DNA from: Nitrospirota bacterium
GTDB lineage: Bacteria; Nitrospirota; Nitrospiria; Nitrospirales; Nitrospiraceae
Length of the DNA stretch: 32,000 nt
NCBI GenBank assembly: GCA_016219645.1
Contig: JACRLR010000012.1
Coordinates: forward strand, 45,220-77,219
Direction: 5' to 3'
The notes under the pieces are model-generated. The model did not search any database, was not told the DNA's origin, and worked only from the letters and a program-made list of their open reading frames with translations. Shown here piece after piece: positions 1-32,000 of this stretch. Both the position numbers and the translations under genes were made by a program. Every line of letters starts with the position of its first letter. The first letter of the stretch is position 1.

Positions 1-1
1 G

Positions 2-157
2 AGCAAAACCGCCTATCAAAAGTGCAGCGACTGTCCCTACGCGACCAAGCCCTACTGCCCACTGCAGGATGCGATGGGTGAGGTTCGTAATGCCATCGCC
101 GATATTCTCGACAACTACACGCTCGACGATTTTGCATCAGTGCCTCGCAAAGGATAA
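2..157 (+). CDS. C-terminal fragment of a putative Rrf2-family (IscR/NsrR-type) transcriptional regulator; 5' end lies outside the window
   Basis: Frame 2 is open from the window edge to TAA at 155-157. The tail reads SKTAYQKCSDCPYATKPYCPLQDAMGEVRNAIADILDNYTLDDFASVPRKG. Three Cys followed by a helix ending in ..TLDDF resembles the Cys cluster and C-terminal helix of Rrf2 regulators. Only 51 aa are visible and the match is from memory. Confidence 0.4.
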   Translation, partial: SKTAYQKCSDCPYATKPYCPLQDAMGEVRNAIADILDNYTLDDFASVPRKG

Positions 158-159
158 GT

Positions 160-993
160 ATGGATCTCGTCGTGCTCGTAGCGATTACGCTTGTCGCCGC
201 TACCGTCAATGGCGCCCTGGGATACGGATTTTCTTCGATTACAGTTCCCGTCGCTCTGCTCTTTTATACCAACCGTATTCTAAATCCGGCATTAGTGCTC
301 GTCGAACTGGTGATCAATGGGTACGTCCTCTTTATCAACCGCAAAAGCATCCCGAACATTTGGTGGCGCGTGGCGCCTATCCTGATCGGCCTCCTGATCG
401 GTGTCGCCATCGGCAGCTATATTCTCTCCCTGGTGCATCCGTCCTGGGTAAAGTTCGTAACCTATATCATGCTGTTGCCGCTGATTCTGCTCCAAGCTGC
501 CGGTATCAGAAAACCCATCAAATCCGAAAAAGCCATCGCGGTCCCTTTCGGAGTGGGGATCGGGACCCTCTATTCCATTACCACCATCTCAGGCCCCCCC
601 CTTGCGGTCCTCTTCAATAATCAAGGATATGTCAAACAGGATTTCCGGGCCGCGCTCGGCGTCATTCGAGTGGGAGAAGCCGTCTTGACAGGAATCGCTT
701 ACTATTTCATCGGACTCTACAGTTACGCCAGCATGGAGATCATTCTGTACATCATCCCCAGCGTCCTATTGGGAATTCCGCTCGGAAGCTTTCTCATTCG
801 TTGGATGGACCCTGAAACATTCAGGCGGATCTGCATGGCTTTCGACGCCTTGATCGTCGCATTCGGATTGTCCAGGGTGCTCACAGAGTTGAATCTCGCT
901 ACCGCATCCACCACCTATAGTATTTTCACAATCATGATGATTGTGAATGCTTACCTACTCTATCGTTTTTTCAGGAACCGGACCGTCCCATGA
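160..993 (+). CDS. TauE/SafE (DUF81) family anion/sulfite exporter-like permease
   Basis: 277-aa ORF that is hydrophobic throughout with about 8 predicted TM segments. It has an N-terminal Gly-rich helix (VNGALGYGFSSITVPVALL) and a second half-repeat (GVGIGTLYSITTISGPPLAV), both typical of the TauE/SafE family. The ATG lies 2 nt after the upstream stop. Confidence 0.8.
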   Translation: MDLVVLVAITLVAATVNGALGYGFSSITVPVALLFYTNRILNPALVLVELVINGYVLFINRKSIPNIWWRVAPILIGLLIGVAIGSYILSLVHPSWVKFVTYIMLLPLILLQAAGIRKPIKSEKAIAVPFGVGIGTLYSITTISGPPLAVLFNNQGYVKQDFRAALGVIRVGEAVLTGIAYYFIGLYSYASMEIILYIIPSVLLGIPLGSFLIRWMDPETFRRICMAFDALIVAFGLSRVLTELNLATASTTYSIFTIMMIVNAYLLYRFFRNRTVP

Positions 994-1382
994 GGGAGAA
1001 GATCATCGTCTCGTGTAGTTAATTGGGCATAACCAACTAGGTAAACTCAACAGGCTAGTTACACCAGTTCAATCCCTCCGGCTCCTCTTGCTTACCTCGC
1101 TCGTAACCCGTTCTGTGCCCATGGGATACCTTCATTGCCTGGAGCCTCAACCAGCTCGCTCACTGCACATCCCAATCCTGATCTGATTCCTCCGAACAGC
1201 AGCAGCGGAATAGCGGGAACCCTTATGGGACGGCGTTTTGCGCCGACACTGGATCTGTAGGGTGAGGCCTTCAGACTGTACAAATCCAACAACCTCGCGC
1301 AACGAGGTCTCATCAATTTCAATAAAGAGATTCACTAGTTAGAACCGCGCGCGATGGCACGTAGCTTGCTCTACCCTCGACT

Positions 1383-1844
1383 ATGTTTCATTACTTGCCC
1401 CACAACACGCACGAAGTCGCGCGAACGAAATCAACGCCCCATACAGTACCGTTACCTTTGACCGCCATCGTGGTCGGTCTGTTTGTGGCGATCATGCCCC
1501 TGCTGACCGGATGCGCCCCAGAACACCAGGCCGACAGCGGATCAACAGCAACACCAGCAGCAGCCACCGCCTCTCTCGAATGGCTTCCGGTTCAAGACCC
1601 TTCAGTCATTGCCTACTTCGTCCATTACGGCAAACAATCACCGGGACAACCAGGCAGCTGTACATACGAAAGTTCCATGTACGTTGACTCCCCGTCAGCC
1701 ACAGTCCCTAACCTTGATCCGAATACTACCTACTATTTTGCAGTTAGTGCCTATAACGGCCTTGAGAGCCCCTGTTCAGAAGAGGTCTCGACCGTCACGG
1801 AATCTCCTGCTCCCCTAACCAATCAACCAGTCCCATTGGCCTAG
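1383..1844 (+). CDS. Putative lipoprotein with a fibronectin type III-like domain
   Basis: A hydrophobic segment ends in the lipobox LLTGC. The mature part contains LEWLPV..Y.V.YG....Y....V..P.ATVPNLDPNTTYYFAVSAYN, a classic FN3 signature. The exact start codon is uncertain. Confidence 0.6.
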   Translation: MFHYLPHNTHEVARTKSTPHTVPLPLTAIVVGLFVAIMPLLTGCAPEHQADSGSTATPAAATASLEWLPVQDPSVIAYFVHYGKQSPGQPGSCTYESSMYVDSPSATVPNLDPNTTYYFAVSAYNGLESPCSEEVSTVTESPAPLTNQPVPLA

Positions 1845-1851
1845 GCAGAGA

Positions 1852-1886
1852 GGGGGTCAGGCACCATTTGGGGGCTGACCCCGTTT
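1852..1886 (+). terminator. Candidate terminator hairpin after the FN3 lipoprotein gene
   Basis: GGGGTCAG (1853-1860) pairs with CTGACCCC (1875-1882) and is followed by GTTTC. The loop is long and the U-tract weak. Confidence 0.3.
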
Positions 1887-1982
1887 CAGCCTTACCAAAT
1901 CACTTCAAGAGGCTCGTCTCTCAGGTTCATCTGGTTTGATTCGTTCAACCAGACAGATAGACGAGATAAACCAGATAGACCC

Positions 1983-2117
1983 TTATCGTTCCCTCAGACT
2001 TTCCTTGACGGACTTCAGCAACGGGCTCAACAGATATTCAATGACGCGCCGCTGGCCGGTCTTGATTTCCACCGTCACCGCCATCCCGGGGGAAAATTTC
2101 TTTGGCTGATTCACGGG
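1983..2117 (-). pseudogene. 3'-terminal remnant of an HlyD-family type I secretion membrane-fusion protein gene
   Basis: The minus-strand frame reads ..PVNQPKKFSPGMAVTVEIKTGQRRVIEYLLSPLLKSVKESLRER*. This closely parallels the extreme C-terminus of E. coli HlyD as I remember it (..GMSVTAEIKTGMRSVISYLLSPLEESVTESLRER). No matching upstream body or start codon exists, so only about 45 codons survive. Confidence 0.7.
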
Positions 2118-2355
2118 CTTCCAACGATGGTGGTGAAGGGCAGGGGTTCCTCCCGTCGTTAACCGACGCGTGGGGCTTTGATATTCAAGGGGTTGCGCGG
2201 GTAGCTTAGAAATCTGACCCGCGGTTTACGAACTTCCCCTAGTGCAACACCCGACCACCCGACCCCACAAGAAACCACAACTCAGGAGACTGCCCAAGTG
2301 GGGCTAGATGGGCCTGGTTTGTCCTGTCCTGGTAGCAGCGTGGGAGCAGAGGAAC

Positions 2356-2669
2356 TCATGGATTCGTCAACCTAGTCGGGCAATTGGTAAATCTTCCAAT
2401 GAGTACCATTGCGGATTCCAATGACGCCGAGTTGACCCGGAGAAGGGGCCCAGACCCACTCTTGTCCCTCTTCTTTTCTCGATTGGGGATTAGGGGGTGG
2501 GATTGGCGACGGCGAGATGAGACGCATCCAATGTTCGGAGGGTACCCTGCAGTTGACCGAGCCAAGCGCGCGCCACGCGATAGTCGCGGGGGCGCATCGG
2601 TATAACACGGTAGTACCCGTCTTCCACATGGGCGTCCAGCTGGGTGAGGATGCGGGCCCCTTCATCCTC
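2356..2669 (-). pseudogene. N-terminally truncated, frameshifted PIN-domain (VapC-like) toxin remnant
   Basis: The minus frame from 2669 to 2490 reads EDEGARILTQLDAHVEDGYYRVIPMRPRDYRVARAWLGQLQGTLRTLDASHLAVANPTP*. The ..LRTLDAsHLAvA block is the conserved third acidic motif of VapC PIN domains. A possible continuation (..PLLRVNSASLESAMVLIG..) lies in another frame. The N-terminal ~45 aa, including the first catalytic Asp, are missing, and the fragment abuts the Sel1 gene stop codon. Confidence 0.4.
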
Positions 2670-3257
2670 TCATTGGTCTTTCGATTTCCACTCACTCGCC
2701 AGTTTCTTGGCCTGGGCAATTTGAGCCGGCGTCATCTCTTTGTCCAGTGAGTTGAGCAGCAGGGGCGCAGACTTATCTCCGTTCGTCGCGGCCAGACTGA
2801 GCCACGTGTACGCCTGGACCTTATCTTTCGGCACGCCTTCCCCGTAATCGTACATGATGGCGAGTTTCGTTTGAGCGAGTGCCATTCCTTGGTTTGCCGC
2901 GAGACGGAACCATCGCAGGGCTTGCTGATAATCCTTCCGACCGCCTTCTCCATTAAAATACAAGGTGCCCAGGCTGAACTGCGCCTTGGCCTCTCCCTGC
3001 GCCGCCGCTTTTCCATACCACTTCCGGGCTTGCACATCGTCCTGCGGCACCCCGCGGCCCTTGTGATACATCATCCCCACTTGATACTGCGCCAGGGCAT
3101 CGCCCTGCTCCGCCAGCGGCTGCCACTCCCGCAAGGCGGTGGCGTAGTCTTCACGGTCATGCGCATTCATGCCAGCCTGAAAATCGGCCCATGCCGGCAC
3201 GGCGAGACAGAAGATCGACAACACAAGGGTCATAGTCAATCGGAAGGACACAGGCAC
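2670..3257 (-). CDS. Secreted Sel1-repeat (SLR/TPR-like) protein
   Basis: Signal peptide (..CLAVPAWA|DF) followed by four Sel1 repeats matching A....LG.MY..G.GV..D...A..W..KAA.QG...AQ..L, for example AQYQVGMMYHKGRGVPQDDVQARKWYGKAAAQGEAKAQ. Confidence 0.85.
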   Translation of the reverse strand: MPVSFRLTMTLVLSIFCLAVPAWADFQAGMNAHDREDYATALREWQPLAEQGDALAQYQVGMMYHKGRGVPQDDVQARKWYGKAAAQGEAKAQFSLGTLYFNGEGGRKDYQQALRWFRLAANQGMALAQTKLAIMYDYGEGVPKDKVQAYTWLSLAATNGDKSAPLLLNSLDKEMTPAQIAQAKKLASEWKSKDQ

Positions 3258-3437
3258 CTCACAAAATGGTCCATTCTAGAAGGGTCGCGCTGGGAGGAGC
3301 AAGGCCACCCGCGCGGCGGTGGTGAGCGCTGAGGGACTCGGGAAAGGCAAGACCGGAGCGATCAGGCATGGGCGGAGTATAGAACGGAGGCACCGCCCCC
3401 TTCCGCTGGGATGGCGTCGCAAAGGTATTGTGTCAGC

Positions 3438-3827
3438 CTATCTGCTCCGGTACTTCTCAGCCAGGTGTGTGATCGCTTGTTCAGCGTGTTTCGTCGCCAC
3501 GTCCGCATGACCTGCTTTCCCGTGCTCAATGGCCTGCTTGAGTTCCCCGATCCCTGCGTCCACATGCGGAGCCTCGCCGGCCTTCAGAGCAGACTGTAGC
3601 GCCGCTTCCGCACTGGTGAGGAATGCACCCACATGACCCTGTTTACCATGGTCCGCCGCCTCTTGGGCGAGCGTGATGGCTTCCTCGCGGTGCTGCTCCT
3701 AAGCGCGTATCACATCCCGCCTGGCCCCGCCTTCGCCAAATACCTGTTGCAGCGGTAGCACCGTGGCGGTGACGAGAACAACTAGTGCGGCGAGTCCAAC
3801 AGCTTGCGACATGGTATATCGTGTCAT
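3438..3827 (-). pseudogene. SmbP-like small His-rich periplasmic metal (Cu)-binding protein gene interrupted by an in-frame TAG
   Basis: One frame reads signal peptide MTRYTMSQAVGLAALVVLVTATVLPLQQVFG.., then TAG at 3699-3701, then EQHREEAITLAQEAADHGKQGHVGAF..HVDAGIGELKQAIEHGKAGHADVATKHAEQAITHLAEKY. The latter resembles N. europaea SmbP repeats from memory ([35 protein letters not shown]). RBS GGGAGA sits 6 nt before the ATG at 3827. Confidence 0.6.
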
Positions 3828-3898
3828 TGGCATTCTCCCTTCTGAATAGACGTGAATACTACGGGCTAAAGGGTGACCCTGATCCTGCTCCGTTTCAC

Positions 3899-5182
3899 TC
3901 ATCTACCCACCACCGGCGTAAACCCCTCGAACGACTGAAGAGATGTTTCGACCATGACTCGCGCCAACTGATCCCGGTTCAGCGGACAGGTTCTCTCTTC
4001 GGTCTTGCGAACCAAGCCCGTCGGAACGGTGTCGCTCGTCCAGAGTTTGATGACGAGGCGGCAATTTTTGAAGGTCGGCCACACCAACGCGTCATACGCA
4101 TATGTCGCGGACTCCCAGTGCGTCGCAATCCGGGCGCCATTGACTTCGATCGTGTCTTCGCCGGTTTCAATCGGTACGGTGTTTGGGTGGACACCCATCG
4201 CAAGATTGCCGGCTTGATGAAAGATAGTCAGCAGTTGGGCAGAACGGGATTGATTCGCCAACGGGTCGTCACCGGGATCGTACTGAGCGGCAATCGTTTC
4301 TTCCCATTGATTCGGAGGCATGGGCCTCCCGTACCGATCAGTAGGAGCTTCGCTGAACCACAGTCTGATCTTCTCAGCGTTGATGGCCCGCAACTGATAG
4401 GCCTTGAGAGAAGTGATCGGACCAGCCAGGAAGTTGTTCGGATCGGCCAGAGTCCAGTACCGAGCGGCGTACACAACCTTCGCACCAGGCGCGAAGTTCT
4501 TCCAGGCCAGATATTCAGGATGGTCAACGAGCGCCACGGTTGACTTGGCCGGATCCGGATAGGTTTCCTTCAACGCCTGGGCGACGGCCTCCGGTACTGG
4601 GATCTCTTTTCGACTATGTTCCGTGATGGTGTCGTACCGATCCTGTGTTGTTTCGACCGACATCTGCCTCTGGTACTCGTTGGTGATTTCTTCCGCGATC
4701 TTGTCGATTGCCGTGCTGAGAACGTTGCGCAAGTCGGGGCCGCTCACATCGATGAGCTTGCCGAGATAGGGCTCCGCGATACGCCGGGCAATCACCTCAG
4801 CGTTCCGATAGTAATATTCCGAAATCTGCCGATGCCCTTCTGCATGTTCAACAATCCTCTTCTGCGGATTATTCGGCAGCCATGTCGTGAGGTTAAGTTG
4901 CAGCGTCACTTTAATCCGGTTGATCGTGGCCTTCGCATGCATCGCATCGGTCTGCATGATCTGACCGCCGACGGACGCATCGGAAAGGAACCCCCCGGCA
5001 CGCACCGCCTCTTCGGGTCCCGTGAGCGGCGGCCGGTCACGCGGCGGACGGTTGGGATCGAAGTATCGCGTACCAATTTGAGCCGGCATTTTGACGATCT
5101 CCACCTGCGGCTGTTTCGACTGAGCAGATGGAACTCCGACAACCAGCACGAGTATGATCATGAGCCACGAACGCATAGACAC
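3899..5182 (-). CDS. Secreted hypothetical protein (N-terminal region with a DUF922-like ..EHAEGH.. motif; function unknown)
   Basis: 427-aa ORF with a clear signal peptide (MSMRSWLMIILVLVVGVPSAQS). The segment LTTWLPNNPQKRIVEHAEGHRQISEYYY loosely recalls the H-x-x-G-H motif of predicted secreted Zn-protease-like DUF922. No confident family assignment was made. Confidence 0.6.
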   Translation of the reverse strand: MSMRSWLMIILVLVVGVPSAQSKQPQVEIVKMPAQIGTRYFDPNRPPRDRPPLTGPEEAVRAGGFLSDASVGGQIMQTDAMHAKATINRIKVTLQLNLTTWLPNNPQKRIVEHAEGHRQISEYYYRNAEVIARRIAEPYLGKLIDVSGPDLRNVLSTAIDKIAEEITNEYQRQMSVETTQDRYDTITEHSRKEIPVPEAVAQALKETYPDPAKSTVALVDHPEYLAWKNFAPGAKVVYAARYWTLADPNNFLAGPITSLKAYQLRAINAEKIRLWFSEAPTDRYGRPMPPNQWEETIAAQYDPGDDPLANQSRSAQLLTIFHQAGNLAMGVHPNTVPIETGEDTIEVNGARIATHWESATYAYDALVWPTFKNCRLVIKLWTSDTVPTGLVRKTEERTCPLNRDQLARVMVETSLQSFEGFTPVVGR

Positions 5183-5628
5183 CCTTCCTCATCACAGCTT
5201 CAGCTTGCTCTCTGCGCGCCTGCCTTGTCTTTCGCATCTTTCGCCTTGGCGGCTTTCACAGGCGGCTCGTGGGAGGTACCCGTCGATACCTCGTCCCGTC
5301 CGGCAACATAAGTAACCGGCAAACTTTAGGAAACACTCATTTTACTCGCAATAGGAACGGTGAGGCAATCGTAGTGAGTTGGGGAAAACCTCGCGAGGGC
5401 TGCTGAAGCCATCCGCATATCTTGATGAGTAAGAGGTCACCACAGAGGTATGCAGAATGCTCAAAACGGCTGATGTTCTCACCAGCCCAACCCCGGTGCC
5501 CGGCTCGACTGAGATCGCCGAAGTCCGAGACACGCCGTTCCGCGATCACGGCAGCAGCGAGCGAAGAACCGCTCTGCAACAGGTCAGCCTATGTTATAGT
5601 CCTGTGCCATCTTTAGGAGACTCACTGC

Positions 5629-7179
5629 ATGAACAACTCGACAGGCAGCTACTCCCCCTCCGTTGTTGTGATTATTCTCCTGGGAATCATCCTCGGGCTG
5701 TTTTCCTTTGTGAGCCGAGGGTACGCGCAATCGGAGGAAGACCCGCAGGCATGGCTTGGTGCACTCAATAGCCTGTCGAGCGAACGGATGCTCGCCGACG
5801 TGCGCACGTTAAGCAGCCCGGCTTTCAACGGACGGCAAGCTGGATCCGCCGATGACCTGCGATCCGCACAATGGGTTGCACAGGAATTGACGTCGGCAGG
5901 GATACAACTCCCGCGGATTGACAACAACGGAATCGCCTTTCCCTCTCCCAGTGCCGGGAAGGAAGAGGCCGGCATCATGGCCTCTGTGGTCTCCACGCCA
6001 CTCATCGAACCTAATCCGGTTGTTCGCACTGGCGCAGCGGACCAGTTGGTCACCGCGGAGCTGGGCAAGGACTACTTCCCGGTCTTTGACTCCCCCTCTG
6101 CCGATCTCCAGGGTCAGATCGTCTTCGTCGGGTACGGCATGGTCGATCCCGCTCAAGGGATCGACGAGTACGCCGGCGTCGATGTGAAGAACTGCATCGT
6201 GCTCTTCCTGCGTGGCAAACCGGATCACTACCCAAGCCCTGTCAGCCACGCCGATAAGGTCCGCTTCGCACGAGATCGAGGAGCCGTGGCCTACCTGACC
6301 GCTACAGGGCCGATTATCAGCCCCTATGAAATACGCCGCGGCGCGACGGGAAGGCCCAGCGCAATGTATGGGCAGCTCCCCCCTGCCCAAGCCCTCCCTG
6401 GCGCATGGATCAGCACCAAATTGGCCGAGACGCTTCTCGCTGGAAGCGGCGGGGAGTCCAATCCTAACCACTTTCGCATCCTCCAAGAACAACTCAATAA
6501 CGCCCCGTCAGCGCGATCGCGCCTCGTCAATCGATTTGCATCTCTCCATTGGAAAACCACGATCGCGGACGGCTTGCTGACGAACGTGGTGGGGATGATT
6601 CCTGGGACAGGGCCGGATACTATTGTCATCGCCGCCCATCGCGACCATTTCGGACGTCCAGCGGGCCTCTGGTTTCCCGGCGCGGACGACAATGCCTCAG
6701 GAACGGCTGTCGTCCTGGAGGTTGCACGTGCCCTTGGGAAAATCGGCCTGCGCCCTGAACGGACGATCCTCTTTGTTTCCTTTAGCGGACAGGAGAGAGA
6801 TGTGCTCGGGTCGCGCCTCTATACATCGAGACCCGTCATCCCCCTCGACTCAACAAGGGCCATGGTCAACATCGACCATGTCGGAGCGGGAGACAGCGTG
6901 TTAATGTTCCGTGTCGCAGAGTTGAAGAAATCTGTGTTACGGGAAGCAGGGTTTGTCGCAGGGTTGGTCAAGAAGCTTGATTATTACAGTTTCTTGCCCG
7001 GCGGCGACGACGGACCGTTCAAAGAGGCCGGCATTCCAACTGTCAGCATCGCAAGCGGCGGGGTCCACCCGCACATGAGTCTGCCCACCGACACCGCCGA
7101 CACGATCAATCCGGAAATTTTGCGGACCATCGCACGGTATGTCGTAGCACTCACCTGGCAACTGGCGAATTCTCAATAA
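5629..7179 (+). CDS. M28-family Zn aminopeptidase with an inserted PA (protease-associated) domain
   Basis: N-terminal TM/signal segment, a PA-like block (QGQIVFVGYG...VDVKNCIVLFLRG), and M28 metal-ligand motifs IAAHRDHFG..GADDNASGTAVVLEVARAL and LFVSFSGQERDVLGSRLY...NIDHVG. Confidence 0.85.
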   Translation: MNNSTGSYSPSVVVIILLGIILGLFSFVSRGYAQSEEDPQAWLGALNSLSSERMLADVRTLSSPAFNGRQAGSADDLRSAQWVAQELTSAGIQLPRIDNNGIAFPSPSAGKEEAGIMASVVSTPLIEPNPVVRTGAADQLVTAELGKDYFPVFDSPSADLQGQIVFVGYGMVDPAQGIDEYAGVDVKNCIVLFLRGKPDHYPSPVSHADKVRFARDRGAVAYLTATGPIISPYEIRRGATGRPSAMYGQLPPAQALPGAWISTKLAETLLAGSGGESNPNHFRILQEQLNNAPSARSRLVNRFASLHWKTTIADGLLTNVVGMIPGTGPDTIVIAAHRDHFGRPAGLWFPGADDNASGTAVVLEVARALGKIGLRPERTILFVSFSGQERDVLGSRLYTSRPVIPLDSTRAMVNIDHVGAGDSVLMFRVAELKKSVLREAGFVAGLVKKLDYYSFLPGGDDGPFKEAGIPTVSIASGGVHPHMSLPTDTADTINPEILRTIARYVVALTWQLANSQ

Positions 7180-7255
7180 GAGATACGCGAGGCTAATCCG
7201 TTCTCTTCACGTGGCGTTCAGATCGTGTTCCGAAACCTTCTTCTGCACGCTCAGA

Positions 7256-7861
7256 TCAATGGCGCATATGAGCCCTTGAGGAATCCGGGAGGAGGCGGAA
7301 CGACCTCAGCATTTTCCCGCCCTGGGCGTCATACGGCACGAGACCGTACACGTACTGATCGTTCGCAAGATAGACGAACTCGTTAGGGGCAGGTTGCTGG
7401 CGGAGGGTCACTCTCAACCCTTCCTTCACGCCTGTCAGTCGAACCAAAGAAATCTCGCTGCCGGGAGGCAGCAGTCCGGATGAGTCGAGCCAGTCCTGCA
7501 GCAAGCGTTCCGGCGATCGCTCGAACACGCTGACGGTCAAACCCGAAGGTCCACGATCTGCCACCCGGCCGGTCGCGGGATCTTTCCGTTGAAAACGTAC
7601 GCGCTGGACCGCCGTCGGCTGTGTGGTTGTCTGGGCGGGGCCTTCGGTGAGAGGCACGTATTCTCTTGGATAGTACTTGACCGTAAAACCATAGGTGCGG
7701 TCAGTATATTTGTCTCGCATCTCCGCCTGGACGACAGGCGCTGAGTCCGTCGACTTGCCGATTTGCCGCACCGTGTTGTCGCACCCGGACAAGACGAGAC
7801 CCACGACAATCATCTTTGAAAGCCAACCGACTCGAAACACCATCGGTGTACCGTTCGCCAT
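7256..7861 (-). CDS. Hypothetical lipoprotein
   Basis: ORF 7256-7915. The likely start is an internal Met (MANGTPMVFRVGWLSKMIVVGLVLSGC) giving a signal peptide with lipobox VLSGC. No recognisable family. Confidence 0.5.
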   Translation of the reverse strand: MANGTPMVFRVGWLSKMIVVGLVLSGCDNTVRQIGKSTDSAPVVQAEMRDKYTDRTYGFTVKYYPREYVPLTEGPAQTTTQPTAVQRVRFQRKDPATGRVADRGPSGLTVSVFERSPERLLQDWLDSSGLLPPGSEISLVRLTGVKEGLRVTLRQQPAPNEFVYLANDQYVYGLVPYDAQGGKMLRSFRLLPDSSRAHMRH

Positions 7862-8187
7862 GTGATGCACCCCTCGTGCTTCCTGCCCCTGTGTGTATAA
7901 CCGACGAATCGGCACGGCGGTCCACCGATCGGCTCATGGAGGGTGGCGTACAACTGATTCGGCGCATTGCTGCGCGCGTCATCTTGCACGGAGGCAGCCG
8001 AGGATGTCAATGCATCGAGCGTACAAACGGCACGATCGAGCCAGGCCTTTGGCGGGACCGCCGTGAGCGCTTCGGACACTTAAAACCGGCACGTCATTGG
8101 CTCTGCGTCAGGGGATTCGAGGCAGACCTGCAATATGGAATCTCGTCGGCGGCACGGCCGCAAGTGTTTGAAAAACAGTGCGGCCTC

Positions 8188-8216
8188 TTGACACTTTGTA
8201 ATTTGCTATGTTACAT
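8188..8216 (+). promoter_or_regulatory. Candidate sigma70 promoter with an overlapping inverted repeat, upstream of the cytochrome c/NirK-like operon
   Basis: TTGACA (8188-8193), 17-nt spacer, TTACAT (8211-8216). The spacer and -10 contain the inverted repeat TGTAA-N9-TTACA. About 210 nt upstream of the cytochrome c start. Confidence 0.3.
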
Positions 8217-8427
8217 CGCCTTGCTTAGTTCGGTTGATAAGATGGCATAGGAGACAACTTCCCGGCATATGGTTATGCCTGGATGGTCTCTGTGCTATCG
8301 GCGTGTTAAGATACATTACTTTCGATGTGGCAGCCCAACGGGAAATAGAAACATACCTGATGGACCCCATGAAGTTGGACCTCGTCGATAGACCAGACTC
8401 ACCATTCATACAAATAAGGAGGCAGGA

Positions 8428-8889
8428 ATGACGGGAAGGAATTTCGGAATGGCAATCCTAATGATGGGGAGCGCTCTGATTCTGTCAGGAGGCATGGCTT
8501 TCGCTGAAGATGACCCCCCATTGCCCCCGGTTCCACCTGAGTATGCAGACAAAAAAATGCCGGCTGGAGGCTGGACGGATCCTAAGGCAATCGAAGAAGG
8601 AGAGCTGATTTACAAGGGCGAGGTTAATCCGAACGTCAACTGTGGCAGCTGCCACGGCAAGGACGGCACACCGGTCAAGAAAGGCGCGCGGGATATGCGC
8701 GATCCTAAAAATATCTGCCGCTGGTCTGACGCATTCTGGTTCTGGCGAATCTCGGAAGGTATCCCGAAGACAAAAATGAAAGGTTTCAAGAACGCCCTGA
8801 CGGAAGAGCAGATCTGGCATGTGATGGCGTTTGAGAACATGTTCTCAAACGGAGGCAAGCCGCACGACCACTCGTGCTACAAACCGTAA
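8428..8889 (+). CDS. Periplasmic monoheme class I c-type cytochrome
   Basis: RBS AAGGAGG, signal peptide (..GGMAFA|ED), a single CGSCH heme-binding motif, and a downstream Met-containing loop (IPKTKMKGF). First gene of the operon containing the NirK-like pair. Confidence 0.8.
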   Translation: MTGRNFGMAILMMGSALILSGGMAFAEDDPPLPPVPPEYADKKMPAGGWTDPKAIEEGELIYKGEVNPNVNCGSCHGKDGTPVKKGARDMRDPKNICRWSDAFWFWRISEGIPKTKMKGFKNALTEEQIWHVMAFENMFSNGGKPHDHSCYKP

Positions 8890-8996
8890 GCAGGAAGGTA
8901 ACGACAATGCCCTGAACCGGGGCTGACACCATTCGGTTCGCCCGCGTCGTATGAGAGAAGACAGTATCAGGGCAGTCCAAAATCAAAGGAGGCGTC

Positions 8997-9980
8997 ATGT
9001 CTATTAGTTTATCTCGTTGTGTGCGCACGGCCGGATTGGTCGGCGCATTTATGATGACCCCATATCTGGGCATCCATGCAGGTGTGGTGTCGGCAGAGAC
9101 CATCAAAGCGCAACTGGCGTTCGCACCCAATGTTCCTCCTCCCATCAAACGAACCGAGCCCGCCACGGTCCTCGTCAACTTGACATCGGACGAGTGGGTC
9201 GGTCCGCTGAGCGACGATAACAACTATGAGTTCTGGGGTTTTAATAAGCACACCCCAGGACCCATGATCCGTGTCATGTTGGGCGATACGGTTGAAATCC
9301 GCATGAAGAACGATAAGAACAGCAAGGAATCCCACAATATCGACTTCCATGCGATCACGGGGCCAGGCGGCGGGGCGAGCCTGCTCAATAGCGAGCCAGG
9401 GCAAGAAAGCGGGGGAAGGTTTAAGATGATCATTCCTGGCATCTTTATGTATCACTGCGCCACCGCCTCGCCGTCCATTCCCGAGCACGTGTCGAATGGC
9501 ATGTACGGCACGATCGTCGTCGAGCCGGTGGGTGGGTTGAAGCCTGTCGACAGGGAATATCAGCTCACGCAAAGCGAGTTTTACACGAAAGAGGGTGCTG
9601 AGAAGGGCGAGACGATGGAATTTTCGTACGAAGCTGGGTTAGATGAGCGTCCTTCCCATGTGGTCTATAACGGCCATAAGACTGCGCTGGTCAAGAACCC
9701 CCTCAAAGCCAAGGCGGGGGAAACCGTTCGGATTTTCTTCACCAACGTAGGACCCAACTTTGTCGACTCTTTTCAGATCCTCGAGCAGCCGTTCGACAGG
9801 GTCTACACCGAGGGTTCTTTGAGCGCACCACCGGCGGAAAATGTCAAGGTGACCAAGGTTCCTACTGGTGGCGCGGTGATGGTCGAGTTTAAAGTCAAGA
9901 CGGCCGGCACCTATACCCTCGTTGACCCAGTGGGCAATCGAAAGGACCTCGGCGCCATGGGTCTGCTGAAGGTAGAGTAG
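8997..9980 (+). CDS. NirK-like two-domain cupredoxin protein, paralog 1 (domain-I T1Cu and T2Cu ligands intact; domain-II His residues missing)
   Basis: Signal peptide ..GVVSA|ETI. NirK signature SHNIDFHAITGPGGG (H113, D116, H118), MYHCATASPSIPEHVSNGMYG (H153, C154, H164, M169). In the second domain, FQILE and LVDPVG replace the PHLIG and VNHNL motifs of classical NirK. Confidence 0.8.
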   Translation: MSISLSRCVRTAGLVGAFMMTPYLGIHAGVVSAETIKAQLAFAPNVPPPIKRTEPATVLVNLTSDEWVGPLSDDNNYEFWGFNKHTPGPMIRVMLGDTVEIRMKNDKNSKESHNIDFHAITGPGGGASLLNSEPGQESGGRFKMIIPGIFMYHCATASPSIPEHVSNGMYGTIVVEPVGGLKPVDREYQLTQSEFYTKEGAEKGETMEFSYEAGLDERPSHVVYNGHKTALVKNPLKAKAGETVRIFFTNVGPNFVDSFQILEQPFDRVYTEGSLSAPPAENVKVTKVPTGGAVMVEFKVKTAGTYTLVDPVGNRKDLGAMGLLKVE

Positions 9981-10035
9981 AGGATCCAATTAACGAGGCC
10001 ATCTACGAGAGTTCTCAAAAATTAAAGGAGGCGTC

Positions 10036-11040
10036 ATGCCTAAGAGTTTCTTACACAACATGCGTCATGCCGGGTTGATCAGCGCCTTGGTCATGGCTCC
10101 GTGTCTCGCCATCAATGCAGGCGTGGTGTCCGCGGAGACCATCCAGGCCCAACTCCTGAAGGCACCCAATGTTCCCGCTCCCATCACGCGAACCCAGCCC
10201 GCCACCGTCGTGGTCAACCTGGAAGCATCCGAGTGGGTCGGTCTGATCAGCGATGATAATAGGTATGAGTTCTGGGGGATCAATGGCATGGTGCCAGCGC
10301 CCATGATCCGCGTCATGGTGGGCGATACGGTTGAAGTCAATTTCAAGAACAAGAAGGACAGCAAGGAGAGTCACAATCTTGACTTCGGCAAGGCGACCGA
10401 CGGAGCCGCCCTGGTCACTGCGGAGCCTGGAAAGGAAGCCAAGCTATCATTTAAGGCCACCAAACAAGGTCTCTTTATCTATCAGTCCTCCACTGCAGCG
10501 CCATATAACATTCGACACTTGTTGAGTGGGATGTACGGCTTGATCCTCGTTGAGCCGGTTGGTGGGCTGAAGCCTGTCGAAAAAGAATTCTATGTCATGC
10601 AGAGCGAATTTTACATGAAGGACGGCAAGAAGAACGACACCTTGGATTTCTCGATCGACAAGGTCAAGGAAAAGGATGCGTCGTATATCGTGCATAACGG
10701 CCACATGACCGCGTTGGTCAAGGTTCCACTCCGCAGTAGAGTGGGAGAGACCACTCGATGGTTCTACGGCAACGCAGGAGTCAACTTTGAATCTTCGTGG
10801 CATGTCATCGGAGAAATGTTAGACCGGGTATGGCCGGCGGGTGACATGTCAAAACCGCCGCTTGAATCTATCCAAAGCACCCTGGTGGGGACGGGTGAAG
10901 CGACCATCGGAGAATTCAAAGGCGAAATGCCCGGCACGTTCGTGTCGGTTGACCACTCGCTCTTCCGCACCGAAAAGGGCGCCCTTGGCCTGCTGAAGAT
11001 AGATGGTCCGACTAATCCTAGCCTCTTCAAAGGTCTGTAG
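10036..11040 (+). CDS. NirK-like two-domain cupredoxin protein, paralog 2 (domain-I Cu ligands degenerate; domain-II His residues retained)
   Basis: Homologous to paralog 1 over its whole length, with the same RBS context (AAAGGAGGCGTCATG) and signal peptide. It reads SHNLDFGKATDG (His->Gly) and IYQSS (His-Cys->Gln-Ser) but retains SSWHVIGE and SVDHSLF in domain II. Confidence 0.75.
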   Translation: MPKSFLHNMRHAGLISALVMAPCLAINAGVVSAETIQAQLLKAPNVPAPITRTQPATVVVNLEASEWVGLISDDNRYEFWGINGMVPAPMIRVMVGDTVEVNFKNKKDSKESHNLDFGKATDGAALVTAEPGKEAKLSFKATKQGLFIYQSSTAAPYNIRHLLSGMYGLILVEPVGGLKPVEKEFYVMQSEFYMKDGKKNDTLDFSIDKVKEKDASYIVHNGHMTALVKVPLRSRVGETTRWFYGNAGVNFESSWHVIGEMLDRVWPAGDMSKPPLESIQSTLVGTGEATIGEFKGEMPGTFVSVDHSLFRTEKGALGLLKIDGPTNPSLFKGL

Positions 11041-11138
11041 TAATCTGCAGGGAGAGGATTAGGATAGTGCCAAGACACAGCTGATTCACTAGCAGTGTGG
11101 GCTCAGCGCAGCACGGTCGTACCAGAGTAACATAAGAT

Positions 11139-11174
11139 GGGGAGGGAGAGGATGAGCCTCTTCCTCCCCGTTTT
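11139..11174 (+). terminator. Rho-independent terminator of the cytochrome c/NirK-like operon
   Basis: GGGGAGGGAGAGG (11139-11151) pairs with CCTCTTCCTCCCC (11157-11169) as a 13-bp stem with one G-U, a 5-nt loop ATGAG, followed by GTTTT. Confidence 0.7.
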
Positions 11175-11317
11175 ACGATTGGGAGAAGAGGGTATAGCAT
11201 CTCGTGTGCAACCGGTTGTACATAACAACGGCGTGCTCGCTTCCATCACCCCCCTACAGCCACTCGGATGGCCTTGCTCAGGCAGACCCGTAGAAGGGAT
11301 CGGTCCTGCAGAAGGTA

Positions 11318-11347
11318 TTGACAAAGCAAAGAGTCTCCTGCTATTAA
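11318..11347 (+). promoter_or_regulatory. Candidate sigma70 promoter upstream of the DUF1566 gene
   Basis: TTGACA (11318-11323), 18-nt spacer, TATTAA (11342-11347). About 225 nt upstream of the ATG at 11573. Confidence 0.3.
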
Positions 11348-11572
11348 GCATACGCTTTACTTGTCATGAATCTGAGAAGATGTCCTACGCCGATTCTCGA
11401 TTTTCAACCATCGGCAATCAGGCAGGAGGGTCAGCCATTTCTATCTCAGCGGCTTCCGACTTGCGATCAATCATTTTCCCGAACGTAAACAGCATCCCTC
11501 ACTGCGTGGTCTGATGTCATCAATCACGCGGCAGTCGGGCGGTGCAACAATATCACATACAGGAGGGTCGAC

Positions 11573-12121
11573 ATGAAAAGCAGAAGAAGTAAATGGTTGG
11601 GCGGCATCGGCGCTGCGGGGCTGGTTGTCGGATGCCTGGGGCTGGCTGGTTTTGGTTTAGGAACAACAGCTTCTGACGCGCAAGCCGGTCCCTTGGCGGA
11701 ATTCCAAGGCGGCAAGGCGGTGGGGTTGTCGGCGAGGTTTACCATTTTGGATTCATTTAATAAAGAGGCGGCGCTGGACAATGAGACCGGATTGGTGTGG
11801 GAAATGATACCGGAGCGAGCGATGACGGTGTGGAAAAATGCCGCCGGTGTCTGTGCAAAAAAGACCGTCGGTGGCAAGAAGGACTGGCGCTTGCCATCAC
11901 TCAAAGAATTGGAGACCCTGGCGGATCACACGATCTATCCTCCCCCCGCCCTCGTATCCGGCCATCCATTTTCCAACATCGAGCTTCATGGTTATTGGAC
12001 GTCAACGGAGCACGAAGAGTATCCCTTCAGCGCCTGGGACGTGAACTTCGACTATGGCATCATCGGCAACGATTTTAAGATCAACAAAAACTTCGTCTGG
12101 TGCGTGCGCGATAACAGTTAG
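11573..12121 (+). CDS. Secreted DUF1566 (Lcl C-terminal domain) protein
   Basis: RBS AGGAGGG and a signal-like N-terminus. Core motif ETGLVWEM....MTW..A...C......GGKKDWRLPSLKELETL....... and the C-terminal ..FVWCVR are typical of DUF1566. Confidence 0.75.
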   Translation: MKSRRSKWLGGIGAAGLVVGCLGLAGFGLGTTASDAQAGPLAEFQGGKAVGLSARFTILDSFNKEAALDNETGLVWEMIPERAMTVWKNAAGVCAKKTVGGKKDWRLPSLKELETLADHTIYPPPALVSGHPFSNIELHGYWTSTEHEEYPFSAWDVNFDYGIIGNDFKINKNFVWCVRDNS

Positions 12122-12155
12122 GATCAGAAGTGCCTCTTAGGTCATTGGCTGAGTT

Positions 12156-12177
12156 GGGGGTGGCGCAAGCCACCCCC
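12156..12177. terminator. GC-rich hairpin between convergent genes (possible bidirectional terminator)
   Basis: GGGGGTGGC (12156-12164), loop GCAA, GCCACCCCC (12169-12177). This perfect 9-bp stem lies between the 3' ends of the DUF1566 gene (+) and the membrane protein gene (-). U-tracts are weak. Confidence 0.45.
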
Positions 12178-12320
12178 TGCTTGTCCTACCGTAAATCAAG
12201 CACATCGATACCACTGAAAATCTTGTTAGGGCGGTGCTCCACCACCACTCTAGAGCGTCGTCACAATGTAATCCTGTGGTTGGAGAATTGGGATGATCCT
12301 TGTTCAGGTGAGGCGGGGAA

Positions 12321-13244
12321 TTAGGTTTTGTCGAGGGGCTCAACGGCAAGATCGGGATTCTTCAACGACGTGCTGATGGCCTGCGAGGTGCGCTGTATCT
12401 GCGTTTGAATATCCTCTCGTGCATGCTCAGGAAGACCGAACAAGCCCGTCCAACGGCTAACCGTTGAGGGAGAAGAGCCCTCAGTTTGACGCCAGGCATT
12501 GACATATCTCAGGCCACTCAGGACGAGGGCTGCCCCGCCCATGGCCACCGAATCGACGATGCAATACCAGAACGTCACCCCGCTTGGAGGATTGGCTTGA
12601 GATAGGCCAAGCACAGGATCTATGGCCGCCCATTTCCACGCGCCCACGGCTGTCCCAATTAATTCCAGCCAGGTTGTAATAAAGAACGCCGCGAGATAGA
12701 CCATGGGTGAACGGCCTAGGAACAGAAACCCCAAGAAAATGGCGAACATTAATGCGCCCAGTGCGTCGGCCTGTTCCGGCAACCCACTTATCCCCCAAGC
12801 TGCCCATGCACCGCACACGATGATCACAAAGGCGGTAATCCCTCTCGCATATCGCTGAAAGAGCCCGGATCGGGCCATGGCAATGGCTGTGAGATACACC
12901 ATTCCATGACCAGGCGGCACATAGGCCGGCACATTCTCAAACCGATAGGTGTATCCCCCCATATAGATCGACGCAAAATGTTCGCCCCATGTGGCAAAGG
13001 CCACTGCAACGAGGACTTGGATTCTCGCTTCTCCTTTTTCGCCGAGAAGCATCACCAAGAGAGAGACAAACGCGATACCCCCCAGGACATACTGCCGTCC
13101 CAGGCTCGCGTCTATTTCTAACGTCAAACAGACGGCGACAGCAAAAAACGTATAGGCCGCAATGACGTAATCCCTGGTCCTGTGGGGATGCGCAACACCC
13201 AGTTGCGGGAAATGGCGTAGCATGGTCGACTGCAGTACATTCAT
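12321..13244 (-). CDS. Hypothetical polytopic inner-membrane protein
   Basis: 307-aa ORF with about 7-8 hydrophobic helices and a hydrophilic C-terminal tail. No family recognised. Confidence 0.6.
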   Translation of the reverse strand: MNVLQSTMLRHFPQLGVAHPHRTRDYVIAAYTFFAVAVCLTLEIDASLGRQYVLGGIAFVSLLVMLLGEKGEARIQVLVAVAFATWGEHFASIYMGGYTYRFENVPAYVPPGHGMVYLTAIAMARSGLFQRYARGITAFVIIVCGAWAAWGISGLPEQADALGALMFAIFLGFLFLGRSPMVYLAAFFITTWLELIGTAVGAWKWAAIDPVLGLSQANPPSGVTFWYCIVDSVAMGGAALVLSGLRYVNAWRQTEGSSPSTVSRWTGLFGLPEHAREDIQTQIQRTSQAISTSLKNPDLAVEPLDKT

Positions 13245-13498
13245 GAATCGTAACTCCAGATCCCCTTGAGCCTGCCACTCACACCGGTTCCTTGGAAGTA
13301 TCTCCTCATGTTTCAGATCTTAGATGGGTTCGAGCAGGGGCTCGCTTGTGTCAGAAATTTAACGTGTCACCGGTCCTGCGTCAACTCAACAAGCGCAATT
13401 TTCTGGCTTGTCGAGAAAACTGTTTGTTGAGTTCTGAGATCAGACGTCGTTGGGGTTCAACCTAATGGGCAGGAGTAACCGAATTGTTCAGCGCACCT

Positions 13499-13531
13499 GA
13501 TGCCGGCATAGTTTCTCACTATGCCGGCATC
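13499..13531 (-). terminator. Perfect 13-bp stem-loop immediately 3' of cycB (operon-end hairpin; no clear U-tract)
   Basis: GATGCCGGCATAG (13499-13511), loop TTTCTCA, CTATGCCGGCATC (13519-13531). It lies 8 nt downstream of the cycB stop on the minus strand. Confidence 0.5.
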
Positions 13532-13538
13532 AAAGGTG

Positions 13539-14135
13539 TCAGTCGTCTTCTTTCTTCTCTTTGGGCTCTGCTTTGGGCACATTCTTGCCCTGAGCTAAAC
13601 TGGCATTGAGATCGGTCTCCGGGACTTTTTTATGCACCAGGTTCTGATGGCAATCGATACAGGTCGCCCCCTCGGTCTCCATCTTCTTGTGCGCTGCTTT
13701 TGCCGATGCTCCTGGTGGCTTGGTATTCTTGTGACAGGCCCGACAGGTCAAACTGTCCCAGCCCTTGAGTTTCATACGCGCCCTGTAGGCTGCTTCCGGC
13801 CTACGTTCGTTGAATTTCTCGATCGTCGAGTAATCGACGGTGAACTCGTCGATCAAGAACGGCAGTCCATCCACCACATGAGTCCACACAGCCAGATGGA
13901 AGTTTTTCAAGCCCTGCGGAACGTGACAGTCCTTGCAGCCAGGGTCCGCCCCGAGCGCACCCCAGTGCGATGACTTTTTCAGCTCCTCGTAGGGGTAGGT
14001 CTCGGAATGGCAGCTCACGCAGAACTCGGTTCTGGATATCGCCGCTTCGCCGCCGAATACCACGGCAATCGTCCCAACGGCAATCACTGCGCCAAGAGCT
14101 AAGGCGCCGACTGTCACAATGCCCCTCTCTGACAT
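13539..14135 (-). CDS. cycB: Tetraheme membrane-anchored cytochrome cM552 (NapC/NirT family), quinone reductase of the HAO pathway
   Basis: N-terminal TM helix and four CXXCH motifs (CVSCH, CKDCH, CRACH, CIDCH). The start overlaps the cycA stop (TAATG). Position matches the canonical haoA-haoB-cycA-cycB order. Confidence 0.9.
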   Translation of the reverse strand: MSERGIVTVGALALGAVIAVGTIAVVFGGEAAISRTEFCVSCHSETYPYEELKKSSHWGALGADPGCKDCHVPQGLKNFHLAVWTHVVDGLPFLIDEFTVDYSTIEKFNERRPEAAYRARMKLKGWDSLTCRACHKNTKPPGASAKAAHKKMETEGATCIDCHQNLVHKKVPETDLNASLAQGKNVPKAEPKEKKEDD

Positions 14136-14878
14136 TACTCCTCCTTGCCTATCTCCGCCGGCTTCGCATCCTTCTGGAATTCCTCATGGAACTTCGGGGT
14201 CGGCGGACCTTCGAACGTTCCAGATAGTTTGAAATGCTCATGCATGGCTTTGTTGTTGCGCACGGACTTTTCAAAGTCAAACGCATACTTTTTATCCACG
14301 GTAGGGGTGAACGGCGTATAGGGCTTCTTGACACCCTTCCACGGTGAGCCTTCGTAGTTCAGATGACAGGCACTGCACTTCTCGATGAATTCAAAATCCT
14401 GTCCTGCTTCCGCGAGGGTTTCCCGCGGCGTAACCTTTTTCGACTTTTCAAAGGCCTCGCCGGCCTTGCGGTGAATCTTCCGATAATCCGTGCCAGCTCC
14501 ATGGCAGGATTCGCAACCGACACCGACAAGGAATTTGTCGGGGTCCGAAATTTCATACCCTCCCTCAGACCCGAACCCTGTCACATGACAGCCGATACAA
14601 TCCTTGTCCTTTGTGTAGTCCTTCTTCGGGTCGAGTTTCGCCTTGACCATGGCTGCATTCTTTTCCTTATTCCTGTCGGCTTTGAGCGAGTCGACTGCTT
14701 TCGCGTGGGCGGTCTTTATCCATGAGTCTGCCTCGCTCTTGTGGCAATTACTGCATTTCTTCCGACCTTCAAACGGTGTCTCAGCGGAAGCAGTTCCAGC
14801 AAAGACCATAAACAACACAGCAGCCGCTAGGGCAAATAACATGGGATGCTTCGGATACTTCACAGGGCCTCCTTTCAT
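14135..14878 (-). CDS. cycA: Tetraheme cytochrome c554
   Basis: Signal peptide (..FAGTASA|ET) and four CXXCH motifs (CSNCH, CIGCH, CESCH, CSACH). Size and synteny are as in ammonia oxidisers. The true start may be the GTG at 14863, just after AAGGAGG. Confidence 0.9.
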   Translation of the reverse strand: MKGGPVKYPKHPMLFALAAAVLFMVFAGTASAETPFEGRKKCSNCHKSEADSWIKTAHAKAVDSLKADRNKEKNAAMVKAKLDPKKDYTKDKDCIGCHVTGFGSEGGYEISDPDKFLVGVGCESCHGAGTDYRKIHRKAGEAFEKSKKVTPRETLAEAGQDFEFIEKCSACHLNYEGSPWKGVKKPYTPFTPTVDKKYAFDFEKSVRNNKAMHEHFKLSGTFEGPPTPKFHEEFQKDAKPAEIGKEE

Positions 14879-14984
14879 CAGAACAACTATTAGTGGTCGC
14901 GCTTAAAAAATCGAATGTGCGTTAGTCTATCGTGTGTGTGCAAGATTTACAATAACGAGCCTTCTACTTCGGCCACTCAAAGAA

Positions 14985-16013
14985 TCAATTATTCGATGGC
15001 TGTGCAGATGGTATCTTATACACCAAATAACCTCCCTCTTTATAGACCAGCTGGACCGGTTGGAAATCCAGAATGAGCGAGGTCGTCATGGGCAACATCT
15101 GCGCGAGCAGCGTCTTTGTGCTTTTTTCATCTGTGAGGAAGTACGCGCGGAAGATATTGTCTGAAAAACCATGCACAGTGTGTCCGGCATACTTGTTGTC
15201 CCCTTCCCAACGCTTGATCATTATATTGACTCCATGAACATCGGTGCTCCCTTTCACGGGAAAGTCCTTATAGGCAACACCTATACGATCCGGACGCATC
15301 AGCCCAAGCTTATAGATGTCTGCAATGTGAACCACGACATACCCTTCGCGTCCGCCGACCAGCTCACGCAGGATCTCGACACCTTCTTTGGGCTCTGAGG
15401 CTAACGCATCCGCAAATCGTTGGAATTTACGCTCCTCTTCCTCTGTCGGTGGAGCCGCCCAGAAGTCTCGTTCATACTTCGCGATGGATTCCATTCTTGG
15501 CTTCCAGACCATCGGCATAATGAGAGGTTCGTTCAGCTGAGTGGTGAAGACCGGATCTAATCCGGTGAGAAGTTGGATCTGCCGCGAGGTGTCCCACCAG
15601 GCCAGAATAGCCGCATCCTTCGGCATATGCTTGGAAATTGCCGGCGCCAAGATGGACAGCTCGGAGAGCTTACTATCAAGAAAGATCATTGGTTCGCCAA
15701 CGTGATTTTCCCATCCGATCATCACGGGCTTCGAATTTCCTCGGCGTGCAATATAGGCAGCGGCTATCGCTTCTTCCATCCCCTCGACGTGGATTTCTTG
15801 CTTTGTGAGCTTAAGATCCGGCCAAGCCCCTAATTCTAGCTTGGGAAACTTTTCTATCCCGCCTTCTTCCACTAACCGATATTGATACGGTGCCGGACCC
15901 GGATCGAACCATAAAAATGCAAACCAACCAAGCAATAAAAAACCTCCCGCCGCCAGGATGACTCCTAGTGACGGGAGGATTTTACTACTCGGCCGCGTCA
16001 GCGTTGCTTCCAT
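14985..16013 (-). CDS. haoB: HaoB, membrane-anchored protein encoded downstream of haoA
   Basis: 342-aa ORF starting 21 nt after the haoA stop, with a single N-terminal TM helix (LGVILAAGGFLLLGWFAFLWF), no heme motifs, and a position between haoA and cycA. Assigned mainly by synteny and architecture. Confidence 0.8.
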   Translation of the reverse strand: MEATLTRPSSKILPSLGVILAAGGFLLLGWFAFLWFDPGPAPYQYRLVEEGGIEKFPKLELGAWPDLKLTKQEIHVEGMEEAIAAAYIARRGNSKPVMIGWENHVGEPMIFLDSKLSELSILAPAISKHMPKDAAILAWWDTSRQIQLLTGLDPVFTTQLNEPLIMPMVWKPRMESIAKYERDFWAAPPTEEEERKFQRFADALASEPKEGVEILRELVGGREGYVVVHIADIYKLGLMRPDRIGVAYKDFPVKGSTDVHGVNIMIKRWEGDNKYAGHTVHGFSDNIFRAYFLTDEKSTKTLLAQMLPMTTSLILDFQPVQLVYKEGGYLVYKIPSAQPSNN

Positions 16014-16033
16014 TGTCTGCGCGGCGCCCTATT

Positions 16034-17746
16034 TCACTTCTGGTTCTTCTTACGTCGGCTCCATCCGGCCAGCGCCAGCGTTCCGGTCAGCAGCATGCCG
16101 CCGCCCAGACTGCCCAGCGTCAGCTTGCCGTCGGTGCTGTCGAAATCCAGGAGCCGGCTCGTCTTGCTCTTTTCTTCGAGCTTGGTGACCCGTTCCATCA
16201 ACAGCATCCGGTCCTTCAGCTTGGTGTCCTCATCCATGATTTCGACATAGGCCCGGTTCATCGCGGCCCAGCCGACCGTATAGGTGAACCCCGGATATTG
16301 GTGCGCCATACTCACGTGCAGTTGCACCAGATGGTCTTCCGCCATCTCGAAGAGTTTCAGCTCGATCGCGGTCGGGCTGTTGTTCTTGGACCAGTAGATC
16401 TGCCAGAACTGGTCGAACAGCGCCTTCGCTGGGGCCGGCGGGGCCGGCCGGTTGGTCCTCTGCCCGGTCAGGAGGCGCGCCTCGAACTGTTTATGCACGA
16501 CGTTGTGCGCCTCGTCGTATTTATCCAGGCCGGCGCTCGTGCCGTTATCGATAAACTCCAAGTAGGCGCGGGCGAAGGTCTCGGAATGGCACGTGGTGCA
16601 GGTCTTGACCCACGCCTCGTACCGTTGCATACCCCAGTTGTCAAATACAGCCTCGCGAATCCCTGGCACGAAGGGATAATTCGCCCAGCGAACCTTACGC
16701 ACCGTGTTGTGGCTGAATTTACCCTGGTACTCCATATGACAGCTCTGGCAGGTCGGGAACTTCTGCCCGCCCTTAGCAACTGCATCCTTGAGCTGTAAAT
16801 CGAAATTCCATCTACCCTTAGAAGCCTGGTACCCCAGCCCGTGCTGTGACCCGTTGTAGGCTTCCCAGTTGTTGTGATCGGCCCCGCTGTGGCAGGTACC
16901 GCAGGCTTCAGGCTTGCGGGAGTCGGCCACCGAGAATTCGTGCCTGGTATGGCAGTTATCGCACTTGTTCTGATTCGTATGGCATAGGGAGCAGCCTTCA
17001 GCAATCTCGCGCTGCGACATGCCCGCCCAGATATCGGTCTCGACGTTAGCGCGCCAATCCAGCACGTGCGACGGACGACCCCGTGGCCACTGGTTCTTCG
17101 GCCATAAGATCGTGTCGCGCTCGGACTCGCGCTCGGCATATTCCATCAGATGGCAGTTGCCGCACACATCGGAAGTAGGCATCTTCAGGTCGACCCGGTG
17201 ATCGGCCTTCTTCGTCGTGTTGATGTCGACATGGCAATCGATGCAGCTGACTTCCTTCAAGTTCTCTTTTGCACCAAGCTTGCCGATCGAGCGCAGGTTC
17301 GCCTCGATTTCCTCCAACTTCGCTTTCTTATAGAAGGTGTCGTCTTTGGGGGTCAGCTTGCGAATCTTGTCAAGATTGGCGTGGGCACTCTTTTTCCAAG
17401 TTATCACCCACCCAGGCGACTCATCGGTGTGGCATTTCACGCACTGCTCGCGCGTCGCCACTTCCTTCACCGATTGCGGCGGCTTGTAGAAGGTCGCGGG
17501 ATCGAGGTACTTGGTGATGGGAATCGGCTCCCAATACTGGCCGTACTGCCCCTTCCCCGCTCCTTTGCCTGGATCCTTGTAGCGCTTCGTCAACGCCTCA
17601 TGAAACTCCTTGGGGCTGGCGGACCGATCAATGTTCAGGGCCTCATAGGTCTCCTTGGGAACGCTGGGGAAGTTGGCCTGCGCGGTCCCTGCGAGCATCA
17701 CCCCGCACACCATGAGACAACATCTCAGCCAGAATTTATTCACCAT
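16034..17746 (-). CDS. haoA: Octaheme hydroxylamine oxidoreductase (HAO), oxidative type with the P460 cross-link tyrosine
   Basis: Eight CXXCH motifs (CVKCH, CIDCH, CGNCH, CSLCH, CDNCH, CGTCH, CQSCH, CTTCH). It has the [19 protein letters not shown] block matching the cross-linking Tyr region of N. europaea HAO (..[19 protein letters not shown], from memory) and a C-terminal TM helix. The start at 17746 follows GGAGGGAGGG; the longest ORF starts at 17776. Confidence 0.95.
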
Positions 17747-17857
17747 GCTAACCCTCCCTCCATTCATAAAGTACAACGGTCTATTATTGGTGCGGTTTTT
17801 CAGATTTTTACATGCATTTATATCTACATTAGCGCTGGCTAATCACAGCACCGCGCA

Positions 17858-17886
17858 TGTATATCGCAGGACATAATCCATGTCAA
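17858..17886 (-). promoter_or_regulatory. Candidate sigma70 promoter of haoA
   Basis: On the minus strand: TTGACA (17886-17881), 17-nt spacer, TATACA (17863-17858), preceded by an A/T-rich UP-like tract (GATTTTTTTATCTGAATGCCACTTAATATC). About 100 nt upstream of the haoA start. Confidence 0.5.
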
Positions 17887-17954
17887 GATATTAAGTGGCA
17901 TTCAGATAAAAAAATCGCCGGTCACGCATTTTTCATAAATTTTTGCAAATACAG

Positions 17955-17981
17955 TGCCATCAACACCGGGGAATGATGGCA
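17955..17981 (-). terminator. Weak candidate hairpin after the stand-alone CcmI-domain gene
   Basis: TGCCATCA (17955-17962) pairs with TGATGGCA (17974-17981), with T-rich sequence downstream on the minus strand. The 8-bp stem and 11-nt loop make this marginal. Confidence 0.3.
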
Positions 17982-17990
17982 GTCCACAGG

Positions 17991-18455
17991 CTAGGGTCTT
18001 TCACGATCGATAACAATGGCAACCCCCTCCGCTCCAGGGTTCACCGGCTGACTCACTCCCTCCAAGTCTCCACTCTGAGGCATCGCTTGGCCGGACTTCG
18101 ATAGACGAGCCACAATCACGACCGTGCCGACATCAGAAAGTTTTCTGGAAGGCATCATACTGACTGAGTCATCGAGCCGAAAGTTGAAGGGCAAATCCTT
18201 TTTCGTCGCCCGTACAATCGCGACAGGCATCGGTGGGCCATTCGTTTCACGCGCAAACACAAACAATGTGTCTGTCGCGGCTCCTTTGTTGGCCAGGCCT
18301 GGCGCGATCGTCACCTTGCCACTGATGGCAAGCGACGATCCAGCCTGTCCAGTCGGCTTCGCAGGAGCTGTCGGTTCCGTATATCCAGATCCTGTCGAGG
18401 CAAGCAACAATCCGCAGACTAGTAGACCACACCTTATCCAACGTCTGTCGACCAT
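17991..18455 (-). CDS. Secreted stand-alone paralog of the CcmI C-terminal domain
   Basis: ATG at 18455 follows AGGGAG (8-nt spacing); the track start at 18461 is a TTG. It has a signal peptide (RRWIRCGLLVCGLLLASTGSG). The mature part aligns along its length with each repeat at the CcmI C-terminus: ISGKVTIAPGLA....TDTLFVFARETNGPPMPVAIVRATKKDLPFNFRLDDS.SMMPSRKLS....VVIVARLSKSGQAMPQSGDLEG.SQPV. Confidence 0.7.
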   Translation of the reverse strand: MVDRRWIRCGLLVCGLLLASTGSGYTEPTAPAKPTGQAGSSLAISGKVTIAPGLANKGAATDTLFVFARETNGPPMPVAIVRATKKDLPFNFRLDDSVSMMPSRKLSDVGTVVIVARLSKSGQAMPQSGDLEGVSQPVNPGAEGVAIVIDRERP

Positions 18456-18525
18456 GTGCAATACTCCCTGTTTGTGAAAAGACTCTTCGTTATCTACGAA
18501 TTTATCGCGGAGGACACAGCGCGCA

Positions 18526-18555
18526 TATATCTCAGCATGGGTTAGGCGATGTCAA
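18526..18555 (-). promoter_or_regulatory. Promoter-like element upstream of the stand-alone CcmI-domain gene (similar to the haoA promoter region)
   Basis: On the minus strand: TTGACA (18555-18550), 18-nt spacer, GATATA (18531-18526). The surrounding ~66 nt share ordered blocks with the haoA upstream region. Confidence 0.3.
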
Positions 18556-18633
18556 GGGAGGAGTGGACTGCTCTCCGAACCTCCGTGAGGGGTTAGGAAC
18601 TCAACAGGCCAGAGACTTGTCGACTTTCGAGTG

Positions 18634-20313
18634 CTAGGGCCGTTCATGATCGATCACGACTGTGATCCCGTCCCCCCCGGCTTGAATCGGCTGACTAGTC
18701 CCCTCCAGATCTCCGCTCTGCGGCATGGCCTGGCCTGATTTCGATAGACGAGCCACGATCACCACCGGTCCTGTACTCGACAATTTTCTGGACGGCATCG
18801 GACTGGTTGAGTCATCGAGTTGAAACGTAAAGGGTAAATCTCGCTTCGTTGCCCGCACGATTGCCACCGGCATCGGAGGCCCATTCATCTCGCGGGCAAA
18901 GACAAACAGCGTGTCGGCGGCGGATCCCTTGCCGGCTAAACTGGGTGCGAGAGTCACCGTGCCTCTGATCGCACGTGGTTGTCCGGCCTGCCCCATTGGT
19001 TGAGCCGGCGCTGCTGGTTCCGTACCCATCCGCTCACGGTCGATCAGGACCGTGATCCCGTCTCCCCCGGCTTGAATCGGCTGACTGGTCCCCTCCAGAT
19101 CTCCGCTCTGCGGCATGGCCTGGCCTGATTTCGATAGACGAGCCACAATCACCACCGGTCCAGCGCCGGACAGTTTTCTCGACGGCATCGGGCTGGTCGA
19201 GTCATCAAGCTGGAACGTGAAGGGCAAATCCTTCTTGCTCGCCCGCACGATTGCCACCGGCATCGGGGGCCCGTTCACTTCGCGAGCAAAGACAAACAGC
19301 GTGTCCGTCTCCGAGACCTTGCCGGCCAGACCGGGCGCCAGGGTCACCGTGCCTCTGATCGCCCGTGATTGTCCCGCCTGCCTCACTGATTGAGCCGGCG
19401 CTGCTGGTTCCCTGTCCATTCGTGCCATCTCTCGGCCACCGCCAAGTCGGCTTTTGGCCTCGTCGATCGCAACGACTAATTGCTGTGTCATTTCCGGATC
19501 GATGTCCTCAGGAAGATTCGCGCGAGCGAGTTCCCAATCCTTCACCGCCTGGGCAAAATTATCTCGATTGAATGCCACGGTCCCTGCCAACATCAGCGCC
19601 TTGACATTGCGTGGATCGATCTTCAGCGCCCGTTGGATCAACGCTTCAGGCCTCCCCTCCAATTTACGACCATGGAGCACCCCCATGGCATCGGCATAAT
19701 CGGCGAGTAACTGGGCATCGTCAGGGATCAGGTTGGTGGCTTGCTCATAGGCCAATGCTGCTTCTGCGTAGCGACCGACCCCCATATACGAACGCCCGAG
19801 CAATGCCCATCCAGCGCCATCACCGGGGTTCTGCTCCATCTTTTGTTTGAGCCGCTCGATCAGTGGGTCGAGTCCGGCAGCGAAGGGATCCCCCTCTTGT
19901 GATCCTCCCTGTGCAGACAACGAAGGGGCAGGTGACTCTGTTATCGCGAGTGGATTTCCAAGTTGCCAGTAGAGCAACCCGCAGGCCGTCGGGATGATGA
20001 TGGCAAGCGCGAACGCCACCGGCTTGCCATGCATCTGCTGCCGGGGCTTTTTGGTGGTCGTCTCCGTGGTACCGGTCTCTTCAAGCAGCCGGCGTTCGAG
20101 CTCCTGTCGCGCTTGCTGATAGAGTTCATCGGTGAGGACAGAATTTGCCCGATCCTGTTCCAGCTCCGCAAACTGTTGCCGGAAGATCGACAGGGTCTTC
20201 TCTTCTTCTCTCGCTGGTGCAACAGCCGCTGTGCGCTTCATCAGGGGCCACAACAGGAGACCCAGGACGAGCAGAGTCATCGTCGATGCAATGAGCCAGA
20301 ACATGATGGTCAA
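18634..20313 (-). CDS. ccmI: Cytochrome c maturation protein CcmI (CycH) with a duplicated C-terminal domain
   Basis: Two N-terminal TM helices flank a charged cytoplasmic loop (..EEEKTLSIFRQQFAELEQDR..), followed by TPR-like repeats (WALLGRSYMGVGRYAEAALAYEQA..) and two tandem 130-aa copies of the C-terminal domain. The track start is the TTG at 20313 overlapping the ccmH stop; the ATG at 20304 (MFWLIAS..) is an alternative. Confidence 0.85.
   Translation of the reverse strand: MTIMFWLIASTMTLLVLGLLLWPLMKRTAAVAPAREEEKTLSIFRQQFAELEQDRANSVLTDELYQQARQELERRLLEETGTTETTTKKPRQQMHGKPVAFALAIIIPTACGLLYWQLGNPLAITESPAPSLSAQGGSQEGDPFAAGLDPLIERLKQKMEQNPGDGAGWALLGRSYMGVGRYAEAALAYEQATNLIPDDAQLLADYADAMGVLHGRKLEGRPEALIQRALKIDPRNVKALMLAGTVAFNRDNFAQAVKDWELARANLPEDIDPEMTQQLVVAIDEAKSRLGGGREMARMDREPAAPAQSVRQAGQSRAIRGTVTLAPGLAGKVSETDTLFVFAREVNGPPMPVAIVRASKKDLPFTFQLDDSTSPMPSRKLSGAGPVVIVARLSKSGQAMPQSGDLEGTSQPIQAGGDGITVLIDRERMGTEPAAPAQPMGQAGQPRAIRGTVTLAPSLAGKGSAADTLFVFAREMNGPPMPVAIVRATKRDLPFTFQLDDSTSPMPSRKLSSTGPVVIVARLSKSGQAMPQSGDLEGTSQPIQAGGDGITVVIDHERP
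18637..19419 (-). repeat. In-frame tandem duplication (period 390 bp, 2 copies) inside ccmI
   Basis: Copy 1 spans 19030-19419 and copy 2 spans 18637-19029. They share long identical runs, for example the 59-nt GTCCCCTCCAGATCTCCGCTCTGCGGCATGGCCTGGCCTGATTTCGATAGACGAGCCAC present in both. The GTGATCCCG anchor occurs at 18662 and 19052. Confidence 0.9.
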
Positions 20314-20777
20314 GGGCGATTCGCTCCCTCGGAGAGCAGTTGTGCGACACGGTTGTGCTCTGCTTCCGTCAGTGCCACGGCGGCAAGCTTCTTTTGTCTC
20401 TTGCGGAGCGCAAGAACCAAGGCCGTCGCGCCTCCAATCAGCAGGAGGAACGGTCCTACCCAGAGCAATGTGGTCGTGGTCTTGAGAGGAGGACGATAGA
20501 GGACAAAATCTCCGTAGCGGCTGACGAGAAAGTCGATGATCTCCTTGTCGCTCATATTTTTGACAATCATCTCGCGAACTTCCCGGCGCAAGTCTTCGGC
20601 TAACGGCGCATTCGAATCAGCCAGCGTCTGATTCTGGCAGACTAGACAACGCAGCTCTACGGCGAGGGTTTTTAGACGCGCCTCAACCTGCGGGTTCTCA
20701 GCGAGCGGGCTTGCTTCGTAGGCCGCCGCAGCGAGACCGGGGATGAGAAGGATGACCACTAAGTAGAACCACCTCAT
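20310..20777 (-). CDS. ccmH: Cytochrome c maturation thiol-reductase CcmH (CcmL)
   Basis: Signal peptide, the LRCLVCQNQTLADSNAPLA motif (LRCxxCQ), and a C-terminal TM helix. ATGA overlap with ccmG. Confidence 0.9.
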   Translation of the reverse strand: MRWFYLVVILLIPGLAAAAYEASPLAENPQVEARLKTLAVELRCLVCQNQTLADSNAPLAEDLRREVREMIVKNMSDKEIIDFLVSRYGDFVLYRPPLKTTTTLLWVGPFLLLIGGATALVLALRKRQKKLAAVALTEAEHNRVAQLLSEGANRP

Positions 20778-21301
20778 TGGTTCTGCAGCTCCCTGACCAA
20801 TGGCAAGATTTTCGTTTGCAAGACATCCTCGCGCAGCGGACCGATCTGTTTGTAGCGGATGACACCCGCCTTGTCGATCACATAGGTCTCCGGCACACCA
20901 TAGACGCCATAATCAATGCCGACGCGCCCCGATTCGTCCACGGCAACAAGCGGATAGGGATTGCCCCACTCTTTCAACCAGGCCAGCGCTTCTTCTCTAC
21001 GGTCCTTATAGTCCATACCATAGATGGGCACCTCCCCGGATTTCGCGAGATGGATGAGGACAGGGTGCTCCTCCTTGCAGCCACCGCACCAGGAAGCCCA
21101 GAAGTTAAGCAGCCAAACCTGGCCTCTCAGATCAGTCGATGAAAGCACCTTGTCCTTTTCGTGGAGCTGCGGAAGCGAGAAATTCGGCGCCGGCTTCCCC
21201 ACTAAGGGAGACGGCAATTCACGCGGGTTGAGCGTCAGGCCGACACCAAGAAACGCGAGCACGACCACAAAGATGCCGAGCGGGATAAGAAACCGACTCA
21301 T
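20774..21301 (-). CDS. ccmG: Thiol:disulfide oxidoreductase CcmG/DsbE
   Basis: N-terminal TM anchor, thioredoxin motif NFWASWCGGCKEEHP, and GVYGVPETYVIDKAGVIRYK. The start at 21301 forms an ATGA overlap with the ccmF stop; the longest ORF extends to 21361. Confidence 0.9.
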   Translation of the reverse strand: MSRFLIPLGIFVVVLAFLGVGLTLNPRELPSPLVGKPAPNFSLPQLHEKDKVLSSTDLRGQVWLLNFWASWCGGCKEEHPVLIHLAKSGEVPIYGMDYKDRREEALAWLKEWGNPYPLVAVDESGRVGIDYGVYGVPETYVIDKAGVIRYKQIGPLREDVLQTKILPLVRELQNQ

Positions 21302-23289
21302 GAGACTGTCTGCCGAGCCATCTGTGTCCCTGCCGGCACCTCGACCTCTTTGCGGCGCCACGCGAGTCGGTACCGGCGATCACTGATGGCTAACACGCCC
21401 CCCACTGCCATAACCAGACATCCGCCCCAGATCCAATCGATAAAGGGCTTGTGATAGAGCCGGACACTCCAGGCTCCGCCTTCGAGTGGCTCACCCAACG
21501 ACACATAGAGGTCGCGCAGAAACCCGGGAGAGATCGCGGCTTCGGTCATGGTCTGATTCTGAACGGTGTAGCGGCGCTTTTCAGGATACATCACCGTCAC
21601 GTCACGTCCATCCTGACTCACGTGAATCGATCCACGCGCCGCGATATAGTTTGGTCCCCTGTACTGCTCGGTTCCATCAAACCGGAACGTATAGCCGCCG
21701 AGCGTTGCCGTCTCTCCTACGTTCATCCGTACATCCTGCTCAACTTCGAACCCCTTCACCATGGTCACACCGGTGATGAACAGGGCAAGTCCGAAGTGGG
21801 CTATGACCATTCCCCAGTAGGCCCGAGGGAGCATGGCCAGTTTCCCCATGAAGCTGCTTCCATCCGTACGAGTAAGCCTTTCACGCAAGTCAACCGCAAT
21901 CGTTGTCGCAATCCAGAGCGCCAGTAATAGACCAAGGCTCACGAGCGGCGACCAGTGACCCATGAGAATCGGCACCAGCAGGGCGGTTGCGACACTCACC
22001 CCGAAGGCCCAACGCAGCCGCACCGCTAATTCCGGCAGGCTGGCTTTCTTCCATTGCGCCAGAGGACCGATCCCCATGAGGAAGATGGCAGGCGTCATCA
22101 ATGGGACAAAGACTGTATCAAAATAGGGTGGACCGACTGAAATCTTACCAAGGTCCAGCGCGTCCAGGAACAAAGGATAGAGCGTGCCCAAGAGCACTGC
22201 CCCCAAGGCCGCAACCAGTAATACGTTGTTCGCCAGTAACATCCCCTCGCGTGAAACAATTGAGAAGCTGCCGCCCAGCCCCACGCGCGGCGCACGCCAT
22301 GCGTACAACATCAGGGAGCCTCCGATGACCACGGCCAGGAACACCAGAATAAACAGACCACGCTTTGGATCAGTGGCAAACGCGTGGACCGAGGTCAAGA
22401 CACCGGAACGGACCAAGAAGGTCCCCAGGAGACTGAGTGAAAACGCCAGAATGGCGAGCAGCACACTCCAGGCTTTGAAGCTGCCTCGTTTATCCGTGAC
22501 CGCCAGGGAATGGATCAATGCTGTTCCAGCCAACCAAGGCATGAACGAGGCATTCTCGACCGGATCCCAGAACCACCATCCGCCCCAGCCCAACTCATAA
22601 TAGGCCCAGCCGCTCCCCATCGCGACACCAATGGTCAAAAAGCACCAGGCCACTGTCGTCCAGGGCCGCGACCAACGAGCCCAAGCCGCATCCAATGTTC
22701 CGCCAAACAGCGCAGCCAGCGCAAAGGCAAACGCGACGGAGAATCCTACGTACCCCATATAGAGCATCGGCGGATGTATCACCATGCCCGGGTCCTGCAA
22801 TAAGGGGTTCAGATCCCGTCCATCGAAGGCAGCTGGGATCAACCGCTCGAATGGATTGGAGACCGTCAGCATGAATAAGAGAAATCCCACGCTGACTAAT
22901 CCCATCACACCGAGAATACGGGCACGCATCGCCTCGGGTAAATGCGCCGAGAAGAATGAGACGGCGACCATCCAGATGGTGAGAATGAATACCCACAGTA
23001 GCAAGGATCCCTCGTGCGCGCCCCAGATGGCAGCGATTCGGTAGTGCAGGGGAAGTTGAGAATTCGACGTGGCCGCGACGTAGAGTACGGAGAAATCCTT
23101 GACTGCAAAGGCATAGCCTAGACAACAAAAAGCCAGCAGGACCAGAAGAAATTGCCCCCGCGCAGCCGGCTTTGCCACGGACATGAAGGAAGAGTTCCCG
23201 ACTGCAGCGCCGTAAATGGGAATGGTTCCCTGTACGACCGCCACGCAGAGCGCAAGTATCAAGGCATAATGACCGATCTCTGGGATCAT
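21298..23289 (-). CDS. ccmF: Cytochrome c heme lyase subunit CcmF
   Basis: 663-aa polytopic membrane protein with the WWD-type motif WGGWWFWDPVENASFMPWL and conserved His residues. Confidence 0.95.
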   Translation of the reverse strand: MIPEIGHYALILALCVAVVQGTIPIYGAAVGNSSFMSVAKPAARGQFLLVLLAFCCLGYAFAVKDFSVLYVAATSNSQLPLHYRIAAIWGAHEGSLLLWVFILTIWMVAVSFFSAHLPEAMRARILGVMGLVSVGFLLFMLTVSNPFERLIPAAFDGRDLNPLLQDPGMVIHPPMLYMGYVGFSVAFAFALAALFGGTLDAAWARWSRPWTTVAWCFLTIGVAMGSGWAYYELGWGGWWFWDPVENASFMPWLAGTALIHSLAVTDKRGSFKAWSVLLAILAFSLSLLGTFLVRSGVLTSVHAFATDPKRGLFILVFLAVVIGGSLMLYAWRAPRVGLGGSFSIVSREGMLLANNVLLVAALGAVLLGTLYPLFLDALDLGKISVGPPYFDTVFVPLMTPAIFLMGIGPLAQWKKASLPELAVRLRWAFGVSVATALLVPILMGHWSPLVSLGLLLALWIATTIAVDLRERLTRTDGSSFMGKLAMLPRAYWGMVIAHFGLALFITGVTMVKGFEVEQDVRMNVGETATLGGYTFRFDGTEQYRGPNYIAARGSIHVSQDGRDVTVMYPEKRRYTVQNQTMTEAAISPGFLRDLYVSLGEPLEGGAWSVRLYHKPFIDWIWGGCLVMAVGGVLAISDRRYRLAWRRKEVEVPAGTQMARQTVS

Positions 23290-23297
23290 GGTGACTC

Positions 23298-23768
23298 CTA
23301 GCGTGGATTGACGACGAGCGTGCTGCTGGTTTGCGCCCCGGCGGCCGCCTTGGCTTTGGCCAGCGCTTCAGCCGCTTCCGGCGGCATATAGTTTTCATCG
23401 TGCTTCGCCAGCACTTCACTCGCAAGGAAAGTCCCATCGGCCCCGAGTTGCCCCTGGGCCACCGCGCCCTTCCCCTCCTTGAACAGGTCGGGAAGGATGC
23501 CCTTGAACGTCACGGGTACGCGTTTCGCCGTATCGGTCATGACGAAATGGACGGTTAATCCATCGCCCTCCCGTGTGAGGCTGCCGTCTTCGACCATCCC
23601 GCCGATACGAAAGCCTTGGCCCTTCGGCGCCTCACCATTCGCCACCGCCGTTGGTGTATAAAAGAAGACGAGATTTTTCTGAAACGCGTTCAGAATCAAC
23701 ATCGACGCCCCTGCCAACGCGAGCAAGCCGAGGCCGATAAAGATAAACCGCTTGTGCCGAGGTTTCAT
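23298..23768 (-). CDS. ccmE: Heme chaperone CcmE
   Basis: N-terminal anchor, [12 protein letters not shown], and the heme-binding C-terminal motif [13 protein letters not shown]. Confidence 0.95.
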
Positions 23769-23775
23769 CGTATCC

Positions 23776-23943
23776 CTATCCTCCTAGAGACCCATCACGG
23801 GTTTCTGCAACCGCGGCAGCATGTCGACGCCAGACAGCGAGGACTTCCCCGCACATGCATAGGGCTGTCACACCGAACGAGACCCACACATAGAGGCCGT
23901 ACCCCCCCATGGCGAAAAATTCACTCACGCTTCCCCACTGCAT
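23776..23943 (-). CDS. ccmD: Heme exporter protein CcmD
   Basis: Small single-TM protein ([41 protein letters not shown]). The start overlaps the ccmC stop (TGATG). The longest ORF extends to 23988 inside ccmC. Confidence 0.7.
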
Positions 23944-24695
23944 CAGCGTGCCTCCGCCACTTCTTGAATCGAGGTCTGGTTGCCCCACATCGGTTGCCGC
24001 TCACGATCGAGAATCACGCAACGCACACGAGCCAATGTGACGGCAAAACTGTACATCCAGAAACCCACTGTCATGATTAACATAGCCGTCAGCATCGTCG
24101 TTGCCATTTTTGGCGACGCGGTCATGCTGACTGACGCCCCTTGGTGCAAGGTATTCCACCAGCGTACGGAAAAATAGATGATCGGGACATTGACCACTCC
24201 GACCAACGCCAACACCGCACTTGCCCGGTCGGCTCGACGCAGGTCATCGATCGCCGCCCGTAGCAGGATGATACCGATGTATTGGAACAACAGAATCAAT
24301 TCGGACGTCAGCCGGGCATCCCACACCCACCAGGCGCCCCAGGTCGGTTTGCCCCACATCGCCCCGGTCAGCAGCGCAATGAATGTAAACATCGCTCCGG
24401 TCGGCGCAATGGCCTGGGCCATCATGAAGGAAGGACGCGCGTTCAGTCCCAACCCAACGCCGGCCCATGCGGCCATGATGACATACAGGAACATGGACAT
24501 CCAGGCAGCTGGCACATGGACGAAAATAATCCGGTAAGAATCGCCTTGCTGAAAATCAGTCGGTGCGACAAAGAACCCGATATACAGGCCGATGATGATC
24601 AACAAGCCCGCAGCAACGGAAAACCACGGAATCATTTTCCCTGCCAGGGGGTGAAAGGCCTGCGGTGACGAATACTTAAACCAGTTAATACCCAT
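23943..24695 (-). CDS. ccmC: Heme exporter/heme-handling protein CcmC
   Basis: Polytopic membrane protein with the WWD domain WGKPTWGAWWVWDARLTSE and flanking conserved His residues. Confidence 0.95.
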   Translation of the reverse strand: MGINWFKYSSPQAFHPLAGKMIPWFSVAAGLLIIIGLYIGFFVAPTDFQQGDSYRIIFVHVPAAWMSMFLYVIMAAWAGVGLGLNARPSFMMAQAIAPTGAMFTFIALLTGAMWGKPTWGAWWVWDARLTSELILLFQYIGIILLRAAIDDLRRADRASAVLALVGVVNVPIIYFSVRWWNTLHQGASVSMTASPKMATTMLTAMLIMTVGFWMYSFAVTLARVRCVILDRERQPMWGNQTSIQEVAEAR

Positions 24696-24837
24696 AATGA
24701 TCTAGCTCAAGTTCAGGATGTCTAGCCTATGGACAGCCGACACGTCAAACCGTGTCAGCCTCCTTCTTATCGCCATACGACGAAACTGTCCGCAACGACC
24801 CATTAGGGGGGGAATGTGGGCACTCAAATAGAATCTG

Positions 24838-25521
24838 TTATTCCAACGCAATTCGTAATGCAACAGCCGTGGCCCATGGCGCAAAAGCAAATGACAGCAA
24901 AAAACAGGCTCCGAGTAAGGACAGGTTCGCTTCGCTGCCGATTCCAGACACACTACTTGTAACGGCGCCGGCCCCAAATATCAACACCGGGATAAAGAGG
25001 GGGAGCACCAGAAGAGCAACCAGTAAGCCGCTTCCGCGTAATCCAAGTGTCAGCGCAGCACCGATAGCACCAATCATACTTAACGTTGGCGTACCAAGCA
25101 AGAGCGATAACGTCAGTACCCCCAGCGTCACCCCATCCAGGCCAAACTGCAAGCCGAGAAGCGGCGAGAGCAGGACTACCGGCAGGCCAGAGACCACCCA
25201 ATGGGCGAAAACCTTTCCAATAACCAGAACAGCCAGCGACTGAGGTATCAGCGCCGTCTGTTCCAAGACACCATCGAGATAATCAGCCGTAAAGAGGCGC
25301 CCCAGTGACAACAGGCAAGCCAGCAGAGCCGTAACCCAGAGCACGCCGGGGCCGATCATCCTGAGAACCGCTGCCTCAGGCCCAACCCCCAATGGGAAAA
25401 GACTCGCGACGATGACCACGAAAAACACTGACATCGCCACATCCGAACGGTGCCGCATGGCCAGCAAGAGATCCCGCCGGACCACTCCACCCAACGCCTC
25501 ACTCATGCTGGGCTGACTCAT
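24838..25521 (-). CDS. ccmB: Heme exporter permease CcmB
   Basis: 227-aa six-helix membrane protein with an ATGA overlap with ccmA and a position between ccmA and ccmC. Confidence 0.9.
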   Translation of the reverse strand: MSQPSMSEALGGVVRRDLLLAMRHRSDVAMSVFFVVIVASLFPLGVGPEAAVLRMIGPGVLWVTALLACLLSLGRLFTADYLDGVLEQTALIPQSLAVLVIGKVFAHWVVSGLPVVLLSPLLGLQFGLDGVTLGVLTLSLLLGTPTLSMIGAIGAALTLGLRGSGLLVALLVLPLFIPVLIFGAGAVTSSVSGIGSEANLSLLGACFLLSFAFAPWATAVALRIALE

Positions 25522-26138
25522 CGACTCAGCCTCAGGTGCTGGACCGAATCAGTGGGAAGAGCAAGTTCCTGATGGGTAGACACGACGACCATGCCGCCGT
25601 TACTCAGATGTGACTGCAGGCGTTGGGTCAAATAGGCCGTCGCCAGAGCATCGAGAGAAGCAAAGGGCTCATCCAGGAACCATAGTGGACGTGTGGAAAG
25701 CCACAGACGCGCCAGCGCGACACGGCGCTTTTGCCCTTGTGATAGGACTCTCGTGGGAAGAGTGTGAATCGGTCGCCCGAGACCGACCGCCTCCAACGCC
25801 TTTCGTACGATTTCGCTGGAGCTGTCATCGCCTGCCAAACCAGCAGCAATCTTCATATTTTCTGCTGGAGTTAAGTCATCCTTGATCCCGTTGAGATGCC
25901 CAATATAGATGAGTTGGGCGCAATACAACTCCTTCAGTTGCCGAATGTCTTTTCCCTGCCAAAGAACCGCACCTTCATCGGGCGACAATAAGCCACACAG
26001 CATGCGGAGAAAGCTGGTCTTCCCGCTGCCATTCTCACCCGCCACAGCCAGCAATGTCCCAGGCTTGATCGTCACATTGATGTCTGAGAACAACTGTCGT
26101 TGTCCACGGCTGCCTCTCAGTGCGACGGTTTGGAGCAT
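25518..26138 (-). CDS. ccmA: Heme exporter ATP-binding protein CcmA
   Basis: Walker A GENGSGKTS, ABC signature LSQGQKRRVALARL, Walker B LWFLDEPFASLD. First gene of the ccm block. Confidence 0.9.
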   Translation of the reverse strand: MLQTVALRGSRGQRQLFSDINVTIKPGTLLAVAGENGSGKTSFLRMLCGLLSPDEGAVLWQGKDIRQLKELYCAQLIYIGHLNGIKDDLTPAENMKIAAGLAGDDSSSEIVRKALEAVGLGRPIHTLPTRVLSQGQKRRVALARLWLSTRPLWFLDEPFASLDALATAYLTQRLQSHLSNGGMVVVSTHQELALPTDSVQHLRLSR

Positions 26139-26214
26139 ATCGGGAGAAATCCCACTGAGACTAAAGAAAAAGACTTACCTACCGGCATCTTTTGAGAAGA
26201 CGGCATGATGGGCG

Positions 26215-26244
26215 ATTGTCTCCCATCTGATACCGGCAAGTCAA
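26215..26244 (-). promoter_or_regulatory. Candidate sigma70 promoter for ccmA
   Basis: On the minus strand: TTGACT (26244-26239), 18-nt spacer, GACAAT (26220-26215). About 75 nt upstream of the ccmA start. Confidence 0.3.
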
Positions 26245-26384
26245 AATTGAGCGGCACAGTTCCGCATGAACACCTCATCGCCCTCTGTCATCCTAGTCTT
26301 ATCATGTTGACAAAGGCTCTAGAGCAGGTGAGTCCGGCAGGAAGCATTTTTGTTTTTTTGTTCGCTTGCGCCGTACGGATGGGA

Positions 26385-26393
26385 GGGGGGGGG
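26385..26393. repeat. G9 homopolymer tract immediately 5' of a TAGAAT -10-like hexamer in the ccmA/amoE-like divergent intergenic region
   Basis: The sequence reads ..CGGATGGGAGGGGGGGGGTAGAATC.., with G9 at 26385-26393 and TAGAAT at 26394-26399. A T-rich tract (TTTTTGTTTTTTTG) lies about 40 nt upstream. Confidence 0.9.
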
Positions 26394-26542
26394 TAGAATC
26401 TTGTCCTATTTTAGTGGCATCATAGTGGACGCATCTGCTATGAGATAACGGTTTGACACTGTCACGCGTTACCTATTGATGTCGTTGCGCCACAGAGCTC
26501 AGCGACCCACGGAAGGTCCCATAGAGGAGGGTTCGGCACATT

Positions 26543-27136
26543 ATGAGGAAATGGCACGCGACGGGGGCAGGAGCTACGATGCTCATGCTTGTAATAGCCC
26601 TGTACCACCCCAACGTAGCCACAGCACACGGCGGCGCCGAGATGGAGCAAGACCCCTGCGTACGCAAGATGGGGGAGAGTGCGGTGCATTTCAGCGCCTA
26701 TCAGCCGCAATACGAGATAAAAGATCAATACTGCACGGAAATTCCTCAGGAAGGCGATACGTTCCTGGTCGTGGACCTCGTGGACTCGGCATTGCGCAAC
26801 GAACCGGTCGGGATGAGGGTCACGAGGGGAAACGGGAAGAACGCAGCAGAGGGTGAGATTGTGGCGAACATCCGTCCAAGCACTCACCCGGACGGAGTGC
26901 TCAGAGGCGAAGTAAGGCTGGACGAAGGTATGTATACCGTCACCATTGAGTCGGAGAAACGGAATCTGACACGGCACCCGCAGTATCTCTTGCGGGTACA
27001 CATGATTGACTATCCAAAGGTTGTGATGTCCATCGCAGGACCGTTGATAGGGGTACTGCTGTTTGCCTGGCTCGTCTATAAGCTCGTACGATCGAAATGG
27101 CTACGGAAATGGTGGACTGCTGCCCCCAGTTCGTAG
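26543..27136 (+). CDS. AmoE/AmoD (PmoD-family)-like periplasmic protein with a C-terminal membrane anchor, divergent paralog 1
   Basis: Signal peptide ending ..NVATA|HGG, conserved C-X9-H (PCVRKMGESAVHFSAYQP), a second Cys (DQYCTEIP), and a C-terminal TM helix (VVMSIAGPLIGVLLFAWLVYKLV). It sits upstream of copCD, as orf4/orf5 (amoE/amoD) do in ammonia oxidisers. Assigned by architecture and synteny. Confidence 0.6.
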   Translation: MRKWHATGAGATMLMLVIALYHPNVATAHGGAEMEQDPCVRKMGESAVHFSAYQPQYEIKDQYCTEIPQEGDTFLVVDLVDSALRNEPVGMRVTRGNGKNAAEGEIVANIRPSTHPDGVLRGEVRLDEGMYTVTIESEKRNLTRHPQYLLRVHMIDYPKVVMSIAGPLIGVLLFAWLVYKLVRSKWLRKWWTAAPSS

Positions 27137-27199
27137 GGAGCCCGACGTTCCGGCCTGCGATCATAAATGGTTCACCATTCCAGAGGGAGGATCACGACA

Positions 27200-27784
27200 A
27201 TGTCTGTGCAATTTCTAAGACCCGCAGGCCTGTGCCTTCTGATGCTGGCGATCGGGGTATTCTCCTCAACACAGGCTCAGGCTCATGGGGGATTGGCTCT
27301 GGCAGAGGACATGTGCCGGCTCACCATCGGCCCCTACAACATGCACTTCACCGGCTATCAGCCTGACAACACCCGCAATAAAGAATTCTGCGAGGACATT
27401 CCAGCGACCGGCCGCACAGTCGTCGTGCTTGACTACATGGATGATGCCCTCCGCCCGCTGACTACCGAGGTTCGGGTCATTAAGGATACGGGTTCGGAAC
27501 AAGATATTCAGGCCGTCACTGTCCTTCATTTGCCACCCAAGGTTTACCCCAACGGGACGGTGAATTTTGAATATAATTTTGCCCAGCCCGGCAAATATGT
27601 CGGTCTTGTCACCGTAGGCGGGCCGCAGGAACATATCTCGCGATTCCCGTTCTCGGTGGGTGCAGGGAGCACATGGACGCCTCCCTCCTACTTCATATAC
27701 GGATTTGGCGGGGCTGCCGTTGTCGTAGCAATTATATTTTTTGCCATGCGCGGACGTCGGAATACGTCAGATAGCGCTGCATAG
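27200..27784 (+). CDS. AmoD (PmoD-family)-like periplasmic protein with a C-terminal membrane anchor, paralog 2
   Basis: The start at 27200 follows GGGAGGA; the track ORF begins at 27167. Signal peptide ..STQAQA|HGG, motif MCRLTIGPYNMHFTGYQP, EFCEDIP, and a C-terminal TM helix (YGFGGAAVVVAIIFFAM). Closely related to paralog 3. Confidence 0.65.
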   Translation: MSVQFLRPAGLCLLMLAIGVFSSTQAQAHGGLALAEDMCRLTIGPYNMHFTGYQPDNTRNKEFCEDIPATGRTVVVLDYMDDALRPLTTEVRVIKDTGSEQDIQAVTVLHLPPKVYPNGTVNFEYNFAQPGKYVGLVTVGGPQEHISRFPFSVGAGSTWTPPSYFIYGFGGAAVVVAIIFFAMRGRRNTSDSAA

Positions 27785-27951
27785 AATGGATAGGAAGCAG
27801 GCCGTTCTGTACCGGGAATACTACGCGCAGAAACAACAGAGCCAAATGGCATGCCGCTGCCGATGCGTACGATAGTTGGACGACAGGATAGAGGCCCTGA
27901 ATCATGAGCTGGCCACGCACCATAGTACCGCTGGAGTTGATAGACAAAAAC

Positions 27952-27989
27952 GTACCCGAGTCGCAACGGCGCGGATGCGACTCGGGTAC
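27952..27989 (+). other. Perfect 14-bp intercistronic stem-loop between AmoD-like paralogs 2 and 3
   Basis: GTACCCGAGTCGCA (27952-27965), 10-nt loop, TGCGACTCGGGTAC (27976-27989). No U-tract follows, and it lies 47 nt upstream of the paralog 3 start. Confidence 0.6.
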
Positions 27990-28035
27990 AGCGTAGAAAT
28001 TGAGCGCGCCGAGATAGATGGTGAGGACACCGACG

Positions 28036-28623
28036 ATGTCGTGGAAATTTTTGAAACCTGCCGGCTTATGCGTTCTGCTGGTGACGTTTGGAGTTCCGCT
28101 TTCCGCACAAGCCCAACATACGCACGAATTGGAAAAGAACTTCTGCATCCTCAAGATCGGGCCCTACGGTATGCACCTTACCGGCTATCAGCCAGAACTC
28201 TCAGCCGGAAAAGAAAGCTGCGGAGAAGTTCCGGGGGTTGGGCGCACGGTGCTGGTGCTTGATTATATCGAGGGGGAACTTCGCTCTTTGCCCGTCGAGG
28301 TTCGGATCATCAAAGACACGGGCTCGGAACAGGATCTTCAGGCCATCACGGTCCTTCACGTGCCTTCTAAGGTGTATCCCAGCGGATTCATCAGTCTCGA
28401 ACACAACTTCGACCAGCCCGGGAAATTCGTCGGGCTGATAACCCTGGGTGGGCCACATGAACATGTGGCGCGGTTCCCAATCTCTATAGGGGAATCGAAC
28501 GTGGTTTCGCATTTCATGCACTACATTATGGTCATAGTCCCGCTCGCAGCAATCGCCGGTGGAGCGGTGATCTTCTTTGTCGTGCGCGGTCGACGCAAGC
28601 CTTCGGGCAGTACAGCGACGTAG
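28036..28623 (+). CDS. AmoD (PmoD-family)-like periplasmic protein with a C-terminal membrane anchor, paralog 3
   Basis: The start at 28036 follows GGTGAGGA; the track ORF begins at 28018. Signal peptide ..PLSAQAQHTH, motif FCILKIGPYGMHLTGYQP, ESCGEVP, and a C-terminal TM helix. Confidence 0.65.
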   Translation: MSWKFLKPAGLCVLLVTFGVPLSAQAQHTHELEKNFCILKIGPYGMHLTGYQPELSAGKESCGEVPGVGRTVLVLDYIEGELRSLPVEVRIIKDTGSEQDLQAITVLHVPSKVYPSGFISLEHNFDQPGKFVGLITLGGPHEHVARFPISIGESNVVSHFMHYIMVIVPLAAIAGGAVIFFVVRGRRKPSGSTAT

Positions 28624-28728
28624 ACAGCTGGCTATCAGGCGCTGGGGAGTCCATGCGTCACACCACGCGGGCCCAATAGTTGGCCACAACACTCGGACAG
28701 GGTCGTCTGGGAAAAGGAGGAGGTCTGA

Positions 28729-29133
28729 ATGGAATCATGGACGATTCCCCCACTCAAGCACCTCGTGGTAGGCGCGGCAGTGGCAATAACGATGTGCGTG
28801 CACGTTGCCCCGGCGCTGGCCCATGCAGCCCTCGTCAAGGCAGAGCCGCCACGTCGGGCCGTCCTCGCCAAGGCCCCGGCTCACGTGCAACTCTGGTTCA
28901 ACGAGGAAATTGAGAGCGCCTATGCGTCGCTCACCGTGCTCGACGCCGGCAAAAACCCTGTTACAGCGGTCAAACCTCAACTTGCATCGAATGACCTGAA
29001 ATCCATTGTCCTGCCGCTGCCTGAGTTGGCGCCTGGGAAGTACTCGGTAAAGTTTCGGGTACTATCCTTGGACGGTCATGTAATTCAGTCATCCTTCGAC
29101 TTCACAGTAAAAGGCAACCTGCACGAGAAATGA
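28729..29133 (+). CDS. copC: Periplasmic copper chaperone CopC (Cu(II)-site-only type)
   Basis: RBS AAGGAGGAGG and signal peptide ..APALA|HAALV, giving a mature N-terminal His. Family pattern P...A.L...P..V.LWFNE.I and ..GKYSVKFRVLSLDGH...S.F.FTV (Asp-x-His of the Cu(II) site). No Met-rich Cu(I) motif. ATGA overlap with copD. Confidence 0.9.
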   Translation: MESWTIPPLKHLVVGAAVAITMCVHVAPALAHAALVKAEPPRRAVLAKAPAHVQLWFNEEIESAYASLTVLDAGKNPVTAVKPQLASNDLKSIVLPLPELAPGKYSVKFRVLSLDGHVIQSSFDFTVKGNLHEK

Positions 29134-31151
29134 TCGAGGTCATCGCAGCGCTTATCCGCTGGCTGGCGCTTGCATCCAACATGATCCTGATCGGCGGCTG
29201 CGTTTTCCTTGCGATCGCCGGGCGTGAGAGAGCCGCTTTCGACAGCCCATGGTTCGCTCGCCTGAAGCGGGCGCTACCGTGGCTCGCGATCACGCTTCTG
29301 CTGGGTCTGCTGGCCTTACTCGCTATTACAACGGCACAGGTCACGGGCAATGTTGAAAGTGCCTGGCACCCCGGAACTTGGCTTGAACTCTTACAGAAAA
29401 CTCGCATAGGCCTCATCTGGACATGGCGCGCAGCCCTTGCGCTTCTTCTGCTCGCTGTCGCCCTCTACGCTCGGCTTTCTTCCAGAACATCCTGGCAGTA
29501 CGCCTTGTGCGCAATCGTCGCTGCGCTCACGCTGGCTGTGGGGTCACTTGCGAGCCACTCTGCAGCCGAAGATCTCTCCGTGTTATCTGTGTTGCCCTAC
29601 ATGCTCCATATCGTGCTGGCAAGCGTCTGGGCCGGAGGATTGCCAGCCTTTCTCACCCTCCTGTTCGCCGCCACAGGAAAACAGCCGGACCGGAAGGCAG
29701 ATCGGTTCGGCATCCAGACCTTAACACGCTTTTCAGTCATGGCATTGCCCGTGATGATCGCGGTGATCGTGACCGGCGTCATCGTAACGTATCGGATGGT
29801 AGATACAAGCTACGCCGCATTAGCCGCAACGAGCTACGGCTGGTTTCTCAATTCAAAACTTGCACTGCTCCTGGCAATTCTCCTCATCGCCGCACGTGCG
29901 CACTTCGTCTGGGTGCCGTTACTCGGCCGGAACGAAGATGTGGCTGATGCAGGTGCGCGGGGACTTCGACGGTGGGTGACCGTCGAAGTCGTGCTTGCGT
30001 CAGCACTGGTGTTGGCAGCGACATTTCTCGCGAGCGCCGTGCCTGCGAAACATGCCGTCATTGAGGACTGGCCCTATCCATTCCGCTTCTCCATTGACGC
30101 CACCTGGGGCGAGTTCAGCGTCATGGTCCGCGTGGGGATAGGAATCGCCCTCCTGTTACTGGCAGGCGGTGCGGTCGCGCTCGGTCGATACAAGCGCTGG
30201 GGGACGAAGTGGCACATTGCCGTCCCATCTGTGCTGGCGGTTTGCGGACTGGCCGTTGCACTCCCCTCCCTTGCCGTTCAGGCCTTTCCAGAAACCTACC
30301 GCAAGACGCCGGTGCCATTCGATGCCATTTCCGTTCACAATGGCGCAACCCTATTCGCCGCAAACTGTGTGCCTTGTCATGGACCCCAGGCCAAGGGCAA
30401 TGGTGTGCTGGCCAAGACATTTGCGAAGAAACCGGTTGATCTGCTGACGGAGCCGCATACTGCGATGCATACCGCAGGCGACTTTTTCCATTGGCTGACT
30501 TACGGAATCCTAGAGTTTGGCATGCCGGCATGGGGCGACAAACTTTCGGAGGAGGATCGCTGGGATCTCGTCAATTTTCTCCATGCGATTTCCCGCGGCT
30601 ATCAAGCTCGTCTCATCAACTTCTACGTCGCTCCCAATCAGCCTTACGTCGTCCCACAGAACTTTTCCTATTCCGCACATGACGGCGCAAGCGGTACCTT
30701 GAAAGACTTTCGTCAGAAAAAATCTGTGTTGCTGACACTATTTTCATGGCCGGATTCACGCGCGAGGCTCGATCAGTTGAAGCAGGCTTACCCCGCACTA
30801 AGCAGCAGCGATACGATCGTGCTGGCGGTGCCCATCAATGACCTTAACCAACAGGATATGGCGGCGATCACCGCAGATCTGCCATTCCCAGTGGTGACTC
30901 AGGGTGCTCCGGAAATTGCACAAAGCTATGCCCTGTTCCGTAGAACCCTGAGTAATCCCGATTTGGCCGGTGAGGGGACAATGCCGAAACACATGGAGTT
31001 TCTGATTGACCGGTACGGTTTTTTGCGGGCGCGGTGGATCCCTGCAGTGGATGGAGCAGGGTGGACCGACAATAACCTATTGATGCAGCAAATTGAGCAG
31101 CTCAATCGGGAAAAAGAGATTCGGCCGCCGCCGGACGACCATGTACATTGA
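29130..31151 (+). CDS. copD: CopD-family membrane protein fused to a periplasmic cytochrome c domain and a Cys-less Sco/TlpA-like thioredoxin-fold domain
   Basis: The N-terminal ~400 aa are polytopic and CopD-like. They are followed by GATLFAANCVPCHGPQAKGNG...FGMPAWGDKLSEEDRWDLVNFL (monoheme cytochrome c). The final part is FRQKKSVLLTLFSWPDSRARLDQL...HMEFLIDRYGFLRARW (Sco/TlpA-like, with WPDSR where a CPDxC/CxxC motif would be). Confidence 0.85.
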   Translation: MIEVIAALIRWLALASNMILIGGCVFLAIAGRERAAFDSPWFARLKRALPWLAITLLLGLLALLAITTAQVTGNVESAWHPGTWLELLQKTRIGLIWTWRAALALLLLAVALYARLSSRTSWQYALCAIVAALTLAVGSLASHSAAEDLSVLSVLPYMLHIVLASVWAGGLPAFLTLLFAATGKQPDRKADRFGIQTLTRFSVMALPVMIAVIVTGVIVTYRMVDTSYAALAATSYGWFLNSKLALLLAILLIAARAHFVWVPLLGRNEDVADAGARGLRRWVTVEVVLASALVLAATFLASAVPAKHAVIEDWPYPFRFSIDATWGEFSVMVRVGIGIALLLLAGGAVALGRYKRWGTKWHIAVPSVLAVCGLAVALPSLAVQAFPETYRKTPVPFDAISVHNGATLFAANCVPCHGPQAKGNGVLAKTFAKKPVDLLTEPHTAMHTAGDFFHWLTYGILEFGMPAWGDKLSEEDRWDLVNFLHAISRGYQARLINFYVAPNQPYVVPQNFSYSAHDGASGTLKDFRQKKSVLLTLFSWPDSRARLDQLKQAYPALSSSDTIVLAVPINDLNQQDMAAITADLPFPVVTQGAPEIAQSYALFRRTLSNPDLAGEGTMPKHMEFLIDRYGFLRARWIPAVDGAGWTDNNLLMQQIEQLNREKEIRPPPDDHVH

Positions 31152-31621
31152 GGTGAATGGGAGGTGTGAATCGATGATTAGACATGGATTAGACTGTTTA
31201 TTTAATAGAGAATCTCCTCTGTGGAATAAATAGGATTGATAGGTTCCCTATAACAGAATGAGTTGCGGGTGAGATCTCTCAGCTTATGAATTTTAGTAAA
31301 TAAGCTACATGAGCGAGTTCCTTCCTTACTCTTGTTTAGCCATAGCCCAACAAGAATAATTAATAAATGTCATTATAATCAATTACTTATGATGCACTTG
31401 GCGATTATTATACGATGCCCTATCTAATCCGTGAGATCCCTGATCCGATAAACATGAGAAGCAGTGGCTCGATCACGGCACGGATTTCGCTTGCATGGCT
31501 GATACCCCCTCAGACTTGACAGGTTGCACCGTTATTGTTTATTTTATCCCCTGTGGATTATGCACTTAGCTCCAGTAAGCTTGTATCTACCGTAGCTACG
31601 TAAGGCAGTGGCATTGTTTTA

Positions 31622-32000
31622 GTGGAGGGCTATTTGCGGACCCTCGCCGAGTTCGAACAGCGCTTCGCCACAGAAGGTGCATGCCGTGCCTACCTGGCTC
31701 GGCTCCGGTGGCCCACCGGATTTCGCTGTCCTCAGTGCACAACCAACGGCAGCTGGACAACCACACGATCCCTCTTGATGTGCCGACAGTGTGGATACCA
31801 GGCTTCTGTCACGGCTGGGACGATCTTCCATCGAACCCGAATTCCCCTACAAGATTGGTTCCGAGCGTTGTGGTGGATGACTGATCATAAGAACAGGCTC
31901 AGCGCCTCCGGGTTGCAGCGTCTACTAGGCCTTGGCAGTTATAGGACGGCATGGTTGTGGCTGCAGAAACTACAGCGCGCAATGGTGCGCCCTGGGATGG
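31622..32000 (+). mobile_element. IS1595-family (ISXO2-like) transposase gene, 5' part; continues beyond the window
   Basis: The frame is open from GTG at 31622 to the window end: VEGYLRTLAEFEQRFATEGACRAYLARLRWPTGFRCPQCTTNGSWTTTRSLLMCRQCGYQASVTAGTIFHRTRIPLQDWFRALWWMT... This is the transposase zinc-ribbon N-terminus (RWP.GF.CP.C...C..C) typical of IS1595/ISXO2-like elements. It is absent from the ORF track because it has no stop in the window and a non-ATG start. Confidence 0.8.

Follow-up and report, generated by a model that had tools for sequence, protein, structure and literature searches.

NirK is among the best-studied copper enzymes, is represented by many PDB entries, and is regarded as a homotrimer whose three active sites are identical. 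All chains of a known NirK homotrimer or hexamer are alike, and each has the full set of nine ligand and catalytic residues. The type-2 copper (T2Cu) is bound between adjacent monomers by His100, His135 and His306, Asp98, His255 and Ile257 (AspCAT, HisCAT and IleCAT) are catalytic, and Ala137 and Leu308 shape the channel (PMC5571812). In class II (AniA-type) NirKs (6THE, 2DV6/6TFD, 1KBV, 2ZOO), which are periplasmic proteins of two cupredoxin domains with a c-type cytochrome partner, these sites are marked by the motifs HxxDFH, YHC, H-x4-M, HVIGE and DH.

In Nitrosomonas europaea, NirK is encoded in the ncgABC-nirK set together with a two-domain multicopper oxidase (NcgA) and two c-type cytochromes, and a role in the handling of NO and nitrite in the course of ammonia oxidation has been proposed for it. 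Homomers that turned into heteromers by complementary degeneration are known from the Vma3/Vma11/Vma16 ring of the fungal V-ATPase, and paralogous 'prozyme' pairs with shared interface active sites are known from trypanosomatid deoxyhypusine synthase and AdoMetDC. These cases combine a duplicated homo-oligomer that has a shared site or interface with reciprocal losses, mutual dependence and fewer active sites, as we propose below for a NirK-derived pair, but they belong to other protein families. Our literature searches found no complementary-loss heteromer among cupredoxin, NirK or multicopper-oxidase proteins.

Several Nitrospira, the clade B comammox RCB, CG24E and palsa_1310 included, have a single cytc-nirK operon, in which a cytochrome c gene (cytc) precedes one canonical nirK, whose product has every ligand (HDHHCHMHIH) as well as a C-terminal tail; this operon does not adjoin hao and has no Lcl_C gene downstream. 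A tandem 'duplicate nirK next to HAO cluster' has been published for comammox clade A2 and some clade B, and its co-transfer with HAO has been proposed (Palomo 2017 preprint, 10.1101/138586; Microbiome 2022, PMC9714041). It is the same locus as the one analysed here, and its synteny with hao was thus already described. The passages of these two papers that deal with the duplicate treat both genes as nirK and mention neither missing copper ligands nor complementarity nor a heteromer, and it is the ligand complementarity that appears to be new. The searchable literature yielded tandem-nirK reports only and nothing on ligand loss or a heteromeric NirK, and the original prediction knew of no description of one either. 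The 'heterotrimer' of one NirK-related paper refers to Nar, not NirK.

The window, by which we mean the whole 32,000-nucleotide stretch of Nitrospirota DNA that was analysed, belongs to a comammox Nitrospira and contains three co-oriented plus-strand ORFs: cytc (8428..8889), followed by two NirK paralogs, P1 (8997..9980, 327 aa) and P2 (10036..11040, 334 aa). ORF calling returned exactly the boundaries of the original prediction, and the intergenic gaps are 107 nt between cytc and P1 and 55 nt between P1 and P2. The product of cytc, the first gene of the operon, is a class I cytochrome c of 153 aa with a signal peptide; it is indeed monoheme, having a single CGSCH motif, and it matches PF13442 and PF00034 above cut-off. 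Direct reading of the sequence shows the same 12 nt, the Shine-Dalgarno context AAAGGAGGCGTC, just 5' of the P1 ATG (8985..8996, plus strand) and of the P2 ATG (10024..10035, plus strand). Ahead of both start codons stands the identical string AAAGGAGGCGTCATG, and the two signal peptides share the ending AGVVSA|ETI, so the common ribosome-binding context and near-identical signal peptides noticed earlier are real.

An intrinsic-terminator-like hairpin (11139..11175, plus strand) closes the set. Its 13-bp GC-rich stem at 11139-11169 with a 5-nt loop is followed by GUUUUA, and its RNA fold has an energy of -33 kcal/mol (z = -6.2) that was equalled by 0 of 200 shuffles; the hairpin of the terminator claimed for this position is real. 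With no more than 4 U in its U-run, it escaped a simple terminator scanner. RNA folding gave no comparable structure between cytc and P1, and a promoter scan gave no convincing sigma-70 promoter upstream of cytc. A cytc homolog stands ahead of P1 in nearly all loci with the pair (63-97% identity), and members of the same cytochrome c family stand ahead of the single canonical nirK of other Nitrospira (65-76% identity). The cytochrome is the presumed redox partner of a P1/P2 enzyme. The locus is similar to ncgABC-nirK in placing NirK-family proteins beside a c-type cytochrome in an ammonia oxidiser, but it has one monoheme cytochrome c upstream, no NcgA-like gene and no canonical NirK, whereas ncgABC-nirK has a canonical NirK, the distinct multicopper oxidase NcgA, two cytochromes and no reciprocal paralog pair. 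The match of P1 and P2 to 4KNS (compare NcgA) reaches only E of about 1e-33.

Both paralogs align end to end with 6THE, 6TFD, 2DV6 and 1KBV (E of about 1e-70 to 1e-81), match PF07732, and share with class II NirKs the two-cupredoxin-domain architecture and the positions of the motifs. Their identity to solved NirKs is 45-50%, which means that their fold is already fixed, and they are 52% identical to each other over their full length. Against TIGR02376, P1 scores 251.9 and P2 227.5 bits, both below the equivalog cut-off of 296.3. PGAP annotation gives them no name beyond 'multicopper oxidase domain-containing protein'.

Ligand positions were set by HMMER alignment to the solved class II NirKs 6THE, 6TFD and 2DV6 (E of about 1e-72 to 1e-81), and this alignment places every substitution named in the original prediction where it had been claimed. 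P1 has a complete domain-I half-site, with H95, D98 and H100 in SHNIDFH, H135 and C136 in YHC, H145 in EH and M150 in NGM, and so keeps AspCAT and all four type-1 copper (T1Cu) ligands (H95, C136, H145, M150). Its domain-II half-site is lost: it reads sfQiLe at H255/I257 and vdPvg at H306, which amounts to H255Q and I257L (the replacement of HisCAT and IleCAT), G-to-E, E-to-Q, Val at the T280-equivalent position and H306P, and the C-terminal tail is missing. P2 is the reverse. Its SHNLDFG (H100G) is followed by a three-residue deletion of the GPG loop, and its iyQS (H135Q, C136S) by the further change A137S. Domain II is complete, with sWHvIge (H255, I257, G, E) and vDHsl (H306), Ser at the T280-equivalent position and the C-terminal tail, and the catalytic D98, H255 and I257 are all present. 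The claim that P2 has lost its own T1Cu and T2Cu half-sites stands as far as H100G, H135Q and C136S are concerned, but of the four T1Cu ligands only the Cys is gone, and H95, H145 and M150 are invariant in all P2-type sequences.

Hence neither chain alone combines a complete type-1 site with the type-2 ligand set and the catalytic residues. The full H100, H135 and H306 set requires domain I of P1 together with domain II of P2, and the AspCAT/HisCAT/IleCAT set is complete when P1 and P2 are taken as a pair. The original prediction of a whole site at the P1(domain I)/P2(domain II) interface and at no other thus holds, as the full T1Cu site, the Cys-His bridge, the T2Cu(His3) site and the three catalytic residues come together there alone. 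A search for new metal ligands shared by P1 and P2 gave no convincing gain of His, Cys or Met in both.

The most likely explanation, to which we assign a probability of about 0.6, is that the cytc-P1-P2 operon encodes a copper enzyme of the periplasm, derived from NirK, that would be complete only as a P1/P2 hetero-oligomer. It would have arisen by a tandem duplication of nirK in an ancestral Nitrospira cytc-nirK operon, after which each copy would have lost the half of the inter-subunit catalytic site that the other kept. P1 would supply the type-1 copper for electron entry or exit, the Cys136-His135 bridge, the H100 and H135 type-2 ligands and AspCAT, whereas P2 would supply the third type-2 ligand H306, HisCAT H255, IleCAT I257, hydrogen-bond support and the C-terminal tail, and the co-encoded monoheme cytochrome c would exchange electrons with the complex. 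A canonical trimeric ring with a 2:1 or 1:2 ratio of P1 to P2 would hold exactly one complete T1Cu-to-T2Cu unit, placed at the P1(domain I)/P2(domain II) interface. As two kinds of subunit cannot alternate in a trimer, two of its three interfaces would be incomplete; this is an unusual, seemingly wasteful design and counts against a heterotrimer.

A P1-type gene lies directly upstream of a P2-type gene in 36 of the 37 testable species-level Nitrospira genomes, nearly always behind cytochrome c. The substitutions of P1 are conserved across 39 non-identical P1-type sequences and the pattern of P2 across 36 non-identical P2-type sequences, so that both the tandem arrangement and the reciprocal losses are confirmed in related genomes. 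Because the same reciprocal losses recur in dozens of independent genomes, the pattern is more than chance. The half-site that each type retains is 100% invariant (H100, H135, C136 and D98 in P1-type, H255, I257, G, E and H306 in P2-type proteins), while the lost ligand positions drift. In P1-type sequences position 306 is P, A, T, S, V or I, whereas in P2-type sequences position 100 is H, G, Q, T, S or N, position 135 is Q or R, and position 136 is S in 35/36 and P in 1/36.

An unbiased test of 97 alignment columns, each with a conservation of 95% or more among canonical relatives, found P1-type specific losses at H255, I257, the following G and E, H306, P303, V240, A144 and the tail. The P2-type specific losses fall at H100, the GPG loop, H135, C136, A137, I115 and some domain-II positions, and the retained half-site of P2 is therefore not perfectly ancestral. 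Among 150 representatives of NirK diversity, the neighbourhood of P0264 left out, a few degenerate forms were seen and no second complementary pair was established. One of them, P0213, was considered as an independent P2-like case and rejected, as it has no NirK neighbour and lies in a mobile-element context.

It is possible, but unlikely, that P1 and P2 instead form two independent homo-oligomers with diverged functions, co-transcribed only because they serve the same pathway. A P1 homotrimer, which keeps T1Cu plus a two-His site, might bind copper in a modified 'type-2-like' site and perform new chemistry, and a P2 homotrimer without T1Cu could, for instance, bind NO or nitrite, handle copper or act as a scaffold. 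In agreement with this, many derived residues are fixed within each type, as if each had its own conserved identity. Many P2-type metagenome proteins retain H100, and a homotrimer of such chains could offer a two-His site (H100, H306) plus HisCAT, and the three invariant T1Cu ligands hint at a residual site of P2's own. Furthermore, in the one exception to the pairing, locus L017 of the Nitrospira sp. CG24B MAG, P2 is intact next to a clean deletion of about 3 kb that removes cytc and P1, and P2 can persist alone if this deletion is real and there is no copy elsewhere. However, independent functions leave unexplained why P2 holds H255, I257, G, E and H306 invariant while H100 and H135 drift, and why P1 holds H100, H135, C136 and D98 invariant while H306 drifts. 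Such a near-perfect mirror image would be an improbable coincidence for unrelated functions, and electrons could reach no copper site in a P2 that lacks T1Cu.

A neighbor-joining tree from a custom distance matrix shows P1-type and P2-type proteins as monophyletic groups (100/100 bootstrap each) and as sisters (84/100), beside the canonical NirK of the Nitrospira cytc-nirK operons, which is their closest clade; the two types thus go back to one duplication. The stem branch of P2 (0.24) is longer than that of P1 (0.117), and this, together with the missing T1Cu Cys, would fit a P2 that contributes no copper-site residues but binds P1, HAO or cytochrome c554 as a non-catalytic pseudoenzyme subunit or accessory factor, serving assembly, stability or regulation. 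Catalytically dead paralogs that regulate an active one are common among pseudoenzymes. We nevertheless regard this role as improbable: a scaffold needs no invariant T2Cu ligand and catalytic residues, least of all exactly those that P1 has lost, and P1, being without the third T2Cu ligand and HisCAT, leaves no complete active paralog to be regulated.

Both paralogs are under purifying selection, with a median dN/dS of 0.25 (P1) and 0.24 (P2), whereas canonical NirK has 0.12 (NG86 on non-independent pairs, whose dS is lower than in the canonical set). The domain I/II values of 0.20/0.30 for P1 and 0.25/0.20 for P2 show weaker constraint, in each paralog, on the domain whose half-site is lost. 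The ORFs are intact in 34 loci, and the frameshifted P2 of two MAGs is likely due to assembly or sequencing errors, because in L024 the hao and cyc genes are split too and in L052 cycA, though only that gene, is shortened. Relaxed selection and decay after duplication with merely coincidental complementarity, for which the twofold dN/dS and the two frameshifts could be cited, is hardly conceivable given a dN/dS of about 0.25 across dozens of species, ORF integrity, conserved type-specific residues and the lack of a canonical nirK among the kept hits from pair-bearing genomes (MAGs being incomplete), and we reject it, as the original prediction had done.

Among the kept hits of the motif search, whose motif is present in about 40% of close canonical NirKs and whose MAGs are incomplete, the pair and a canonical cytc-nirK occurred together in 0/39 assemblies with the pair and in 0/30 with the canonical gene. 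As no kept assembly has both, the pair appears to replace the single nirK.

The hao cluster lies on the minus strand at 13539..17776 (haoA 17776-16034, haoB 16013-14985, cycA 14878-14135, cycB 14135-13539; PF13447, PF13435, PF03264), and its HaoB scores 349.5 against TIGR04392 (cut-off 200). It is convergent with the cytc-P1-P2 operon and 2.5 kb from P2, the distance originally given. In 28 related loci the cluster is 1.0-3.6 kb from the pair, three times on its other side (L007, L047, L068); in L069 (RSF1), with flanks of about 9-10 kb, the pair does not adjoin hao. Because the pair travels with haoAB-cycAB, the hetero-oligomer would most likely be a periplasmic enzyme that interconverts NO and nitrite and is tied to hydroxylamine oxidation, either oxidizing HAO-derived NO to nitrite or reducing nitrite to NO. 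The link to the NO-to-nitrite step, which the original prediction gave as an example, is drawn from synteny and was overstated. Clade A1 comammox, N. inopinata among them, do not have the pair according to the relevant passages of Palomo 2022 (PMC9714041). In our genome comparison, a lone canonical cytc-nirK takes its place in many clade B genomes. The pair is therefore not a universal NO oxidase. The more specific proposal of an asymmetric single-site heterotrimer that would serve clade A2 and some clade B comammox as the dedicated periplasmic NO oxidoreductase (NO to nitrite) of HAO-based ammonia oxidation, passing the electron via the P1 type-1 copper to cytochrome c, is doubtful in our view. 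The searchable literature contained nothing on the expression of the P1 and P2 genes.

If the P1/P2 hetero-oligomer exists, a conserved NirK made by two genes, whose oligomer has a single complete site, would represent a new quaternary design for the family and a clean case of a homomer turned into an obligate heteromer by complementary loss. Counts of 'nirK' in comammox genomes and metagenomes include both genes as separate copies, and neither chain can be a NirK alone. Comammox lack nitrosocyanin, and the enzyme that converts HAO-derived NO to nitrite is still sought there (Kits 2019); the clades that bear the pair dominate drinking-water filters, groundwater and freshwater, as stated in passages of Palomo 2022 (PMC9714041). 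Should the NO-oxidoreductase reading also be true, P1/P2 would not only be the first heteromeric member of the NirK family but would also give these lineages a concrete molecular candidate for the third enzyme of bacterial ammonia oxidation, which has long been sought. The hypothesis involves three small periplasmic proteins and is directly testable.

The gene that follows P2 (11573..12121, plus strand; PF07603) encodes a secreted protein with an Lcl_C (DUF1566-type) domain and is a conserved neighbour of the pair. It was not found at canonical cytc-nirK loci and is absent from L035-L072, and its homologs downstream of P2 in loci with the pair are 66-93% identical.

The genes cytc (8428-8889), P1 (8997-9980) and P2 (10036-11040) are three co-oriented open reading frames on the plus strand, separated by intergenic gaps of 107 and 55 nt. 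The first encodes a 153-residue secreted monoheme cytochrome c with a single CGSCH motif and above-threshold matches to PF13442 and PF00034. P1 (327 residues) and P2 (334 residues) are NirK homologs that are 52% identical over their full length, and both score under the 296.3-bit cut-off of the NCBIfam NirK equivalog TIGR02376 (251.9 and 227.5 bits, respectively). NCBI labels these exact proteins from a Nitrospirae MAG (MBI5314981.1 and MBI5314982.1) only as 'multicopper oxidase domain-containing protein'; the JGI label 'nitrite reductase (NO-forming)' is carried by P2 and by other members of both 90% clusters. The operon is closed, as had been predicted, by a strong terminator, a hairpin at 11139-11175, 3' of P2, with a 13-bp GC-rich stem followed by GUUUUA (-33 kcal/mol, z = -6.2). 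The proposed common ribosome-binding context was also found, as the identical string AAAGGAGGCGTCATG precedes both NirK-like genes. Folding gave no stable RNA structure between cytc and P1.

The likeness of P1 and P2 is greater in their 5' halves than in their 3' halves. Between residues about 31 and 120, the proteins are 63-77% identical and the third codon positions agree at up to 0.73, against 33-53% and about 0.4-0.57 in the 3' halves, and both start codons lie within the same stretch of 15 nt. Past gene conversion or a shared N-terminal constraint may account for this.

In NirK, His306, His255 and Ile257 (A. cycloclastes NirK, AcNirK, numbering) are contributed by domain II of the neighboring chain. 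The T2Cu ligands His100, His135 and His306 lie between adjacent monomers, the catalytic residues are Asp98, His255 and Ile257, and the channel is lined by Ala137 and Leu308 (PMC5571812). We aligned P1 and P2 with HMMER to the solved class II NirKs 6THE, 6TFD and 2DV6 (E-values of 1e-72 to 1e-81), and every residue previously placed by eye fell at the same position. Domain I of P1 contains all of H95, D98, H100, H135, C136, H145 and M150 (motifs HNIDFH, YHC, EH and NGM), and its domain II has Gln at H255, Leu at I257 and Pro at H306. In domain I of P2, HNLDFG replaces H100 with Gly and is followed by a three-residue loop deletion, and IYQS replaces H135 with Gln and C136 with Ser; its domain II keeps H255 and I257 (WHVIGE) and H306 (VDHSL). 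The original prediction that P2 had lost both of its own copper half-sites holds for H100, H135 and C136, but the T1Cu site misses only its Cys. The other three T1Cu ligands, H95, H145 and M150, are invariant in all P2-type proteins, i.e. relatives with the ligand pattern of P2, with Ser in place of Cys (H113, H161, M166 and S151 of P2 in the window). These residues may represent a leftover or altered metal site or a purely structural constraint.

Because both scores are under the equivalog cut-off, the T1Cu site of P2 is incomplete and no chain carries a complete T2Cu set, neither protein belongs to NirK on its own. Their sequences place them among the homologs of the class II (AniA-like) NirK branch, and a complete T2Cu set would exist only in the pair. 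As far as sequence tells, the pair would be a NirK-family enzyme of a new design, encoded by two genes and with a single active site.

A search of 5.8 billion proteins with P2 as the query, with matches sorted by nine ligand and catalytic positions (H95, D98, H100, H135, C136, H145, M150, H255 and H306, in this order), returned three sharply separate classes. The canonical class (HDHHCHMHH) comprises 49 clusters of 328-356 residues (one is a 309-residue fragment), the P1-type class (HDHHCHM-Q-[P/A/T/S/V]) 35 clusters of 325-327 residues, and the P2-type class (HD[H/G/Q/S/T][Q/R]SHMHH) about 35 clusters of 334-339 residues. With 100-240 sequences in each of several clusters, the P2-type protein is environmentally common.

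The 97 alignment columns with a conservation of 95% or more among canonical relatives were then examined for losses confined to one paralog type. The losses specific to P1-type proteins are H255 (Gln in 39 of 39), I257 (Leu), the next two residues of HVIGE (G to E/D and E to Q), H306, P303, V240, A144 and the whole C-terminal tail. Those specific to P2-type proteins are H100, the GPG loop after it (deleted), H135, C136, A137 and I115 on the domain-I side, and T197, G204, L215, A238, F266, Y270 and E272 in domain II. Hence, the entire domain-II half of the catalytic pocket is gone from P1 and the domain-I half from P2, and the reciprocal loss, first seen in a few residues, is confirmed and considerably strengthened. 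The lost ligand positions drift (H/G/Q/T/S/N at H100 of P2-type, P/A/T/S/V/I at H306 of P1-type proteins), the retained half-sites are invariant in both types, and many derived residues are fixed within each. Thr280 of AcNirK supports the catalytic His255; its equivalent is Val in P1 and a conservative Ser in P2.

A scan with one genome per GTDB species yielded 78 loci, in which open reading frames were called and every NirK homolog was classified. P1-type or P2-type genes occur in 39 species-level genomes, and those named are Nitrospira, Nitrospiraceae or Nitrospirota. Wherever the arrangement could be examined, a P1-type gene lies directly upstream of a P2-type gene in all genomes except one (36 of 37), a count that takes in three loci cut by contig ends (L049, L067 and L068) and two (L024 and L052) in which P2 is two open reading frames, in MAGs that also have split or shortened hao and cyc genes. 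The tandem pair is thus retained together with its reciprocal substitutions, and cytc lies 5' of P1 at virtually every pair locus. A single canonical nirK with a homologous cytochrome c (65-76% identity) upstream is the arrangement in about 30 further Nitrospira genomes, among them the clade B comammox RCB, CG24E and palsa_1310, and no hao was found near these loci. Among the kept matches, with about 40% of close canonical NirKs containing the search motif, no assembly has both arrangements, which suggests that the single nirK has given way to the pair.

In a neighbor-joining tree, the P1-type and P2-type proteins are each monophyletic (100 of 100 bootstraps) and are sisters (84 of 100) beside the clade of Nitrospira cytc-linked canonical NirKs, with a longer stem for P2 (0.24) than for P1 (0.117). 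This topology indicates a single tandem duplication of nirK within the cytc-nirK operon. The median pairwise NG86 dN/dS is 0.25 for P1, 0.24 for P2 and 0.12 for canonical NirK, where the pairs are non-independent and dS is lower in the paralog sets; with that reservation, selection maintains both genes. The dead domain is the more relaxed in each (domain I/II: 0.20/0.30 in P1, 0.25/0.20 in P2).

The invariant H255, I257 and H306 of P2 can function only with a working domain I of another chain, and the invariant H100, H135, C136 and D98 of P1 likewise depend on another chain for the third copper ligand and the catalytic His. The product of the neighboring gene is the only candidate for the partner that supplies the missing half-site. 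The best-supported reading of these patterns is that P1 and P2 form an obligate heteromer, to which we assign a probability of about 0.6. In a ring of three NirK-type chains, any P1/P2 mixture would contain exactly one complete unit: the T1Cu of P1, the Cys-His bridge, and a T2Cu on H118 and H153 of P1 and H307 of P2 (numbering of the window proteins). The other two interfaces would be partial or dead, and electrons would be exchanged between the co-encoded cytochrome c and the T1Cu of P1.

Two independent homo-oligomers with new functions are an unlikely alternative. Many P2-type proteins retain H100, and the sole exception to pairing, the Nitrospira sp. CG24B MAG (L017), has an intact P2-type gene without cytc or P1, as this model would allow; the mirror-image conservation is left unexplained by it. 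In this MAG (9839-9948), a clean stretch of about 3 kb with cytc and P1, as present in its close relative Nitrospira sp. RSF1 (L069, 6948-9948), is replaced by about 108 nt. The gap ends just 5' of the P2 ribosome-binding site and may be either a true deletion or an error of assembly. That P2 is a pure scaffold or pseudoenzyme is more doubtful still, since such a role requires no invariant catalytic residues. Selection and the integrity of the reading frames speak against decay after duplication, which is very improbable.

In 28 loci, a distance of 1.0-3.6 kb separates the pair from the cycB-cycA-haoB-haoA cluster, which is mostly downstream and convergent. At L007, L047 and L068 the cluster instead precedes the pair on the same strand, so the linkage has survived a rearrangement. 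The sole exception among long-flank loci is the 21 kb locus of Nitrospira sp. RSF1, where the pair, cytc and a truncated Lcl_C match are present and no hao or cyc genes were found in the flanks of ~9-10 kb. Comammox bacteria are without nitrosocyanin (Kits 2019), and NirK run in reverse has been argued to be kinetically unfavorable (Kits et al.). The synteny and the lack of nitrosocyanin fit an oxidation of HAO-derived NO by the putative heteromer. The pair is reported to be absent from clade A1 comammox (Palomo 2022, PMC9714041) and therefore cannot be a universal NO oxidase. A role as NO oxidase is a reasonable, if tentative, extension.

The pair locus is already published and is not new. 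Passages of Palomo et al. 2022 (PMC9714041) describe 'two nirK genes' or 'duplicate nirK' in clade A2 and some clade B genomes and their apparent co-transfer with HAO; the ligands are unmentioned in those passages. We found the complementarity undescribed in literature, largely outside subscription journals, on heteromeric or heterotrimeric NirK, comammox NO oxidoreductase, copy number and expression. Across NirK diversity, 92 of 150 representatives are fully canonical and only a handful are degenerate, and no second complementary pair was established among the 150.

Degenerate NirK-like proteins occur in other lineages (P0213, P0264, P0211, P0292 and P0294; locus L082). P0213 (HDHDRHMHH) is unaccompanied, and its surroundings are those of a mobile element (ParB/Toprim). 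Upstream of P0264 (YCNYCRMHH) lies a 332-residue gene, and downstream of it are an 845-residue cytochrome c and an AAA protein of CbbQ/NorQ-like type. In P0211, P0292 and P0294 ligands are missing from both halves.

The minus strand of the window carries, from 26138 down to 13539, ccmA, ccmB, ccmC, ccmE, ccmF, ccmG, ccmH and ccmI and then haoA, haoB, cycA and cycB; HaoB scores above its equivalog cut-off, and G+C is 55.7%. By this gene content, the organism is a comammox-type Nitrospira. The CycH/CcmI Ig-like domain occurs in two minus-strand frames, a full 559-residue CcmI with two Ig_CycH stretches and TPR (18634-20313) and a short 156-residue Ig_CycH-only frame between ccmI and haoA (17991-18461); CcmI duplication is given as a clade B trait in a passage of Palomo 2017. 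A secreted Lcl_C (DUF1566-type) domain protein (11573-12121, plus strand) has homologs (66-93% identity) after P2 in essentially every pair locus, and the gene was not found at canonical cytc-nirK loci. Because it lies beyond the terminator hairpin, the gene may be transcribed separately. A 673-residue fusion at 29130-31151 (plus strand) joins CopD, a copper homeostasis membrane protein, to a cytochrome c domain and an AhpC/TSA thioredoxin-like domain, and three open reading frames at 26543-28623 (plus) sit between ccmA and copD. These three and the other frames of about 200-300 residues at 3785-5311 (plus), 7256-7915 (minus) and 12321-13244 (minus) gave no Pfam or NCBIfam matches; homologs of the last, which has 307 residues, recur at most pair loci (60-85% identity) with varying placement.

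In the closest genome (L004, 8962-11005), P2 is 96% identical to that of the window, with only 83% for P1 and 84% for cytc, whereas in other relatives P1 and P2 are both at about 92-95%. Such uneven identities suggest inter-lineage recombination within the operon.

Follow-up and report, generated by a model that had tools for sequence, protein, structure and literature searches.

A complete-nitrifier (comammox) Nitrospira of clade B encodes, in its ccm-hao region, a small, predicted secreted protein that appears to join the export leader of HaoA to the C-terminal domain of the cytochrome-maturation protein CcmI. The gene, referred to here as solo, sits between ccmI and haoA, and its putative signal peptide, its 5'UTR and its promoter-like core all have homologues at haoA, which encodes the hydroxylamine-oxidising enzyme. 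Sequence comparisons make it highly probable that the anatomy of the locus and this chimeric origin, with haoA as the donor of promoter, 5'UTR and leader, are both read correctly. The best overall explanation, which we regard as reasonably likely, is a clade-B locus shaped by two unequal crossovers, in which free and extra copies of the CcmI tail raise the supply of one domain, Ig_CycH. The repeated and apparently secreted CcmI tail is a conserved trait of one comammox group, clade B, not a recent accident.

The window, the whole 32,000 nt stretch of DNA analysed, contains adjoining ccm and hao clusters. Three consecutive genes, which like all features described within and before them lie on the minus strand, form the junction: ccmI (18634..20313, 559 aa), which closes a ccmA-I System I cluster and is identified by its open reading frame and NCBIfam and Pfam matches; solo (17991..18455, 154 aa); and haoA (16034..17746, 570 aa from the ATG at 17746). 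The genes haoB, cycA and cycB (13539-16013) follow haoA. CXXCH motifs number eight in HaoA, four in c554 and four in cM552, in agreement with the haem-site count of the first-pass annotation.

The window ccmI has the full architecture of the System I CcmI/CycH proteins, subunits of CcmFHI, from Rhodobacter capsulatus, Pseudomonas aeruginosa and Bradyrhizobium. As in those proteins, a pair of TM helices joined by a cytoplasmic loop leads into a TPR domain in the periplasm, after which come a disordered linker and the alpha/beta (Ig_CycH) region of the C-terminus; the gene also takes the last position in the ccm operon. Residues 4–121 match NCBIfam TIGR03142 cytochro_ccmI (103.3 bits, cut-off 29.3), and this match together with a hydropathy scan places the N-terminal membrane domain at 19951..20313, with hydrophobic segments at residues 1–26 and 96–119 and a charged loop between them. 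Residues 132–270 match Pfam TPR_CcmH_CycH (PF23914; 76.8 bits, cut-off 42) and define the periplasmic TPR domain (19504..19920). With both the two-TM and the TPR domain present, the gene is a CcmI; unlike the reference proteins, it has two C-terminal domains and not one.

These two domains are tandem 130-aa modules. Module I1 (19030..19419, residues 299–428) consists of a Pro/Ala-rich linker and Ig_CycH, and module I2 (18637..19029, residues 429–559) again of linker and Ig_CycH. Tandem Repeats Finder reports a period of 390 nt over 18650–19411 (2.0 copies, 86% matches, 0 indels), and a repeat search finds three in-register copies at 17997–18296, 18640–18939 and 19030–19329, spaced by 643 and 390 nt. 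I1 and I2 are 86% identical in DNA and 87% in protein; identity between I1 and the stand-alone copy is 73%. An identical run of 59 nt, which had been singled out from the letters alone, is genuine and longer than the 99th percentile (52 nt) of runs in permuted mismatch patterns; it lies in a sixty-five-base block in which I1 and I2 share 98% DNA identity. The anatomy first proposed is borne out: the two modules are in frame, and a third copy, predicted to be secreted, has an RBS, a leader and a promoter-like element of its own.

The module corresponds to the Pfam domain Ig_CycH (PF23892), the CycH/CcmI C-terminal Ig-like domain. CcmI has two matches to it (232.9 bits) and the stand-alone ORF has one (121.9 bits, profile positions 2–108 of 108), against a gathering cut-off of 27 bits. 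An AF2 model of the stand-alone protein is a 7-strand beta sandwich, the fold that characterizes Ig_CycH, with core pLDDT mostly > 90; residues 1–39, which comprise leader and linker, are disordered. The module profile has no match at E <= 1 among PDB sequences, and a Foldseek search of the model against PDB returns nothing at E <= 0.001, the nearest folds being generic beta sandwiches. The best Foldseek match, a type II secretion pilotin (TM 0.43/0.55), falls outside that threshold and was rejected as a functional lead. Because no solved structure resembles Ig_CycH by sequence or fold, structure gives no mechanistic clue.

The solo product contains a haoA-derived predicted signal peptide, a CcmI-type linker and a single Ig_CycH, without membrane anchor or TPR domain. 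Ig_CycH alone matches it, with no NCBIfam or TPR match, so it is neither CcmI nor CcmH; the JGI label 'CcmH' carried by its relatives is rejected since the two-TM and TPR domains are lacking. A GGGAG RBS (18464..18468), kept in relatives, lies 8 nt upstream of the ATG at 18455. The predicted signal peptide (18381..18455), MVDRRWIRCGLLVCGLLLASTGSGY, has the positive n-region MVDRRWIR and a hydrophobic stretch at residues 7–22. It is a homologue of the HaoA leader, and in the window the two share 11 of 22 residues. In the related locus L008, 15 of 18 residues agree between the solo leader and the HaoA leader, the latter reading MTNKFWLRCGLVVCGVLL.

Homology to haoA extends upstream of the coding sequence. 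First, the promoter-like core of solo, a candidate sigma-70-type element (18519..18555; TTGACA-N18-GATATA, with TG before and TGCGCGC after), is an apparent paralogue of the one before haoA (17853..17886; TTGACA-N15-GATATA, then CATGCGCG). Across the window there are two instances of the pattern and no others, against 0 expected. Most clade-B loci likewise have two copies of the core TTGACA..GATAYA...GCGC, one ahead of solo and one ahead of haoA, and no third within about 20 kb; alignment places the hao core in clade-A-type loci also. This conserved core came out of the comparative alignment only. A generic promoter and terminator scan of the minus strand over 17500–20800 found nothing, the solo core going unlisted because the −10 rule of the scan calls for T at position 6. 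Second, the ccmI-solo intergenic region can be aligned from end to end with a profile made from solo-haoA intergenic regions, with nhmmer E values down to 5e-43. Window matches to the hao-upstream profile, built from 40 genomes, have E values of 4.3e-10 and 2.9e-5, the former covering the signal-peptide part of solo; a MAFFT alignment limited to the window's own two upstream regions is misleading. An Rfam scan of the intergenic regions yields no RNA family, and RNA folding of these regions gives a z-score of +0.8.

A single event would account for the chimera. An unequal crossover in the ancestor of clade B would have duplicated, once and in tandem, a stretch of about 640–700 nt comprising the linker before the CcmI Ig domain, the ccmI stop, the whole ccmI-haoA intergenic region and haoA to about codon 22. 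Where the two copies meet, the linker and Ig_CycH of the second would have been joined in frame to the hao promoter, 5'UTR, RBS and signal peptide of the first, yielding a new secreted 154-aa protein and leaving ccmI and haoA intact. The 643-nt spacing of the repeat copies fits this duplication unit. A second event, later and in one clade-B sublineage, would be a 390-nt in-frame duplication that doubled the CcmI module, which was tripled in some genomes, followed by occasional gene conversion among modules.

Comparison with 79 related loci supports the conservation of this arrangement. In clade B, ccmI has one, two or three modules and is followed by solo, whereas clade-A-type loci (n=11) have a one-module ccmI directly before haoA and no solo. 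Solo is present in 44 related clade-B loci and lies directly between ccmI and haoA in 42 of them. The other two, L024 and L044, have the hao operon downstream in inverted orientation, with solo still beside ccmI; adjacency to haoA is therefore not obligatory. In a tree, the solo proteins form one clade, although with a bootstrap of only 53% on a 126-column alignment, and the single-module clade-B CcmIs branch basally.

The same comparison bears on whether the repeat might be an assembly artefact, or solo a decaying, functionless by-product of duplication. The putative leader cleavage region is indeed less canonical in the window (STGSGY/TEP) than in relatives (AYA/EP). However, the copies differ at 14% of positions, with no identical run longer than 59 nt, and the two-module architecture recurs in 25 other independently assembled loci, some on contigs of 0.4–2.9 Mb, so that an assembly artefact is not the explanation. 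Dozens of independent MAGs, Mb-scale contigs among them, share the layout. All three copies are under purifying selection, with dN/dS of 0.12 for solo (45 genomes), 0.09 for I1 (27 genomes) and 0.07 for I2; the 45 intact solo ORFs, together with the conserved RBS and promoter core, argue against decay. Artefact or by-product is accordingly an extremely unlikely account.

The first-pass annotation proposed that the internal duplication is recent or homogenized by recombination, and that the module, as an apocytochrome-binding chaperone, was multiplied to adapt System I to the 16-haem hao operon. Recency does not hold for the window: dS between I1 and I2 is 0.49, compared with 0.18 between window I1 and its L001 orthologue, the two-module form is common to 26 loci, and in most genomes I1 best matches the I1 of other genomes and I2 their I2. 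Homogenization stands in part, as mosaic tracts of gene conversion are visible in I1 and I2. The adaptive reading draws on the adjoining ccm and hao clusters and the correct haem-site count, and on very recent copies or conversion in locus L015, where I1 and I2 share 99% protein identity, and in the fragment P0001, which has two identical modules. Against it, comammox of the clade-A type makes do with a single module, and without a free copy, in maturing the same set of HAO, c554 and cM552. In addition, the apocytochrome binding on record for CcmI and NrfG belongs to their TPR part and not to the C-terminal domain (PMC3884852; PMC12285233).

Multi-module CcmI in other bacteria also weighs against that reading. 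Among the 150 best-scoring representative clusters of 5678 matches, two- or three-module CcmIs occur in uncultured Rhodocyclaceae, Usitatibacter, Thiohalomonadales and other Gammaproteobacteria. One module, given in the first-pass annotation as the normal ending of CcmI, is the majority form only, and 55 of these 150 clusters have 2–3 modules. Like the window protein, the Proteobacterial forms multiply linker and Ig_CycH in frame at the C-terminus, with adjacent modules of one protein 35–99% identical. Unlike the window, their genes lie in ordinary ccmA-I operons without adjacent hao, and no free secreted copy was seen with them. Their N-domains are 24–37% identical to that of the window, which indicates independent module duplications. 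The adaptive proposal was to be weakened if a two-copy CcmI together with a free copy were common in organisms without multihaem enzymes, and these operons without adjacent hao go part of the way: module number is not tied specifically to HAO. Recent adaptation to the hao operon is thus an unlikely explanation. Short stand-alone-like matches outside Nitrospira were rejected as CcmI fragments that start in the TPR domain or linker, with one exception, P0227, and the apparent two-domain free proteins P0001 and P0002 as C-terminal fragments of multi-module CcmI.

A 'duplication of CcmI' in clade-B comammox was noted by Palomo et al. (bioRxiv 10.1101/138586), and the extra CcmI-related gene described there as unique to clade B is probably solo. 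The single sentence on it in that preprint does not mention duplication of the C-terminal domain alone, the hao leader and promoter, or the range of one to three modules. The initial view that a soluble form of the module is undescribed accordingly needs qualification, as the module is a curated Pfam family and a clade-B CcmI duplication appears in that preprint (bioRxiv 10.1101/138586); the chimeric origin is new.

How solo might act can be proposed from its parts. It would be exported by Sec and, under a hao-type promoter, made together with HAO, c554 and cM552. Free in the periplasm, it would bind in trans what the tethered CcmI tail binds, and at higher dose. The amount of Ig_CycH per CcmFHI haem ligation complex would then be raised in two ways, by the cis modules and by the trans copy, and candidate partners are unfolded apocytochrome segments, CcmE, or CcmH/F. 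A role of solo in the maturation of hao-cluster cytochromes is plausible, falling just short of probable. More tentatively, and with doubt prevailing, solo may be the first trans-acting soluble CcmI tail domain, dedicated to maturing the multihaem cytochromes of the hao cluster and born in a single step when it took over promoter and signal peptide from its client gene, which would place helper and client under joint control by construction. A precedent is E. coli NrfG, a separate paralogue of CcmI devoted to the pentahaem NrfA (PMC3884852; PMC12285233). In both cases part of CcmI exists as a separate protein, and NrfG is encoded beside its multihaem client and specialized for it. NrfG, however, represents the TPR part, and solo is the complementary non-TPR part, without anchor or TPR in contrast to CcmI/CycH itself, and its client specificity is putative.

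Alternatively, solo could have left cytochrome maturation and now serve mature HAO, c554 or cM552 as a partner, in a structural or a regulatory role. Its hao-type promoter and leader lead one to expect co-expression with these proteins; solo and hao are jointly absent from L043, whose ccm cluster is clade-B-like and has similar surroundings, and are lost together in L063, where a single deletion runs from the 3' end of solo through cycB. The dN/dS of solo is also slightly above that of the CcmI modules. Yet solo retains almost all conserved Ig_CycH residues, including the ancestral states of clade-A-type and orphan Nitrospira CcmI, and the fixed changes confined to solo number just two, P100M and R42L, which speaks for a binding partner that has stayed the same. 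Solo also stays beside ccmI where hao is inverted. A partnership with mature hao proteins is therefore considered quite unlikely.

These observations have several implications. Ig_CycH is strongly conserved in CcmI/CycH, and a detached, apparently secreted copy under purifying selection implies that the domain can work without its tether; solo also offers a small soluble protein with which to seek the partner of Ig_CycH. The locus also presents a clean case of new-gene origin, in which one tandem duplication would have yielded promoter, RBS, export signal and folded domain from two neighbours. Finally, the locus provides an added sequence marker that separates clade-B from clade-A comammox, and the difference between the clades may bear on how each builds its ammonia-oxidation machinery.

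On the minus strand of the window, ccmE-F-G-H lie 5' of ccmI (18634–20313, 559 aa), which is followed by a small stand-alone gene, here termed solo (17991–18455, 154 aa), and directly after it by haoA-haoB-cycA-cycB (13539–17746). A mechanical ORF call starts haoA at a TTG at 17776, whereas an alignment of ~50 homologues favours the ATG at 17746 (MVNKFWLRC...). The first-pass annotation had described a CcmI ending in two tandem modules, with a third copy between ccmI and haoA, and repeat and ORF analyses bear out this anatomy. Three in-register copies are present in the window at spacings of 643 and 390 nt, and Tandem Repeats Finder puts 2.0 copies of a 390-nt unit at 18650–19411, with 86% matches and zero indels. 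The first and second CcmI modules (I1, 19030–19419; I2, 18637–19029) share 87% protein identity and, as annotated, a 59-nt identical run, which exceeds the 99th percentile of permuted mismatch patterns; solo is 73% identical to I1. The CXXCH counts given previously for HaoA (8) and the tetrahaem cytochromes c554 (4) and cM552 (4) are likewise correct. Downstream of the hao cluster are two tandem multicopper-oxidase-like genes of 327 and 334 aa (8997–11040), and a 673-aa ORF on the far side of the ccm cluster (29130–31151) carries CopD, cytochrome c and AhpC/TSA thiol-redox domains.

The module corresponds to Pfam PF23892, Ig_CycH, the Ig-like C-terminal domain of CycH/CcmI, with two matches in CcmI and one in solo, all far over threshold. 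CcmI additionally matches TIGR03142 (CcmI N-terminal domain) and the CcmH/CycH TPR domain, neither of which is found in solo by domain scans. In an AlphaFold2 model, solo residues 44–154 form a confident seven-strand beta sandwich and residues 1–39 (leader and linker) are disordered; the mature domain lacks any Cys or His. Solved structures include no sequence relative of the module and no significant fold match to the solo model. Documented apocytochrome binding by CcmI resides in its TPR domain, and the tail is described only as an alpha/beta region following a disordered linker (PMC3884852, PMC12285233).

A scan with one genome per species yielded 79 related loci, nearly all from Nitrospira MAGs, onto which the window proteins were mapped, with domains counted per ORF. 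The set includes RCB and CG24_A, CG24_C and CG24_E, the latter three assigned to comammox clade B in the literature. Clade-B gene order is ccmEFGH, ccmI, solo, haoAB-cycAB, and ccmI contains one module in 14 loci, two in 26 (including the window), three in L011 and L023, and at least three in L002. In the 11 clade-A-type loci, among them SG-bin2, ST-bin4 and Ga0074138, which belong to clade A, a one-module ccmI lies immediately 5' of haoA without solo. Remaining Nitrospira ccmI paralogues have one module each. A second, orphan ccmI away from ccmEFGH occurs in many Nitrospira, comammox MAGs with a hao-linked ccmI among them; it has one Ig_CycH and an N-domain 54–59% identical to that of the window (L052, L054–L061, L065, L066 and L071; in L057, at 4884–10360, a pair of cytochrome-c7-like genes and an ORF of 767 aa without a Pfam match precede it). 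At E ≤ 1e-5, solo has relatives in at least 393 database clusters; among the 120 listed, lengths are nearly always 139–195 aa, and some are labelled 'CcmH' by JGI. The 14% divergence of the copies and the recurrence of the same layout on contigs up to 2.9 Mb rule out an assembly artefact. Thus, the ccmI module repeat plus solo is a lineage trait.

The annotation had further proposed that the CcmI duplication was recent or homogenised by recombination. For the window, "recent" is wrong: I1 and I2 differ by a dS of 0.49 (dN/dS 0.14; Nei–Gojobori estimates throughout), and in most two-module genomes each module is nearest to its positional counterpart elsewhere (I1 to I1, I2 to I2). Solo differs from each CcmI module by a dS of 1.6–1.8, and in a neighbour-joining tree the single-module clade-B CcmIs are basal and the solo copies form one clade (53% bootstrap). 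The origin of solo is therefore placed in the clade-B ancestor; the duplication within CcmI came later but is still old. Across genomes dN/dS is 0.09 for I1, 0.07 for I2 and 0.12 for solo, and all three copies are under purifying selection. Homogenisation by recombination is partly upheld. Relative to L001, the closest relative of the window, dS of the three copies is strongly unequal (0.18, 0.55 and 0.06). Segment-wise identities reveal that I2 of L001 was converted by I1 across positions 131–260, and at positions 261–325 all four modules of the two loci are 92–98% identical; module descent is thus not purely vertical. I1 and I2 of locus L015 share 99% protein identity, and P0001, a metagenomic 258-aa C-terminal fragment of CcmI, has two modules at 100% identity, after which another repeat unit begins and runs out of frame, a sign that some population has duplicated the module very recently. 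New duplications or conversions are therefore still happening.

Module multiplication extends beyond Nitrospira. When 1.84 billion representative proteins were searched with a module profile, 5678 matched, and the best 150 include 49 proteins with two modules and 6 with three. These counts should be read as minima for occurrence, not as frequencies, since the ranking favours multi-module proteins. Hosts include Rhodocyclaceae, Usitatibacter, Thiohalomonadales and other Gammaproteobacteria. Among these 150, the N-domains of multi-module CcmIs are only 24–37% identical to that of the window, and modules within a protein are 35–99% identical. Two named examples lie in ordinary ccmA-I operons with no adjoining hao; multiplication is thus recurrent and not hao-specific. 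Short matches among the 150 that might be free Ig_CycH proteins are CcmI fragments, except the comammox solo cluster and P0227 (181 aa), in which CcmI-like membrane helices are joined straight to one Ig_CycH without TPRs; it may be a mini-CcmI, a deletion or a mis-assembly. In a Rhodocyclaceae MAG (L080, 1–9641), System II genes (ResB, CcsA-like) lie beside System I genes (ccmD, ccmF, ccmG, ccmH and a two-module ccmI), with an MtrC-like multihaem cytochrome next to them.

The upstream part of solo resembles that of haoA. First, the solo leader, MVDRRWIRCGLLVCGLLLA in the window, resembles the HaoA leader, and in relatives the match is near-identical, as in L008, where the HaoA leader reads MTNKFWLRCGLVVCGVLL. 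Clade-A-type HaoA leaders also have the VVCGLLLAA core, which identifies haoA as the donor. Second, 40 solo-haoA intergenic sequences, extended by the initial 60 nt of haoA, were built into a DNA profile that in many genomes matches the ccmI-solo intergenic region end to end, from 2–3 nt past the ccmI stop (lowest E 5e-43). In the window this match is more degraded, with E values of 4.3e-10 (5'UTR plus leader) and 2.9e-5 (promoter area). Third, both upstream regions share a promoter-like core, TTGACA, ~18 nt, (TG)AGATATATGCGCGC, and clade-A-type loci also have TTGACA and a TATAT-type -10. A pattern for this core has exactly two matches in the window (17853–17886 and 18519–18555; expected 0). 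Most clade-B loci likewise have two, without exception one 5' of solo and one 5' of haoA, including loci with an inverted hao operon. Solo thus has a leader of the export type and a promoter-like element that is both duplicated and conserved, and is very probably a chimera of the hao promoter, UTR, RBS and leader with a linker and Ig_CycH. A single tandem duplication from the CcmI linker to approximately codon 22 of haoA would account for every feature, including the 643-nt copy spacing in the window, and would leave ccmI and haoA intact on either side of the chimeric gene. Palomo et al. (bioRxiv 10.1101/138586) had noted a duplication of CcmI in clade-B comammox genomes, by which solo is probably meant. 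Literature searches returned no description of the anatomy or origin of this extra gene; both the domain and the gene cluster are known, and what is new is a chimeric form of the domain predicted to be secreted and co-regulated.

HaoA of the window (16034–17746) is itself a mosaic. Its first 60 residues are clade-B-like, 83–87% identical to those of L009 and L005 and 62% to clade-A-type L064, whereas from approximately residue 180 to the end identity is 90–100% to L064, only 80–94% to L005, L009 and L012, and 65–87% to other clade-B HaoAs. This pattern suggests inter-clade recombination just 3' of the leader.

Loci L043 and L063 depart from the clade-B arrangement. Nitrospiraceae Baikal-deep-G158 (L043, 9107–20390) has a clade-B-like ccmE-I with a one-module ccmI, directly followed by multicopper oxidase, cytochrome c, carbonic anhydrase, transketolase and TauE genes, the first and last being of kinds that also flank the window's cluster. 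Neither solo nor a hao cluster is present within the next 10 kb downstream, which fits reported nitrite-oxidising Nitrospira that retain System I. In Nitrospira sp. CG24C (L063, 10895–11440), a clean ~4.5-kb deletion relative to L010 takes out haoA, haoB and cycA and fuses solo codon ~123 to the last ~40 codons of cycB; either strain variation or an assembly join may lie behind it.

The internal repeat of CcmI offers no specific support for the proposed adaptation of the module to multihaem clients. For solo such a link is plausible, given that it has probably captured the hao promoter and that L043 lacks solo and hao alike. Solo keeps nearly all conserved Ig_CycH residues, with only P100M and R42L as solo-specific changes. 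It would be produced along with HAO, c554 and cM552, and in the periplasm may do in trans the same job as the tethered CcmI tail does in cis, raising the Ig_CycH dose, for which extra CcmI modules would offer a cis route.
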